Shown here one piece after another: positions 1-64,000 of a DNA stretch of 64,000 bases. The DNA lies in contig MTMD02000008.1 of NCBI GenBank assembly GCA_002010065.2, positions 224,001 to 288,000 of the forward strand, given 5' to 3'. The position numbers were made by a program, and so were the translations under genes. The stretch is from Candidatus Pyrohabitans jungbluthii. Lineage in GTDB: Archaea > Hydrothermarchaeota > Hydrothermarchaeia > Hydrothermarchaeales > BMS3B. The stretch's first letter is position 1. Every line of letters begins with the position of its first letter. The notes below the pieces were generated by a model. That model had not been told where the DNA came from, searched no databases, and saw nothing but the letters and a program-made list of their open reading frames with translations.

Positions 1-849
1 CAGGTTATTGTCGGATTCTCAGCGCCTGAAGATAAGAGAGGAGCCTACCTGGGCGCCTACTTTACCCTTGCCGCCCTCGGCTCGAGCATTGGCTACGCCC
101 TCTACGGTTTTCTGCCCCTGAGCAGCACCTACCTTATACTCACCGGTGCTGCACTCTATGCGCTCTCCGCAGTGGTTGCAGCTTTTCTGTTTTCTACCTC
201 TTACACCCCTGAGAAATATTTTGAGCATAGGAGGAAAAGGGATAAACTCCGTTTGAGCAGTTTTCCACCTCTTACAATATGGGTTTTGATGATTTCTTTT
301 GCAACAGGAGGAGTTTTAGGGCTGATGAATGAATATCTCTACATCTTTCTCTACGAGGTGCACAGTTTAACAAGAAGTGAGCTGGGATATGTGCTTACGC
401 TTGCAACGCTTCTGGGTGTTTTCAGCGGCATCCTTTCAGGTTTTCTGTCAGACAGATTTGGCATCAAGAATGTTCTGGTTATAATTCTGTTGCTATCCTC
501 CGTCGGTCTATTTTCCCTTGCAGTCTCACCGAGCAGGTTAATTGTTGCTCTTTCGCTTGCCGCTGTACTTCTGGCAGGTAAGGCAACATTTCCCATTACA
601 CGCAACATCGCTGTGGCAGGAAACTGGGCTTTTGCAGGCACCGTCGTGGGTCTCTCCAATACCTTCTCCAACGCAGGCTCGGCGATATTTCCGCTGATTG
701 CGGGGTATATTTACGATGCTTTTGAAGGTGAAATTATATTCGGGATAGATGGACGAGCGATGCCGCTGATTTTGTCTTCGCTCGCGGTGCTTTTCCTGGC
801 TGTTCTTTCACCTCTCGCAAGAGAAAGGAAATATCGAGAGAAACCATAG
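1..849 (+). CDS. MFS transporter, 5'-truncated by window edge
   Basis: Frame 1 is open from base 1 (QVIVGFSAPEDKRGAYLGAY...). Multiple TM helices and MFS motif A (GFLSDRFGIK). Confidence 0.85.
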   Translation, partial: QVIVGFSAPEDKRGAYLGAYFTLAALGSSIGYALYGFLPLSSTYLILTGAALYALSAVVAAFLFSTSYTPEKYFEHRRKRDKLRLSSFPPLTIWVLMISFATGGVLGLMNEYLYIFLYEVHSLTRSELGYVLTLATLLGVFSGILSGFLSDRFGIKNVLVIILLLSSVGLFSLAVSPSRLIVALSLAAVLLAGKATFPITRNIAVAGNWAFAGTVVGLSNTFSNAGSAIFPLIAGYIYDAFEGEIIFGIDGRAMPLILSSLAVLFLAVLSPLARERKYREKP

Positions 850-910
850 CATTTTTTCTGACCCTATGAATAGCTTTATCTGCTCTAACTATATCCTCCT
901 ACGCCAATTT

Positions 911-1321
911 CTAAAGAAATCCCGATATAACTTCCTCAACATACAATCCTTGAGCCGGTTTAAACAAACTGAGGATTATGAGGGGCAGAAATACTATAAT
1001 CCTCAGAGATAGAGGGTTAAGCAACACCATCCCGGCAACAGCCAGCTTCTTCAGCCCGCTGGGGATTTTCTCCCTTCTCCAGCGGTATTCTAAAAGCACA
1101 ACCACAGAGCAAACGAAAGGATAGTAGATGATTGCGCTAAAGAGATAGGATACCACCAGAGTTATGAAGGGCAGCTTAGGTGGCGCGACGACCTCTACTT
1201 CGGGTGGCACGAACAGGTGAAGCCAGAGGTACCCTGAAAGCTCAATCAACCCCGGAAAAGCCAAGGCGGCGATAACCTTTTTTCTGTCAGGTTTGAGAAG
1301 CTCAGCTATGGCGGAGGTCAT
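911..1321 (-). CDS. Hypothetical membrane protein, possibly C-terminally truncated
   Basis: 136-aa ORF with 3-4 hydrophobic segments. Ends in GLYVEEVISG, resembling the start of a PDZ domain. Confidence 0.5.
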   Translation of the reverse strand: MTSAIAELLKPDRKKVIAALAFPGLIELSGYLWLHLFVPPEVEVVAPPKLPFITLVVSYLFSAIIYYPFVCSVVVLLEYRWRREKIPSGLKKLAVAGMVLLNPLSLRIIVFLPLIILSLFKPAQGLYVEEVISGFL

Positions 1322-1442
1322 GATTCATCCGCCTCTAAAATCCTGGTGGTGGATAAACATCAGAGAACTGCTTTTATGTGTTCCTACCTCCTTCTCTTAA
1401 CGGGATCTCTTCTCTAAAAGGATTGTTATAGTAAATATAAAT

Positions 1443-2119
1443 TCATACCTTATATTTTCTTTGCCAGAGATCCTTAACTAAACTTAAAACTTCATAAAAT
1501 CTTTCTTTGCCCTGTTTTATGTTCTCTTCCGGTTTCACGCGTGGATAAAAACTTTTTCCCAGGTCTTCTATCGCAAATAAAAATTCTTCAAACTGCACTA
1601 CAGCATGATATGGGTTTTGTCTAATTACGACTTCAAGTATCACCTTATCAGAAGGTATCCAGCTAAATATTGGCTTCATGCTTGAACTCACCCATTTTCC
1701 CTCTAACCATTTTTCAAAGTGTTGTATAGTTTTTTGCTTAGGTTCAAATTTGTTAATTTTAGCAATAGCAGAATAAAGTTCTGCAAAATTCTCTGCTAAG
1801 GCATCAGAAGAGGTATATTTTCCCAGCCCCGAGAGATAAAATGGAGAAGGATGAAATATTATTTTAATATTTTGCTTATTAAGCAGCAGGTCAATTTTTG
1901 GAGCGGATACCCTGAACCCAATAACACATAGCTTTTTCCCTTATCTAATACTTCTTTTAGTCCAACTATAAAATCAATAGGATTTATTTTCACTTGCGCA
2001 ACAATCTCCTTATTATTTTCATCAATTAGTTTCATTATAATTGGAAAACCCTCTACGTACTCATACCCTTCACTTATATCGTACTCTTCCAGCGCCGGTT
2101 CTAATTTTATCTTTTTCAT
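1443..2119 (-). pseudogene. Putative immunity protein split by a -1 frameshift near 1931-1940
   Basis: ORFs 1859-2119 and 1443-1691 join through a stop-free alternative frame (GKKLCVIGFRVSAPKIDLLLNK...) that starts at GGGAAAAAG. The ATG overlaps the TGA of the upstream toxin remnant. Confidence 0.55.
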
Positions 2120-2250
2120 AAGCAAGCCCTCGGTTTTAGTAGGTTACTAGGATTTACTTCATAATACTTTATTCCGGCTCCACACTTTTTACATATTTCA
2201 TTTAATCCAGCAATGTAAGTTGTTATAACACCGTTTTTACCTAATATACA
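2116..2250 (-). pseudogene. Orphan toxin C-terminal remnant
   Basis: Start-less 44-codon frame CILGKNGVITTYIAGLNEICKKCG...KPRACL*. GVITTY parallels GNVQTAY of the neighbouring toxin. Its TGA overlaps the next ATG. Confidence 0.5.
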
Positions 2251-2251
2251 G

Positions 2252-2659
2252 TTATTTAAGCTTCAAATACTTTTTATATTTTTCAAGATATTTTTCCTTC
2301 AACTTTGATGAAGGGTCCCGCCCGTCCTTGATTTTAATGACCTTCTGAATTGCAGAAGTAAGCTCGTTCACAAAATCTTTATAAGGAACACTTACTATTA
2401 AATCTCCCTCATTGAAATCGAGATATATGTTATCTTTCTTTCGCTTAATTTTGATTGAACAATAGGGTCCTAAAAAGGTATTAAATTCTTGCCTGTTATT
2501 CAAGTCTTCTAAAATAGTGAGAAGCTCACGCAAAGACCCATAACATGTAATACTCTCATCGTTTAAAATGATTTTTATTTCTAAATCGTCTGGAACAATA
2601 AAAGTATCCCACCCTCCGTCAACATTTTTAACCTTAATCCTCACTGGTTTAATCATCAT
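2252..2659 (-). CDS. Putative immunity protein
   Basis: 135-aa AT-rich ORF translationally coupled (ATGA overlap at 2656-2659) to the toxin domain. Confidence 0.6.
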   Translation of the reverse strand: MMIKPVRIKVKNVDGGWDTFIVPDDLEIKIILNDESITCYGSLRELLTILEDLNNRQEFNTFLGPYCSIKIKRKKDNIYLDFNEGDLIVSVPYKDFVNELTSAIQKVIKIKDGRDPSSKLKEKYLEKYKKYLKLK

Positions 2660-3274
2660 ATGACTCCCTCAACGGGTACCGGGACAATTTTATTTTTCTC
2701 ATATATCTTTTTAAATCCAGTTTGTCTTAAAATATGTCTAATTGCCCAGTCATCTGAATATCTATTTATATTCCTTCCCGGCATTGGAATATATGCAGTT
2801 TGAACATTACCGTTAGCATCAACAAAAACTACAACAATATATCCGCCCAACTTCTTCACATACATCCGATAACCATTTGCATCCTCATAAATTTCATCAG
2901 GATTTTCGATAACATCTCTGATGGTATCCTCTACTGATTTTTTTATCCTTTCCAATTTCAGGATGTTTTTTAATGATCTTTTCAATAGTTTCGTCATTTA
3001 AATTAACTTCTCTGCCCTGAGGATCATGAATTATAATCGCTCGATTAATAACTATATTAACCACAACATATACCCCTACCGCAACAGCCGCGACTATTAT
3101 CACTTCTGGTGCGAGTAGCGAAGCAATAATCTCTGCCAGCGTAGCGGAGGATGTTACTGTCACACCTCCAACCACTACCCACAGCGGAACCATTGAAGAA
3201 AGCTCTGGATCACTCGGATTCGTCAGTGTAATTGTTATCTCTGCAATATTGTTATCTTCTCTAAGCTCGTCAAC
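2656..3274 (-). pseudogene. Orphan polymorphic-toxin module: CARDB-like tail, hydrophobic segment, BECR/PBECR-like RNase; frameshift in A7 run at 2938-2944
   Basis: Joined frame reads VDELREDNNIAEITITL...WVVVGGV...AAVAVGVYVVV...KHPE...VIENPDEIYED...YVKKLGGYIVVVFVDANGNVQTAY. Confidence 0.65.
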
Positions 3275-3329
3275 TTATGCAGGGCTTCACTGTCTCAACA
3301 GAGACTTAGCCTTTCCATTCCTGAAAAAC

Positions 3330-4091
3330 TCAGGAATGGGTTTCTCGTTCTCTAATGATTAATTCTCGCCTTAAGTTGATACGTGTTTTGAAGTCGCCAA
3401 GTTTTTTAAAAATTTCCGGATTCTCTTCAACATAAAATACGCCTTTTTCATATCCGCTAACAACTAATTCCTCAACGAAATCCTTAACAAAATAATTGTA
3501 GTCGAGTTCATTAATTATGGCAAGCGCTCCCTGCTTGCTTTTTCCTAAATATTCCTTGGCTTTATTACAGTGTTCTAATGCGTTCTCGTATTCCTTGAGC
3601 TTTTGGTAAACCATAGCAAGCATTTCGCAATAGAGGCCGGCATCACCGTAAAATAGTTTGTTAGTTGCAGCTTTCCTCTCATAACTTCTTAATTTGATAT
3701 CCAAAAAGTCAATTACTTTTTGATAAATTTTTTTAGCTTGTTCTTTTTTATTTAATTGTGAGTAGATATCACCAATTCTTTTTCTTGTCCAGTTTATATG
3801 AAATTCTATTCCTGGAGCTGTATATGTTTCTTCTGTAAGTGCAAATACAACAATACTTTTTTCATACGCTTCTATAACTTTTTCAAAGAGTTTCTTCGCT
3901 TCTTCTAATTTTCCCATTTTATTATAACAAAATGCAGCTGCTTTAAAAAATTCAGCAGCCCATATATATCCAAGATAGCTGTCTTCAGCATCTTTGTATT
4001 CCTCTTTTGCATACTCTAAGTATATCTTTGCTGCCTTTTCATACTCTCCTTTTTTTTCATATTGAGCAGTATTCACATTTTTATTTGTCAT
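3330..4091 (-). CDS. TPR/alpha-helical repeat protein, candidate immunity protein
   Basis: 253 aa with repeated A-A-x-x-Y/F helical-repeat patterns, GGAGAGG RBS, AT-rich. Confidence 0.7.
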   Translation of the reverse strand: MTNKNVNTAQYEKKGEYEKAAKIYLEYAKEEYKDAEDSYLGYIWAAEFFKAAAFCYNKMGKLEEAKKLFEKVIEAYEKSIVVFALTEETYTAPGIEFHINWTRKRIGDIYSQLNKKEQAKKIYQKVIDFLDIKLRSYERKAATNKLFYGDAGLYCEMLAMVYQKLKEYENALEHCNKAKEYLGKSKQGALAIINELDYNYFVKDFVEELVVSGYEKGVFYVEENPEIFKKLGDFKTRINLRRELIIRERETHS

Positions 4092-4101
4092 TTTTCCTCT
4101 C

Positions 4102-4305
4102 CTAACAACCTATGTTCTCAGGCACGACCCCTATTTTTGGATCTCTCAATGCCTTTTCCAAATTTTGATCTATTCTGCCCTTATATTTCGTATAATCTTG
4201 GTTTTTTAGCCACCTTGCTATTTCTTTCCACTTTTTTGGGCTTTTTAGCCCTTCTTTTCATGAAAGCCTTCCATCCTACTATCCTCTGCCCTCTATAATC
4301 AACCG
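4102..4305 (-). pseudogene. Basic start-less gene remnant, probable toxin C-terminus, frameshifted in an A6 run
   Basis: Joined frame SVDYRGQRIVGWKAFMKRRAKKPKKWKEIARWLKNQDY...VVPENIGC* ends 10 nt before the TPR gene start. Confidence 0.35.
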
Positions 4306-4400
4306 ATATTTATACTTTTTTGGAAATTTCCTTCAAATAAATCGAACAATTTCAATTTAGTAACCTTCTGTTATTGTAGCAAATTTACAATAACCATCTT

Positions 4401-5501
4401 CTACAACTCCCACCTCTTAAATACCCTCAGCTTAAAGCAGGAAAGCTGCGGCTTTTGTATGCCTTTATACTGCACCAGAACCTTGAAAATCTCACCCATG
4501 CTGCCCGGCATTATGAGCCTCTTCAGCGGTAGAAGCGTTCTGAGATAGGCTTCTTCTCCCTTCTCCTCCCGAAGCTTCAGCATCTCCTGCTCCAAGCCAA
4601 GACCGAGCAGAAAGCTTGCTAAGTCTGTGAAGCCCGCCACCTTTAGCTTAGCCTTCTCGCCAAAGTGCGCCAGCGCCGAGAAGTTCACATGTGAGGTAAT
4701 GTCCTGCTCACCTATGTTGACGTAAGGGTTGGCGATGGCGCGGTGGCGGTGGTAGCACATCAGCGTGCCCGCGCTGCGATAGCTTGCGTAAAGCTCACTG
4801 CTCGGATAGCCGTAGTCTATTGTGAGCAGAAAGCCGCGCTTCAGCACCTGCGAAACCTCGCCGAGCCAGCGCAGTGCTTCCAGGTTAACCTCCGTGCGGA
4901 AGCCGTCGGGAAGGGCAACGCCCAGCTCGCGGAAGTAGCTCTTGAGCTCATCCCCAGCCGGCATCAGCACCTCCTTAAACCCATTTTCGTCAAGGGTAAC
5001 GTACACCTCGTGAAGCTCGCCCTCTCGCACTTCCACCACATGCACGGGAAAAGCGTCCACGAGTTCGTTGGAGAAGATGCATCCCTCCACTTTGCGAAGC
5101 TCTCGCAGAGATTCGACGATCTCCACGCTGTAGTCTTTAAGTGCTGAGCGCTGCATGCGCCTCATGCTGGGAGAACGCTCCACTATGACGTAGCGTACCT
5201 CGCAGCTCAGCGAAGAGAGCACATCCCGGGCGAGCGCACCAGTGCCCGCGCCCATCTCCACCAGGGTAAACTCATCGCTTTCGAGAAGGTGACGCATCTC
5301 CTCAAACTGTTTGGCAAGCATAACGCCGAAGAGGCGGGAAACGTTGGCTGCGGTGAAGTAATCTCCCTGCTTTCCTATCTTCTCCTTCGCTGAGCAATAG
5401 TAGCCATAGCGCTCGTGGTATAGTGCAAGCTCCATGAAGTCCCGGAAGGGTATTGCACCTCGCTTCCTTATCTCCTCTACTATAACCTCGCGCGCACTCA
5501 T
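4401..5501 (-). CDS. SAM-dependent methyltransferase, MidA/NDUFAF7 family
   Basis: Motifs FRDFMELALY..GYY, GDYFTA, EMGAGTG, SNELVDAFP, IDYG, GEQDITSHVNF. Confidence 0.9.
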   Translation of the reverse strand: MSAREVIVEEIRKRGAIPFRDFMELALYHERYGYYCSAKEKIGKQGDYFTAANVSRLFGVMLAKQFEEMRHLLESDEFTLVEMGAGTGALARDVLSSLSCEVRYVIVERSPSMRRMQRSALKDYSVEIVESLRELRKVEGCIFSNELVDAFPVHVVEVREGELHEVYVTLDENGFKEVLMPAGDELKSYFRELGVALPDGFRTEVNLEALRWLGEVSQVLKRGFLLTIDYGYPSSELYASYRSAGTLMCYHRHRAIANPYVNIGEQDITSHVNFSALAHFGEKAKLKVAGFTDLASFLLGLGLEQEMLKLREEKGEEAYLRTLLPLKRLIMPGSMGEIFKVLVQYKGIQKPQLSCFKLRVFKRWEL

Positions 5502-6121
5502 TGCAACCTCGCCTTACCCACGAGCGTTGAGAAGGTTATCTTCCCCCCACCCTCTTTAAAGTACCTGAGCAACCTCTCCCATTTCTCCGGATTCCACTTC
5601 CTCTTAAAGCTGATGAAATAGGTTAAAGCGTCCTCATAGGAATCAAAGTAAACAACCTCCTTCTCCACCAGCAGGTGCTCCACAGCAAACCCATTTTCAG
5701 CGAGGAGCGTCTTCATCCTCCGCCTGGAGTACGCGAATCTAGAACGCCACCCTATCTCCTTAAGGTTCTCCTCCTCTATGCACGCGAAGCACAAGCACTC
5801 CCCCTGCTCAAGCGCCTCCGCCGACTTAACCACGACTGCATCGTCCATAAAAAAGTGTGCCGTAACCATGTCTGGAGCAAAGGCAGAGTAATCGCACTTC
5901 AAAGCGTCGCAGGTGCAGAAGGCCACATTTGTTATGCCCCCGCGTTCAGCCTTTCTTTTCGCTTCCTCAATCGCCTCTTCCGCAACATCTATCCCCACAA
6001 CAAAACCTGCGAGAGGGGCAAGCTTCAGCGCAAGCGCCCCGCTCCCACAGCCCACATCTAAAATGCGCATACTCGCAAGAGTCTCTTCTCTGATAAGCTC
6101 CAGAAGCTTTTGATTTACCAT
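5498..6121 (-). CDS. Class I SAM-dependent methyltransferase
   Basis: ILDVGCGSG motif I; coupled to the downstream methyltransferase. Confidence 0.85.
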   Translation of the reverse strand: MVNQKLLELIREETLASMRILDVGCGSGALALKLAPLAGFVVGIDVAEEAIEEAKRKAERGGITNVAFCTCDALKCDYSAFAPDMVTAHFFMDDAVVVKSAEALEQGECLCFACIEEENLKEIGWRSRFAYSRRRMKTLLAENGFAVEHLLVEKEVVYFDSYEDALTYFISFKRKWNPEKWERLLRYFKEGGGKITFSTLVGKARLQ

Positions 6122-6269
6122 AGTAAAGTAGCACAAAACTACCGAAGTAAGGTTTTGTAAATTTTTAGAAAGAAACCTCTCACGGTTTCATTAAAAATGA
6201 AACCACACTCAAAAACAGGCGAAAGATTTATCTTTAATGAGGTGGAATCAAATTGTGAGGTGATTATTT

Positions 6270-6470
6270 ATGGGAGAACTGCCAGTATCTGCATGCGGTA
6301 GAATAATAAGAAACGCAACAAACATGCGCGTGGGAAGAGACGCTGCTGTTGTTTTAGCTGAGATGCTTGAGGAGATAGGTGAGGAGATAGCCTCAGAGGC
6401 AGGGAAACTGGCTAAACATGCAAAAAGAAAGACAGTGAAAGCCTCTGATATAAAACTGGCTATTAAGTAA
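6270..6470 (+). CDS. Archaeal histone (HMf family)
   Basis: 66 aa, MGELP...RIIR...RV..DA...[15 protein letters not shown]; GAGGTGA RBS. Confidence 0.95.
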
Positions 6471-6495
6471 ATTATGGAATCTACGTCACCCGGAA

Positions 6496-7296
6496 CTATG
6501 TCCCGGGTAACCAGGCACCCATTACATCGTCTCTATCTATTATCCCCACTACTTTTTTATCTTCTGCCACCGGAAGGCGGCCTATCTGCTTTTCAACCAT
6601 AATTTTCCCAGCTTCGCGTACATCAGTTTCTTTGTAAACTGTAACCGCCGGCGTCGTCATTACCTTCTCAACGCTTGGCGGATTTCTGGCTTTGCCTTTG
6701 TCACCCTCCCGCGATATCCTCGCAAATCCCGAGTCTATTATATCCTTTCTGGTAATTATTCCGATTATCTCCCCATTTTTAACCACAGGCATGCCGGAAA
6801 AGCCGGTGTCGTCCATTTTCGCCCAAACCTTGGTTACAGGGTCGTCGTAGCTGCAAGTCACAACCTCTTCTGTCATGATGTCCACGACCCTCTTTTTGAT
6901 GGGCTCATGTCCACTCTCAAGAAGTGCTTTGATGATGTCGTGAGCACTTATTATCCCACGAAGGGTTGAATCCGTAGCCGAGGCGACCACTGGCAGGCGC
7001 TCTACATCCATACGTATCATCCTATCTGCCGCGTCCAGGATGCCCTCCTCCGGCAGAGCGGTAGCCACGCTTGTTGACATTAGCCCGCCCACGAGGAGAT
7101 TTGACCTGCTGGAAGATATCCTCATTATATCTCCACGGGTTATTATCCCTATAAGCCTGCCGTCGCTGTCAACCACGGGAAAGCTCCTGTATCCGTAGTC
7201 TCTGAAGAGAGCTCTAGCCTTCGTGGCTGGTTCATCCTCATGCACAGTTACCACGCTGGTGGTCATTACGTCTTTAACCTTCGGAAGCTCGCTCAA
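6496..7296 (-). CDS. CBS-domain protein (4 CBS repeats)
   Basis: Repeated VMT...PVVD...GIIT..DI motifs. Confidence 0.9.
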   Translation of the reverse strand: MSELPKVKDVMTTSVVTVHEDEPATKARALFRDYGYRSFPVVDSDGRLIGIITRGDIMRISSSRSNLLVGGLMSTSVATALPEEGILDAADRMIRMDVERLPVVASATDSTLRGIISAHDIIKALLESGHEPIKKRVVDIMTEEVVTCSYDDPVTKVWAKMDDTGFSGMPVVKNGEIIGIITRKDIIDSGFARISREGDKGKARNPPSVEKVMTTPAVTVYKETDVREAGKIMVEKQIGRLPVAEDKKVVGIIDRDDVMGAWLPGT

Positions 7297-7308
7297 CTTG
7301 ATGCCCCC

Positions 7309-7863
7309 TCACTCACCCATGAACTCTTCCTTGCAGCTCTCGCACACAAAAATACCGTTCACCTCGTAGAGGGTTACGCCGAAGTCACCGCAGTTCTCAC
7401 AGGTGCCCTTCTCTGGCACTTCCTTGGGCATGCCCTCGCCCTCCTGCTTCATTGCCACAAGTTCGCGAAGCACCTCTATCTGCTCAGGGGCTATGGCGAG
7501 TATATCTTTGTTGGTGATTATCCCCACAAGCTTCCCGTTATCTATAACAGGAAGTCGGCGGATGTTGTACTTTGCCATTATCCTTGATGCTTCTGTGAGG
7601 GTTTTATCTGGCGAAATGGTGCGAAGATTTTTGCTCATTATGTCCTTAACCTTTACAAGAGAGGGTTTCAGATCAGTGGCAGCGACGCAGTAGGCAACAT
7701 CTCGCTCTGTAATAATGCCTATGGGCTTCTCTCCCTGAACCACTACCACGCTTCCTATATTGTTGTCGGCCATAAGCTTAGCTGCTTCCTGAACTGTGGC
7801 ATTTGCATCGATGGTTACCACGGGTCGGGTCATAGCTTCCCTGACCTTGACCTCTGTATCCAT
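7309..7863 (-). CDS. CBS-pair protein with C-terminal zinc ribbon
   Basis: CBS motifs plus CENC...CESC; start MDTEV after a GGAGGT RBS. Confidence 0.9.
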   Translation of the reverse strand: MDTEVKVREAMTRPVVTIDANATVQEAAKLMADNNIGSVVVVQGEKPIGIITERDVAYCVAATDLKPSLVKVKDIMSKNLRTISPDKTLTEASRIMAKYNIRRLPVIDNGKLVGIITNKDILAIAPEQIEVLRELVAMKQEGEGMPKEVPEKGTCENCGDFGVTLYEVNGIFVCESCKEEFMGE

Positions 7864-7935
7864 AGCTTTACCTCCTTCTACGATTGTGGATTTATGTATG
7901 GGATATAAATATTTTGTTCTCAGAAATATAAAAGC

Positions 7936-8418
7936 ATGCATTTCGTTGCAGATGCAATGCTTGGGAAGCTCGCAAGATGGCTCCGCCTCAGTGGTTACGA
8001 CGTTTATTATAGCAGGAGCGCTGAGGATGAAGAATTGCTGAATGTGGCACAGCGCGAAGGGAGAGTGCTTCTAACGAGGGACACGACGCTTGCGGAGAAG
8101 GCGAGGAAGCTGGGGACTAAGGTGGTGCTGGTAGAGAGCAACTCTATTGAGGAGCAGCTCATCCAGCTTAGGAAAGAGCTTGGGTTAAGCTATGAGAAGA
8201 CGCCTGCAAAAGCGCTTTGTCCAGAGTGCAACGGTGAGATTTTGGAGGTGAGCAAGAGCGAGGTCTCTGAGCTCGTGCCTCAGGGCGTGCTTGAGGCTCA
8301 CGAAGAGTTCTACCGCTGCTCGCAATGCGGCAAGGTTTACTGGCACGGCTCCCACTGGCGGAGCATAACCAAAAGGGTGGTGAGAATTGAGGGCAAAGTA
8401 TCGTCTTCCGAGAAGTGA
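7936..8418 (+). CDS. Mut7-C (PIN-like) RNase domain protein
   Basis: FVADAMLGKLARWLRLSGYD, LLTRD, CPECN...CSQCGKVYWHGSH. Confidence 0.9.
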   Translation: MHFVADAMLGKLARWLRLSGYDVYYSRSAEDEELLNVAQREGRVLLTRDTTLAEKARKLGTKVVLVESNSIEEQLIQLRKELGLSYEKTPAKALCPECNGEILEVSKSEVSELVPQGVLEAHEEFYRCSQCGKVYWHGSHWRSITKRVVRIEGKVSSSEK

Positions 8419-8770
8419 CATCGTGGTTAGAGCAGCGCGGGATGTGATCAAAAAAAGAGGGGAGGTTAATTCTCTGGCTCAGATGCACACCCTGGTGCTG
8501 GAGAGGCTGAAGAGGGAAAATCCAGAGTACAGGCTTTCTAGAGCGAGGCTGCTCAAAATCCTTGCTCTCTCGCCGAAGGTGAGGATTAAGGTAGAGAAGC
8601 GCAAAGCAAAGCGAAACCCTGCGCTCTGCCCATTGTGCGGCTCAGAAATGGAAGACCTCTACGGTGTTGACCTTTTCGGCAAAAAGGTTAAGCTCGGTAA
8701 GAGGTGCGTAAACTGCGGATACCGCGTTGAGAGGAGACTGGAGCCAAAAAGGTATGTATTCTACATTTGA
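8387..8770 (+). CDS. Hypothetical basic protein with zinc ribbon
   Basis: 127 aa, CPLCG...CVNCG. Confidence 0.7.
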   Translation: MRAKYRLPRSDIVVRAARDVIKKRGEVNSLAQMHTLVLERLKRENPEYRLSRARLLKILALSPKVRIKVEKRKAKRNPALCPLCGSEMEDLYGVDLFGKKVKLGKRCVNCGYRVERRLEPKRYVFYI

Positions 8771-8835
8771 GCTGAAAGCGGTTAAAAGCGAAAGCCATAT
8801 ATATGCACCCATCGGCAGAAATTCTTGGGGTTTAA

Positions 8836-8976
8836 ATGAAGCTTAAATTCAGATTGATAGACGTGCTCAGGGCAAAATTGGGGGAAACGGAGGATATAGA
8901 TAAAGAGCTTATTGACAGGTTTGAGGATATTGAGAAGAGTCTGGAGAGGGGAAGCTGGCGCATCGTAGCACCTTAA
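8836..8976 (+). CDS. Small hypothetical protein (46 aa), not in the ORF track
   Basis: MKLKFRLIDVLRAKLGETEDIDKELIDRFEDIEKSLERGSWRIVAP; TATA-like ATATATAT about 35 nt upstream. Confidence 0.45.
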   Translation: MKLKFRLIDVLRAKLGETEDIDKELIDRFEDIEKSLERGSWRIVAP

Positions 8977-10058
8977 AGCAATTCTCTCAGCGCCGCTATA
9001 AACCTCCTGTTTTCCTCAGGCATGCCCACGCTCACCCTTATGTAGCGGGCATCTAAGCCCGGGAAGGACTCACAGCCTCGCGTAATAATCCCGCGTTTCA
9101 GCAGCTCTTCAGCTAAGCCTAGTTTTTCTACCCTGAAAAGCACAAAATTCGCCTGTGAGGTGAAAGCCTTTATGCCTGGAATTTTCCTCAGCTCCTCTAC
9201 GAGGTATTTTCTGCCTTCTCTGACAATATCAACACTCTGCTTTAGAAATTCTTTGTCTTCAAGCGCCGCCATAGCTGCAACCTGCGCTAAGAGGTTGACG
9301 CTGAAGGGCTGCCTCACGCGCGCGAGGTAATCTATAACCTTCTCACTTGCAAGGCAGTAGCCCACGCGGAGACCGGCTAATCCAAAAGCCTTTGAAAAGG
9401 TTCTCAGCACTATTAGGTTCTCGTGGTGTTTGACAAGGTGGGCAAAGCTTGTGCCTGCGAATTCGGCATATGCCTCGTCAAGAATCACGATTGCCTCTTT
9501 TTCAAGTATTTCCCTGAGAAGCGCCTCAGGGATTAAATTTCCCGTAGGGTTGTTGGGCGAGCAGAGAAAGAGTAGCTTCGCACGCGTAGCTGCGTTGAGC
9601 AGGGCTTCGGCATCGAAGGCATATTCAGTGTCGCCCTCTTTAAGCGGCACTTCAATGCATTGCGAGCCGTACATTGTGATGAGAATCTGGTAGTAGGAGA
9701 ATGTGGGCGGCGTGATAATCGCAGAGTCGCCGCGGGAAAGGAAAACCTTTGCGCACTGCTCCATCACGTCGTCGCTGCCGTTGCCCACGAGGATGTTTTC
9801 CGCGGGTAAGCCGATGTAACGGGAAAGCGCATCCCGTAGCTCTCCCGCAAGGGCATCTGGGTAAATGTTTACCTTTGCAGCGTGGGTGCGAATCGCCTCT
9901 ATTGCTTTTGGCGATGCCCCGAGAGGGTTCTCATTGGAGGCGAGCTTGATAATCTTCTCCTCTGGCAGAGAGTAGGCTCTTGCGATTTCGTCGATGCTCT
10001 TGCCGGGGATGTAGGGGGGCACGCGCTTTATCTCTTCTTTCACCAGCTTTTCTATCAT
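8973..10058 (-). CDS. hisC: Histidinol-phosphate aminotransferase
   Basis: KLASNENP, GNGSD, SPNNPTG, DEAYAEF, RTFSKAFGLAGLRVG. Confidence 0.95.
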   Translation of the reverse strand: MIEKLVKEEIKRVPPYIPGKSIDEIARAYSLPEEKIIKLASNENPLGASPKAIEAIRTHAAKVNIYPDALAGELRDALSRYIGLPAENILVGNGSDDVMEQCAKVFLSRGDSAIITPPTFSYYQILITMYGSQCIEVPLKEGDTEYAFDAEALLNAATRAKLLFLCSPNNPTGNLIPEALLREILEKEAIVILDEAYAEFAGTSFAHLVKHHENLIVLRTFSKAFGLAGLRVGYCLASEKVIDYLARVRQPFSVNLLAQVAAMAALEDKEFLKQSVDIVREGRKYLVEELRKIPGIKAFTSQANFVLFRVEKLGLAEELLKRGIITRGCESFPGLDARYIRVSVGMPEENRRFIAALRELL

Positions 10059-11233
10059 CTCTGCACCTCTTCGAGTATCTTGCTTAGCCTGGAGCACACC
10101 TCATCTATCTGCTCCCTCGTTATGACCAGAGGTGGGGCGAAGCGGAGTACATTATCATGGGTGCAGTTGAGAAGTAAACCGTGCTCCCTTCCCTTTGCCA
10201 CAATTTCACCGCAGGGTATGCTGAGCTCCACACCTATGAGCAGTCCTCTGCCGCGCACCTCCTTTATAACCTCATGCTTTTCCTGAAGCTGCTTGAGCTT
10301 TGCCATAAAGTACTCACCAAGCTCACGGGTGCGCTGAGCTAAGCCTTCCTCTTCAACAATCTCCAGCACCACCTTAGCGACGGCGCACGCTAGGGGATTG
10401 CCTCCGAAGGTGGAAGCGTGGTCTCCTGGGGAAAAGGAGTCCATAACCTCAGGCTTGGCGAGCATTGCACCTATTGGAAAGCCTGCGCCAAGAGCTTTGG
10501 CGAGGGTGAAGATCTCTGGCTCAATACCCAAGCCCTGCCACGCGAAAAGCGTGCCGGTGCGCGCTATTCCAGTTTGCACCTCATCCAGCACAAGAAGTAC
10601 GTCCCGCTCGTCGCAAAGCTCACGAACCTCCTTAAAGTAGTCCTCAGGCGGAATCACAACGCCGCCCTCGCCCTGTATCGGCTCAAGCATCACCGCGGCG
10701 GTGTCTTTGGTTATAGCTTTTCGGAGCGCTTCGATGTCGCCGTATTCAACGTGCTTGAAACCTGGCAATAGAGGCTCAAAGTCGCGCTTGTACTTCTCCT
10801 GCCCCGTTGCAGAGAGGCTGCCAAATGTTCGCCCGTGAAAGGAATTTTTCGCCGCGATAATCTCCCGCCTGCGGGTGTGCTTCCTGACCAGCTTTATCGC
10901 CGCTTCCACCGCCTCTGTGCCCGAGTTGCAGAAGAAGCTCTTATAGCCACCGGTAAGCTCGCACAGCTTCTGAGCAAGCTCCACCTGAGGCAGTGTGTAG
11001 TAGAGGTTGGAGACATGCATCAGCTTTGCAGCCTGCTCCTCAAGCACGCGAAGCACCTTGGGATGGGAGTGACCCACATTGAGAACCGCTATGCCGGCAA
11101 TGCAGTCTATGTACTCCTTGCCGGCGATGTCCTTAACCACCGCACCCTTGCCTTCAACCAGCGCAACGGGCTGGCGAGCATAAGTCTGGGCGACGCAGCG
11201 TTTGTCCAGTTCAACAAGCTCGGTGAAGTCCAT
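10055..11233 (-). CDS. argD: Acetylornithine aminotransferase (class III)
   Basis: NSGTEA, FHGRT, EPIQGEGG, DEVQTG, AKALG, STFGGNP. Confidence 0.9.
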   Translation of the reverse strand: MDFTELVELDKRCVAQTYARQPVALVEGKGAVVKDIAGKEYIDCIAGIAVLNVGHSHPKVLRVLEEQAAKLMHVSNLYYTLPQVELAQKLCELTGGYKSFFCNSGTEAVEAAIKLVRKHTRRREIIAAKNSFHGRTFGSLSATGQEKYKRDFEPLLPGFKHVEYGDIEALRKAITKDTAAVMLEPIQGEGGVVIPPEDYFKEVRELCDERDVLLVLDEVQTGIARTGTLFAWQGLGIEPEIFTLAKALGAGFPIGAMLAKPEVMDSFSPGDHASTFGGNPLACAVAKVVLEIVEEEGLAQRTRELGEYFMAKLKQLQEKHEVIKEVRGRGLLIGVELSIPCGEIVAKGREHGLLLNCTHDNVLRFAPPLVITREQIDEVCSRLSKILEEVQR

Positions 11234-11277
11234 GGTGAGAAGTAGCCGCAGCGGAATAAAAAGTTTGCCTAGGAAGT

Positions 11278-12147
11278 TTACTCCACCGGAAACTTTTCAT
11301 AAAGCACCTTTCGCTTCGCCTCGAGCATAAGCTCTTCTTTGCCTGCGAACTGCGCTGCGCTCATCACGCTCTTGCCCAGCTTCTCCGCGACTTCAAAAAC
11401 CCTGCTGAGCTTTTGCCTCCACTCTAAATCGCGCAGCAGGTGGTGGTCCAGTACGAGCGTCTCTACTCGAGTCTCCTCCAGGATCTTTACCAGGTTCTCC
11501 GCCGACTTATCCAAGCTCGCCTGGGCGTAGCGGTAGCCAAGCATGTAGCTCATTGGCCCGTCGATGTACACTATGCTCGGATTCTGCCGGAGTATAAAAT
11601 CAGCCTGCTCCTCTATGCTTGGCCCCTCGACGTCGCTGCTGAACACGAAGCACTCCTCGCCATCGCGCACCGCTACCTCTGTGACGTACCCCAGCCTGGG
11701 GTTGGTACCATGGTACACAGGTTTGGAGAACACCAGCTCAGTCTCGCCGAAGGCAAAGCTCCTGCCGTCGCAGTACTCTATGCTCTCAGGAAGCTCTCCC
11801 AGCTTCTCAAGGAAATAGCTGGCTCTGCGCTTCTGACTCAGGTTGATGTTGTTCTTGGGGTGCTTCAGGAGCGCAAGCTTGCCCTCATAGATCTCAGGCT
11901 CCTCGGGCGAATGGTGGTCGTAGTGGTAGTGAGTAACCACAAGCACATCGCTGCGCTCTGCGAAGCTCTTAATCAGCTTCCAGTCCTCCTCCAGCTTCTG
12001 GTACTCCAGGGGGTGAGGAGGAAGCCCATACCTTCTTGGTCCCAGGGCAACGCCCGGGTCTATGAGCACCTTCACGTCGCCTGTCTCTATGTAGGTGGCC
12101 ATGCTTCTCGTGCCCATTGAATCGCTCGCCAGGAGTTCTATTTTCAT
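11278..12147 (-). CDS. Metallo-beta-lactamase-fold hydrolase (UPF0282-like)
   Basis: SDSMGTRSMA, THYHYDH, DHHLLRD. Confidence 0.85.
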   Translation of the reverse strand: MKIELLASDSMGTRSMATYIETGDVKVLIDPGVALGPRRYGLPPHPLEYQKLEEDWKLIKSFAERSDVLVVTHYHYDHHSPEEPEIYEGKLALLKHPKNNINLSQKRRASYFLEKLGELPESIEYCDGRSFAFGETELVFSKPVYHGTNPRLGYVTEVAVRDGEECFVFSSDVEGPSIEEQADFILRQNPSIVYIDGPMSYMLGYRYAQASLDKSAENLVKILEETRVETLVLDHHLLRDLEWRQKLSRVFEVAEKLGKSVMSAAQFAGKEELMLEAKRKVLYEKFPVE

Positions 12148-12215
12148 GCTTCAGCCTCTCCACTTCCCGAATGCACCTTAAGGGTATATATTCCCGCAAA
12201 GAAGATATTAAGTTG

Positions 12216-12644
12216 ATGCCAACCTATTCCCTCATCCACCCTGTGGTAGGTGCAATCGCAGTGCTTCTGTGCTACGCCACTGCCTACCTGGGCTTTTCGC
12301 GGATGATGCTCATCGCAGGGAAGCGCAGCAGATTCTACTGGTTCAGGCGCAATGTGCACGTGAACATGGGCAGAAGCTTTGTTGCGCTTCTCTATGTGGT
12401 GTATCCTCTGGGCATACTCGGCATCTCAGAAGCTGGTTTCTCTCCCTTCTCCACTCCCCACGCGTACCTGGGCAGCTTCCTTCTTATTTTATTCACCTTC
12501 GGCGCTGTGCTTGCTTTCCTAATCCTCAAAGGCAGGCGGGAGTATATAAAGTTCCACGGCAGGTTGATGCTTGCCGGTGCGGCGCTAACCATATTTCAGA
12601 TAATCGGTGGCATCGTCAATCTACGCTCTCTGGGGATTCTGTAG
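12216..12644 (+). CDS. Four-TM membrane protein with His in each helix (cytochrome b561/DUF4079-like)
   Basis: HP, HVNMG, HAYLG, HGRLM spaced on four hydrophobic helices. Confidence 0.6.
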   Translation: MPTYSLIHPVVGAIAVLLCYATAYLGFSRMMLIAGKRSRFYWFRRNVHVNMGRSFVALLYVVYPLGILGISEAGFSPFSTPHAYLGSFLLILFTFGAVLAFLILKGRREYIKFHGRLMLAGAALTIFQIIGGIVNLRSLGIL

Positions 12645-12701
12645 CCCTCTGCGAAGATATAAATACGAGAATCATCCCCTATTTTATATAGGGGTGTTAA
12701 T

Positions 12702-13058
12702 TTGAGGCAGGGGATTCTATTGAGAACTTGCGGGATTTATGTGTTACTGTTTGTGTTGCTTGTCCTTGCAGCCTGCACAGGGCAGAGGGAAGAAGCCCCT
12801 TCTCCGGATAAGAGTTCCGTTACCGTAGAGGTAAAAAACCTCAGGTTTGTACCGGACGAACTCCGGGTGAAAAGGGGGACCACCGTGGTATGGGTGAATC
12901 GCGACCCCTTTGCACATACGGTAACCTTCTCAGACGGAAGCTTCGATGAAAGGCTAGAGAGGGGCGGGAGTACCACCAGAAGCTTCAGTGAACCCGGCAG
13001 GTACGAATACACCTGCAAAATACACCCTTCGATGAAGGGCGTTGTCATTGTCGAGTGA
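12702..13058 (+). CDS. Cupredoxin/plastocyanin-like lipoprotein
   Basis: LAAC lipobox, HTV, YTCKIHPSMKG type-1 copper motif. Confidence 0.9.
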   Translation: MRQGILLRTCGIYVLLFVLLVLAACTGQREEAPSPDKSSVTVEVKNLRFVPDELRVKRGTTVVWVNRDPFAHTVTFSDGSFDERLERGGSTTRSFSEPGRYEYTCKIHPSMKGVVIVE

Positions 13059-13095
13059 AGACAAGTAAGCTCTTCTTCACAGGGAGGTAAAGCAT

Positions 13096-13866
13096 ATGGC
13101 CTTCAATATACCATTCAATAAAAATGAGAAGCTCCGCGAAGTGGTTAGAAGGATAGACGGGAGTGAGAAGATAAGAGCCTACATAGAGGCCGCCAACGTC
13201 ACGGCGATAGCGAGGCTGGGCTACAACGACCACGGGTATGTGCATTCTAAAATCGTAGCCAACATCGCATTGAAGATGCTCCGTGTGCTTGTAAAGCATG
13301 GGTTAAAGCCGGGCGTTGTCAAAGACCATCACCTGAGCGAAAGCGAGGCCGAGGTCGTGGTGGTGCTCGCCTCTGTGTTTCACGACATAGGCATGGCGGT
13401 GCACAGAGTAAATCACGTCGAGTACGGCACCGCTATAGCCTTCCAGCTTCTCAATGAACTTCTCGAGGGTGTCTATGATGAGCGCGCCAAGGCTATAGTG
13501 GTGAGCGAGGTTCTGCACGCTATTTCGAGCCATGAGGTGGGTGTTAAACCCCTCTCCCTGGAGGCGGGTATCGTTACAGTAGCCGACGCCCTCGACATCG
13601 CTGGTGGAAGAGCAAGAATACCCTTCTCAAAGGGTAAGATAGACATACACAGCGTCTCGGCAATGGCAATTGAGGGCGTTGAGGTGAGGGAGGGCGAAGA
13701 CATACCCCTGAAAATCAAGATAAAGATGAGCAACTCCGCGGGAATCTTTCAGATTGATGAGCTTTTAAAGCCCAGGGTGCTGGAGTCAGGGCTCAAGGAT
13801 TACCTCCACATCGAGGCGGAGATAACCGGCGAAGAGAAGAGGATTCTGGAGAGGATTGAGCTTTGA
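13096..13866 (+). CDS. HD-domain phosphohydrolase
   Basis: GYNDHG..H, FHDIG, ADALD. Confidence 0.85.
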   Translation: MAFNIPFNKNEKLREVVRRIDGSEKIRAYIEAANVTAIARLGYNDHGYVHSKIVANIALKMLRVLVKHGLKPGVVKDHHLSESEAEVVVVLASVFHDIGMAVHRVNHVEYGTAIAFQLLNELLEGVYDERAKAIVVSEVLHAISSHEVGVKPLSLEAGIVTVADALDIAGGRARIPFSKGKIDIHSVSAMAIEGVEVREGEDIPLKIKIKMSNSAGIFQIDELLKPRVLESGLKDYLHIEAEITGEEKRILERIEL

Positions 13867-13911
13867 AAAAACGTTACATATATATCACCGGCTACCTTAA
13901 ATAGTATCATT

Positions 13912-14751
13912 ATGCAGGACTATACTGGATTCTTCGGCTCCTTCATTTGGTGGCTGTTTATCTTCTATCTTGTGCTTGGGCCGCAGCTCCAGCACCGCAG
14001 TCTTCAAGCTGCGAGGCAGAAGCTACTCAGGAAGTTGGGGGAGAAGCGGGGAAGCAATGTGATAACCCTTATTCACCGGCAGGAGAGCATTGGTTTATTC
14101 GGCATTCCATTCTACAGGTTTATTGATATAGACGACTCGGAGCAGGTGCTCAGAGCTATCCGCTCCACGCCTGAGGACAAGCCCATAGACCTGATAATAA
14201 ACACCCCTGGCGGGTTAGTGCTTGCCGCTAGCCAAATAGCCAGGGCGATAAAGGAGCACAAGGCCAAGACCACTGTGATAGTGCCCCACTATGCCATGAG
14301 CGGGGGCACGCTGATAGCTCTCGCAGCGGACGAGATACTCATGGACCCAAATGCGGTGCTTGGACCCATTGACCCGCAGATTAAAGAGTTTCCAGCACCA
14401 TCAGTGCTGAAGGCGGTGGAAAAGAAGGGCGTGGACAAGGTCAAAGACGAGACGCTGATAATGGCGGACATCGCGGAAAAGGCGATAAGGCAGATTCAGG
14501 ATTTTGTGTTTGAACTCCTGAAGGAGAGATACAGCGAAGACAAAGCCAGAGAGCTTGCGAGAGTGCTTACCGAGGGAAGGTGGACCCACGATTTCCCCAT
14601 AACTGTGGACGTTGCAAGAGAGCTTGGGCTAAATGTAAGTACCTCAGTGCCCGAGGAGGTTTATTCTCTAATGGAGCTTTATCCACAGCCCATAACAAAG
14701 CGCCATCCAAGCGTGGAGTTCATTCCTACGCCCAGCAAACAGCAGAAGTGA
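13912..14751 (+). CDS. ClpP-class serine peptidase (SDH_sah family)
   Basis: TPGG, AMSGGTLIALAAD, LGPIDPQ, WTHD. Confidence 0.9.
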   Translation: MQDYTGFFGSFIWWLFIFYLVLGPQLQHRSLQAARQKLLRKLGEKRGSNVITLIHRQESIGLFGIPFYRFIDIDDSEQVLRAIRSTPEDKPIDLIINTPGGLVLAASQIARAIKEHKAKTTVIVPHYAMSGGTLIALAADEILMDPNAVLGPIDPQIKEFPAPSVLKAVEKKGVDKVKDETLIMADIAEKAIRQIQDFVFELLKERYSEDKARELARVLTEGRWTHDFPITVDVARELGLNVSTSVPEEVYSLMELYPQPITKRHPSVEFIPTPSKQQK

Positions 14752-14752
14752 T

Positions 14753-15403
14753 TCACTTTAAAATGACAATATTTCCCCTGCCCTTCTTAATCTTCTTAAT
14801 TTTGCCTCTGTGCTCTAAGTCAGCGAGCATTAAGCTGAGCTTTGCCTCGGAGCAGCCTAGCCTTTTCCTAAGCTCGCTCTGCTTCATCCTTCCGCCTTCT
14901 TTCTTTATAATTTCCAGCACCTGGGCGAGGTCCTCAGGCAGAGGTTCAGACTCTTCCTCTTTCTCTTTCTTTTTCAGAAGAATATAGCCAGCAAAAATCG
15001 CTGAAATGAGGAAAACGGCTATGATTATGAACAGGCTGCTGCCCCGCTCTTCCTCTTCAAGGATACTTACATCTATTTCATCGAAGAGAAATTCCTCCTC
15101 AAGAGTTGGGAAGAGTATCAGGTCTATCCTGTAGCTACCATTCTGAGGCACCTCAATCACTTCCTCTGCCTCAAGCTTCAGAAGGTTGTTCTCGTAGTAC
15201 CTCGCCCTTAGCAAGTAGCTCCCATCCGGCACCGAAAAAGAGTAGCTCCCGTCTCTTGACACAATCACCTGCTCGGGTGTGGTGTTTATCTCCACCACCA
15301 CGTCGTTGAGGGGCTCAAAGGCGTCCCAGCTGTACAGGGTGCCGTAAATCTGGGCAGCATACGCTAAGGGCAGGCTGAGGAGGAGAATCAGCAATATTCT
15401 CAT
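14753..15403 (-). CDS. Membrane-anchored protein: signal peptide, extracellular beta domain, TM, C-terminal winged HTH
   Basis: C-terminal GGRMKQSELRKRLGCSEAKLSLMLADLEHRGKIKKIKKGRGN. Confidence 0.8.
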   Translation of the reverse strand: MRILLILLLSLPLAYAAQIYGTLYSWDAFEPLNDVVVEINTTPEQVIVSRDGSYSFSVPDGSYLLRARYYENNLLKLEAEEVIEVPQNGSYRIDLILFPTLEEEFLFDEIDVSILEEEERGSSLFIIIAVFLISAIFAGYILLKKKEKEEESEPLPEDLAQVLEIIKKEGGRMKQSELRKRLGCSEAKLSLMLADLEHRGKIKKIKKGRGNIVILK

Positions 15404-15570
15404 ATGGGATTACTAATCCTTTTGCCCATTAAATAATTTTCTATGAAGTAAAATAAATAAAATATGCAACTAATAAACTAAAATAAAGTATTATAAAGCT
15501 TTAAATTTGCCCACATCGAAAGTAAGCTTATATTAACTGAGGGTGGAGTTGGTGGTGGAGGTGAGAAAAA

Positions 15571-16746
15571 ATGAAGGCGAAAAAAACATTCTCAATCGCC
15601 CTGGCGGCGATGCTTGTGCTCAGCCTGCTCCCAGTAGGCTATGCATTGCCACCTATGGGAAAAGTAGAAGAGCGGTACAAAGTTGCTAAGGCAAACTACC
15701 TCAAAGCCCTTGAAGCATATAAGGGTGCCAGACAGGACTACCTGAAAATGAGGGAGATGGCGAAGAGAGAACCAAAAGGTGTAACTTTTGATAAGGCAAA
15801 GAACTTCCTGCTGCGCAGCATCGATGCGATGGTCGCCCACCTCGAGATGGTCAAGGCGAGGGTGGACATAGCAAGAGCATTAAGCGAAGAGGAGAAGGCA
15901 GAGATTGCGGAGACGCTGGATAGCTACATAAGCTATCTGGAAGAGAAAAAGCAAGAAGCAGAGCAGGCTGGGAACAGAGAGGAGTTGGTTAGCACAGCCA
16001 AGGATGTCAGGGAGAAGTGGAAAGAAGCGAGGGTGGAGATAAAGAAGATAACAGGTAAAATCATAATCTCGCGGATAGACCGCGTGCTCGAGAGAGGGGA
16101 AGAAATAGGAGAGAAGCTCGAATCCAGAATAGATGTACTCAAGCAGGAGGGCTACGACACCACTGAGCTTGAAGCACTGCTCGCAGACTACATGGAGCAC
16201 CTCAGCTTAGCCAGGGAGAAGAGGGACAAGGCAAAGGAGAAGTTCGCCGAGATTTCTTCGCCAGAAGATGCCCACAAGCTCTTCAGAGAAGCCAACGCCT
16301 TCATCAGGGAAGCGAACAGGCACATGCGCGAGATGTTCAAAGACCTGAAGCAGATTCTCAGGGAGATGAAGAAAGCGGAGCTGGAGATAAAGGGTATAGG
16401 CTTCCTGTATGCAAAGGGCAACGGTAGCGCGGTGATACAGGGCAACGGTAGCGTCTTTGTGAAGGGAGAGGGCAACCTCACCGTTAAGGTGGCTAATGGA
16501 ACAGTTCGTGTAGCCGGCGAAGGGGAGAAGCAGGAGAACAGCGACGGCAGTGTTACGTACCTCGGCTTTGGGCGAGCAAGAATTTCGGGCAGAGACCTGT
16601 ATGTGAGCGTCGAGGGCACAAACCTTGAGATAAGGGCGAGAGGCGTAGGTGTGGCGATACTCAGCGGCGAAGGCACGTACCGCACCGCAAAGGCAGAAGC
16701 TGACTGGAGCGCAGAGGAGGTCGCCTACGGAGGTGCTCAGAAATGA
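15571..16746 (+). CDS. Secreted coiled-coil protein with Gly-rich beta C-terminal domain
   Basis: Signal peptide, long E/K-rich helices, GNGS repeats; GGAGGTGA RBS. Confidence 0.75.
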   Translation: MKAKKTFSIALAAMLVLSLLPVGYALPPMGKVEERYKVAKANYLKALEAYKGARQDYLKMREMAKREPKGVTFDKAKNFLLRSIDAMVAHLEMVKARVDIARALSEEEKAEIAETLDSYISYLEEKKQEAEQAGNREELVSTAKDVREKWKEARVEIKKITGKIIISRIDRVLERGEEIGEKLESRIDVLKQEGYDTTELEALLADYMEHLSLAREKRDKAKEKFAEISSPEDAHKLFREANAFIREANRHMREMFKDLKQILREMKKAELEIKGIGFLYAKGNGSAVIQGNGSVFVKGEGNLTVKVANGTVRVAGEGEKQENSDGSVTYLGFGRARISGRDLYVSVEGTNLEIRARGVGVAILSGEGTYRTAKAEADWSAEEVAYGGAQK

Positions 16747-16991
16747 GAGCTAAGCTTGCGCTACTCGCTATTCTCTTTCTGGGGCTCATCATCACGGGAT
16801 GCACCTCGAAGCCAGAGCAGAAGGTGGGCACAGCCGTAGCACCTGCGCTGGAGGAGGCAGAAACACCCGCACCTGAGCCCGTGATAAACGAGGACGATGC
16901 AGAAATCGATGCCCTCATCCAGGAAGTGCAGGAGCTGGAGGAGTTTCTCAGCTACGTCGAACAGGGCGACACGCTGGAGCTGAGTCTGTAA
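16743..16991 (+). CDS. Small acidic lipoprotein
   Basis: ITGC lipobox, ATGA overlap with the upstream gene. Confidence 0.7.
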   Translation: MRAKLALLAILFLGLIITGCTSKPEQKVGTAVAPALEEAETPAPEPVINEDDAEIDALIQEVQELEEFLSYVEQGDTLELSL

Positions 16992-16992
16992 T

Positions 16993-17019
16993 GGGGCAGG
17001 TTAATATTGCCCCTCTTTT
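16993..17019 (+). terminator. Hairpin plus T-run terminator candidate
   Basis: GGGGCA...TGCCCC followed by TCTTTT right after the stop codon. Confidence 0.5.
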
Positions 17020-17078
17020 ATCTCTTCTGTGAGCCTCATCCCAATAAATAAAAATACTTGCAGTATTATACCTCTTGT

Positions 17079-17624
17079 ATGCTCGCAACATTCATTCTGG
17101 TGTTGATAAACATCGTAGTCTACCTCTTCTTCGCCACCGAGGCTTCTTCCCCTTTCACAATAAAGGAATTCTCCTATGCTATGGCGCTAACCCTTGAGGC
17201 TCTGAAGGAGGGGGAGTTCAGCAGGCTGATAACCAACTTCTTCTTCCACTTTGATTTCCCTCACCTTGGGTACAACATGCTGTTTTTATTAATCTTCGGA
17301 AGCAGATGCGAGGAGATATTCGGCACCCGGAGGTTTCTGCTAATCTACTTTATCTCAGGCATCTTCTCTTCACTTTCAATCTTCTTCTATCCCCAGGGCA
17401 GCGCCCTGGCAGGCGCATCCGGAGCAATCTTCGGCGTGCTTGGCAGCGTTCTTATTGCCCAGCGCACCCTCTATGCTCACGGCTTTGCAACCTCGCTGCT
17501 CTATGGGGCAATCTTCTTCATCATAGCTGTTACCACAGGCTTCATGGCCCATCTTCTCGGCCTAATAATGGGCTTTGTGCTCGGGTACATATTCACCTAC
17601 GGTGAGGAGAGCCCCAGCGGATAA
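17079..17624 (+). CDS. Rhomboid intramembrane serine protease
   Basis: FFH..HLGYNM, GASG, AHLLG. Confidence 0.9.
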   Translation: MLATFILVLINIVVYLFFATEASSPFTIKEFSYAMALTLEALKEGEFSRLITNFFFHFDFPHLGYNMLFLLIFGSRCEEIFGTRRFLLIYFISGIFSSLSIFFYPQGSALAGASGAIFGVLGSVLIAQRTLYAHGFATSLLYGAIFFIIAVTTGFMAHLLGLIMGFVLGYIFTYGEESPSG

Positions 17625-19602
17625 GCCTCTCCAGCTTTGCCCTTTCCGCGCGGGAGCCGAAGACTATGAGCACGTCGTTAGGCAAGAACCTCTCCCCTGG
17701 CGGGGGGTTGTGGATTATCTTTTCTCCTCGCGCTATTGCAAGAATCGTCGCCCCGGTGCGCTCCCTCACCTTAAGCTCAGAGATACTCTTTCCCACAGCG
17801 AAATCTCCCTCGGCAACGTATATCTCGTCAATAACCTCCCCCTCCCTCATCCCCTGGAGTATCCTGCTCTTTGCACTGCGCTCCTCCCTGAGCACGCCTT
17901 CGCTGCTGAAAACACTTTCCACCATCTTCTCCACACCATGGTAGAAATTTCTGACAGTGCGCCACGAGAGGTAGAGCCCAACGAAGAAAAGGAAAAGCAC
18001 CGCCAGGGAAATCGCAGCGCCGTTGGTTGTGAGGTAACCAAGAAGAGGTGGGAGGAAGTAGAGGGCAGAGAAGAGGAGCACAAGAAGGATAGCGAGGTTC
18101 CTGAAGGTGGCCCTTAGAAGGTCGCTGCTAATTGGTAGATACCTCCTTCCCAGGAGGTTTATCAGGATGTCCACGATATCAATAACCCGCTGAAGCGCCA
18201 GGTAGAGCGGCGGGAGTATTAAAATGAAGGTTGCCATAAAGATGAGCCCTCTGCCAAGATGAAGAAAAGCGCCAGCGTACTCTACAGCCTTTAAGATTAA
18301 GAACACAAGGGTGAGGTTGATGAAAACCCGTAGAGCTTTTTTCTTTATGAGAGTGTACTCCTCGCCTCCCCCTGAAAGCTTATACTTAGCCTGGCTCAGC
18401 CACATCGCAGAGTAGCTGAAGAAGTTCTTTACCGTCGAGGGGGCAAGCCTCTCAAGCAGCGTTGCTATGCTCTTTGAGGACTTCAATGAATAGGGTGCAA
18501 CGAAGGTGGTGATAGCTGCAACAGCTACAACAATTGGATAAAGAAAGCTGCTTGCAACGCCCAAATCTATGCCCTGCTTCACTATTGCAAAGGAAAACTC
18601 GCCTATTGGCACTAAACCTAAGCCAACCGCCAGCGAGGTCTCGCCTCGCACGCCGAGTAGGTAGCACGGCAGGCTTCTGCTTGCCACCTTGGCAAAGAGG
18701 GTCACCGCAGTCACAGCGACAACGACGGGGAAATACTGGAGGAGGTACCTTACGTCGATGAGCATTCCCACACTCACAAAGAAGAGCATAACAAACATGT
18801 CCCTTATGGGCGAGACACTTCTAACAATCCTCTCAGCGAGAAGGCTCTCAGAGACTATCGCCCCCATCACGAAGGCGCCCAGAGCCAGAGAAAAGCCCAG
18901 CATCTGCGCAAATACAGCAAATGAGAAACACAATGCAAGGGCGGTAATGAGGAGTACCTCACCGGTGCCACTCCACCTCTCAACCACTTCCAGCAAGGCG
19001 GGGACAACCTTCACCCCCAGCACGTAGGCGATGAAGAAGAAGAGGAGGATTTTCGTCACAACCTCCAGCGCTACCTGAATAGAGAGGGGGGTGAGAAGGG
19101 AGATGCCTGAAAAGAGGGTTAGAAGCACAACCGCGGCAACGTCCTCCACCACGAGGATACCCAGCATTATGGGCGCATACTCCTTGTGGAGGAGTGCTCT
19201 GTCTGTTAGCAGTTTAACAACAATAGCGGTGCTGCTTACAGCAAGGGCTGCGCCTAAAAACGCCGCGTCTATGGCATTAAATCCCAGTGCAATGCCCAGC
19301 GTCTGTCCAATGCCAAGGAGGAAGAGCACACCAGAGACCGAGGCGATTAGAGATATAGCCCCAACCTTGCGGAGCTTTCTTATGTTGAACTCCAAGCCTA
19401 GGGAGAACATGAGGAGCACTAACCCAAGATCAGCGAAGGCGTTGACAATTTCCAGGTTCTTAACCAGCTTTAAGGCATAGGGCCCAGAAGCAGCGCCCGC
19501 GAGGATATAGCCAAGTACAACTGGCTGGCGAAGCCGCGAGAAGGCTGCGCCTATGGCAAAGGAAAGGAGAAGGACTACAGCCAAGTCACGCAAGATGAGC
19601 AT
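17593..19602 (-). CDS. CPA2 cation:proton antiporter with C-terminal TrkA-C domain
   Basis: Many TMs, SSTAIV, VEDV, GEFSF, C-terminal RCK_C. Confidence 0.9.
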   Translation of the reverse strand: MLILRDLAVVLLLSFAIGAAFSRLRQPVVLGYILAGAASGPYALKLVKNLEIVNAFADLGLVLLMFSLGLEFNIRKLRKVGAISLIASVSGVLFLLGIGQTLGIALGFNAIDAAFLGAALAVSSTAIVVKLLTDRALLHKEYAPIMLGILVVEDVAAVVLLTLFSGISLLTPLSIQVALEVVTKILLFFFIAYVLGVKVVPALLEVVERWSGTGEVLLITALALCFSFAVFAQMLGFSLALGAFVMGAIVSESLLAERIVRSVSPIRDMFVMLFFVSVGMLIDVRYLLQYFPVVVAVTAVTLFAKVASRSLPCYLLGVRGETSLAVGLGLVPIGEFSFAIVKQGIDLGVASSFLYPIVVAVAAITTFVAPYSLKSSKSIATLLERLAPSTVKNFFSYSAMWLSQAKYKLSGGGEEYTLIKKKALRVFINLTLVFLILKAVEYAGAFLHLGRGLIFMATFILILPPLYLALQRVIDIVDILINLLGRRYLPISSDLLRATFRNLAILLVLLFSALYFLPPLLGYLTTNGAAISLAVLFLFFVGLYLSWRTVRNFYHGVEKMVESVFSSEGVLREERSAKSRILQGMREGEVIDEIYVAEGDFAVGKSISELKVRERTGATILAIARGEKIIHNPPPGERFLPNDVLIVFGSRAERAKLERLIRWGSPHRR

Positions 19603-19604
19603 CT

Positions 19605-20072
19605 CTAACCCACAAGCTCCTTGAGCTTCTGAATTTCTTCAAGTTTGCCAGCTGCGATTAGCACATCCCCTACTTTAATTTCTGTGTCAGCGCTTGGGTT
19701 GGGGATGGTCTCCTCGCCTCTCACGATCGCTATTACACTCGCCCCTGTGCGTCGCCTTATATCCAGCTCGCCTATGGTTCTCCCCGCGCCTTTTCCAACA
19801 CGAATCCACTCTATCTTCACCCTACCCGCGAGGGCACTGCTCAGCGCTTCCACTGGCGTGGGTTTGAAGTACGCTCCAGCCAGGATTAGCCCCACCTTCC
19901 TCGCCAGCTCATCGCTAAGGGTTATTATTACAGGCTCCTTGCCAGCCTCCTCGTAGTAGATTTCCCTACGCCCATCCTCATGCACCACTATATCGAGAGT
20001 GCTTTCCTCGCCCAGCTTCAATGTGTACTTCTTTCCCACTCCCGGTAGCTCAGCCTCAAATATCTCCTCCAT
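19605..20072 (-). CDS. K+/H+ antiporter regulatory subunit (KhtT-like)
   Basis: LPGVGKKY, DGRREIY, TrkA-C domain. Confidence 0.85.
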   Translation of the reverse strand: MEEIFEAELPGVGKKYTLKLGEESTLDIVVHEDGRREIYYEEAGKEPVIITLSDELARKVGLILAGAYFKPTPVEALSSALAGRVKIEWIRVGKGAGRTIGELDIRRRTGASVIAIVRGEETIPNPSADTEIKVGDVLIAAGKLEEIQKLKELVG

Positions 20073-20091
20073 AATAGCACCTCCCCTATCT

Positions 20092-20595
20092 TTACTCTTC
20101 CACCTCATCCTCCTCCATGCTTTTGCATATCAGAAAACCCCTGGCACGCTCTGCATATTTATACTCATGCACTTTCTTCCAGAACATCTTGGAGTGGTTG
20201 GGGTAGAGCAGGTGTGCCATCTCGTGGATGAGCACATAGTCCAGAACCCATTCGGGCATGTGCTTTAGCCTTTCGCTCAGTCGTATTATCCTCCGCTTGG
20301 GATTGCAGCTCCCGAAGCGGGATGTCATCCTCTTAGAAAATTCTATCCTCTCCACCTTTAGCTTACCACCAAAATAGCGCCGGTTTAGAGCTTCAAACTT
20401 CCTGCGCAGGTACTCGTCGTCCCTCTTTCCCCCAAGCTTTCTCTCCATCCTCTCCACAAAAAACTCAACCCAGCGCTCCTCTTCCCTCTTTGAGGCACTC
20501 GCAGGTATGTAGACGAGAAGCCCCTTACCCTTGAGCTTTGCTTCGACTGTTTTCTTCCTCCTCGGACTTCGTATAACCCTGATTGAGAAGTCCAT
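20092..20595 (-). CDS. M48/YgjP-like zinc metallopeptidase
   Basis: FGSC, YVLIHEMAH...HSKMFW. Confidence 0.85.
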   Translation of the reverse strand: MDFSIRVIRSPRRKKTVEAKLKGKGLLVYIPASASKREEERWVEFFVERMERKLGGKRDDEYLRRKFEALNRRYFGGKLKVERIEFSKRMTSRFGSCNPKRRIIRLSERLKHMPEWVLDYVLIHEMAHLLYPNHSKMFWKKVHEYKYAERARGFLICKSMEEDEVEE

Positions 20596-20672
20596 AAAGG
20601 TATGTGTCTCTGGTGGGAAATAAGGTTTTCGTGTTGCTTACTTATGAAACACCTAAACAAAATGCTCAGTCC

Positions 20673-21503
20673 TCACTTCCTGAACACTATACCCGCGTAT
20701 GCCACGACGCTTCCGTAATCGCCCGTGACATCGCCGCTGTTTCCATACTTCAGAAGCTCGGCTCTGGTTGCGCCTCGCTGCTTAGCCACAGCTATAGTCG
20801 TTGCTATTGCGCCGTAGCCGCACGCCGAGACGTTGTGCTCATACACGCGCTTGAGAAACAGCACATCATCCAGCGCGAGGATCGCCTCTATCGCAAGCAT
20901 GTCCTTCTGTTTCGCCAGGGAAGCGCTCTCGTAGTGGGTGAAGTCGCTGGAGGCAAGGATCAGAATATCCTTATCAACTTTGGCAAGGCAGGAGGCGATT
21001 TCTCTCGCCACCTCCAGATCCTGAAGCGCCAGCGAGATAGCCACAAACTTGAAGTCGCGATAGATGTACTGCAAAAATGGAAGCTGAACCTCAATGCTGT
21101 GCTCATACGCATGCGCCGTCTCGTCGCTGTCGATAACACCGCAGCTCTCCCAGAGGTACTCCGCAAGCTCACAATCGCACTTCACTGCGCCTAGAGGGGT
21201 TTCCCAGTCCTGCCTTGAGACAGCAACCAAGCTGCCCATACCTGTGTGATTTGGGCCGAGAATTACCACGCTCTCGGGCTTCTCCTGCATAGCTAAAGCG
21301 TAGTACACATGCGCCGCCTCGTAGCCGGAGTAGATGTAGCCCGCGTGGGGAACCACGGCGGCGACAATATCGCGAGGCGCCACATCCTCGCGTACAGGAA
21401 GCTTCCCCGGGCCTAGCGTGTGGAGAAAGCAGCGCTCAATCTGCTCAATTAAGGCTTCTCGAGAGGCTGGATAAAACTGCCCGGCCACTGCGGGGCTGCG
21501 CAT
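20673..21503 (-). CDS. MEMO1 family protein
   Basis: AVAGQFYP, PHAGYIYSG, GPNH, EHSIEVQLPF, SSDFTHY. Confidence 0.9.
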   Translation of the reverse strand: MRSPAVAGQFYPASREALIEQIERCFLHTLGPGKLPVREDVAPRDIVAAVVPHAGYIYSGYEAAHVYYALAMQEKPESVVILGPNHTGMGSLVAVSRQDWETPLGAVKCDCELAEYLWESCGVIDSDETAHAYEHSIEVQLPFLQYIYRDFKFVAISLALQDLEVAREIASCLAKVDKDILILASSDFTHYESASLAKQKDMLAIEAILALDDVLFLKRVYEHNVSACGYGAIATTIAVAKQRGATRAELLKYGNSGDVTGDYGSVVAYAGIVFRK

Positions 21504-21539
21504 AAGTAATAGATATGCCCTCCTCCCCTAAATAGTTTG

Positions 21540-22133
21540 TTATACCTCGCCCTCAAACTCCTCTAGGGGCATGAAATCCTCTACATCCATTCCCCGCGCC
21601 CTGAGAATTTCCCTCGCAAGAAGCCAGTAAACCAGGGCAAGTGCCTTCCTGCCCTTGTTGTTGGTTGGTATCACTATGTCCACGCCCGCGGCGCTGTTGT
21701 CGGTGTCGCACAGCGCAACCACGGGAATGCCTATATCTGCAGCCTCGCGGAGCGCCTGCTCATCTCCACGCGGGTCAGTCACAACGAGCACATCGGGCTC
21801 AACGAAGTGCTTAAGGTTCGGGTTGGTGAGCGTGCCCGGGATGAAGCGCCCCGCTATTGCCTTTGCACCAATTAAACGTGCAAGCTGCTCTATTGGCTTC
21901 TGACCATACTGGCGCCTCGAAACAATAAGTATCTTGCTGGGTTCAAACTTGGCAAGGAACTTCGCCACCGTGGCGATGCGCTCGTCGGTTTTCTTAACGT
22001 CCAGTACGTAAAGCCCGTCTGGACGAACGCGGTATATGTAGGGCATCATGTCCGCGTTCTTCTGCTGCGTTCCTATGTGTACTCCTGCCGCGAGGTAGTT
22101 ATCCAAAGAGGTAAGCTTCGTCTCCATACTCAT
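21540..22133 (-). CDS. rps2: 30S ribosomal protein S2
   Basis: [26 protein letters not shown]. Confidence 0.97.
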
Positions 22134-22142
22134 CCTCCTCTC

Positions 22143-23393
22143 TCAGAATTTTGGAAGTCTCGCAAGCTTCGCCCTGCTCGGCGTCAGCTCTTCTGCGATG
22201 CGTATAAGCTCGTTGAGCTTTGCTATTCTCTCTCCGCCAATAACACCTGTCTTAATTATTGGGATATGGAAGGCAACCGCAAGGTGGGCTATGCTTTCGT
22301 CTGTGGTCTCGCCAGAGCGGTGAGAGATAACCGGGGTAAGCTTCTCGTTCTTTGCAAGGTTAATCGCCCTGAAGGTATCTGTGAGCGTGCCGCACTGGTT
22401 GGGCTTTATTAGTATCGCATTCGTAGAACCTTTTTCTATGCCCCGTCTGAGTCTATCCTCATTGGTAACGTACAAGTCATCGCCGCAGATAAGCGCCTTA
22501 ACGCGGGAGGTGAGCTGCGCGAAGGTTTCGAAATCCTCCTCCTGCACCGGGTCCTCAACGTAGTAGAGGTTGTAATCCTCTATTAAACCAGCGATGTAGT
22601 CCACCTGCTCCTCACTTGTTCGCTCCTTACCTTCGCGGGGATAAACGTAGCGCTGCTTCTTCTCATTCCAAAGCTGACTCGCGGCTACGTCAAGGCCAAT
22701 GCGGAGCTTAACCCCGGTCTCCTGGGCAACGCGGTCGCACACCTCGCTCAGCACGTTGAGCGCTTCCACATCGCCTATCGCCGGCGCCCACGCACCCTCG
22801 TCACCCTTACCGAGGGTTCCGCTGCTGCGCTTAACCAGCTCACCTTTAAGCTTCTTGTGGACCTCTGCGTTGGTGCATATCGCCTCTGCTATGTCGCGGG
22901 CTCCAATGGGGATGACGAGGAACTCCTGAATATCCGTGGCGTTGTTCGCATGGGCTCCACCTCCAATGACGTTACCCAGAGGATAGGGAAGCTCACAGGA
23001 AAAGTTGCCCCCCAGAAACTGGAAGAGGGGGATGCCATAAGAAGCAGCCGCCGCCTTAGCATTCGCCAGTGAGACTGCCACGGCGGTGTTTCCCCCTATA
23101 TTGGAAAAGTTCTCTGTGCCATCTATCTCGTGCAGCGTCTGATCTATCTCCTCCTGATTAATCGCATCCATGCCGCGAAGCTCAGGCGCAATTGTCTCCT
23201 CAACCTCTATTATCGCCTTCTCAATACCTCCCTCAGGAAAAGCCCTTGCCTCGTACTTGCCTGTGCTCGCCCCACTTGGAGCTGCACACCTCCCTACTGC
23301 GTAGTCGGTTATAACATCAACCTCAATCGTCCAGTTGCCCCGGGAATCTACAATTTTCCTGGCCTTAACATCTTCGATTATCGTGGGAATCAT
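22143..23393 (-). CDS. eno: Enolase
   Basis: [25 protein letters not shown]. Confidence 0.97.
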
Positions 23394-23593
23394 TCCTCTT
23401 CACCCAGCAGTTTCTTCTCGGGCATTCGCCTGCGCACGCTTATGGGTATCACTCCCTTCTCCAGCTCCTTGATCGCTATTATTATCGGATCCAGCATGTC
23501 CTCGGAGATCCTTATCAGAGGCGGAGCACCCATGGATAACTGCAGCGCTCTCGCGCCTATGATGCGGGCTTTCTCATACTTTGTGAGCTTCAC
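23390..23593 (-). CDS. rpoK: RNA polymerase subunit Rpo6 (K)
   Basis: [21 protein letters not shown]. Confidence 0.95.
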
Positions 23594-23629
23594 GCTTTTT
23601 CCTCCGTAGGCTTTTAGCGGAGAGGGGTA

Positions 23630-23704
23630 TGGGGCCGCTGAGATTTGAACTCAGGTCACCAGCACCCCAAGCTGGGAGGATAGTCCAGGCTACCCTACGG
23701 CCCC
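23630..23704 (-). tRNA. tRNA-Pro(GGG)
   Basis: Cloverleaf GGGGCCG...; anticodon arm CCAGC-TTGGGGT-GCTGG; TTCAAAT T-loop. Confidence 0.95.
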
Positions 23705-23898
23705 TTCTCCTCGAGTTTAATTACATCGTCGATGAAATCGCGGTGGCTGAGAAGCATCCTGCGGCAGCAGTATCGAGTAACCCCAAGGGAGTCGAGGACC
23801 TCCTTGGGGTCCTCGTTCTCCTCTACTCTGCGCTTGAACTCCTCGTACTTGTCGCCGATTACTGCTCCACAACTGAAGCATCTCACAGGTACTAACAC
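23695..23898 (-). CDS. rpoN: RNA polymerase subunit Rpo10 (N)
   Basis: PVRCFSCG...RYCCRRM. Confidence 0.95.
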
Positions 23899-23902
23899 GG
23901 GA

Positions 23903-24301
23903 TCACCTGTAGGACTTCTGGAACCTTGCTCTTGCTCCTCGCCCGCCGTATTTCTTGGGCTCTGCCCTGCGAGCGTCGCCCTTGATAATCGTGCGGTCGT
24001 AGCTCATAAAGGCCTCCTTGAGCTTCATGTCGCCGGTGTACTCCACCAAACCACGACCTATCGCGGTGCGCACGGCTTCGGCTTGACCCATGAAGCCGCC
24101 GCCTCTAACGCTTACATCTATGTCCACAGTGTTTCTAACATCGCCAGCGAGCTCGAGTACCTCTATTATCTTCAGCCTTGCCATCTCCGGCTCAAGAATC
24201 TCCACAGGAATCTTATTTATCCTGACCCTACCCACTCCTGGCCTAATAGTGGCACGCGCTATGGCAGTTTTCCGCTTACCCACGCTGTGAACTATCTTCA
24301 T
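23903..24301 (-). CDS. rps9: 30S ribosomal protein S9
   Basis: [21 protein letters not shown]. Confidence 0.97.
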
Positions 24302-24310
24302 TCAATCACC

Positions 24311-24742
24311 TCAAAATTTTGCACCAAGGTGCCTGCTCAGCTCCTCCAGGGTAACGTACTTGGGAATTCTGAGCTTTGTGTAGCTTGCATCTGGGAAGGT
24401 AATCTTCTCGGCATCCGCGTACTCTTCTGGCACGCCAACATAAACGCGAAGGCGCTTGAAGGCACGCCTGCCGCGCTCCTGCTTATACGGGAGCATTCCA
24501 CGCACCGCCCGCTTTAAAATCCTCTCCGGTCGGCGAGGGTAGTGCGGCCCATGGCGACGCGGATTAACTATGCTCTTCCTTTCCCTTCTCTCCTTATACT
24601 TAGCAAAAACACTCGCCCTGTTACCTGAAATTACCGCTTTCTCGGCATTAACCACCACTACCTCTTCGCCCTCAAGTAGGGCTTTCGCTACGTAGCTTGC
24701 CAGGCGACCCATTATTAAACCAGAAGCATCAACCACCTTCAT
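24311..24742 (-). CDS. rpl13: 50S ribosomal protein L13
   Basis: GRLAS, NAEK, RGMLP. Confidence 0.97.
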   Translation of the reverse strand: MKVVDASGLIMGRLASYVAKALLEGEEVVVVNAEKAVISGNRASVFAKYKERRERKSIVNPRRHGPHYPRRPERILKRAVRGMLPYKQERGRRAFKRLRVYVGVPEEYADAEKITFPDASYTKLRIPKYVTLEELSRHLGAKF

Positions 24743-24746
24743 GTTA

Positions 24747-25109
24747 TCACTCCATAATCTTTACGTTAGAACCTTTGGGCATCTCCTGCATAAGCTCCCG
24801 CAGCGAGAGGCAGCGCCCTCCGGCAGCGGTTATCTTCTGCCTTGCCTTCTCTGAAAAAGCGAAGGCGGCGACGGTTACAGGGTGAGCGATTCTCCCTGCA
24901 CCGAGCACTTTGCCTGGTACAGCGACGATGTCGCCCTTCTGAGTGTACCTCGCAATCCGGCTTACATTGACCTCTGCACGGCGCGAGTTGGAGCGAGCCA
25001 ATCTCTCTGCGAGGTCGCGCCACACAGGTGAGCCTACTTCATGAGTCTTCTTTGCCAGGTCAACAATTATATTCCTGAGCACTGGGTTAGTGGTTCTGCT
25101 CATCTTCAT
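24747..25109 (-). CDS. rpl18e: 50S ribosomal protein L18e
   Basis: TNP, VNVSRI, VPGKVLG; AAGGAGG RBS. Confidence 0.95.
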   Translation of the reverse strand: MKMSRTTNPVLRNIIVDLAKKTHEVGSPVWRDLAERLARSNSRRAEVNVSRIARYTQKGDIVAVPGKVLGAGRIAHPVTVAAFAFSEKARQKITAAGGRCLSLRELMQEMPKGSNVKIME

Positions 25110-25153
25110 AGATACTGTGCCTCCTTGCTGCACCGTTTGCAAGAATTATTATA

Positions 25154-25276
25154 GGCCAAACTTCGTCACCCTATCGCCTATCGGCGAGACGGGTAACTTC
25201 GTCACCCTGAGCGCTGCTCAGGGTAACTTCGTCACTCCGGAAGCGGAGCTTCCGGGCAACTGCATACAGTTTGACC
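25154..25276 (-). repeat. Tandem triple-hairpin array with AACTTCGTCAC repeats, closed by an outer stem
   Basis: AACTTCGTCAC at 25159, 25195 and 25225, each followed by a different GC-rich hairpin; GGCCAAAC/GTTTGACC outer arms. Confidence 0.85.
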
Positions 25277-25366
25277 ATCAGATTGCGGTATTTTCGCTAG
25301 CGCTCAATACCGCTATGTTTCCATAATGTTTTTCCTTCTATCCTTGTGGGGGGTTGGGTATACCTA

Positions 25367-25392
25367 AGGGAAGGGGGCTCTCCCCCTTCCCT
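25367..25392. other. Perfect 11-bp hairpin just 3' of tRNA-Leu
   Basis: AGGGAAGGGGG-CTCT-CCCCCTTCCCT. Confidence 0.7.
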
Positions 25393-25397
25393 GGATA

Positions 25398-25482
25398 TGC
25401 GGGGGAAGGGATTTGAACCCTCGCACCCACTTAGGGACAGGACCCTCAATCCTGCGCCTTTGTCCAACTCGGCCACCCCCGC
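25398..25482 (-). tRNA. tRNA-Leu(GAG)
   Basis: GCGGGGG acceptor, CAGGA-TTGAGGG-TCCTG anticodon arm, long variable arm. Confidence 0.95.
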
Positions 25483-25500
25483 ATAGTGACCGCAATATCT

Positions 25501-26274
25501 TTATAACAATGATACCATCTTCTCAGCTTTTTTGGAGATTTCCCTGCAAGCCTCGCGGAATATCTCCACCGCGGGTAGTGAGCCGTTGCTCTCGATGGTG
25601 AATATGAATCGCGTTGGGTCTCCTTTTACGTTTATAGCCTCTTCCTCACATGCCTGAGCGCACGCTCTGCACAGGGTGCATGCTTCGATGTCTTTAACCA
25701 CCACTTTGTTCTCCTCTATTGCCAAGATGTCGCGGGGGCAGGCTGCCACGCACTCGCCACAGGCGGTGCACTTGTCATTGACCTCAATCACGGGGTAGTA
25801 CTTGTAGCCTACTACGGCAGGCTGCCACTTGGCATGCTCCTTGCCTTTGCCCAGCACAGCCTCAGCCTCAAGTCTAAGCCGCTGACCCTTCCCCAGCTTC
25901 ACAATGGGGATGCCCTCTACAGGCGTAAGCTCCGGGTCAGGAGACTTCAAATCGTGAGAGTACACCACCTTAGGTCCCTCTTCCTCAAGGGTGAGCGTGA
26001 GAGTACAGCTCGGGCAACCTGCACCGCCGCAGACACAGGAATCGCGGAAGTTGAATCGCTTCAAATCTGTGCGTATGGGCACTAAACCAAGGCGATGGGC
26101 TAGGATCTCGTCGTAGAGTGAGGATGAGTTCTCATAGATTATAACATCCTCTATCGCCAGCGTGGGCACCTCGCTCAGTATCGCTCTGCGAAGCGCATTG
26201 GCATAACTGGGGTTTGCATTCTCAAGTAGAATCTTCGCCCTGTTGCCCTCGCCCTCAAAAATGCGCACTTCCAA
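25501..26274 (-). CDS. rpoD: RNA polymerase subunit Rpo3 (D) with ferredoxin-like insert
   Basis: ANALRR, EILAHRLGLVP, EHAKWQP, CxxCxxC motifs. Confidence 0.95.
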   Translation of the reverse strand: MEVRIFEGEGNRAKILLENANPSYANALRRAILSEVPTLAIEDVIIYENSSSLYDEILAHRLGLVPIRTDLKRFNFRDSCVCGGAGCPSCTLTLTLEEEGPKVVYSHDLKSPDPELTPVEGIPIVKLGKGQRLRLEAEAVLGKGKEHAKWQPAVVGYKYYPVIEVNDKCTACGECVAACPRDILAIEENKVVVKDIEACTLCRACAQACEEEAINVKGDPTRFIFTIESNGSLPAVEIFREACREISKKAEKMVSLL

Positions 26275-26276
26275 GG

Positions 26277-26675
26277 CTATACTCTCCTCCCACGCTTACC
26301 GCCTTTCCTCTTGGTCCCGTCGTGAGGTATCGGCGTTACATCCTCAATACGGCCAATCTTGAGACCTGCCCTCGCAAGAGCACGTATCGCAGGCTGGGCC
26401 CCTGGGCCAGGAGTCTTAGGCCCGCTTCCGCCGGGGGCTCTGACCTTGATGTGCACCCCGACGATGCCCTTCTCCATGGCTTCTTCTGCGGCGCGCATCG
26501 CAGCCTGCATCGCCGCATAGGGCGAGGACTCATCACGATGAGCCTTGACTATCCTTCCGCCGGACCACCTGCTTATGGTCTCCGCACCTGTTAAGTCGGT
26601 TATGTGGATTATGGTGTTGTTGAAGGAAGAATAAATATGCGCTATACCCCAGTGCTCCTCCTGCTTCTTTGCCAT
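26277..26675 (-). CDS. rps11: 30S ribosomal protein S11
   Basis: [23 protein letters not shown]. Confidence 0.97.
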
Positions 26676-26676
26676 T

Positions 26677-27207
26677 TTACGCCGCCTCCTGCTTTGCTTC
26701 TTCCTTTCTCACTATCTGGATGTTTCGTATGGGAGAGTTTTCAGCATAGGCAATGGCGTCCTCCTCATCGGCGCGTACCAAGTAACTCGGCGCGGTTACC
26801 TTCCTTCCGGCGACGGTTATATGACCATGCACAATGAACTGCCTCGCCTGCTTTATGGTCGAGGCGAGACCCTTTTTGTACACAAGCGTCTGGAGCCTCC
26901 TGTCCAGAATATCACGAACGGTGAGAGCAAGCACGTCGTCAAGGCTGGCGTCCTCTTTGAGAAGATTGAGCCTTCGTAGGCGAGCCATGAGCAGCTCTTC
27001 CTGACGCCTTGCTTGCTCTCCGCGCTTGCCGAGAAGCTCTCTCGCCTGACCACGAATGCCGCGGAGTATGGCGAGAGCCTTCCAGATCTCCCGTTTGTTC
27101 TTTAGTCCATACTCGGCAAGCAGCTTCTTCTCTTCCTGAATGCGGTCCGCTTGCCATGGATGTGTTGGGGTGCTGTACTTCTTCCGTATTCTACGAGGAT
27201 CGCCCAT
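26677..27207 (-). CDS. rps4: 30S ribosomal protein S4
   Basis: [27 protein letters not shown]. Confidence 0.97.
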
Positions 27208-27216
27208 GAAATCACC

Positions 27217-27687
27217 CTACTTTTTCTTCTTGGAAACACCCACGGTTATGCCACGCCTGAAGCTGGTACGGGTGCGCTGGCCACGCACAGGCAAGCCCAG
27301 CTCGTGTCTTATTCCGCGGTAGCTTCTTATCTTCCTCAAGCGGTTGAGGTCTTCTCTCAGCGCTATCGCTAAGTCTGAGCCAATGACATGTAGGTCTTTA
27401 CCAGTCTCATAATCTTTGCGGCGGTTGAACAGCCAGCTTGGCACCTTCTGGTTTTGAAAATCCGTAACCAGCTTGTCCAGCTTCTCCACCTCTTCGTCGG
27501 TGAGATAACCTATCCTCTTTTCGGGGTCAACCTTTGCGAGGTTGCATATCACCTCGCCTGTTCTCACCCCTATCCCTTTTATAAGCGCAAGGCCTACGGG
27601 CACCTTCTTGTTGCCATCTATGTCAGTACCACCTATCCTTACGAGGTACTTGAACTCCTCTTTCGCTTCCTCGCTGCCTTTAGCCAC
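27217..27687 (-). CDS. rps13: 30S ribosomal protein S13
   Basis: IKGIG, SYRGIRH..GLPVRGQRT; GTG start after GGAGG. Confidence 0.95.
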   Translation of the reverse strand: MAKGSEEAKEEFKYLVRIGGTDIDGNKKVPVGLALIKGIGVRTGEVICNLAKVDPEKRIGYLTDEEVEKLDKLVTDFQNQKVPSWLFNRRKDYETGKDLHVIGSDLAIALREDLNRLRKIRSYRGIRHELGLPVRGQRTRTSFRRGITVGVSKKKK

Positions 27688-27845
27688 TACTATTCCTCCG
27701 TTGGTATGAGGTAATATCACCTATATATAATACTTTTGGACTTTCAAAATCAAGCTCCTCTCAATTGGAAAAGTACCATGGTAAAGATTTATGCAAAGCT
27801 TGCACAAGGGAAGCTTTTTATCTCAGCCCCGCGGAAGTCTTTAAT

Positions 27846-28751
27846 GTGATAAAGGTAGTTTCTCCTGCAACGAGTGCAAATCTTGGGTCTGGCTTTGACG
27901 TCTTTGGCTTGGCGTTAAGCTCGCCTGCTGACGAGATGGGCTTCAAGGAGATTGAGGAGGGTGTGAGGATTAAAGTTAGAGGGTACCCCGTGCCAGAGAG
28001 CAGCGAGGAGAACATCGCTGGCTACGTCGCGGCGCGCGTGCTCTCAGCAAAAGGTGTGGAAGCGGGTGTGGAAATATCCATAAATAAAAAAATACGGCCA
28101 AAGAGCGGCCTAGGCTCAAGCGCAGCTTCAGCGGTTGGCGCAGCGTATGGCGTAAATGAGCTTTTTAATCTCGAGATGAGCAGGGAGGAGATTCTCCACT
28201 TCGCCCTTATGGGCGAGAAATACTTCTCAGGCGCTGAGCATGCAGACAACATCGCCGCCTGCCTGTACGGTGGCTTTACCTGCGTCAGCTACTCTCCGCT
28301 GAAAGTGCTCTCCATCACCCCGCCAGAATTTATGGAGTACGCTGTTCTCTTGCCCGAGGTTGAGGTGGAAACGCGCTCCGCAAGGGCGATGCTCCCCGAG
28401 AAAGTGCCCTTAGCTTCGCATGTGCGCAACCTGGCTAATGCTGCCTTCCTCGTAGCTGGTATGCTGCGAGGCGATGGCAATGCTATACGCACAGGGATGC
28501 GCGACGAGATTATAACGCCTCTGCGTAAAAACTACATACCTCACTTTGAGGAGCTAAGCTCAGCTGCCATTAAAGCGGGTGCCCTGGGATTTGCGATAAG
28601 TGGCTCGGGCCCAGCATGCATAGCGCTGTGCGACTCATCCAAAATAGCTGGCGAGGAGCTTGCAGGCGTGCTTAGGGAGGTTTACCAGAAGCATGGCTTA
28701 GAATGCACCACCTACGCTGGAAAGGTCGGTGTGGGATGCGGTGTAAAGTAG
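27846..28751 (+). CDS. thrB: Homoserine kinase
   Basis: PATSANLGSGFD, GLGSSAAS, HADN, ISGSGP. Confidence 0.93.
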   Translation: MIKVVSPATSANLGSGFDVFGLALSSPADEMGFKEIEEGVRIKVRGYPVPESSEENIAGYVAARVLSAKGVEAGVEISINKKIRPKSGLGSSAASAVGAAYGVNELFNLEMSREEILHFALMGEKYFSGAEHADNIAACLYGGFTCVSYSPLKVLSITPPEFMEYAVLLPEVEVETRSARAMLPEKVPLASHVRNLANAAFLVAGMLRGDGNAIRTGMRDEIITPLRKNYIPHFEELSSAAIKAGALGFAISGSGPACIALCDSSKIAGEELAGVLREVYQKHGLECTTYAGKVGVGCGVK

Positions 28752-28823
28752 GCAGAATTGAATAATAGTTGTTTCGGGGAACGAAAGAAAAATTTTATAT
28801 AATATTACAATCATGCTATATAC

Positions 28824-28953
28824 TGCGGGCTTAGGGGGAGAATAACAGTATTCCCGAGCTCTAAGCCGGGAATACTGTGGCTGACGCACCTAGTGGTGCC
28901 CACTCAGCCAATCCCCGGGCCGGGTATCTTCCCGGCTCCAACCTAAGCTCGCA
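28824..28953 (+). ncRNA. Putative 130-nt structured ncRNA (possibly HgcC-like)
   Basis: 12-bp terminal stem, three internal hairpins, TTTTATAT about 25 nt upstream and a T-run downstream. Confidence 0.65.
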
Positions 28954-29042
28954 CCCATTCCATACTCTGATTTTTTGTGACTGATGGGGATATGATTTTT
29001 ATATCACCGCTGCTGAATTCTGCATAGGCAGGGAAAGAGGAT

Positions 29043-29468
29043 ATGGGACTCCACCTTTACGTTGCGGCGCCGCTCTTCAGCGCAGCAGAGCGGGAGTTTA
29101 ACTCGCGGCTTTGTGCTGAGCTTGAACGCCGCGGCTACAGCGTAACGCTGCCTCAGCGAGACTGCTCTGGCGACAGGGAGGAGATATTCAGGTGCTGCCT
29201 TTCAGAGATCCGCAGAGCGAGTGTTGTTATTGCTGTGCTTGAAGGCGCCGGCTGCGACGACGGCACAGCCTTTGAGGTGGGTTATGCCTTTGCGCTGGGA
29301 AAGCGCATCTTAGGTTTAAGAACGGACTTTCGCAACGTGGGCGAGTATGGGGCAAGGGTTAATTTGATGCTGGAAAAAGCGTGCGAGAAGCTTTTAGCAA
29401 GCGAAGAAGAGCTTTTCGTCGCCCTTGAACATATGGAGGGAGAGTATGGAGAAAAAGCTAAGAATTAA
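29043..29468 (+). CDS. Nucleoside 2-deoxyribosyltransferase family protein
   Basis: YVAAPLF, PQ, DDGTAFEVGYA, NLM. Confidence 0.85.
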   Translation: MGLHLYVAAPLFSAAEREFNSRLCAELERRGYSVTLPQRDCSGDREEIFRCCLSEIRRASVVIAVLEGAGCDDGTAFEVGYAFALGKRILGLRTDFRNVGEYGARVNLMLEKACEKLLASEEELFVALEHMEGEYGEKAKN

Positions 29469-30981
29469 AGCTCTGGACATAAAAGAGGGCAGGTATGAGA
29501 TAACCCTCAATGAGGAGGATGCCCGCGAACTCGGTTTGCACACCCGCGACAGGGTGAGGGTTTACCATAATGGCGAGTACCGCGTAGCCAGCGTTAATTT
29601 GTCCTCTCGAGCTATAGGCAAAGGTGAAGCAGGAGTTACCATCGACCTTCAGGAGGCATTTAATCTTAAGGAAGGGAACTTCATAACCGTTGTGCCCACG
29701 GCCAAGCCTAAATCCGTGGAGTTCATTCGCAAGAAGATGGATGGGCTTGTGTTAAATGAGGGCGAGATTGATGCGATTATCAAAGATGTGGTAAACCGCG
29801 ACCTGAGTGATATTGAGATTACGGCTTTTATAACTGCACTTTATATAAACGGGCTGAACATGGAGGAGGCCGCAAGCTTAAGCAAGAAAATGGCTGAGAA
29901 CGGAGAGATGCTGGAGCTAAGGCGAAGACCAGTGTTCGACAAGCACAGCATCGGGGGTGTGCCGGGCAACAAAATTACCCTGCTCATCGTGCCCATCGTC
30001 GCTGCTGCCGGGCTTGTGATACCCAAAACCTCTTCACGGGCGATTACCTCAGCTGCGGGTACAGCTGACATTATGGAAGTGCTCGCACCAGTGAGCTTTT
30101 CAGCGCGCGAAATTGAGGAGATTGTGGATAGGACCAATGGAATAATCGCATGGGGGGGCGGACTTAACCTTGCGCCGGCGGATGATATTTTTATCCAGGT
30201 GGAGTATCCCCTTGCGATAGACCCCCACTACTTAGCGCTGTGCAGCGTTATGGCTAAGAAGTATGCGGTGGGCGCTGATTTTGTGGTCATCGACATACCC
30301 ATGGGCAGCGAGGCAAAGGTTAAGACAATGGAAGAAGCGAAGCGCTTTGCAAGAGAGTTTATTGAACTGGGGGAGAAGATAGGGATAAATGTGGAGTGCG
30401 CCATAACCTACGGCGACAAGCCTATAGGTAGAGCCATAGGCCCTGCTTTAGAAGCTAGAGAAGCGCTTGCAACCCTGGAGAAGGGCGCTGGACCGAGCAG
30501 CTTTGTGGAGAAGTCTCTGGAGCTTGCGGGCATACTTCTCGAGGCAGGGGGCGTAGCGAGCAGGGGCAGAGGCAAGGAGGCGGCGAAGCAGATCCTTCGC
30601 TCAGGCAAGGCTTTAAAGAAGATGAAGGAGATAATCGCGGCCCAGGGGGGAGATGAAAAAATTAAGGCAGAGGATATCCACGTTGGCGAATACCGCGAGG
30701 TTATAACCAGCGATGGCGAGGGTTATGTAATCCACATATCCAATCGCGCTCTGGTGAGAATCGCCAGAGAGGCGGGCTCACCAAAGGATAAGGGTGCCGG
30801 GATACTTCTCCACGTGACCAAGGGTGAGAAGGTTAAGAAGGGCGACGTTCTCATGGAGATCTACGCAGATAGCGAGTACCGCTTAGAGCAGGCAGTGAAG
30901 CTGGCGAAGCAGCTCAAGCCGATAACCCTCGAGGGGATGGTTTTGGCAAGGGTGCCAGGGATTACCTACTTTGAGCACTGA
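29446..30981 (+). CDS. AMP phosphorylase
   Basis: DKHSIGGVPGNK, KTSSRAITSAAGTAD, SVMAKK, GPALEAREAL. Confidence 0.93.
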   Translation: MEKKLRIKALDIKEGRYEITLNEEDARELGLHTRDRVRVYHNGEYRVASVNLSSRAIGKGEAGVTIDLQEAFNLKEGNFITVVPTAKPKSVEFIRKKMDGLVLNEGEIDAIIKDVVNRDLSDIEITAFITALYINGLNMEEAASLSKKMAENGEMLELRRRPVFDKHSIGGVPGNKITLLIVPIVAAAGLVIPKTSSRAITSAAGTADIMEVLAPVSFSAREIEEIVDRTNGIIAWGGGLNLAPADDIFIQVEYPLAIDPHYLALCSVMAKKYAVGADFVVIDIPMGSEAKVKTMEEAKRFAREFIELGEKIGINVECAITYGDKPIGRAIGPALEAREALATLEKGAGPSSFVEKSLELAGILLEAGGVASRGRGKEAAKQILRSGKALKKMKEIIAAQGGDEKIKAEDIHVGEYREVITSDGEGYVIHISNRALVRIAREAGSPKDKGAGILLHVTKGEKVKKGDVLMEIYADSEYRLEQAVKLAKQLKPITLEGMVLARVPGITYFEH

Positions 30982-31555
30982 ACTCTTCGCAAATTCTTAT
31001 AAAGTTCTTGAAAATCTCCGGTCCCAGTGGTGTATGCTCCACTTCAGGGTGGAACTGCACACCGTAGAGGGGCAGGCTCTCGTGCGCCATGGCTTCGACC
31101 TCACAGGTCTCGCTGTGGGCAAGCTTTTTAAAGCCCTTGGGAAGCTTCGCCACCTCGTCCTTGTGGGAGACCCACGCCCTGAAGCTGGGCGCCAGCCCGC
31201 GGAGGATCTCATCTTCGTCGTCCACTATAATCTCCGCGTCGGCATACTCCCCAACTTCGGCGGTTCTAACCTCTCCGCCAAAAAGCTTTGCCATGAGCTG
31301 GTGCCCTAAGCAGATGCCGAGTATAGGCACTTTGCCCGCGAAGGCTTTTATTATCTCGCCGGAGTTGCCTATCTCCTCTAGGTAGGGTCCGCCCCCTACA
31401 ACTATGCCCAGAGGCGACTCCTTCTCCACCTCCTCCACGCTTATTGTGTTCTGCACCAGCTTTACGCTCTTACCCAAATAGCGAATGGTGCGATATATGC
31501 GGTGGTTGTACTGCCCGCGGTTGGCGATTACTATGTACTCAGTCATCTTACCCAC
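30962..31555 (-). CDS. guaAA: GMP synthase glutamine amidotransferase subunit A
   Basis: GQYNHRI, GICLGHQ, SHKD, QFHPEV. Confidence 0.9.
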   Translation of the reverse strand: MGKMTEYIVIANRGQYNHRIYRTIRYLGKSVKLVQNTISVEEVEKESPLGIVVGGGPYLEEIGNSGEIIKAFAGKVPILGICLGHQLMAKLFGGEVRTAEVGEYADAEIIVDDEDEILRGLAPSFRAWVSHKDEVAKLPKGFKKLAHSETCEVEAMAHESLPLYGVQFHPEVEHTPLGPEIFKNFIRICEEFSAQSR

Positions 31556-32205
31556 CTTATCGGCGCGCCTCTATTTTCAAGAATTTTTATAAGCCTTTCA
31601 GCCCAGACAAGCTTCTTCCTCTTCTTCTCGCTGTCGCGAGAGAAGGAGTATCTTCCAATCTCGCTATGGAAGTCCATCCCATATAAATATATCTCCCCCG
31701 CCTTGAAGTGCTTGGCGAGAAAAACAGCGCGGTCGCCATCGGTGAAGCCGCCGAAGTTGTACACCTCGTCGAAGGGCTCCGCCTGCGTTGTGGCTACAAC
31801 ATTGACGAAGAGCGGAGCGTAGCGTCTGAGCGCTGCCATGTTGTCCCCGTGGGCGTGAATCACAACCACGCTCCCGCGGGCATTTGCCTCGAGTAAATCT
31901 TCAACCCTGCCGTCGAGGTCTGTAACCATAATCTCGGGCACAGTGCCGCGCTCCAGCAGGAAGCTCGTCGCCCCGTCGCATGCTATGGCTATGCCCTGGG
32001 GAATGCGCTCCAGCCTTTCAAGGCTCGGTCCAGCGCCGAAGATGTTCACCCGCTTGCCGGAGATGAGGGAATCCAGAACGGTTAGAGGCAGACGGCTCTT
32101 CACCAGCGAGGCGAGAAGCCTGGCAGCAGCTTTATCTTCCTCCTCGGAGAAGCCGAAGTCCACAAGAATTTCGCGGTATATGGTGCGCCATTCCTCGTAG
32201 TGCAT
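31543..32205 (-). CDS. mptE: 6-hydroxymethyl-7,8-dihydropterin pyrophosphokinase (archaeal)
   Basis: GAGPSL, TDLDG, HAHGDN, NFGGFTDGDRA. Confidence 0.88.
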   Translation of the reverse strand: MHYEEWRTIYREILVDFGFSEEEDKAAARLLASLVKSRLPLTVLDSLISGKRVNIFGAGPSLERLERIPQGIAIACDGATSFLLERGTVPEIMVTDLDGRVEDLLEANARGSVVVIHAHGDNMAALRRYAPLFVNVVATTQAEPFDEVYNFGGFTDGDRAVFLAKHFKAGEIYLYGMDFHSEIGRYSFSRDSEKKRKKLVWAERLIKILENRGAPIRWVR

Positions 32206-32409
32206 ATAACTCACCTTAAGGTGGGATGCTATCGAGGAAAAATAAAAGATGTTTTGATAGTCACTAAGGTTAGTGGAGTGCCCGAGTTCTGGAGCAGCTT
32301 AAAATCTATCTCGCTGAACTCATGCATAGATAAGTGAATATTGCGGTACTTACCAGACTGCGACAAGATTATATATCGTTAATCTGTTAATAACGATAGA
32401 GGGAAGAAA

Positions 32410-32736
32410 ATGATAACTCTTCAAGTTATTGACGATATCGTCTCTGAAATAAAGAAATTTCTTCTCAAGCATTACGGAGAAAAGATAAAGAAGGTTATCG
32501 TTTACGGCTCTTTTGCGAGAGGCGAAGCCACACCTGATTCTGATATTGACCTTTTAGTTGTGGTTGATGATTCTCTTGATCCAAGGAAGGTCGAAGAGAA
32601 GCTCGATGATCTACTATTTGAGATTTTGCTGAACAGAAAGGAGCTAGTTTCTGTTATTGCAGTTAAGGAGACGATGTTTGAAAACTACAGGTCGCCTTTA
32701 CTGCTGAATGTAAAAGAAGAGGGCATTACAGTATGA
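32410..32736 (+). CDS. Minimal nucleotidyltransferase (MNT) antitoxin
   Basis: YGSFARGEATPDSDIDLLV. Confidence 0.9.
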   Translation: MITLQVIDDIVSEIKKFLLKHYGEKIKKVIVYGSFARGEATPDSDIDLLVVVDDSLDPRKVEEKLDDLLFEILLNRKELVSVIAVKETMFENYRSPLLLNVKEEGITV

Positions 32737-32820
32737 GAGAAGTGGACGACCTCATTAATAAGGCAAAGAGGTTTTTGAGAACCGCCGAGCTTGCCTTTAA
32801 TGACGGTGACTACGATTCCA
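32733..32820 (+). pseudogene. HEPN toxin N-terminal fragment
   Basis: MREVDDLINKAKRFLRTAELAFNDGDYDS matches a HEPN start. The rest of the 89-aa ORF is antisense to the next gene. Confidence 0.7.
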
Positions 32821-33027
32821 CTAAATCGGATATAATCTCTCTAATTTCTCTGAAAACCCCTCAATATCTGGCTTCTCACAATATTTATGCATTTCAGGAT
32901 TTTCAACTGGATGCTTATGCCAGCCACCAAGATTATCATACCCAAATGTCCTTTTTCCTTCCATTATTAATGCAAAGTCAATTATCATTTGAAGAATTAT
33001 AGTAAATATCAAAATATAAACGTTCAC
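32821..33027 (-). pseudogene. Degenerate DUF6516/TumE-like toxin
   Basis: FGYDNLGGWHKHP motif; short, apparently damaged N-terminus; GTGA overlap with the upstream gene. Confidence 0.55.
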
Positions 33028-33335
33028 GAAATTTTATTCTCATTAAGCAGTTCGAGCCACCTCTCTTTTTCCATCTCCAGCGCTTCCCATTCTATGTAAT
33101 CTGCCTCCACTTCATGGGAATATTTGTCTTTTATCTCCCCGGCTTCCCATGCATGTCGAAATTCTTCAAATTTCATCCTATATTTTGATTCAAAGTTTGC
33201 AATCAGCTCGTTGCATTCTTTTATTTTTGATTTTATTACTTATCTTGCGAGATTGCCCAGTTTTTCGCTATAATCTCGCTCTGTAAATAAATCAAGGATA
33301 TTTCTTGTTTTTTCATCAATAGTAAGTGTGACCAT
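33024..33335 (-). pseudogene. Antitoxin-like gene with in-frame TAA at 33240-33242
   Basis: MVTLTIDEK...LAR*VIKSKIKE...FESKYRMKFEEF...DYIEWEALE. Confidence 0.65.
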
Positions 33336-33369
33336 TTTAGAACACCTCAACATTTCTAATTTATGTTTT

Positions 33370-33560
33370 TAGTTTTTAAATTCATTAATTTTAACCTCAA
33401 AAGCAATTCATCAAAGCTCTGTGGCTGCCTCAAGTCTACCTCGCCAAATTCATACCTGAAAAAGTGAATCCCCTCCTCTTTAATCCTCCTCGGCACGCTC
33501 TCGGCTATCAGCACACCCGCAACGCACTCCTCGCCGAGGATTACGAAGTTTTCTGGCTGG
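33370..33560 (-). pseudogene. C-terminal gene fragment, possibly a PD-(D/E)XK nuclease tail
   Basis: Start-less frame PENFVILGEECVAGVLIAESVPRRIKEEGIHFFRYEF, core-like base composition. Confidence 0.35.
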
Positions 33561-33650
33561 ACATGTCATAGGGTTTTGTATGTTAGATTAATAACCGTTA
33601 GTTTTTTAAGTAAGTTAAAAATATGATTGATAATATAGGGGGTATGGAAT

Positions 33651-34379
33651 ATGCCATTTACATCAAGATTCATTTGCATGTCCCCAAGAGAGACACCAAG
33701 TATAGAAGAAATACGAAGAATTATTGAAGAAAGAGATGTTATAAAAAGTAAAATAGAAAATGAATTTAAATTGGAATCTTGGATAAAACTTTCACCTACT
33801 TTAGTTTCTTATAAAGATGAAAAATTTTTAGAAGGTGTTATATTCCACCAACACATCCAAAAAATACCAGATTATGTAAGAAAGGGAAGAGATATAGAGG
33901 AGATCTATCAGCCTATAAGAAAAACTAGTAAAGTTCGGTTTTGGTTTTCATCAAATCCAGGAGTCGTTTTATTTAATAATAGGCAGAATGGAAACACTTT
34001 TGGGAGAAGGATCTTATCTTTAGCTATATTTAACATTGAAGATCGCATTCTTCCAGTGACTTTTAGGATTTCCGACATAGAAAAAGATTATTATGAGACT
34101 GTATGGACGCATAGTTTCCAGAATAGACAAGGGAATATAATTAAAGGTCAACATTATGGAAATCAAATAGTAAATGATCCTATGTATGGAGAAACAATAG
34201 GAGCGCCAAGAAACTTTATTGGTGTTCTTTCTAGTTCGACGAATCCTGCATTTAAGGTTAGAATTAATAGAAATGGCGTAATTACAATTTTCAAAGATTT
34301 AAATGACCCAGCAGAACTACCAACAGTATTCAGAATTATACATGAATTTTTACCTTATTCAGTTGCTACTTATTACTAG
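33651..34379 (+). CDS. Hypothetical protein (AT-rich island)
   Basis: 242-aa ORF with GGGGGT RBS; no family recognised. Confidence 0.7.
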   Translation: MPFTSRFICMSPRETPSIEEIRRIIEERDVIKSKIENEFKLESWIKLSPTLVSYKDEKFLEGVIFHQHIQKIPDYVRKGRDIEEIYQPIRKTSKVRFWFSSNPGVVLFNNRQNGNTFGRRILSLAIFNIEDRILPVTFRISDIEKDYYETVWTHSFQNRQGNIIKGQHYGNQIVNDPMYGETIGAPRNFIGVLSSSTNPAFKVRINRNGVITIFKDLNDPAELPTVFRIIHEFLPYSVATYY

Positions 34380-34390
34380 TAGAGATAAAA

Positions 34391-35056
34391 TTAGTAAATA
34401 AGAACAATATATTTTTTAACAGCTTCTAGTACATTTAACAAGTTTTTAGAATTTATCTGAACTGTTTTTTTGCCTACAATTACATCAAGATCGAGTTGTT
34501 CATCTTTTATTCTTTTCTTTTCGAACCAATATTCATCTTCAGGTTCTTTTTTGATTTCTATATTTACATTTGTAAATTTTGGTGTTTTACTGATATGTTT
34601 TTCCAGAATTTCAATTATTCTCTCTATTCGGTTTAGGTATTTTCTAGTATATTCATCGTCTCGAAAGTGACAGGTTATAAAACCTTTTAGTTTTATTAAC
34701 ACTTCCGTATTATTAATATCGGTATTGGATGGTATCTCAGCAGAAAGAGATTCTAAATCAATTTCTGGATGAAGTTCAAGCGTTATAGGGATTTGCAGGT
34801 CTTTATACCAAACTTCTAGATGGTTTTCATTGTATATTATTTCCTTAACAGGAAATATCTCCCTAAAATCTCTGTGGATAGTTCGAAAATCTATATTATA
34901 CAATCCAATATAGATTCTCGTAACCTTAAGATAAAGTATAAATTTAGCATTTTTTATCCAAAGATAAAATTTTTTGTAGCTAAATTTAACTATTCTATAA
35001 ATTCTTCCAAGAATTTTCTCTAATATGATTTGAGAAATAATCTCCCAAATACTCAT
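34391..35056 (-). CDS. Hypothetical protein (AT-rich island)
   Basis: 221-aa ORF with amphipathic N-terminus and GGAGA RBS. Confidence 0.65.
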   Translation of the reverse strand: MSIWEIISQIILEKILGRIYRIVKFSYKKFYLWIKNAKFILYLKVTRIYIGLYNIDFRTIHRDFREIFPVKEIIYNENHLEVWYKDLQIPITLELHPEIDLESLSAEIPSNTDINNTEVLIKLKGFITCHFRDDEYTRKYLNRIERIIEILEKHISKTPKFTNVNIEIKKEPEDEYWFEKKRIKDEQLDLDVIVGKKTVQINSKNLLNVLEAVKKYIVLIY

Positions 35057-35229
35057 ATATACAATTTCTCCTATACCTTCTCTGTTTTGGTTTGGTGCTA
35101 TTGTTAGATTCTTAAGTTACTATTAATTCATAATCTTTACCCCTCAAATAGGTAGTATGCCTAATATTTATATAGTAATTATGTAATAATTATATTAAAA
35201 TGTAACAATTGGTAATGGTGGTTGGAAAA

Positions 35230-35361
35230 ATGAACAAAATAAAGATGCAACCTAAAGAAGCGAGATGTCTAAACTGTGGTTCAACCTCACTTAAGTACAG
35301 GAAAAGGTTTGATGATTTTGTATGTCTTAAATGTGGTGATATTTTTGTACCAATGATGTAA
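35230..35361 (+). CDS. Small zinc-ribbon protein (43 aa), not in the ORF track
   Basis: MNKIKMQPKEARCLNCGSTSLKYRKRFDDFVCLKCGDIFVPMM; GGTGG RBS. Confidence 0.7.
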   Translation: MNKIKMQPKEARCLNCGSTSLKYRKRFDDFVCLKCGDIFVPMM

Positions 35362-35380
35362 ACAGACCTAAATTTATAAT

Positions 35381-35644
35381 TTATTTTGTTAATTTACTAA
35401 TCTCATTTAGTATTTCCTTTCCTTTTTTTGTGATTGTGTAGAGTTTCATTTTTCTCCTTTCAGGAGTTAAACACATTATCAGATTTTTATCTTCTAATTC
35501 TTTTAATGTTTTGCTAACGTGACTTCTGGGCACTTTTAGAGAAGATGCCAAATTTGACGGTGTCTTTTGTGAATTTTTCAATTCTACTAATATTCTAAAT
35601 CGAAGTTTTCCAGACATAACGAAACTTATAGAGTTCCAATCCAT
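35381..35644 (-). CDS. Winged-helix transcription regulator
   Basis: TPSNLA...SHVSKTLKELEDKNLI...YTITKKG. Confidence 0.85.
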   Translation of the reverse strand: MDWNSISFVMSGKLRFRILVELKNSQKTPSNLASSLKVPRSHVSKTLKELEDKNLIMCLTPERRKMKLYTITKKGKEILNEISKLTK

Positions 35645-35734
35645 GCTTACACAATATTTATTACGATATTTTAAATTAGTTATACAATTTTGTAATTAAA
35701 CATTTAATCACCTTTTTCAAAAATGTTATGAATC

Positions 35735-36289
35735 ATGGACTTAAGTGACCTAATTGGTCCTAGAAAACCACCTAATATAGGAATTTCCCCAAAAAAATAT
35801 CGTGAAACATATATAAAGTCACCATCAGAGGATGAAGTATCAAAATTTTCTGAAAATCCGCGTAACGCTTATGGAAAATGGTATGAGCACGTTATAAATG
35901 AACAAATACGTAAAATTTGTTCAAAACGAAGATGGAATTTTGATACACATGTGGATATGGGATATAGCAAAGTTTATCTAAGCAAGCGATATGCTGATAT
36001 TGTAGTAAATGGTGAATTAGGATTAGAACTAAAATTTCTTAAAGGTGGAGGTTCTCTTATAAAACCGAAGTGTCTTGTTGATGCTATTGATTTTTCAAAT
36101 CGTCCTATTGATACGATATATTTAATTGATGGAGAGGGGTGGCTTATAGGTAAGAAAGTAAAATACATAGAATATTTGAATAAGTGGTGGACTTTTACCA
36201 ATTCTGCAAATCTCGAATATTCATTGGTTAAATATTTTAATAAAAAGAAAAATAGGAAAAAAACCAAAAAATATAAAATAAATTTTTAA
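35735..36289 (+). CDS. PD-(D/E)XK nuclease, DpnII-like
   Basis: GKWYE...ADIVV...LELKFLKGGGS...LIDGEGW parallels DpnII catalytic motifs. Confidence 0.65.
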   Translation: MDLSDLIGPRKPPNIGISPKKYRETYIKSPSEDEVSKFSENPRNAYGKWYEHVINEQIRKICSKRRWNFDTHVDMGYSKVYLSKRYADIVVNGELGLELKFLKGGGSLIKPKCLVDAIDFSNRPIDTIYLIDGEGWLIGKKVKYIEYLNKWWTFTNSANLEYSLVKYFNKKKNRKKTKKYKINF

Positions 36290-36376
36290 ATCTAAGTTCT
36301 CAAACATTTAGTAACATATTACTTATGATTTTTTGTAATCATTATTTTAAACTGCTTCTCAAGCATAATTGCATTG

Positions 36377-36934
36377 ATGCGTATCGAAGAAGCGTATCAA
36401 TTATTAAGAAGACTAGCTCCTAGGCAGAGAATAGAAGTATACAAAGGCTTTGATGGCACAATTATAACAGCTACAAGAACAGATAAAATATGTCCACATG
36501 ACTTCGCAGTTGGATTGGTAATACCTGGAAGAAGAGAATTTTACCCGACGCATGTGAGACTTCTTTTTGACCTTTACCTGAAAAGGATAACTGACGGTGA
36601 AAATGCAAAAAAGCTGTTCTGTGCACTTGAAGACGTTTTTAGAGGAGAAGATCCTGAAAAGTTGGCAAAGGATTTTGAAGGAGTTAAGTTTAGGATGCAA
36701 TTAGATAATTGCGATGTCAATTTGTATTATGCTCAACTTTTAATGATTGAGCAGGATTTCAATTATGGAAAAGATGGATGTAAAAGCAGCAAATATAACC
36801 CTGCAAGAACTTACCTAATGGGATATATAAGATGGGTTGCTTCTGGAGACGATGAAATAGATAAAATCATAACAGGAGCTGTTCGAAACTATCCACCTCG
36901 AGTGAAATATATAGAGCCATTAGATTGTGAGTGA
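36377..36934 (+). CDS. Hypothetical protein convergent with the Dam-type methyltransferase
   Basis: 185-aa ORF; PTH..LLFDLYLK and LMIEQDFNY motifs. Confidence 0.7.
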   Translation: MRIEEAYQLLRRLAPRQRIEVYKGFDGTIITATRTDKICPHDFAVGLVIPGRREFYPTHVRLLFDLYLKRITDGENAKKLFCALEDVFRGEDPEKLAKDFEGVKFRMQLDNCDVNLYYAQLLMIEQDFNYGKDGCKSSKYNPARTYLMGYIRWVASGDDEIDKIITGAVRNYPPRVKYIEPLDCE

Positions 36935-37777
36935 GTAATTTTCATAATTTAAAATTACTAACTCGTTAATAGCTCCTCTCTTATCAGCTTTACTATTAAT
37001 AGCTCTTCTTGCTTTTACTTTGTGTATTTTCAATCCATCATAACTATATAGATTTTTAATAAACTCCGTGTCACTATTACTTAGCATAAGTAGACAACCT
37101 CGTTCATCAAGCTTTCTATAAACTTCTGCAAGTTTTCTTTGCTCATCATCTAAGAAAGCATCCTTGGTATAACTTGTGAAATTGGCGGTTTTGGAAAGGG
37201 GGTAATAAGGTGGGTCAAAATATATAAAATCCCCGCTTTCTGCATCTTCTAATACCTTTTCAAAAGATTGAAGTTTAATAGTTACTCCCTGTAATAACTT
37301 GTGAGCTTTTCTGAGATTTTCCTCATTTACAATATTTGGGTTTTTATATCTACCAAAAGGAACGTTAAATTTTCCTTTAGAATTGACACGATATAAACCA
37401 TTGTAGCATGTTTTATTTAAATATAAAAATCTGGCAGCCTTCTCTACGTCTGAAAGTTCATTTACATCAATTTCTCTTATCTTATAATAATACTCTTTGC
37501 AGTGGTTTCTTTTATGTACCTTTAATAGCTTTATCAATTCTTCTAGATTATCCCTAACCACTATATAAGTATTTATCAAATCTTCGTTGTTATCAGAGAT
37601 TATAACTTTTTTTGGATTGTATTTTCGTTTTATATAAAAAAATACTGCTCCACTTCCCACAAAAGGTTCAAGATAACCATTAAACTTCTTAGGAAAGAAT
37701 TTCTTAAATTGATCAAGAAGCTGAGTCTTTCCGCCAGCCCACTTGACAAAAGTTGGGACTGTATTATTTCGAGGCAT
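36920..37777 (-). CDS. Dam-family DNA adenine methyltransferase
   Basis: KWAGGK, EPFVGSGAV, NGLYRVN..GKFNVPFG, DPPY, LSNS. Confidence 0.93.
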   Translation of the reverse strand: MPRNNTVPTFVKWAGGKTQLLDQFKKFFPKKFNGYLEPFVGSGAVFFYIKRKYNPKKVIISDNNEDLINTYIVVRDNLEELIKLLKVHKRNHCKEYYYKIREIDVNELSDVEKAARFLYLNKTCYNGLYRVNSKGKFNVPFGRYKNPNIVNEENLRKAHKLLQGVTIKLQSFEKVLEDAESGDFIYFDPPYYPLSKTANFTSYTKDAFLDDEQRKLAEVYRKLDERGCLLMLSNSDTEFIKNLYSYDGLKIHKVKARRAINSKADKRGAINELVILNYENYSLTI

Positions 37778-37827
37778 GATTGATCTATTACACAACAATT
37801 AAAATGTTTCTACTCCTATATACTATC

Positions 37828-38751
37828 ATGAGTTATGATAGGTCAAAGTACAGAGAAATGCAGGAGGTCATCCACGAAGACTACCTCAACTTCCGCAAAA
37901 CTCACTCTTATGTCGTCATCGAAAATGTAAAGGTCGCTCTTCCAGAGCGTCATGTTATAAAAAAGTTCGCCCCAAAGGATTTTAAGCTTGAAACGACGAC
38001 GGTGTGGAGCTTCCCGGCGCGCGGGGACTGGGCGACGCACCGCGGAAATTACCGGGGCAACTGGTCCCCCTACATACCGAGAAACCTCATCCTGCGCTAC
38101 ACCAAGAAAGGCGAGCTTGTGCTCGACCAGATGGTTGGCTCAGGTACTACGGCGGTGGAATGCAAGCTTCTGCAGAGGCGCTGCATAGCCGTGGACATCA
38201 ACCCGGACGCGGTAATGGTTACCCGAAACCGCCTCGACTTCTCCTATGCCCACCTCGACGAGGAGTATGAGGAACCGGAGATAAGAACTTATGTGGGCGA
38301 CGCACGCAACCTCAACCTAATACCCAGCGAGAGTGTTGACCTCATTGCAACGCACCCGCCCTACGCTGGCATAATCGCATACTCTGCAAAACGCGTTCCT
38401 GGCGATTTATCCTCACTTAAGCTGGAGGATTACATAGAGGAGATGCGCAAGGTTGCTGAGGAGTGCTACCGCGTGCTCAAGCCGGGGAAGCACTGTGCCG
38501 TGCTAATTGGAGATACCCGCAAACACAAGCACTATGTGCCCATAGCCACGAGGGTGCTGCAAGCCTTCCTCGACGCTGGCTTTGTTCTGCGTGAGGAGGT
38601 GATAAAGCTTCAGTGGAAAATGAAAACAACGCGCGAAAGGTGGCGCGGCAGCTACGATTTTCTGCTAATTGCTCATGAGCACCTCTATATCTTCAGGAAG
38701 CTGGCAGAAGGGGAAAAGGCGAGCAAATACAAAGCGAGTGCGAGGTGGTAG
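37828..38751 (+). CDS. Amino (N4-C/N6-A) DNA methyltransferase
   Basis: TTVWSFP.RG.WATH, DQMVGSGTT, THPPY, HEHLYIFRK. Confidence 0.85.
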   Translation: MSYDRSKYREMQEVIHEDYLNFRKTHSYVVIENVKVALPERHVIKKFAPKDFKLETTTVWSFPARGDWATHRGNYRGNWSPYIPRNLILRYTKKGELVLDQMVGSGTTAVECKLLQRRCIAVDINPDAVMVTRNRLDFSYAHLDEEYEEPEIRTYVGDARNLNLIPSESVDLIATHPPYAGIIAYSAKRVPGDLSSLKLEDYIEEMRKVAEECYRVLKPGKHCAVLIGDTRKHKHYVPIATRVLQAFLDAGFVLREEVIKLQWKMKTTRERWRGSYDFLLIAHEHLYIFRKLAEGEKASKYKASARW

Positions 38752-38810
38752 GTAAAGTGTATCCTTTAAATGGTAGAATGTTAAGAAATAATATAGAGTG
38801 AGGCTAAGAT

Positions 38811-39056
38811 ATGGAGAGAATAGTTGTTGACCCGAAAATAATGGCAGGAAAACCTGTGATAAAGGGCACACGAATACCCGTAGATGCAATTCTCAGAGCT
38901 CTTGCTGAGGGACTGAACGTAGATGAGCTTCTGGAGGACTATCCACAACTAACCCGTGAAGACATGAGGGCTGCGTTGATTTACAGTGCAAAACTGGTGA
39001 GCTCAGAGGACGTGTTTCCCAATGTTGCTGGCGGGCAAGGTGAAAAAGCTTGGTGA
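38811..39056 (+). CDS. DUF433 family antitoxin
   Basis: DPKIMAGKPVIKGTRIPV...YPQLT. Confidence 0.9.
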   Translation: MERIVVDPKIMAGKPVIKGTRIPVDAILRALAEGLNVDELLEDYPQLTREDMRAALIYSAKLVSSEDVFPNVAGGQGEKAW

Positions 39057-39406
39057 AGTTCCTGGTTGACGAAAGCTCCGGCAAGAAACTTTGCAATAAC
39101 CTTATTGCGAAAGGTTATGACGCAGTTTATGTCAGCGATGTAATTCCAGGCTCACCTGATGAGGGGGTACTTAAATTTGCCGAAAGAGAGGGCAGGATAC
39201 TGATAACCAATGACAAAGATTTTGCCGAGCTTGTTTTTAGGCTGCGCAAACCCAGCAGTGGGGCTATTCTCCTAAGACTAAAAAGAGATGTTCCCAAAAC
39301 AAGAACAGATTATCTGCTCTCTTTAATACAGGGTCAGGAAAATAAGCTGCCAGGAAGGTTTACCGTTCTAACAGAGATGGGTAATAGAGTTAGAAGAATA
39401 GAATAG
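39050..39406 (+). CDS. DUF5615 PIN-like toxin
   Basis: FLVDES, PDE, ILITNDKDF. Confidence 0.85.
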   Translation: MVKFLVDESSGKKLCNNLIAKGYDAVYVSDVIPGSPDEGVLKFAEREGRILITNDKDFAELVFRLRKPSSGAILLRLKRDVPKTRTDYLLSLIQGQENKLPGRFTVLTEMGNRVRRIE

Positions 39407-39431
39407 GTAAGCAGGCAGCGCGAGGTGGTAG

Positions 39432-40109
39432 CTACTCCAGCACCCTTATCCCCTCTCGCGTAAAGCCCAGGCGGAGTATATCTTTGGGATGCTCAGTGCC
39501 CTTGAGCTTGCGCACCTGCAGCCCCGGCTTAAATGTAGATGGCGTCTCCCCCTGCTGTAGGTAGAGGTATATAACACCGTCCGCCATGTAACTCTCAGGC
39601 GCAGTCGTCGCCTCGGGAGAAAACTCCGCCACAAGCAGGGTTAGTGTCTCCATCGCCTTGAGCACAGTAAAGAACTCATGCAGGAAGCGGCGGTACTCCT
39701 GGGGCTCGGTGAAGGTGTACGAGAAGGGGGTTATGGAGTCTATCACCACTCTGCGAGCATCGCTCCGGCGTATGAAGTTTATGGTCATGTCCAGCGCTTT
39801 GCGAGCACCTCTCTTCATGAGCACCTCGCTTATGTCCAGAAACTTCACCAAGCCCTCGTCGACGAGACGGCGGTCGTAGAAGCGGTAGCTCGCCATATAC
39901 TTGTGAATCTGGTCCACCGGCTCTGAGATGGCGGTGACGTATATCCCGAGTTCTCCCAGCTTTGCTCCACGAAAGAGGCACTGCATGCAGAAGGTGGTTT
40001 TCCCTGTGCCGGGCTCGCCCGCGACGAGAATAACACTGGGCGTTGGCAAACCGCCGCCTATGCGCTCGTCCAAGCCCTTAACTCCGGTGGAGGCTCTCTT
40101 TATTTCCAT
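39432..40109 (-). CDS. KaiC/RAD55-like RecA-superfamily ATPase
   Basis: STGVKGLD...GGGLP, GEPGTGKT, VIDS, ADGVI, KLKG. Confidence 0.9.
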   Translation of the reverse strand: MEIKRASTGVKGLDERIGGGLPTPSVILVAGEPGTGKTTFCMQCLFRGAKLGELGIYVTAISEPVDQIHKYMASYRFYDRRLVDEGLVKFLDISEVLMKRGARKALDMTINFIRRSDARRVVIDSITPFSYTFTEPQEYRRFLHEFFTVLKAMETLTLLVAEFSPEATTAPESYMADGVIYLYLQQGETPSTFKPGLQVRKLKGTEHPKDILRLGFTREGIRVLE

Positions 40110-40512
40110 GGTAACACCCTGCTCTCTTTCAGCGAAGCATCATTACTTTTGAACAGAAGTAGTATTTAAGCCTTGATTTAGAGCGTTGTGAAAGTGAAAT
40201 ACGGATGCCACATGTGTGGAGCACGGACTTAATCAGATGGTGCCTCGCAGCAGAGAGGATTAGATTCAATTTGTTTGTAGTCCTTTCCTGACACAATAAC
40301 TAAACAACAATCTTACTTTTTTACAGTTTGAGAAAAATAAATTATTTGTATCATGCCGGATAGGAATAAACTGAGGTTCGCCCAGAGACTATGCTTAAGC
40401 CAACTGCCAGAGTCTTAGGCTTTGCTACCTCCTGGGCAACCTCCCTCCTCACCTTTAACACAGCGCTTAACCGTCATACTCAGTATGTATTTTATCAGGC
40501 TAACCTAGGAAA

Positions 40513-41562
40513 TCAGTGCCAGTGCCTGTGATGTGTATCCGGGCAGTGAGGGTGGGTGTGTATAACCTCCTCATGCACATGCGCATGGATGTGGTAACCC
40601 TCTATTCCCTCGCTGTGCTCGTGGGTGTGGTGCCCGTCGTCGTGGCGGTGGTAGTGCTCGTGCACAACCCTAGCATGGTGATGCTCATGCGCATGGCTTT
40701 CGCTCACCATGAGCAGAGCTCCAGCGATCATGAGCAGAGTAGCAGGGAGCATAACCCAGCCCATCCACTCACCCAGAATCAAGACTGACACGGCAGCGCC
40801 CACAAAAGGCGCGAGACTGAAGAACGCCGCCGCTCTCGCAGCGCCAAGCCCCTGAAGCGCCATGATAAAGAGCACCAGGCTGAGACCATAACTGAAGGCA
40901 CCGAAGAGCAGGGCGATAATTATCGTTCCGCTGAGGGACAGGCTAATGCCAAGTGAAGCTGCAATGCCCAGTGATATCAGCCCGCCAGCTAAGCCCTTGC
41001 TCATTGCTATAAAAATGGGGTCTCTATCAGATATCATGCCTGTTAAGTTGTTGTCCAGGCCCCAGAAAAACATCGCAAGGACCACGAGCAATGAGCCCAG
41101 AACATTAAACTGCCCCAGGCTGGAATCCCATGTTAAGAGCACTCCACCTATGCTCATGGAGAGGAGAGCCGCCCAGAAGCGTTTTCCCGCATGCTCTTTG
41201 AATATCATAAAGGCGATTAAGGCGGTGGCAATGCTTTCGAGGTTGAGCAGCAGGGAGGTGGCAAAACCTGAGATTAAACTCAGCCCCTTCATTAACAGGA
41301 TGGGGGCGAGCACACCGCCGGCAATTATGGCACCCCCTAGCCAGGGTATGTCCTGCTTTCTAAGGTAAATCTTCCTCTCCGCGCCAAGACTTCTTTTGAC
41401 AGCCCAGAATAGGAATAAGCCAAAGAAGGCGCCAAGATAGAGAAAACCAGCCAAAGCTACCGGTGGAATCTCTCTCACAAGGATTTTGGCTATTGGGGGG
41501 CTGATTCCAAATAAAATGGCTGATAATAATATGTAAGCCAGTGAACGCGCGTTCATGACCAC
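40513..41562 (-). CDS. DMT/EamA transporter with His-rich C-terminus
   Basis: About 10 TMs; C-terminus HAHEHHH...HPHCPDTHHRHWH. Confidence 0.88.
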   Translation of the reverse strand: MVMNARSLAYILLSAILFGISPPIAKILVREIPPVALAGFLYLGAFFGLFLFWAVKRSLGAERKIYLRKQDIPWLGGAIIAGGVLAPILLMKGLSLISGFATSLLLNLESIATALIAFMIFKEHAGKRFWAALLSMSIGGVLLTWDSSLGQFNVLGSLLVVLAMFFWGLDNNLTGMISDRDPIFIAMSKGLAGGLISLGIAASLGISLSLSGTIIIALLFGAFSYGLSLVLFIMALQGLGAARAAAFFSLAPFVGAAVSVLILGEWMGWVMLPATLLMIAGALLMVSESHAHEHHHARVVHEHYHRHDDGHHTHEHSEGIEGYHIHAHVHEEVIHTHPHCPDTHHRHWH

Positions 41563-41686
41563 ACCCTACTATCTTCTACTTGAAATCCCAGGCTCACATC
41601 AGTATAAAATTCTGCCTCACCTGTAATAAGATTGAGAGTTACCCGCTCAGTAAGGGATATAAGCATTGAAGTAAAATTTAAAACTT

Positions 41687-42628
41687 ATGCAAAAGCTTGC
41701 GGAAATCTTCAAAACCACCCTGGCGATTAAGCGTGAGGAAGAGGTGCTGCTTGTCACCGACAACGCCATGCTTGAGGTGGCTTCGCTCATAGAGAGCGCC
41801 CTGCGAGAGCTTAGCCAAGAGGTTCTCGTGCTTAAAATGAAGCCCCGCTCAATGCATGGCGAGGAGCCGCCCCGCGTGGTGGCTGAGGCAATGAAGCATG
41901 CAAGCGTCGTCGTCGCCCCAACGAGCAAATCTCTGAGCCATACCGCAGCAAGGAAGCGCGCCTGCGAGGCTGGGGCGAGAGTAGCCACGCTACCTGGGAT
42001 TACACTGGAGATGCTAACCTCAGGGGGGATGTTAGCGGACTACCGCGAGGTTAAGCGCCTTGCCGAAGCCGTCGCCGAGAGGCTCAGCAGGGCAGAGAGC
42101 ATACGGATAAAAACAGACCTTGGCACAGACTTCACCGCCAGCTTAAAAGGCAGAAAAGCCTTAGCCGACACCGGGATAATCACAAAGCCAGGCGACTTCG
42201 GCAACCTCCCAGCCGGAGAAGGTTTCATAGCACCGGTAGAGGGCGAGAGCGAGGGTGTGCTTGTCTTCGACGGCTCCTTCGGAATGATGGGGAAGCTTAC
42301 AAAGCCTTTAAAGATACGCGTAGCCGAGGGAAAGGCGGTTGAGGTTGAGGGCGACGATGGCAGGATAAGCGCGCTCTTTCAACGCTATGAGAATGCAAGC
42401 AACGTCGCCGAGATAGGGATAGGTGTCAACCCAATGGCACGGGTTATAGGCAACGTTCTCGAGGATGAGAAGGCTTTCCGCACCATCCACGTAGCCTTTG
42501 GAGACAACCACACCTTCGGCGGCGCGACGCGTGCTGAGGTGCACCTCGATGGGGTCATGCTTAATCCTGACGTCTGGCTCGACGATGAGAAGCTCATGGA
42601 AAAGGGGAAGCTGCTATGTTTCCAGTGA
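41687..42628 (+). CDS. M29 family aminopeptidase
   Basis: GNLPAGE, AEIGIG, EDEK..TIHVAFG, HLD. Confidence 0.88.
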   Translation: MQKLAEIFKTTLAIKREEEVLLVTDNAMLEVASLIESALRELSQEVLVLKMKPRSMHGEEPPRVVAEAMKHASVVVAPTSKSLSHTAARKRACEAGARVATLPGITLEMLTSGGMLADYREVKRLAEAVAERLSRAESIRIKTDLGTDFTASLKGRKALADTGIITKPGDFGNLPAGEGFIAPVEGESEGVLVFDGSFGMMGKLTKPLKIRVAEGKAVEVEGDDGRISALFQRYENASNVAEIGIGVNPMARVIGNVLEDEKAFRTIHVAFGDNHTFGGATRAEVHLDGVMLNPDVWLDDEKLMEKGKLLCFQ

Positions 42629-43245
42629 TGCTCAACCTGCGCGATAGGCGAGTGGTGGTATTCGGCGGGGGTAAAGTGGCTGAACGAAGGGTGGCAAAGC
42701 TTCTCAGCGCAGGCGCTAGGGTTAAGGTAGTGAGCAAAAGCTTTACACGCACCATCAAAAAGCTCGAAGGGCAGAATCTAACCCTCATAAAGGCGGAGCT
42801 CAGCGAAGCAAACATAGCGCAACACCTGCGTGACGCTCTGCTTGTTTTCGCTGCCACCGATGATGCAGAGCTGAATGAAACCATAGCTAACTTGGCGAGG
42901 CGCGAGGGCAAGCTTGTGAACCGCGCAGATGGTGTTGCTGACTTTGTTGTACCTGCCTCCTTTGAGGTGGGCGACGTTATTATTGCAGTTTCTACTCATG
43001 GCAAGAGTCCTGCAACTGCGAAAATAATAAAAAGGAGAATAAAAAAAGCCGTGACACAAGAAGATATTCTCTTGGTAGAGTTACAAGAATTTTTGAGAGA
43101 AGCCTTGAAGCGCAGAATACCGAGCCAAGCTGAGAGGAGCCGCATGCTTAAGGCAATTGCTCATGATGAGAAAATTCTTGAGATGCTGAGAAGGGGCAAC
43201 TTAGAAGGGGCGAAAGCCCTGGGGCTCAAGTATCTGGAGGCGTGA
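42616..43245 (+). CDS. sirC: Precorrin-2 dehydrogenase
   Basis: GGGKVAERR, AATDD, VSTHGKSP. Confidence 0.88.
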   Translation: MFPVMLNLRDRRVVVFGGGKVAERRVAKLLSAGARVKVVSKSFTRTIKKLEGQNLTLIKAELSEANIAQHLRDALLVFAATDDAELNETIANLARREGKLVNRADGVADFVVPASFEVGDVIIAVSTHGKSPATAKIIKRRIKKAVTQEDILLVELQEFLREALKRRIPSQAERSRMLKAIAHDEKILEMLRRGNLEGAKALGLKYLEA

Positions 43246-43246
43246 G

Positions 43247-44581
43247 ATGCACACGGTAAACATACGTGTAACCCACCACCGTGCGGACGTTGCAACGCTT
43301 GAGGTTTTTGCCTTTCCCGACGTAAAAAAGGCTCTCAAGGACATCCATGCTTTGCGCTCTGTTAAGGAGTGTGTCATAATCCAGACCTGCAATCGCGTTG
43401 AGATTTTCGCCGCCGCAGAGGACGTGAACCTCGCATACCACGACATCGTGGACTACCTGATGGAGGATGTAATCTCGCGAATGCGCACCCGCAAGCTCTT
43501 TGAACACAGCGATGCCGAATGCGTGCCTCCCGATCTGCTCACAAAGCACATTGTGGAGTTCTCTGCAAAGCTCCACGACGCCATGGAGGTGGAGTACCAC
43601 ACAGACGCGCTGCGCCACCTGCTTCGTCTTGCAGCGGGCATAGAATCGATGATTGTCGGCGAAGATCAGATTCTGGGACAGGTGAGGGATGCGTACAACC
43701 TTGCGAAAGCGCTGGGCACAGTAGGTCCCTTCTTTGAGAAGGTTTTCACCAAAGCGCTTCATGTGGGGCAGGTGGTAAGGACTAAGACGAATATAAACAA
43801 GGGTGCGGTTTCCATAGGCAGCGCGGCGGTAGAGCTGGCAGAGCAGGTCTTCGGGAGCTTAGAAGGAAAGACTGCTCTCCTCATAGGCGCTGGTGAGATG
43901 GGCAAGCTCGTTGCCAAGTCGCTGGCTGAGCACAAGCTTAAGTCTCTTCTAGTGGCAAACAGAACCTACGAGAGGGCGGAGAAGCTTGCCGAGGAGCTGG
44001 GTGGAAAGGCGATACCTTTCGAGGCACTGCAGAAGGCGATAGCTGAGAGCGACCTAATAATCACCGCCACAAGTTCGCCAAAGGCTATAATTACCAGGGA
44101 GCTTATTGAGACAGCGCGAAAGGATAATAAAAACCTGCTGGTGATAATCGACGTCGCCATTCCTCGCGACGTTAGCGAGGACGTTGCCATGCTACCAGGT
44201 GTGCGCCTTTTTAATATAGACGGCTTGCGCGAGGTTGCTGAGCGCAACAGGAAGGCGAGGGAGAAGGAGATAGTAAAGGTAGAGGAGATTATAGACAGGG
44301 AGATGGCGCTGCTTATCAAGCAGCTTTACCGCATCGACGTGGAAGGCATAATACGTGACTTATTCAAAGAGGCGGAGAAGGTTCGCCAGCGCGAGCTTGG
44401 TAAGGCGCTGCGCATGCTGGGAGACGGGTTGGGGGAGAGGGAGAAGCGCATTATTGACGACCTCACCCGCGTAATTGTGAACCGCCTCACATCGCCAATA
44501 GCTGAGAACATACGCAAGGCTGCAGAGCAAGGCGACCAAGAGGCGGTGAAGGTGGCTGAGAAGTGGTTTAGGGGTGCGTAG
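43247..44581 (+). CDS. hemA: Glutamyl-tRNA reductase
   Basis: [28 protein letters not shown]. Confidence 0.95.
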
Positions 44582-44582
44582 A

Positions 44583-45563
44583 ATGTTTCCAACACGGAGA
44601 ATGAGGAGGTTGAGGAGGACCGAGAAGATTAGAAGCATGGTTCGCGAAACTGTGCTTACAAAGAACGACCTCATCTACCCAATTTTTGTGGACGAGACCA
44701 TAGAGGAGCGCGTAGAGATCGGGAGTATGCCTGGTCAGTACCGCCTGCCTCTAAGCGAGGTGCGCGACGAAGCGCTGGAAGTGGTAAGCTTGGGCATACC
44801 TGCGGTTATCTTATTCGGCATACCTGAGCACAAGGATGAGGTGGGAAGCGAGGCTTACAACAGCGAGGGCATTATCCAGCGTGCGGTTAGCGAGATAAAA
44901 GACGAAGTCGGCGATGATCTTGTGGTGATAACCGACGTTTGCTTGTGTGAGTACACATCCCATGGGCACTGTGGTGTTGTAGAGGACGGGGAGATTCTTA
45001 ACGACCCTACCCTAGAACTGCTCGCAAAGGAGGCGGTTTCCCATGCTGAGGCGGGCGCAGACATAGTTGCGCCAAGCGACATGATGGACGGGCGCGTAGC
45101 GAAGATTCGTGAGGCGCTTGACGACGCCGGTTACAAAAATGTGGCGATACTGAGCTACGCTGCCAAGTACGCCTCTTCCTTTTATGGACCCTTCCGCGAC
45201 GCTGCAAAGAGTGCACCCGCCTTTGGGGACAGGCGAAGCTATCAGATGGACCCTGCCAATGCGAACGAAGCTCTGAGGGAGGTTTATCTGGACATTCAGG
45301 AGGGTGCGGACATGGTTATGGTAAAGCCGGCACTAGCGTACCTAGACATAATCACCAGGGTAAAGGAGCGCTTCCGCATGCCCACCGCTGCGTATAACGT
45401 GAGCGGCGAGTATGCAATGGTGAAGGCAGCCTCGGCGATGGGTTATGTGGATGAGAAGAGCCTAGTGCTGGAGATTCTCACCTCTATAAAGCGAGCCGGC
45501 GCTGATATGATTCTAACCTACCACGCTAAAGACGTGGCATCGTGGCTAGAAAGGAGTGAGTAG
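44583..45563 (+). CDS. hemB: Porphobilinogen synthase
   Basis: [27 protein letters not shown]. Confidence 0.97.
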
Positions 45564-45564
45564 T

Positions 45565-46836
45565 ATGACACGTTCTGAGGAACTTTTCAATGAGGCTAAG
45601 CGTTACCTCGTTGGCGGAGTTAATTCGCCGGTAAGGGCGATGAAGCCCTTCCCCTTCTTCACTGCTCGCGCAGAGGGAGCAAGGCTTTACGACGTGGATG
45701 GCAATAGCTACATCGACTATTGCCTCGCCTATGGTCCGCTGATACTTGGTCATGCCTACCCGAGGGTGGTGGAGGCGGTTAAGGAGCAGCTGGAGAAGGG
45801 CTCCGCTTACGGCACGCCCACGGAGCTTGAGCTGGAGTTTGCGAAGCGTATTGTTAAGGCGGTGCCCAGCGCTGAGATGGTGCGCTTTGTGAACACTGGC
45901 ACTGAAGCTACAATGGCGGCGATACGCTTGGCGAGAGGGGTAACGGGAAGGAAGAAGATTGTCAAGTTTGAAGGCGCATTTCATGGAGCCCACGATTATG
46001 TTCTTGTAAAGGCTGGGAGCGGCGCAACCACGCATGGCGTACCCACCTCTGCGGGCATACCCGAGGAGACCACGAGCAACACGTTGCTGGCGCCCTTCAA
46101 CGACGAGGCTGCAATAGAGAGACTCTTTAAGGAACAGGGCGAAGAGATCGCTGCGGTAATTCTGGAGCCAATAATAGGCAACGCTGGCTGCATCCTTCCG
46201 AAGGAGGGTTACCTGAAGTTCCTGCGCGAGGTTACCGCTGAGGCAGGAGCGATGCTGATTTTCGATGAGGTTATCACTGGCTTCAGGCTTTGCCTGGGAG
46301 GTGCGCAGGAGTACTACGGTGTTACGCCGGATATAACCACGCTTGGCAAAATCGCAGGCGGAGGGTTACCAATAGGCATAATCACCGCCTCACGTGAGGT
46401 TATGGAGAACTTCTCGCCGGTGGGTAAGGTTTACCAGGCGGGCACGTTTAACGGCAACCCGCTGAGCATGGCAGCCGGACTGGCGACGATAGAAGAGCTG
46501 GAGAAGGGCGAGGTGTACCGCAAACTGGAAGAACTCGGCAAGCGCATCCGCAGAGGTTTGGAGGAGGTTAGCCATGACGCCGGGTTTGAAACCAAGGTTT
46601 ACGGCGTTGCCTCGATGTTCCAGATGTACTTCACTGGCAGCGAGGTATACGACTACACTTCAGCGTTAAAGGCAAACGCCGAGCTGTTTCTGCGCTACCA
46701 GCAGGAGATGCTTCGCCAAGGCGTGTTCATCCCGCCTTCACAGTACGAGTGCAACTTCCTGAGCTACGCCCACAGTAAGGAGGAGATAGACTATACGCTG
46801 GAGAAGGCTGAAGAGGTACTGAGGTCACTCAAATGA
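45565..46836 (+). CDS. hemL: Glutamate-1-semialdehyde aminomutase
   Basis: [35 protein letters not shown]. Confidence 0.97.
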
Positions 46837-47750
46837 AGCTCGTGATAGGCACCCGCGGGAGCAAGCTGGCACTGTGGCAGACGGACTACATTGCCTCTCT
46901 GCTCAAGGAGCGCTTCCCGGAGCTGGAGTTTGAGAAGAGGATAATTAAGACAACCGGCGACAAGCTTCGCGACGCTCCTCTTGCGAAGATAGGTGGCAAG
47001 GGTTTGTTCGTCAAGGAGATAGACGAGGCAGTCGCTCGCGGCGATGTTGACTTCGCTGTGCACAGCATGAAGGATGTGCCTACAGAGCTTTTACCCGAGC
47101 TCACCATCGCTGCTACGCCCGAGAGGGAGGAGGTGAATGACGCCTTAATATCGCGCGAAGGGCTGGGCATAGAGGAGCTACCTGAGGGCGCTGTAGTAGG
47201 CACCAGCAGCCTGCGCAGAATCGCGGAGGTGAAGAACTTCCGTCCTGACCTCGAAGTTAAGAACCTTCGTGGCAATGTGGACACGAGACTGAGGAAGCTA
47301 AAAGCTGGGGAGTACGACGCCATTGTCATGGCAAAAGCTGGACTTAAACGCCTTGGCTTTGAGCATGAGATAACCCAGACTTTGCCCGTGGAGCAATTCA
47401 CGCCCAGCGTGGGGCAGGGCGCCATCGCCGTAGTGGCGCGCAGAGATGGCGAGGTTATGGACTACCTCAGGGCGATAAACCACGAGGAAAGCCTGGCTCG
47501 TGTAAAAGCGGAGCGTGCTCTTCTCAGCAGCCTTGGTGGGGGATGCCAGGTGCCACTGGGCGCGTACACCGAGGTTAGCAATAATACCCTAAGTATCCAC
47601 GCAGTTGTGCTTTCGCCAGATGGAGGCGAGCGCGTGGAGGTAAGACTTAAAGGCAAGGTGAGCGATGCCGAGAGGCTGGGCAAAGCTGCGGCAGAGGCGC
47701 TTCTCGAGAAGGGCGCCAGGGAGATTCTGGATAGGGTTTATAGTCAGTGA
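46833..47750 (+). CDS. hemC: Hydroxymethylbilane synthase
   Basis: [30 protein letters not shown]. Confidence 0.97.
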
Positions 47751-47835
47751 GCCATTGAAAGATTCCAAAAAATTTTAAGTGGTTACCCCGTGGGGATTGC
47801 CTTGATTTCGCTCATTCTTACCGGAGGAAATTTTT

Positions 47836-48225
47836 ATGGCAAGATGGCAAGGCAGATCTGTAAGGAAAATCACTGGCGGCAGGTACAAGCGCTTCAGGAA
47901 GAAGCGCAAATATGAGCTTGGCAGAGAGCAGGCAGAGACCAGGATAGGCAAGGTGCGCGCCAAGGTTATACGCGTGCGTGGGGGGAACGTAAAAGTCAGG
48001 CTCTTCGAGACCCAGTATGCGAACGTCGTCGACCCAAAGACGGGCAAAGCCCAGAAGGTGGAGATAAAAAGAGTGGTCGAAAACAAGGCAAACCCCCACT
48101 ACGTGAGGAGAAACATAATAACCAAGGGGGCAATAATCCTCACAGAGCTTGGTGAGGCGAGGGTAACCTCGCGACCGGGGCAAGATGGAAGTGTTAATGC
48201 CGTTCTTCTTGAGAAGAAGGCATAA
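47836..48225 (+). CDS. rps8e: 30S ribosomal protein S8e
   Basis: [25 protein letters not shown]. Confidence 0.97.
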
Positions 48226-48311
48226 ATTTTTATATTCCCTTTTTCTTATTAAGTGTTATAAGATGCAAAACTGTCATAGAGGGGTTGCTCCTCCAGGAGG
48301 AATAAAGTAAG

Positions 48312-49568
48312 GTGCCTGAAGCACTCTGGTACGGTGAGATAGTAAGCCTAGCAGTGCTTTTCCTTTTATCAGCCTTCTTCTCGGGCTCTGAAACTGCCTA
48401 CCTTGCTGTGAGCAGGGCTAAGATACGGAAGCTTGCAAAAGATGGTGATCCCCGCGCTAAGGTTCTTCTCCATCTGATAGAGCACCCCAACCGCGTGATT
48501 GTTACAATACTAGTGGGCAACAACCTGGTGAATATCACCGCCGCCTCTCTCGCGACATCGCTGGCTATCGAAGCCTTCGGAAGCAAAGGGATAGGCATCG
48601 CCACCGGCGTGGTCACCCTGATAGTACTCATCTTTGGGGAAATAACGCCGAAGAGCTACTCTGCGACTAATGCCGAGAAGGTTGCGCTTTTTGTGGCAAG
48701 GCCAATATACCTGCTCATGAAGCTCCTTGCCCCGCTGGTGCTGCTCCTCTCCAAATTTGCGAAGCTGCTGGTGAAAAGCTTTGGTGGTGAGGTCAAGCTT
48801 GGTCCCTTTATTACAGAGGAAGAGCTGAAGATGCTGGTCGAGGTAGGCGAAGAGGTGGGGGCGATTGAGAAAGAAGAGAAGGAGATGATCTCCGGCATTT
48901 TTGAGTTTGGAGACACCGATGTCAAGGAAATAATGGTGCCGCGCATAGACATGAAGTGCATTGAGGCGGGAGAGAGCATTGAGACGGCGAGGAAGCTCAT
49001 TCTTGAGACGGGGCACTCGCGGATACCTGTGTATGAGGGGAGCATAGACAACATCATTGGCATCCTCTATGCTAAGGATTTGCTGAAGTATCTCAACTCA
49101 AAGGGTGCTAAACCGAAGTCGCTTCGCGAGATTATTCGCCCTGCGTACTTCGTGCCCGAGACCAAGAAGCTGGACGATTTGCTCCGAGAATTCCAGCAGA
49201 ACAGGGTGCAGATTGCAATAGTCGTCGATGAGTACGGTGGTACCGCTGGCATGGTGACGCTTGAGGACATTCTGGAGGAGATTGTGGGAGAGATAAAGGA
49301 CGAGTACGACATCGCAGAGGAGGAGCCACTGGAGCGCATAGATGAAAAGCAGGCTATCGTAGATGCGAGGATGAGCATCCACGACGTTAACGAGGCTCTG
49401 GATATCAACCTGCCCGAAGAGGAGTTCGACACCATAGGTGGGCTCGTGTTTAACACTATTGGCAGGATACCCTCGCCTGGAGATGAGGTGGAGATAGACG
49501 GTGTTAAGCTGAGGGTGGAGAAAATGAGGGGGAGGAGAATTATGAAGGTAAGGGTGATTAGGGAGTAG
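48312..49568 (+). CDS. CNNM/HlyC-CorC family protein
   Basis: [32 protein letters not shown]. Confidence 0.92.
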
Positions 49569-49679
49569 GTCTGAAATATGTACTTAAGTCTTCTGGCCAC
49601 ATTCTGGCATTTTTAAAATCGCCACTTACACGTACAACTTTATAATGGCAAACCACTCGGCTTGCAAACCCTTTTGACA

Positions 49680-49740
49680 AAAAATTTTAGTAACATCATG
49701 TTATAGTAACATTAGTTGTAAAAAATTTTAGCATGTTACC
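49680..49740 (+). promoter_or_regulatory. Phr-type heat-shock operator overlapping a promoter
   Basis: AAAAATTTTAGTAACATCATGTTATAG plus further GTAAC/GTTAC half sites. Confidence 0.7.
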
Positions 49741-49769
49741 TAGACTCTCACCATCTGGAGGCGGTGGAA

Positions 49770-50012
49770 ATGAGCGGGGAGATTGTAAAGATACTCTCAG
49801 GTGTGGTGCTGATCGTCCTGGGAATAGCGTGGTACTTTGTTCGCGTGCCGGTGCTCAGCGATGTGCTCAGTACTGGAACACTGGTGCCTTTCTGGCGCGC
49901 TTTGCTGGCCGCCTTCGCCGCTTGCTTCGGCATAGTCTTGTTGCTCGCTGGCCTTGTGATGGCCTGGATAGGTTATGACGATTACAGGGAGAGTCGAGAG
50001 GCAGAGACATAG
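49770..50012 (+). CDS. Small two-TM membrane protein
   Basis: 80 aa, two hydrophobic helices, GGAGG RBS. Confidence 0.7.
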   Translation: MSGEIVKILSGVVLIVLGIAWYFVRVPVLSDVLSTGTLVPFWRALLAAFAACFGIVLLLAGLVMAWIGYDDYRESREAET

Positions 50013-50061
50013 CCGTACAATAAACCTTTCCTTTGATATTAAAGTAACATGATGTGGAAAA

Positions 50062-50646
50062 ATGCGTGCGGATGAGTTACTCGACATACTGGGAAACCGC
50101 ACAAGGAGGGAGATAATAAAACTGGTGAGCGAGGAGCCCAAGTGCCTCTCAGAGCTGAGCAAAGAGACGGGCGTGGAGAAGATGGCGCTTGCAAGGCACC
50201 TCGACTCTATGACAAGGGCGAACATACTCACTGTAGAGGAGGAAAAGATAAAGCGGGGAAGGCCCAGGAAGTACTACGAGATAGCGGAGCATATCCAGCT
50301 CAAGGTGGACATCTCGCCAGAAGAGTTCTCAATGAAGCTCAGGACGCGCTCTCAGGGAGAGAGGGAGGACAGAGCTAGCAATGTGCACACCCTTCGCTTA
50401 GAGAGCGCAAAATCAATTTCTGACCCCCTCCAGAGGCTTGCAGCGCTTTCAAAAATTGCCGAAGATGTAAAAAAAGAGATAATGTATTACGAGGATGCCC
50501 TCCAGAAGGCGGAAGATGTGCTTGACGAAGTGAGGAGGGCAGGCAGGGAGGCTGTTGAAGAATTAAATCTGAATAAGTCTGAGAGACGTTCACTCCTCAA
50601 AGTTATCGGGTTAGGCGGTAAGTTTAACAATATATCCGAAACGTAG
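50062..50646 (+). CDS. ArsR-family regulator, Phr/HSR1-like
   Basis: LDILGNRTRREII...P..LSELS...HL...RGRPRKYY plus C-terminal coiled coil. Confidence 0.8.
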   Translation: MRADELLDILGNRTRREIIKLVSEEPKCLSELSKETGVEKMALARHLDSMTRANILTVEEEKIKRGRPRKYYEIAEHIQLKVDISPEEFSMKLRTRSQGEREDRASNVHTLRLESAKSISDPLQRLAALSKIAEDVKKEIMYYEDALQKAEDVLDEVRRAGREAVEELNLNKSERRSLLKVIGLGGKFNNISET

Positions 50647-50731
50647 CTGTATTGTGCCTCTTTGTGGATATAGGAGGCACAATTGAAAACTCAGGCTAAT
50701 TTGTTAATTTAAAGATAGAGGAGGTGATGAA

Positions 50732-51835
50732 ATGGGTGAAGTGAGGGTAGCAATTGCTGGGGTAGGAAACTGTGCATCCTCGCTGGTGCAGGGTGTTGAG
50801 TACTACAAGAATGCAAAAGACGATGAGTTTGTCCCGGGCTTAATGCACGTGAACTTCGGTGGCTACCACATTCGCGACATCAAATTCGTCGCAGCTTTCG
50901 ACGTAAACGCAAACAAGGTGGGCAAGGACCTTAGCGAGGCAATCTTCACAGAGCCCAACTGCACAGCCAAGTTCTGCGACGTACCAGAGCTTGGCGTCGA
51001 GGTACTCAAGGCACCAGTGCTCGACGGCATAGGCAAGTACCTGCGCGGCACAGTGCCTGTGAGCAGTCGTCAGAAGCCAGTGGACGTAGCCAAGGTGCTG
51101 GAAGAGGTGAACGCCGACGTGCTGGTGAACTTCCTCCCAGTGGGCAGCGCCAAGGCAACGCGCTACTTTGCTCAAGCAGCGATAGACGCAGGGTGCGGCT
51201 TTGTGAACTGCATCCCTGAGTTCATCGCCAGCGACAAAGAGTGGGCTGAGAAGTTCACCCGCGCAGGTTTGCCTGTCGCAGGAGACGACATTAAATCCCA
51301 GGTAGGCGCTACCATACTACACCGAACCCTGGTGCAGCTTCTCAAGGACCGTGGGGTCAAAGTGGAGGAAACCTACCAGCTCAACATAGGCGGGAACACC
51401 GACTTCCTGAACATGCTCCAGGAGAGCAGACTGAAGTCAAAGAGGATAAGCAAGACAGAGGCTGTGACCAGCGTTGTGGGCTACGATATACCCACACGCA
51501 TTGGGCCCAGCGACTACGTGCCCTTCCTCAACGACAACAAGCAGGCGTTCATCTTCGTGAAGGGCAGAAAGTTCGGCGATATCCCCCTGACGATACAGGT
51601 GCACCTCTCCGTCGAAGACTCACCCAACAGCGCTGGCGTCGCTGTCGACGCGATACGCGCCACTAAGCTGGCGCTGGACAACGGCATCGCAGGCCCGCTA
51701 GAGGCAGTGAGCGCCTACTTCTTCAAGCACCCGCCAGTGCAGTATCCAGACAGCGTGGCAAAGCAGCTCGTGGAGGAGTTCATCAGGGAGAATGCACGCA
51801 GCAAGGTGGCGCCAGAGCTGGCGCTGAAGGAGTAG
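50732..51835 (+). CDS. ino1: myo-inositol-1-phosphate synthase
   Basis: [37 protein letters not shown]. Confidence 0.95.
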
Positions 51836-51838
51836 GCG

Positions 51839-53107
51839 ATGAAGGCCGTAGTTCTCGCCGCTGGCAAAGGGGAGAGGCTTGGCTCAAGCCTCCCCAAACC
51901 CCTTGTTAAGATTCTGGGCAGAACGCTCATTGACAGGGTTATTGATAGCCTGGAAAAAGCCGGGATAAAGGATATTATCGTGGTGTACAGCGACCCACGC
52001 GTTAAGGCTTACCTTGAGGGCAGAGTGGAGCTGGTTTACAACGACAACGTGGAGAGAGAAGGCGGTTACTCCCTGCTCAAGGGCACAGAAGCTGCGGGAC
52101 ATGAGCCCTTTGTACTTGTGATGAGCGATCACATCTTCGACTCAACCATTGTCTCGAAGCTGCTTGAAGCAAAACCTGCGACAACCACACTTTGCGTTGA
52201 CAGAAGCTTTGAAGGTCGCGACCTGGAGGAGGCGACCAAGGTACTGGTTGGAGAAGATGGGAAAATATTAGACATTGGAAAAGAGATAGCGGAGTACAAC
52301 GCCCTGGACACGGGCATATTCTACTGCACCCAGGATGTGCTCGAGGCGGCGAGGAGCTTCACCGGCAAATTTACAGTTACCGACGTGATGAAAAAGCTTG
52401 TCGCTCAGAGAAAGCTGCACGCCTTCGATGTAACCGGTCACTTCTGGTGGGATGTTGACACCCAGAAGGAGCTCAAGCGCGCAGAGGACGCGCTCCTTCG
52501 CAGCCTGATTAAACCGGTTGACGGCATCATATCCAGGCACATCAACAGAAAAATTTCCCTGAGAATCTCCCGCATGCTGGTGACAACGCCTGTTACACCA
52601 AATGCGATTTCCATCTTCAGCTTCCTGCTTGGCGCATTATCAGGCGCTCTATTTGCCTTTGGTCACGCCGCCCTCGCTGGAATAATGGCGCAGGTTTCAT
52701 CTATCATAGACGGGTGCGATGGGGAGATAGCACGCTTAAAAGGCATAGCTTCGCCATACGGTGCCTTTCTCGATGCAACCCTCGACAGGTATGCGGACAT
52801 GCTCATCCTGCTCGGCATCATCGCCTCGCAGCCAGAGAAGTACTGGCTGGTGGGCGGCTTGGCTATGCTGGGCAGCTACTCCATAAGCTACACCGGCTCA
52901 AGGGCGGAGATATATGGCATTACCTTTGTCAACCTCACAGAGAATCTCATGAAACGAGACATGAGGCTTTTCCTGATATTCCTCGCTGGCGTGGCGAACC
53001 AGCTCTTCGCAGTACTTCTCCTGCTGGCGGTGCTCTGCAATCTGGTGGTGCTGAATCGCTTTATCCAGTTCCCCAAGCTCCTCGCAGCAAGGGGTGTAAA
53101 AATATAA
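51839..53107 (+). CDS. Bifunctional IPCT/DIPP synthase (DIP pathway)
   Basis: LAAGKGERL nucleotidyltransferase fused to CDP-alcohol phosphotransferase DGCDGEIAR...G..LD...D. Confidence 0.9.
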   Translation: MKAVVLAAGKGERLGSSLPKPLVKILGRTLIDRVIDSLEKAGIKDIIVVYSDPRVKAYLEGRVELVYNDNVEREGGYSLLKGTEAAGHEPFVLVMSDHIFDSTIVSKLLEAKPATTTLCVDRSFEGRDLEEATKVLVGEDGKILDIGKEIAEYNALDTGIFYCTQDVLEAARSFTGKFTVTDVMKKLVAQRKLHAFDVTGHFWWDVDTQKELKRAEDALLRSLIKPVDGIISRHINRKISLRISRMLVTTPVTPNAISIFSFLLGALSGALFAFGHAALAGIMAQVSSIIDGCDGEIARLKGIASPYGAFLDATLDRYADMLILLGIIASQPEKYWLVGGLAMLGSYSISYTGSRAEIYGITFVNLTENLMKRDMRLFLIFLAGVANQLFAVLLLLAVLCNLVVLNRFIQFPKLLAARGVKI

Positions 53108-53119
53108 GGAGGTGGTAGC

Positions 53120-53250
53120 ATGCAGCTTATTGCTCAGAAGCAGGCGCATGCTGAAAGGCTCATCACCACCACATCTTCATTATGCCCCGAATGTCATGCT
53201 CTGCTTAAAGCGGAGATTTTTGAGCGTGAGGGGAGGGTCTATATGCTAAC
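53120..53250 (+). pseudogene. Tetraether lipid synthase (Tes)-like gene, N-terminal fragment
   Basis: TSSLCPECHALLKAEIFEREGRVYM with GGAGGTGG RBS. Confidence 0.75.
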
Positions 53251-53253
53251 CAA

Positions 53254-53446
53254 TTGTGCAAGAAGGTTTTCAAAAAGGAGGTCTACCACTTCAGAGGCGT
53301 CGCCGAAAGCGTGTTCGGAGCGATAGAGGTGAGATACGGAGCAAAAATCAGAGCACGAAAGAGAAAAACGAGAGCTATAGCTATGAACTTCGAGAGGGTA
53401 TTTAGGCAAAGGTCATTTGTTTTGGTGGTGATTCGTTGACAACCCG
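53254..53446 (+). mobile_element. DDE transposase C-terminal remnant (IS5/IS1182-like)
   Basis: YHFRGVAESVFGAIE fits the Y-x2-R-x3-E signature. Confidence 0.6.
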
Positions 53447-53491
53447 TTTGGAGGGTTAAATATTTATAGGGCTTTTTAATCTTGAATAAGT

Positions 53492-54484
53492 ATGCGTCAA
53501 ATTAGCAATAATAATACGTATGAACGTTATAATTTACCTCGATTTATTTTAATATTAATCGCAATGAGTTCTATAACGCCTATTCTTGGAATTTTAAAGG
53601 AAATTTTCCCTAAAAGTCCTAATCTTTTCAATGTTGGTTATTTGTTCTCTATTGGTGTAATATTAATGTATGCATATAAGTCTGAGATTTTGGATGCATT
53701 ACGCTTTATTATTCCAAATAAAAAAATCCAAATGGAGAAGAGGTATACGACTCTTAGTATGATTTTATTTTTTACTGTTTTTATTTTATTAAATTCGTCC
53801 ATTTTAATAACTTCTTACACAGGAATCGATATGTATGGCTTTTTTGATAGATATTCAAAGTTAATTACCCTTACACTTAATGTAATAATAAATACATTGT
53901 TAGCTATTTTGGCGACTTTAATTTTTCAGTACCTTTACATACAATATGAGCGAAAAGATAAAAGTTGGAGGTCAATACCTATAACTTCAAGTACATTTAA
54001 ACTTGTTTTTATTCCATTAATCATTGTCTATATACCAATAGCTATAATGGGAAATGGAGGAATATATTATTTAGAAGCGTTCTTTCCTTTTGCATTAGCG
54101 TTTCTAGCTATTATTGGTTATACACATCCTTCAAATAAAGTTGAATTATTTATATTCAAACTACTATTAGTTACGTGTGTAATTTGTATGGTTTCTGGTT
54201 TTATTTTGGCTTCAATTGGGCTATTATTTGTTCTTAAGGATATTAAGACACCTACGAAGTGGGAAAGTATTATATCTTCCAAGGAGATTGATTGGGCAAA
54301 ACTTAATTACTCTCAAGAAAATTTTAAAGATGAATATAAAAATAAATTCAGAACAGGATTTTCCTGGAAAGTTATTATCGACATGATATATTTGGAATTC
54401 ATTGGAGTTATTACAACTTTAATAATCTACAGTCATCAACGCTCTTGCTTCCAACATAACTCAGCGGTGGTAAGAGACAATTAG
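53492..54484 (+). CDS. AT-rich polytopic membrane protein of unknown function
   Basis: 330 aa with about 8 hydrophobic segments; composition unlike the flanks. Confidence 0.7.
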   Translation: MRQISNNNTYERYNLPRFILILIAMSSITPILGILKEIFPKSPNLFNVGYLFSIGVILMYAYKSEILDALRFIIPNKKIQMEKRYTTLSMILFFTVFILLNSSILITSYTGIDMYGFFDRYSKLITLTLNVIINTLLAILATLIFQYLYIQYERKDKSWRSIPITSSTFKLVFIPLIIVYIPIAIMGNGGIYYLEAFFPFALAFLAIIGYTHPSNKVELFIFKLLLVTCVICMVSGFILASIGLLFVLKDIKTPTKWESIISSKEIDWAKLNYSQENFKDEYKNKFRTGFSWKVIIDMIYLEFIGVITTLIIYSHQRSCFQHNSAVVRDN

Positions 54485-54557
54485 ACGGGGTTAAGGGTAT
54501 GTTCTCAATACTCCAATGAACTCTGGTATTACACCTAACTTAGAAATGGAAGCGTAG

Positions 54558-55749
54558 GACTTCTACTGGGGTGACAAACCGCTGCAACTTAGCGTGCTGG
54601 TATTGCTTCTACTACGCGGAGCGAGCGGGCTATGTTTACGAGCCCTCTCTCGAGGACATAGAGCGGATGCTGCGCTACCTTAAGGCACAGAAGCCTGTGC
54701 CGTGCAACGCTTTGCAGATCACCGGCGGCGAGCCCACGCTGCGTGAGGATATAGTGGAGATTATTAAGCTCGCAAAACGCTTAGGCTTTGACCACGTGCA
54801 GCTCAACACCAACGGCATAAAGCTTGCAGAAGATGCTGCGCTCGCGAAGGCAATAGTTGAGGCTGGGGCGGGAGTGGTGTACTTAAGCTTCGATGGTGTC
54901 ACCGCTAAAACCAATCCCAAGAACCACCGCTACATCCCTAAAATACTCTGGAATGCAAGAAGCGCAGGTATGAAGCTCGTGCTTGTTCCTACGGTGATAC
55001 GAGGAGTAAACGACCATGAGCTTGGGGATATAGTGGAGTTTGCCTTCACCAACCTCGATGTTGTACGCGGCGTCAACTTCCAGCCTGTTTCGCTTGTTGG
55101 TAGAATGCCCCAGGAGGAGCGGGAGAAGCACCGCATAACCATACCGGACGTTATTCGCGCTCTTGAGGAGCAGACCGGGGGAGCAATAGCGCGGGAGGAC
55201 TTCTACCCGGTGCCCAGCGTTTCCGCGATTTCCCACATTGTCGAGGCGCTCACAGGGAGAAAGCAGTACGAGCTTACAACGCATTTCGCGTGCGGTATGG
55301 CGACGTACGTCTTCAGAGACGGCAATCGCGTTGTGCCGATAACGCGGTTTATAGATGTTGAGGGGCTGCTGGAGTACCTCAACGAGAGCGCAGAGCGAAT
55401 CAATGGCGGAAGCAACAAACTGATGGAGAGGATAAAGCTTATCTCAGGAATAAGGCGCTTTATTGACGCGAGCAAAGCGCCAAAGGGGCTGAATGTGTAC
55501 TCGCTCCTCTTCGCTGCGCTGGTGCGCCACGACTACCGCGCCCTTGCGAAGTTCCACCATAACGCGCTGTTTATAGGGATGATGCACTTCATGGACCTGT
55601 ACAACTACGACATCGCTCGGGTCAAAAGGTGCTCCATCCATTACGTCACCCCTGACCTGCGCACCATACCCTTCTGCGCCTTCAACGTCTTGCCAGAGTA
55701 CTACCGCGATGCGATGCAGAAGGAGTACGTGGCGAAGAGGCAGGAATGA
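54558..55749 (+). pseudogene. Tes-like radical SAM gene, C-terminal part
   Basis: TNRCNLACWYC, GGEPT, NTNG, QPVS..GR, CG.ATY, RCSIHY..PD...PFC; out-of-frame DFYWGD remnant at 54558-54575. Confidence 0.8.
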
Positions 55750-55750
55750 C

Positions 55751-56275
55751 TCAGTCTCCACCCTTGCCCGACTTTGAAAACTCACGGGGGTGACGCCTCT
55801 TACCCCTGCGCCTGAAGATGTCTCTCAGCTCCGTATGGATAAAGCCCTTCTCCTCTATGTCGGCGCGCTCCTCCTTTACAGTGAGCTTTATCACAACCAC
55901 AAGGGCAAGGATGAAGAAGGTTGCCATTCCAAGGGTGAGAGGTGGGATTTCAAGGGCGCCTGTGAGTATCACCTCCCTGAGCACGGCAACGAGCGCAATC
56001 TCTGCCATGAAGCTCACAGCAACGCGGTGCTCCTTAAGGTAAACTATGAGCATGCGGTAGGTCTCAACCAGTATCATTATGTACAGAATCTCTGAAACCA
56101 CGCGCTTGAATTCAAAGGCGTGGGATATCTCAAAGACTATCTTAAGGAGCACCTTCAGGCTTACGTAGAAAATTATGATGGAAAGGGCGATTATTATAAG
56201 GTCTTGGGTGGTCTCCAGAGTCTTCCTGAAAACATCGTGAACTCTGCGGTAAAGCACCTGTTGCTCCTCGCTCAT
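55751..56275 (-). CDS. PsiE family membrane protein
   Basis: ILVETYR..Y...H.V...EIALVAVLREVI. Confidence 0.75.
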   Translation of the reverse strand: MSEEQQVLYRRVHDVFRKTLETTQDLIIIALSIIIFYVSLKVLLKIVFEISHAFEFKRVVSEILYIMILVETYRMLIVYLKEHRVAVSFMAEIALVAVLREVILTGALEIPPLTLGMATFFILALVVVIKLTVKEERADIEEKGFIHTELRDIFRRRGKRRHPREFSKSGKGGD

Positions 56276-57420
56276 TTTCTCCCACCCAGCTTTGCGCGCG
56301 TCGTCATAACCTCTCCGCCGCGAACGAAGGTTATCTCTATCTCCTGCCCCACCTGCTTGGAGGATATAATTTCCACCAGCTCCTCCATGGAGGCGACTTT
56401 CTCTCCATCTATCTCAACGATTATGTCGCCGCCTATTGTGAGAATGTAGCCCCGGTAAATTACCTGCACCTCGCCGCCGCGCAGACCCGCTTTATCTGCA
56501 GGACTGCCTGGCACTACCTCAACAACCATAGCACCCTCCTTTACGGGAAGGTTAAGCACCCGCGCGAGTTCCTCGGTGACTGTTATACCCGTTATGCCGA
56601 GCCACGGGCGACGCTTTATCTCTCGATCTTCCTGAATCATCCTCTCCATTATAACCTTAGCCTTGTTTATGGGTATCGCGAAGCCTATGCCTATGCTGCC
56701 TCCGCTTGTAGTGAGTATGGCAGTGTTTATCCCTATAACCTCCCCGCGAGAGTTCACCAGAGGCCCACCGGAGTTGCCAGGGTTAATAGAGGCGTCCGTC
56801 TGTATTAACCCCTCCATTATGTAGCCATGCTCGCTGCGTATACTCCTGTTCAAGGAGCTCACTATGCCCATCGTCGCTGTGCGGTCCAACCCAAATGGGT
56901 TACCTATCGCTATCACCAGGTCGCCCACGCGCAGCGTTGAGGAGTCCCCCAAGGGGGCTACTTCCAGGTTCTCAGGGGGGTTGAGGATTTTTATCACAGC
57001 TATGTCGTTGGCAGGGTCGCTCCCTATTAGCTCCGCCTCATAGCTCTCCCCGCTGCTCAGTGTTACCTCAATCTCGTCGGCATTCTCAATAACGTGGTTG
57101 TTTGTGAGCACGTACCCGTCCTTGGTGACAACTATACCAGAGCCTGTGCCGCGCTGAGGGATTACCTCAAAGAAGAATCCACGCCTGAGCACCGTCGAGG
57201 TTATGTGAACCACGCTGGGTGAAACTCTGTTGTAGGCGAGGTTGACCACATCCTCAATCGAGCCCGTGATGTTAATCACCGTATACTTCGTCTCCACCTC
57301 TGGCGCAGGCTTCTCCAGAGAGAGAGTGGCGAGATAGCCACCTGCAGCACCCGCAACAAGCGCAACGAGCATGTAGGAAAGGAGTTTCACCACTTTATTT
57401 GGCTTCAATTTACCCACCAC
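56272..57420 (-). CDS. HtrA/DegP-like serine protease with PDZ
   Basis: GTGSG, TNNHV, GNPFG, QTDASINPGNSGGP, PDZ. Confidence 0.93.
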   Translation of the reverse strand: MVGKLKPNKVVKLLSYMLVALVAGAAGGYLATLSLEKPAPEVETKYTVINITGSIEDVVNLAYNRVSPSVVHITSTVLRRGFFFEVIPQRGTGSGIVVTKDGYVLTNNHVIENADEIEVTLSSGESYEAELIGSDPANDIAVIKILNPPENLEVAPLGDSSTLRVGDLVIAIGNPFGLDRTATMGIVSSLNRSIRSEHGYIMEGLIQTDASINPGNSGGPLVNSRGEVIGINTAILTTSGGSIGIGFAIPINKAKVIMERMIQEDREIKRRPWLGITGITVTEELARVLNLPVKEGAMVVEVVPGSPADKAGLRGGEVQVIYRGYILTIGGDIIVEIDGEKVASMEELVEIISSKQVGQEIEITFVRGGEVMTTRAKLGGRK

Positions 57421-57502
57421 CAGCCCAAAGAGGATTAAGTTGATTATGCTCTCTCTTACTATAAAAACCCTTCCAGGCGGAGCAGCATAACGAGGTCAGC
57501 AT

Positions 57503-57527
57503 TTTTAGTAACATGATGTTACTAAAA
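57503..57527. promoter_or_regulatory. Perfect palindromic Phr-type operator
   Basis: TTTTAGTAACAT-G-ATGTTACTAAAA between the divergent htrA and hsp20 genes. Confidence 0.8.
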
Positions 57528-57559
57528 TTTTTGACAGCGTGAGGGTGCATGGAATGGTA

Positions 57560-57580
57560 TAGTAACAAAAAGTGACTAAA
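57560..57580. promoter_or_regulatory. Second Phr-type operator
   Basis: TAGTAAC-AAAAA-GTGACTAAA just before the hsp20 RBS. Confidence 0.7.
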
Positions 57581-57594
57581 AGGAGGTGATGTGC

Positions 57595-58095
57595 ATGTGG
57601 AGGAGAAGGAGGATATTTGATGATTTCTTCCGCGAACTTGAGGAAGTTGACAGGCTCTTCGACAGGATGTTCGAATCAATGCGCTCATGGCAGGGTGTCA
57701 ACCTTGAGGAGCCTCTCTACTGGGGATTCTCAGTGCGAGTAGGACCAAGTGGTGTACCCGAGATTCAGACCTTCGGCAATGTGGAGACCTCGCCAACGCT
57801 TCGCGCAGGCGTTCGCGAGCCCTATGTGGAAACAATGGTGGACGAGAAGAACGGCGAACTCGTGGTCACGGCGGAGATTCCAGGCGTTACCAAGGAGGAC
57901 ATAAAAATCAACGCCACAGAGAGCAGCGTTGAGATAGAGGCAGAGCGCGATGACAGGAAGTACCATAAGGTTGTTGCCCTTGATGCTGAGGTTGATCCCA
58001 GCTCTGCGAAGGCAAGGTACAACAACGGCGTACTCGAGATCAAGTTCAAGCTCAAGGCTCCGCCCAAGAAAGGTGTTAACGTAAAAGTTGAGTAA
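57595..58095 (+). CDS. Small heat-shock protein Hsp20
   Basis: AEIPGVTKEDI, ARYNNGVLEI, C-terminal VKVE. Confidence 0.92.
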   Translation: MWRRRRIFDDFFRELEEVDRLFDRMFESMRSWQGVNLEEPLYWGFSVRVGPSGVPEIQTFGNVETSPTLRAGVREPYVETMVDEKNGELVVTAEIPGVTKEDIKINATESSVEIEAERDDRKYHKVVALDAEVDPSSAKARYNNGVLEIKFKLKAPPKKGVNVKVE

Positions 58096-58108
58096 GGAGG
58101 TGGTGGGA

Positions 58109-58549
58109 ATGATGCCAGCAGTGTGGGAGGAGATTCGCCGACTTGAGGACAGGATGAACCAGCTCTTCCGTGAGCTCTGGAGCAGCTTCCCCCGCGCAGA
58201 GGAGCGCTTCCCAACCATTGCGGGAGTACGCAGCCCCTTCTGCGATGTGCAGGAGACTGACAAGGAGATAATCATAACCGCAGAGCTTCCGGGGGTTAGC
58301 AAGGAGGACATAAAGATAAACGCCACAGAGCACGAGGTGGAGATAGAGGCAGAGGTAAAGCGTGAGGAGGAAGAGAAGAAAGAAGGTTACCTCCGCAGTG
58401 AGAGGCAGTACTCCAAGTTCTACCGCTGCCTTGCTCTGCCAGCGGAGGTTGATCCCGGCAAAGCCAAGGCAACCTACAAGAACGGCGTGCTTGAACTTCG
58501 CTTACCTAAGGTACATGCAGAAAAGAAAACCAGCATAAAAGTTGAGTAG
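58109..58549 (+). CDS. Small heat-shock protein Hsp20
   Basis: ELPGVSKEDI, ATYKNGVLEL, IKVE. Confidence 0.92.
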   Translation: MMPAVWEEIRRLEDRMNQLFRELWSSFPRAEERFPTIAGVRSPFCDVQETDKEIIITAELPGVSKEDIKINATEHEVEIEAEVKREEEEKKEGYLRSERQYSKFYRCLALPAEVDPGKAKATYKNGVLELRLPKVHAEKKTSIKVE

Positions 58550-58552
58550 TCT

Positions 58553-59329
58553 TTATTTCCTTTTTTCTTTCCACTGTTTGAGCATAGCCTCGTGTCTGAG
58601 GCAAAGCTCCGGCTCTGAGAACTGGGCTTCTATAAGTTCTTCCTGCCAGTGGGCATTGTAAAGCCTGCATCGCTTTTCTTCACAAAAAGCTTCGCCAAAG
58701 AGCTGGTAAAACAACACCTGCAACGCGTAGCCTTTAAGCACCTCTCCCATGCGCACATCGCCATAATCTAAAATTTTTTGCCTGAGCTTCTGCTTGAGCT
58801 GAGCCTCAGCAAGGGGGTCTTCTCCGAGAAGGCGACGCTGAAGGTAAAACTCCGGGGGCTTTGCAGGCGCTTCGACAATGCCCGAGGTGGAGATTATCGC
58901 AGGGTAGCCCAGGATAACAGCGCGCGCATGGTACCGCCTGTCGTCGGTGTCGTAAGTTGCAAGGAGGCGAGATGTTATCACCAGGTGAAGCTTATCAAGG
59001 CTGATTTCACGCCTCGGGAGAAGGCTACGCATATAGCTCTGCAATGCGAAGCCGTCGTACAGCACGCCTCCAGCCTTTGCTTTGCCAGCAAGTACGCGCT
59101 GCTCATATTTAATCTCGCCGTACAGAGGCTCCTCCTGTACTACTGGCTTAGCCGGGTCGAAGATGCGCATCTTCGCTAGAGCTTTCGCCACATCTTCCAA
59201 GCTATGAGCAAATCTCGAGAAGAATCCCCCTCTCACCTCCACCCTTGCGCCCTTCTCCTCGAGGTAGCGTGCCAACTCGTGAAAGTCCAGTTCCTCTCCA
59301 CTTACCTCATTGTAGATAAAAATTTCCAT
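58553..59329 (-). CDS. Putative metallopeptidase (DUF6775-like)
   Basis: DRRYHAR, EAPAKP, FCEEKRCRLYNAHWQEE. Confidence 0.65.
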   Translation of the reverse strand: MEIFIYNEVSGEELDFHELARYLEEKGARVEVRGGFFSRFAHSLEDVAKALAKMRIFDPAKPVVQEEPLYGEIKYEQRVLAGKAKAGGVLYDGFALQSYMRSLLPRREISLDKLHLVITSRLLATYDTDDRRYHARAVILGYPAIISTSGIVEAPAKPPEFYLQRRLLGEDPLAEAQLKQKLRQKILDYGDVRMGEVLKGYALQVLFYQLFGEAFCEEKRCRLYNAHWQEELIEAQFSEPELCLRHEAMLKQWKEKRK

Positions 59330-59330
59330 T

Positions 59331-60113
59331 TTACTCTCTTTCAAGCATCTCCAGCGCAACCTCTGCGGCGCGCTTACCCGAGAGAAGCATTGCTCCGAAG
59401 GTCGGGCCCATTCGCGGCAACCCGTACACGGTGGAAACCGCCATGCCAGCGACGATTAAGCCGGGATGAGCCTCGCCTGTGTGCTCCACCACGGCGTCTT
59501 CGCTGCGCTCCACCCACATGGCACCGTAGCCGCGCACTTTCATCAGCCCTCTCCTCACGAGTGCGTTGACCACCTCTGCATCGTGGCCAGTGGCGTCTAT
59601 AACCACCCTTGCCTGAAGCGATATTGGGTCGACACAGGTTATCTCACGAGGAAGCGCAGAGATGGGCGTCCAGTTGATCACAACGCCAGCGACGCGGTTG
59701 CCCTCGCGTAGCACCACATCATCGACCTTGGTCATGTTAAGAATTCTCGCACCTGCGTCGCAGGCGGCGGCGATAAGCTTTGAGCACGCATGCGGGCCGT
59801 CGGTTACGTAGAGACCCTTAACGTACTCCTGGTAGGGCACGCCTATCTCGTCTAGCACCTTTTCGCCAGGAGCGCGCACTGTAACCTTATTCATCAGATA
59901 ACCGCCTATCCAGAAGCCTCCGCCTAGGTAATTGTTCCTCTCAATTATGAGGGTCTTTACACCCTTTGAGGCAAGCTCCTTGGCTGCGGTCAAGCCTGCG
60001 GGGCCGCCTCCAACTATTATAACATCGCTTTCAGCATACTCGCTGAGCATGCGCGAGAACTCGCCAACTATTGCCTGAGTAACATCCTTTTCCTCTACCT
60101 TCTCGAAGATCAT
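59331..60113 (-). CDS. thi4: Thiazole synthase Thi4
   Basis: [39 protein letters not shown]. Confidence 0.93.
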
Positions 60114-60195
60114 GGCTATCAACCTCTGAAGCTTACTCTACCCTAACCTGCACAGCAATATTAAAAGAAGTCAGGGGTCTTGCGACCCCTCTGTA

Positions 60196-60271
60196 TAGCG
60201 GGGGGTCGATTTGAACGACCGCTCTCCGGGTTATGAGCCCGGCGGGATGGACCTGGCTACCCCACCCCGCT
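60196..60271 (-). tRNA. Initiator tRNA-Met(CAT)
   Basis: AGCGGGG start (A1-U72), CCGGG-CTCATAA-CCCGG anticodon arm. Confidence 0.95.
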
Positions 60272-60352
60272 ATGGTGCTGTTACTATGATATGGGGCAGA
60301 GATTACCATCATTATCCAAATATATAATCTTTTCCCTCGGGATGCGCTCGCC

Positions 60353-61348
60353 TCAGTGGGATATCATGCTGCGCAGGGGTATGTAGTACGCGTACTCATG
60401 GTAGGAAATCCCCGAGTTCCAGTGTCCCGTGAGCTTTGCTACGATTACGAAAAGGAAAAATGTGCCAAGGAGCAGAGCAGCGTAAGCGGTCTTCCGCAGA
60501 GGCAAGAAGCCAGTCACGGACATGGAAAGCGCCCCCTTAGGGCAGGCATCCACGCATGTGAAGCAGGCGTTGCACTCCGGGTTACGCACCACCTGCTTTT
60601 CATGAACCTTTATGCTGCTGTGGCATACGCGGGTGCATAATTTGCAGTTATTGCATCTCTCAACGTCCCTCCTAACGCCCGTTAAGCCAATAAAGCCCAG
60701 GATTCCGAGAAGTGCGCCGTATGGGCACAGATACCTGCACCAGAAGTTTCTTAATAACATGGACAGGAGCAGGAGGGCCGAAACGAAAATTATGGTATTT
60801 CTACCTGGATATATCCAGAAGTCCAGGAGCTTTGCATCCACCACTTTATAGTAAGGAGACTGGAGGAAGGCTGCGACAGCCTGTGGTGGCATGTCTATGA
60901 GCACCAACTTCAGGAAGAAGAGCAGGATAAGGTACTTTATAAGTCTGAGGGGCACATCTACCGCAGGAGGGAGCCTGAAGTTCCTTCCGAAGAGTCTGGC
61001 ACCAACCTTTCCCACCGCCTCGGAGAGCGCGCCCACTGGGCAAATCCAGCCGCAGAAACCTCTGCGGAAGAGCAGCGAAATCGTCAGAACGGCAAGGAAG
61101 ATTACAAGAGCCGCGGGATGGATTACGTCTATGGCGCGGTTAACCACGAGGTGCTTCAGTGCGACAAGCGCCCCCACTGGCATAAAGGCGTCCACGCTCT
61201 CAGGTCGAGGAACGTAGGGAGTCGTGCCCCCGGTATCGAAATGTCTGACGAAAAGGTAAAGGCGGTACCAGATGTAAATAGAGAATATAACAAAGAAAGC
61301 CTGGACGTAAACTCTCAGTCGCCCTTCATTTAATTTTACTTGCATCAC
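60353..61348 (-). CDS. Membrane 4Fe-4S protein (NapH/MauN-like)
   Basis: FCGWICP, WCRYLCP, two CxxCxxCxxxC motifs. Confidence 0.88.
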   Translation of the reverse strand: MMQVKLNEGRLRVYVQAFFVIFSIYIWYRLYLFVRHFDTGGTTPYVPRPESVDAFMPVGALVALKHLVVNRAIDVIHPAALVIFLAVLTISLLFRRGFCGWICPVGALSEAVGKVGARLFGRNFRLPPAVDVPLRLIKYLILLFFLKLVLIDMPPQAVAAFLQSPYYKVVDAKLLDFWIYPGRNTIIFVSALLLLSMLLRNFWCRYLCPYGALLGILGFIGLTGVRRDVERCNNCKLCTRVCHSSIKVHEKQVVRNPECNACFTCVDACPKGALSMSVTGFLPLRKTAYAALLLGTFFLFVIVAKLTGHWNSGISYHEYAYYIPLRSMISH

Positions 61349-61436
61349 ATATAAGTTATTTTTATTAATTCATCTACGTTTCCTCGAACATGTTCGCACA
61401 AAAAACCTTTACAACGTTCCTTTCACAGCGCTGGGA

Positions 61437-61742
61437 ATGCTTGAAGTTTTAGTAAACGGAGATACCCACGAATACCTCTACTGGAGCACAGCCGAGGTTA
61501 TAGCTCGCGCTGTCGTGGTGGATCGCGAGGAAGAGGCTGAGATAAAGCTCATCAACGTTGCACGCCACCGCAGAGGCGAGGGGATAGGCAGCTTAATATT
61601 AGAGAGGATAATCTCAGACTTCGCCCACAAAAACCTAGTCACCTGGACGTTCAATGGAAGGACCTCGTGGTATGAGAGAAATGGCTTTGAAGTAGCGGAG
61701 GAGCGCGCATCTCTGTTAAAGATGGTGAGAAAAAATCAGTAA
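61437..61742 (+). CDS. GNAT family acetyltransferase
   Basis: RRGEGIGS, WYERNGF. Confidence 0.75.
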   Translation: MLEVLVNGDTHEYLYWSTAEVIARAVVVDREEEAEIKLINVARHRRGEGIGSLILERIISDFAHKNLVTWTFNGRTSWYERNGFEVAEERASLLKMVRKNQ

Positions 61743-62272
61743 TAGAGAAGCTCCCTGAGCTCCTCAATGGCAACCTCTTTCTTTATCTCCTCGCGAATCT
61801 CGCGCTGGAGATACTCCACAACGCGCTTCGCCTCGTTTATCTTCTCGTGCTCCTTCATCAGCTCATGATAAAGCTCACGCAGCCTCTCCACGCGCTCCCA
61901 CCCTCTCATGCGAGAGGTTTCGTCCAGGCGGTGCATCACTTCTGCAAGCTTCGGGAAGGCTGTGAGCACTTCCTCATTGATCTCAGGCAGGAGGGTCTCG
62001 ATGTAAAAGTGATGCGGCGATATCTTCACCTCTATCAGGATGTCCTCGCTAATGTGGTAGTACTTCCTAGGTCTCCCTTTGTCGATCTTCTCCAAGCGAG
62101 TCTCCAGAATACCTGCCTGGCGCATCAACTCGAGGTGTTCAATAACCGCCTTCTGACCAATATTCAGTGTCTGAGAGAGCTCACTAACATAGCATGGCCT
62201 CTCAGACAGTAGCTGGAGAATCTCTCTTCGCGTTTCATTTCCGAGCATATTCAGGAGAATCTCCAGATTCAT
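61736..62272 (-). CDS. ArsR-family heat-shock regulator, Phr/HSR1-like
   Basis: LGNETRREILQLLSERPCYVSELS...QKAVIEHL...GRPRKYY; divergent from hsp20. Confidence 0.85.
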   Translation of the reverse strand: MNLEILLNMLGNETRREILQLLSERPCYVSELSQTLNIGQKAVIEHLELMRQAGILETRLEKIDKGRPRKYYHISEDILIEVKISPHHFYIETLLPEINEEVLTAFPKLAEVMHRLDETSRMRGWERVERLRELYHELMKEHEKINEAKRVVEYLQREIREEIKKEVAIEELRELLYY

Positions 62273-62296
62273 GCCTATTAAAGCGGGCGTTAACAA

Positions 62297-62329
62297 TGTA
62301 AAAAATTTTATTAACAAATGGTAAGAAAA
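62297..62329. promoter_or_regulatory. Degenerate Phr-type operator/promoter
   Basis: TGTAAAAAATTTTATTAAC-AAATG-GTAAGAAAA. Confidence 0.5.
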
Positions 62330-62392
62330 AGTTCCTTTTCCGCAAGTTATTTATCTCCTGAGGCTTAAGATAAATATAGGGAGGTGGTAAGG

Positions 62393-62830
62393 ATGTGGAT
62401 AGACCCATTCGAAGAGCTTCGCAGCCTAGAGAGACGGATGAACAGGCTTTTTGAGGAGCTCCTCGGGGAGCAGAGGCAAACGCTGCTTCCGATGCGCGCT
62501 CCTGAAGTGCGCCAGCCATTCGCAGACATCATTGACACAGGGAAAGAAATTAAGGTGACCGTGGAGCTTCCAGGAGTGGACAAGGAGAACATCCAGATTA
62601 ATGCCACGGAAACAAGTCTGGAAATTAAAGCGGAGGTTAAGCGCGAGGAGGAAGAGAAACGAGGCGACTATGTGCGAAAGGAGCGGAGCTACAGCGTCTT
62701 TCAGCGGAGCTTTTCCCTTCCGGCAGAGGTGGACCCCAGCAAAGCGAAGGCAACTTATAAAAACGGGGTGCTGGAGATAACCCTGCCGAAGATTAAGGAA
62801 GAGAAAAAGACCAGCATAAAGGTGGAGTAA
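62393..62830 (+). CDS. Small heat-shock protein Hsp20
   Basis: DPFEEL, ELPGVDKENI, ATYKNGVLEITLPK, IKVE. Confidence 0.93.
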   Translation: MWIDPFEELRSLERRMNRLFEELLGEQRQTLLPMRAPEVRQPFADIIDTGKEIKVTVELPGVDKENIQINATETSLEIKAEVKREEEEKRGDYVRKERSYSVFQRSFSLPAEVDPSKAKATYKNGVLEITLPKIKEEKKTSIKVE

Positions 62831-62872
62831 ACCTCCACCTTTTAATATTTCTTACTAAAGGTAAGGAAATTA

Positions 62873-62895
62873 TTTAGTAACAAAAAGTTAGTAAA
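62873..62895. promoter_or_regulatory. Phr-type operator
   Basis: TTTAGTAAC-AAAAA-GTTAGTAAA before the thioredoxin RBS. Confidence 0.7.
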
Positions 62896-62907
62896 AGGAG
62901 GCCTGGA

Positions 62908-63168
62908 ATGGAGGAAGGTATACTCATCGAACTTTTCACCTCACCAACGTGCCCATACTGTCCGCGCGCCAAGGAGGTTGCAGAGAGGATAGTCAAGAGG
63001 ATGCCAAAGGTGCTTCTCATAGAGCGCGACGTTTCTCAGCCAGAAAACGCTGAGATAGCGCGGAGCTATGGGATTCAGGGCGTACCAGCGATGGTCATCA
63101 ATGGCAGATACAAGATTTTAGGGGTGCCGAGAGAGGAGCAGCTTCTGCACTACCTCTCCACCCTTTAA
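62908..63168 (+). CDS. Thioredoxin/glutaredoxin-like protein
   Basis: CPYC, GVP. Confidence 0.9.
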
Positions 63169-63191
63169 AAAAATTAAGGAGGTGGTTTTTG

Positions 63192-64000
63192 ATGGCAAAG
63201 GAGATAGAACTTAAGGTAGCAGAAGCTAAGTCCAACGACGTTGGACGAGGCATAGCTAGGATTGACCCTCATGTTATTGAGGAACTCGGACTCACTTCTG
63301 GCGATGTCATCCAGATTATTGGTAAAAAGAAGACTGTGGCAATAGTGTGGCCCGGTTATCCTGAGGACGCTGGTTTCAAAATTATCCGCATCGACGGGTT
63401 TACGAGAAAGAACGCGGGCGTGGGAATAGACGATAAAGTAAAAATTCGCAAGGTTACAGCGCAGCCTGCAACTGTTGTGAAGCTCGCTCCAACTGAGCCT
63501 CTTCGCATCGTGGGAGGCGAGGCTTACCTCAGGCAGTACCTGGAGAACCGCGCTGTCTCGCGAGGAGATATGATAGAGCTCAACATAATGGGCAGGAAGA
63601 TAGGCTTAGTTGTGACCAGCGTGCAGCCACCCGCAGATGCAGTGATAATCAACTATGCAACGCGGGTTGAGATAAGCGAGAAGCCGGCGAAGATTACAGA
63701 GACCAAGATACCCCGTGTTACCTACGAGGATATAGGTGGACTCAAGGAGGAAATTCGAAAGGTTCGCGAAATGATAGAGCTTCCGCTGAAGTATCCCGAG
63801 ATTTTCGAGCGCCTAGGCGTTGAAGCGCCCAAAGGCGTGCTTCTCCATGGTCCACCCGGCACTGGCAAGACGCTCCTCGCTAAAGCGGTAGCCAACGAGA
63901 CCAACGCCAATTTCTACAGCATCTCCGGGCCAGAGATTATGAGCAAGTACTACGGAGAAAGCGAGGAGAGGCTCAGGGAGATATTCAAAGAGGCGGAAGA
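63192..64000 (+). CDS. cdc48: CDC48/VCP AAA+ ATPase, 3'-truncated by window edge
   Basis: [12 protein letters not shown]...[38 protein letters not shown]. Confidence 0.95.

Follow-up and report, generated by a model that had tools for sequence, protein, structure and literature searches.

The AT-rich island at approximately positions 1400 to 4400 of the window (the 64,000-nucleotide stretch of Candidatus Pyrohabitans jungbluthii DNA analyzed here) is read, with reasonable though not high confidence, as a horizontally acquired and decaying fragment of an archaeal polymorphic-toxin locus, composed of toxin-tip and immunity cassettes. Its middle module alone is established: an RNase toxin domain split by a one-base frame change, followed directly by an intact gene for a 135-residue immunity protein. 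The other two modules are less certain.

A foreign island with three start-less frames

The AT-rich island reported in the preliminary description was borne out. Over ∼3 kb, GC content is 0.31 to 0.34 (∼32%), versus 0.50 to 0.58 in the flanks, 0.49 to 0.53 in the contigs, and ∼51% in the genome as a whole. The variable stretch around the island spans positions 850 to 4400. Comparison of the genome (G000) with a second assembly (G001) gave no mismatches across 761 to 4514 (100% identity) and 92 mismatches within the next 2 kb; the island is identical between the strains, while its flanks have diverged by 4.6%. In a further genome (G004), the two genes that flank the island are separated by 405 bp, which hold a PIN fragment and a ribbon-helix-helix open reading frame (ORF), and in two others (G002 and G003) the content beside the flanks differs from the island. 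Within the phylum Hydrothermarchaeota, two genes of the island (those termed TPR and ImmC below) are each present in 2 of 38 genomes. Taken together, the GC contrast, the 2/38 distribution, the alternative content in G002, G003, and G004, and the identity between G000 and G001 suggest horizontal acquisition as the best reading. The upstream edge carries the following element.

4307 to 4376, no strand assigned: repeated intergenic element of 70 bp, with a TATA-like box on the minus strand

Further copies occur at C2:427548-427617 and C1:14864-14931 and in relatives, and the element has no match in Rfam. Its TATA-like box could promote transcription of the island.

The minus strand carries three open frames that lack a start, and behind each lies a partner gene. 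We refer to these pairs as modules A (upstream), B (middle), and C. The outer two, with the hairpin that separates A from B, consist of the following.

4102 to 4309, minus: fragment A, two overlapping start-less frames (4309-4184 and 4257-4105) that stop at 4102-4104, shortly before the TPR gene
3330 to 4091, minus: intact gene for a TPR-repeat protein of 253 residues, above the Pfam cutoffs for TPR_8, TPR_12, TPR_1, and others
3314 to 3340, minus (listed on plus): hairpin at the TPR stop codon, with an 11-bp stem and a T5 loop
2116 to 2262, minus: fragment C, an open frame of 48 codons that lacks a start and ends in a stop overlapping the ATG of its partner gene
1443 to 2143, minus: ImmC, a frameshifted pseudogene of a 227-residue protein (pieces 2119-1862 and 1940-1446, with the frame change near 1915-1925)

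The layout claimed for this strand was confirmed, including its two ATGA overlaps: one joins the stop of the toxin piece to the start of the 135-residue gene at 2656-2659, and the other joins the stop of fragment C to its partner's ATG at 2116-2119. In sequence of the island's composition, the probability that an open frame of 44 to 51 codons ends at a fixed point is 0.01 to 0.02, and approximately five frames of at least 44 codons are expected per strand in an island-sized shuffle. Because chance frames of this size are expected in shuffles, openness alone is weak evidence; the coupling of a stop to the start of a partner gene is the stronger point.

A broken RNase toxin domain in the middle module

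Module B comprises the following features.

3224 to 3274, minus: 17-residue remnant (VDELREDNNIAEITITL) of the domain before the tip, CARDB-like by motif only, with a stop codon immediately before it
3029 to 3193, minus: hydrophobic segment of ∼55 residues with one clear membrane helix and an ATG at 3193
2939 to 3028, minus: N-terminal part of the toxin domain (HDPQGREV...KKHPEIGKDKK), including the conserved Lys-His
2938 to 2944, minus: A7 run with the one-base frame change that breaks the toxin gene, as indicated by the sequence and by continuous homologues
2656 to 2937, minus: C-terminal part of the toxin domain (SVEDTIRDVIENPDEIY...GNVQTAY...), with the TGA stop at 2656-2658
2252 to 2659, minus: intact immunity gene of 135 residues (ImmB), whose ATG overlaps the toxin stop and which is homologous to the ORF downstream of the relative L013

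The motif string given in the preliminary description (VDELREDNNIAEITITL, a hydrophobic stretch, then KHPE...NPDEIY...YVK...GNVQTAY) is present, spread across two frames that meet in the A7 run at 2938-2944. The pieces at 3028-2939 and 2937-2656 match adjacent parts of one family profile and are together one predicted PBECR/BECR-type RNase domain of ∼125 residues, split at this run. On the profile, which contains no window sequences, the N-terminal piece scores 29.5 bits, a value reached by none of 1,000 shuffles, and the 113-residue frame piece at 2659-2997, which contains the C-terminal part, scores 99.2 bits. Read through with an X at the break, the sequence forms a single domain at 129 bits, covering profile positions 4 to 130 of 135. 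Most of the highly conserved toxin columns (17/20) are kept in the window; among the residues retained is His104 of the read-through (motif KKHPE), which 7 of 8 homologues share; the family has an invariant His that follows Lys or Arg.

Homologues run uninterrupted through the position of the break, and none needs a frame change. The A7 region shows no gap relative to G001, and contigs from sequencing runs X8 and X7 are identical across it; both frame changes, that of the toxin tip and that of ImmC, are found again in G001 and in contigs of the independent run X8. The toxin gene also lacks a start of its own for the full tip. As had been claimed, the toxin escapes the ORF track: gene callers miss it, and the protein database holds merely a 99-residue piece (P0001).

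Bypass of the frame change, by transcriptional slippage or ribosomal frameshifting, would give a membrane-anchored toxin from the ATG at 3193 and leave the module alive. The frame from this ATG does run through the hydrophobic segment to the break, which lies inside a homopolymer run, and the remaining domain is uneroded at 17 of 20 conserved columns, with a sequence identical in all assemblies examined. This lack of erosion is uninformative, since G000 and G001 are identical at every island position and the island is thus too recent. Moreover, homologues have no need for a frame change and no clear ribosome-binding site precedes 3193. We consider bypass barely credible and treat the toxin of module B as a pseudogene.

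Relatives and fold of the toxin domain

A search with the toxin domain retrieved 13 matches among 1.84 billion representatives. Pfam membership was defined by a whole-protein score at or above the curated gathering cutoff (30 bits for PBECR3, PF18812, and 27.1 bits for PBECR2, PF18810). By this measure, P0003 (31.3 bits), P0005 (32.4 bits), and P0026 (29.5 bits), all intact, belong to PBECR2, and P0009 exceeds the cutoffs of both PBECR3 (31.8 bits) and Ntox35 (27.3 bits; cutoff, 23.6). The 113-residue window piece, which lacks the N-terminal third of the domain, stays below the cutoffs at 23.0 bits on PBECR3 and 18.4 bits on PBECR2. The closest relatives (40 to 46% identity) are C-terminal domains of proteins of 256 to 946 residues with VWA and TSP3 repeats. 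The domain forms the extreme C terminus of a 946-residue VWA/TSP3 protein (L011), the 480-residue P0026, and L013 (at least 312 residues), the position expected of the tip of a large secreted or surface-located polymorphic toxin. A hydrophobic stretch precedes the toxin region in L011, P0005, P0009, P0026, and L013.

An AlphaFold2 model of the homologue P0006 (pLDDT, 81.2) contains helices at residues 21-28 and 42-54, followed by strands at 58-61, 67-76, 79-88, and 91-97. This arrangement in the homologue, whose domain is unbroken as that of the window is not, agrees with the BECR fold, described as a helical segment at the N terminus that leads into a meander sheet of four strands (PMC3482391, section 28). 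The best structural match was CdiA-CT BWH57 (7m5f_C; Z, 7.5; root mean square deviation, 3.6; 90 aligned residues; Foldseek E value, 0.011; probability, 1.00), followed by 8ey4_A (Z, 6.8), colicin D (Z, 6.3), and then CdiA-CT NC101, BrnT, YxiD, and RelE. The top rows are BECR toxins with Z scores of 5.3 to 7.5; all fold matches, for the toxin and for ImmB, have Z scores below 8, a range rated as common, and Foldseek returned no match at an E value of ≤0.001. In a profile search of the PDB, no sequence similarity to the 7M5F toxin was found, and the VWA part alone gave a match. The proposed fold search thus placed BECR RNases closest to the P0006 model within these bounds, and the profile scores, the Pfam matches of relatives, and the structural matches all support the BECR/PBECR RNase nature suggested for the middle module.

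Among metagenomic relatives, 43 of 46 are stand-alone proteins of 69 to 154 residues, typically ∼105. As the nearest relatives to occur in numbers, they are not polymorphic toxins, which counts against the main reading. At least 35 of these are followed within 250 nucleotides by a DUF2283-like ORF, with three more examples besides, and one stand-alone relative (L014) scores right at the PBECR2 cutoff (27.1 bits). These counts could suggest an intracellular type II toxin-antitoxin (addiction) module in which the RNase and the 135-residue protein stabilize the island or serve defense, as could the PIN fragment and ribbon-helix-helix ORF at the same site in G004. The stand-alone proteins belong to the same RNase family (34 to 41% identity over 50 to 65 residues) and share the motifs H..RHPE, NPDEVY, and TAF/TAY; they differ in having ∼105 residues without a surface or hydrophobic part and a DUF2283-like partner of 70 residues. 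The window does not contain such a small stand-alone toxin with a DUF2283-like antitoxin of ∼70 residues. Its domain is joined in frame to a hydrophobic segment and to the last residues of a surface domain, its closest relatives are the tips of VWA/TSP3 proteins, its partner family differs from DUF2283, and its toxin is broken yet the partner intact. An addiction module is therefore very unlikely, and we continue with the reading of module B as the tip of a polymorphic toxin.

The downstream gene and its predicted complex with the toxin

ImmB has no Pfam match at cutoff and belongs to an unnamed family of 10 proteins. It is homologous to the ORF directly downstream of the L013 toxin (E value, 2e-9) and, via L013, to its counterpart at L011. 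A homologous gene of 135 to 137 residues with a 4-nucleotide overlap on the toxin stop was found in all three contexts (the window, L011/L012, and L013), so that the immunity gene lies immediately downstream of the tip in each. GC content is 0.48 to 0.55 in the L011 and L013 contigs versus 0.32 in the island. The ImmB model (pLDDT, 83.8) shows a Whirly/PUR-like double beta-beta-beta-beta-alpha arrangement, a CdiI-like fold resembling the immunity protein NMB0503 and CdiI of B. dolosa, E. cloacae, and STEC_O31 (Z, 5.4 to 5.7).

Cofolding of toxin and partner, one of the proposed checks, gave a positive prediction for the homologous L013 pair; the window's own pair stands outside this prediction. 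The L013 complex scored 0.89, and the best of three controls scored 0.16; of 157 solved complexes 116 attain this mark, compared with 2 of 215 mismatched pairs. Runs agreed in at least 96% of contacts, and the partner had a pLDDT of at least 91. The complex was modeled from shallow alignments, and relative to the window pair the L013 toxin is ∼41% and the immunity protein 26% identical. In the predicted interface, the family-invariant Pro19-Asp20 of the immunity protein lies against Lys209-His210 of the toxin. The model supports binding of the toxin by an L013-type immunity protein that would cover the conserved Lys-His. Together with the three overlap contexts, this result favors the earlier claim that the middle toxin has a cognate partner.

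The upstream remnant and the search for a parent gene

The remnant at 3224-3274, the end of a beta-rich surface domain, had been linked to CARDB domains. One of the genome's own proteins, of 1,200 residues, has a CARDB domain that ends in the similar sequence EKNESDNAASISVSV. With just 17 residues of the domain left, the 125-residue piece gave no Pfam CARDB (PF07705) row at an E value of ≤1, and stop codons occur in every frame just upstream. The full-length toxin relatives carry VWA and TSP3 repeats, not CARDB. The adjoining hydrophobic segment contains a membrane helix (residues 58-76; Kyte-Doolittle score, 2.95) with a weaker hydrophobic stretch ahead of it.

The preliminary description regarded the island as a reservoir of swappable warheads, with its three cassettes available for recombination into a complete CARDB-scaffolded toxin gene elsewhere in the genome or population, and proposed searching for full-length CARDB proteins with the 3190-3274 junction. 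None was found in the genome, which is 99.95% complete in 15 contigs. A tblastn search with the junction, hydrophobic, and toxin pieces matched nowhere outside the island, and a family profile search retrieved the island and one VWA-only match; the genome thus holds no full-length toxin gene for cassettes to recombine with. No full-length relative with the window's junction, on which tips on one body might be compared, was found. The six CARDB proteins of the genome end in ordinary membrane anchors or other domains, and the gene immediately upstream of the island encodes a conserved methyltransferase rather than a toxin body.

Without a full-length gene that contains this junction or the toxin domain, the cassettes have nothing to swap into, and the reservoir is therefore unsupported. 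Cassettes of paired toxin and immunity genes are indeed a layout described by Zhang 2012 (PMC3482391, section 41), the 17 upstream-domain residues and the hydrophobic segment could act as a recombination handle, and most conserved toxin columns are intact. Against these points stand the missing second copy of junction, hydrophobic segment, and toxin domain, the endings of the CARDB proteins, the upstream neighbor, and the frameshifts in the toxin tip and ImmC, shared with G001 and run X8. We judge an active reservoir to be unlikely. The locus is best read as a relic, with pseudogenes for the toxin and one partner, rather than as a functioning store of weapons.

Two further candidate cassettes

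Fragments A and C had been called toxin-like, which was not confirmed. On the toxin profile, fragment A (piece A2) scored −0.7 bits, with 277 of 1,000 shuffles as high, and fragment C scored −2.1 bits, with 302 of 1,000 shuffles as high. In Pfam, NCBIfam, and PADLOC, fragment A had no relevant match, and the sole row for fragment C was a subcutoff hit to DUF3839 (E value, 0.16; 11.9 bits; cutoff, 22). By chance, the openness of fragment A has a probability of ∼0.01, and a 48-codon frame ending at the fixed point of fragment C has one of ∼0.014; both are mild improbabilities. The TPR gene described at 3330-4091 was confirmed by several Pfam TPR cutoffs and has a GGAGAGG-like ribosome-binding site upstream; in the Atlas, its product falls in generic TPR clusters only. 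By its position, the gene may serve as partner or immunity gene to fragment A. The hairpin at 3314-3340 is a possible transcription stop between module A with its TPR gene and module B. For ImmC, an intact 227-residue protein (P0024) is 73% identical over the 165-residue second piece, and its N-terminal part matches the first piece by eye. The 227-residue protein has no Pfam family; its structural look-alikes in the Atlas include three WapI immunity clusters, below the tool's bar.

Because A and C lack toxin likeness, the TPR protein has generic matches only, and ImmC falls in no family, it is the layout that speaks for three cassettes. On that basis, the array probably includes two further cassettes, one formed by fragment A and the TPR gene and the other by fragment C and the broken 227-residue gene. 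The island may instead hold a single true toxin-immunity module, with A and C as chance frames or unrelated debris and the TPR and 227-residue genes as unrelated cargo, a view to which we give a minority share of our confidence. It accords with the shuffle-level scores of A and C, with the approximately five open frames of this size expected per strand by chance, with the generic TPR matches, and with the T5-loop hairpin between the TPR gene and module B. It fits less well with the tight packing of all genes on one strand, with an overlap of the C stop and partner ATG that is the same as in the proven module (fixed-point chance, ∼0.014), and with the WapI look-alikes, a lead below the tool's bar. 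We retain the array of cassettes as the preferred reading.

Comparison with known systems

Computational descriptions of archaeal polymorphic toxin systems with RNase tips exist (Zhang 2012, PMC3482391; Makarova 2019, as cited in PMC8416519), and as of 2021 these systems were presented as genome predicted, without experimental characterization (PMC8416519). The island resembles the orphan tip and immunity cassettes described for CDI (cdiA-CT/cdiI), Rhs, and MafB loci (PMC3482391) in that its start-less tip keeps an upstream piece, the immunity gene directly follows the tip on the same strand, several units are arrayed one after another, and the AT-rich content is foreign. It differs in that the genome has no full-length toxin gene, the host is an archaeon without a known delivery system, only one of the three units is verified, and the toxin and one partner are frameshifted.

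With PBECR2, PBECR3, and Ntox35, the likeness lies in intact relatives above the model cutoffs. In contrast, the window piece falls below them, and the subfamily is rare (13 representatives) and has its own 135-residue immunity family. The Ntox35 account of Zhang 2012 (PMC3482391) gives a predicted BECR fold and conserved H and KH, and lists no immunity protein. In the 7M5F toxin of Serratia marcescens BWH57, also a BECR fold, candidate catalytic His residues are covered by the immunity protein (PMC8616854, section 2.3); the predicted L013 complex would likewise cover Lys-His. The immunity proteins themselves are unrelated, with CdiI BWH57 a 98-residue alpha/beta protein and ImmB Whirly/PUR-like.

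The VARTIG modules of Thermococcales (Makarova et al. 2021, PMC8416519) form an archaeal array resembling a polymorphic toxin system. Its large surface proteins carry CARDB-like Ig domains and have hydrophobic regions close to a DNN-containing motif at the C terminus, and the genes that follow are variable. That description reports no recognizable toxin domain, whereas the toxin domain of the island is clear and its CARDB link is 17 residues only. In addition, the DNN of the island stands before the hydrophobic segment, not after it, and lacks the GG of DNNxxxGG.

Implications

In a donor lineage, a large surface protein would have displayed or released the toxin, which would have cleaved RNA in a neighboring cell, and the immunity protein would have shielded the producer by covering the Lys-His site. 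In the present host the toxins are presumably dead, and the intact ImmB, perhaps along with the TPR gene, may still guard against neighbors with a live toxin. A broader proposal combines three parts: that the 135-residue protein is the first immunity family for Ntox35/PBECR2-type RNases; that the architecture of surface repeats, hydrophobic segment, PBECR RNase, and immunity gene is a dedicated intercellular toxin system across very different archaea; and that the island was retained, and recently spread between strains, as orphan immunity against low-GC neighbors with a live toxin. We regard this combination as speculative and, taken as a whole, doubtful.

In annotating this genome, the island should be treated as foreign DNA with pseudogenes for the toxin and one partner, and not be taken for an active antagonism system. 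Together with its intact relatives at L011 and L013, the locus describes a compact and testable pair, consisting of a toxin domain of ∼125 residues and an immunity protein of 135 residues that is confidently predicted to contact the toxin across its putative active site. This 135-residue family would supply an immunity protein for the Ntox35 or a related toxin type, for which the Ntox35 account in PMC3482391 lists none.

Composition and layout of the island

The window corresponds to C8:224001-288000 of the 1.99-Mb genome of Candidatus Pyrohabitans jungbluthii (G000; 15 contigs, 99.95% complete). The GC content of all contigs lies between 0.49 and 0.53. At positions ∼1400 to 4400 of the window it falls to 0.31 to 0.34, between flanks of 0.50 to 0.58. 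The minus-strand open frames of this island are placed as listed in the preliminary description, and both of the ATGA overlaps reported there are present in the sequence.

Features of the AT-rich island, in order of minus-strand reading
4309-4102, minus strand: fragment A, two overlapping start-less frames
4091-3330, minus strand: TPR gene, open frame of 253 aa (possible partner of fragment A)
from 3274, minus strand: first toxin frame, VDELREDNNIAEITITL, then a 55-residue hydrophobic stretch, then ...KKHPEIGKDKK
from 2937 to the TGA at 2656, minus strand: second toxin frame, SVEDTIRDVIENPDEIY...GNVQTAY, overlapping the end of the first frame
ATG overlapping the toxin TGA at 2656, minus strand: ImmB, open frame of 135 aa (immunity gene of the middle module)
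2262-2116, minus strand: fragment C, start-less frame of 48 codons
2143-1859 and 1940-1443, minus strand: ImmC, split over two frames, its ATG overlapping the TGA of fragment C

Frames of such lengths are not rare here, as composition shuffles lead one to expect ∼5 frames of at least 44 codons per strand. For a stretch of 48 to 51 open codons with a fixed endpoint, the chance is 0.011 to 0.014 at island composition.

The middle module encodes a broken RNase tip

The tail motifs of the middle module had been said to fit BECR/PBECR-fold RNases, and profile scores, the Pfam hits of homologues, and the fold matches of one homologue all bear this out. A full HMMER search of 1.84 billion representatives with the 113-aa toxin piece retrieved 13 proteins at E ≤ 0.001. 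The closer homologues (proteins P0003, P0005, P0008, and P0009 and metagenome locus L013) read without interruption through the sequence ...DP.G..v.LP...IEKI..KHPEiGQ..EEv.etV..IieNPDEvY...; its first part aligns with the tail of the first window frame and the remainder with the second frame. Against a profile built from eight homologues, with the window sequences left out, the first-frame tail scored 29.5 bits (0 of 1,000 shuffles scored as high) and the second piece 99.2 bits. Frameshift repair had been proposed in the preliminary description; a read-through with X at the break gave a single domain of 129 bits spanning profile positions 4 to 130 of 135. Of the 20 most conserved toxin columns, 17 are kept in the window, His included.

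The two frames meet in a run of seven A residues (A7) at 2938-2944. The frame change is not an assembly slip: the second assembly of the genus (G001) is gap-free over 5,740 aligned bases and contigs from run X8 show no difference across the A7 run. A contig from run X7 is also identical there but does not count as independent, since this DNA may itself come from X7. When genome contigs were scanned with the toxin alignment, the sole locus found in the reference collection was 100% identical to the window and so added no context from reference genomes. With the toxin piece, tblastn gave a weak match at C14:15040-15195 (E 0.035), which was judged spurious, the frame there being incoherent.

Alone, the window toxin piece falls under the Pfam cutoffs (PBECR3, 23.0 versus 30 bits; PBECR2, 18.4 versus 27.1 bits). 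The PBECR2 cutoff is passed by P0003 (31.3 bits), P0005 and locus L011 (32.3 to 32.4 bits), and P0026 (29.5 bits), and P0009 passes those of PBECR3 (31.8 bits), PBECR2 (29.5 bits), and Ntox35 (27.3 bits). Zhang et al. 2012 (PMC3482391) describe Ntox35 as a type with a predicted BECR fold and a conserved "H, KH" for which an immunity protein is not known. Searching PDB sequences with the toxin alignment yielded VWA domains only.

The AlphaFold2 model of P0006, a 141-aa homologue (pLDDT 81.2, pTM 0.78), consists of two helices followed by a four-stranded meander. The top Foldseek match was 7m5f_C (E 0.011, probability 1.00), with none at E ≤ 0.001. The exhaustive VIA search likewise led to BECR toxins, headed by 7m5f_C (Z 7.5, rmsd 3.6, 90 aligned) and followed by 8ey4_A (Z 6.8), colicin D 5znm_B (Z 6.3), 7vd7_A (Z 5.8), CdiA-CT NC101, BrnT, YxiD, and colicin D 1tfk (Z 5.3 each), and more CdiA-CT and RelE chains further down. 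All Z scores are below 8, a common range according to the tool; what carries weight is how consistent the list is. According to section 2.3 of PMC8616854, the 7M5F toxin, modeled over 119 of 120 residues, adopts the BECR RNase fold and has His residues that are candidates for the active site; its CdiI has 98 residues.

ImmB belongs to a small, putative immunity family

In L011 and L013, the start of a 136- to 137-aa gene overlaps the last 4 nt of the toxin gene, and the window shows the same arrangement. ImmB matched the L013 protein with an E value of 2e-9 (26% identity over 76 residues), and the L013 and L011 immunity proteins matched each other at 2e-15; direct comparison of ImmB with the L011 protein was not significant. 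In a word-indexed search of 5.8 billion protein clusters, ImmB alone retrieved no match besides itself. A three-sequence profile of the family retrieved 10 proteins of 104 to 142 aa, all lacking a Pfam domain or name, and the family invariants are G-W, P-D, and S. ImmC was considered as a relative of ImmB and rejected (hhalign probability 0.07).

The AlphaFold2 model of ImmB (pLDDT 83.8, pTM 0.80) has a double beta-sheet-plus-helix fold. Its VIA matches include Pur-alpha (Z 6.1), MRP1/2 (Z 5.8), the Neisseria immunity protein NMB0503 (Z 5.7), and CdiI of B. dolosa, E. cloacae, and STEC_O31 (Z 5.7, 5.6, and 5.4, respectively); Foldseek with the same model gave none at E ≤ 0.001.

Cofolding of toxin and partner had been proposed as a check. 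The window pair itself is broken, and the prediction was made for the intact homologous L013 pair, using toxin residues 178 to 312, the immunity protein, and custom alignments. The complex scored 0.89, a mark reached by 116/157 solved complexes and 2/215 mismatched pairs, and the best of three controls scored 0.16. Contact agreement between runs was at least 96%, with a partner pLDDT of at least 91. In the confident predicted contacts, Pro19-Asp20, Gly63, and Asp80 on the immunity side meet Lys209-His210, Thr265, and Pro269 on the toxin side; thus, in the predicted complex, the conserved residues of the immunity protein sit over the conserved Lys-His of the toxin. The L013 proteins are therefore predicted to bind, a result that supports binding but does not show it.

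Fragments A and C and their partners

The preliminary description counted three toxin-immunity cassettes. The middle one stands, and the toxin tips of the other two are unverified. Their reading as further cassettes (modules A and C) rests on strand, packing, and stop/start coupling. Neither fragment has a relevant family match in Pfam, NCBIfam, or PADLOC, the sole row being a sub-cutoff DUF3839 for fragment C, and PADLOC and NCBIfam gave no meaningful match for any island piece. Against the toxin profile, both fragments score like shuffles; fragment C (GKNGVITTYIAG...KYYEVN) was rejected as a diverged tip of the same toxin family, as its -2.1 bits are no better than shuffles.

The TPR protein is a generic TPR in Pfam and the Atlas. 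Two stretches among IMG/VR viral contigs, from which records of the genome of the window or of a very near one may be omitted, encode a relative of this protein, and the TPR region may be filed as viral in IMG/VR. No relatives of P0024, an intact homologue of ImmC, were found in viral contigs.

Over the second piece of ImmC (165 aa), P0024 (227 aa) is 73% identical; by eye, the N-terminal part of P0024 also matches the first piece. ImmC, the partner of fragment C, is a pseudogene. P0024 has no Pfam family. Its structural look-alikes in the Atlas include three WapI immunity clusters, below the bar of the tool, and this likeness is a lead only.

Architecture of the toxin relatives

At L011/L012, a 946-aa open frame comprises TSP3 repeats and a VWA domain, a hydrophobic stretch rich in Gly, Ala, and Val, a further conserved region, and then the toxin domain. 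The same C-terminal half is found in P0026 (480 aa) and L013 (at least 312 aa, the frame being cut by the contig end). No CARDB domain is present in these full-length or partial relatives. In the window, the hydrophobic segment occupies residues 28 to 82 of the first frame, with Kyte-Doolittle values of up to 2.95. The 17 residues preceding it give no Pfam CARDB row, and stops occur in every frame just upstream. Their sole CARDB-like resemblance is to the ending ...EKNESDNAASISVSV of a CARDB domain in a 1,200-aa protein of the same genome. On the contig with the 946-aa toxin (L011:6680-7516), a 126-aa ORF lies next to the toxin-immunity pair on its downstream side, and after it comes a 278-aa ORF, transposase-like by eye.

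In 43 of the 46 metagenome loci, the relatives are open frames of 69 to 154 aa (typically ∼105 aa) with H..RHPE, NPDEVY, and TAF/TAY motifs. A DUF2283-like ORF (∼70 aa) lies within 250 nt downstream in at least 35 loci, with three more by eye. This numerous family (L014 to L056) combines a ∼105-aa PBECR2-like protein with a following ∼70-aa DUF2283-like ORF, on contigs with a GC content of 0.36 to 0.45. These look like an undescribed or little-described toxin-antitoxin pairing. The small stand-alone pairs indicate that the domain also serves in toxin-antitoxin-like pairs; the window subfamily is the one fused to surface proteins.

Site and history of the island

Of 38 phylum genomes, two (G000 and G001) carry the TPR gene and ImmC. 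Between the flanking transporter gene and the AT-rich island, the minus-strand ORF 911-1321 encodes a 136-aa predicted membrane protein at normal GC content; it is restricted to G000 and G001, apart from a weak match in G030 (another phylum genome), and has no family match. In the congener G004, 405 bp separate the flanking transporter gene from the methyltransferase gene. At this same site (L004:1111-1454, G004:C51), a 57-aa PIN-like C-terminal fragment and a 53-aa ribbon-helix-helix ORF replace the island. Two other relatives (G002 and G003) have yet other neighbors beside the flanking genes. The content of the transporter-methyltransferase site varies, and the site is a hotspot of small toxin-type cargo.

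Comparison of window positions 761 to 6500 with the G001 locus (L003, G001:C40) revealed 0 mismatches over 761-4514 and 92 over 4515-6404, with identity breaking off within the methyltransferase gene, in its 3' end. Unless the G001 contig is a strain chimera, the common history of the island is therefore more recent than that of its flank. The pattern suggests that strains exchanged the island recently or that the contig is chimeric.

Neither direct or attachment-like repeats flanking the island nor tRNA genes within window positions 1 to 10000 were found. A 70-bp AT-rich intergenic repeat lies at 4307-4376, with copies at C2:427548-427617 and C1:14864-14931 and a partial copy at C2:79465-79493. 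Identity within the genome is 78 to 86%, and the repeat is also present in several congener contigs. A TATA-like box on its minus strand points into the island; Rfam gave no match. Genome-wide, there are 47 AT-rich stretches (GC < 0.38, 1-kb windows), two more of them in the window, at ∼32501-38000 and 53001-54750.

Interpretation

Most of the original observation holds, and for the middle module the RNase and immunity interpretation has good support. The island had further been taken for a reservoir of swappable warheads for a CARDB-scaffolded toxin. Searches with tblastn and the toxin profile detected no second copy of the junction, hydrophobic segment, or toxin domain in G000, and hence no full-length gene sharing the junction. 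Because the recipient gene is absent, two genes are broken, and two of the three tips are unverified, the reservoir reading is unsupported. The best interpretation of the island is that it was acquired recently as part of an archaeal polymorphic-toxin cassette array and is now decaying.

Archaeal polymorphic toxin systems are known from comparative genomics (Zhang 2012, PMC3482391; reportedly also Makarova 2019, as cited in PMC8416519). The kind is thus not new; new here is the delineation of the immunity family, which is the most useful product of the analysis. In an island that is probably decaying, the intact immunity gene may still be useful.
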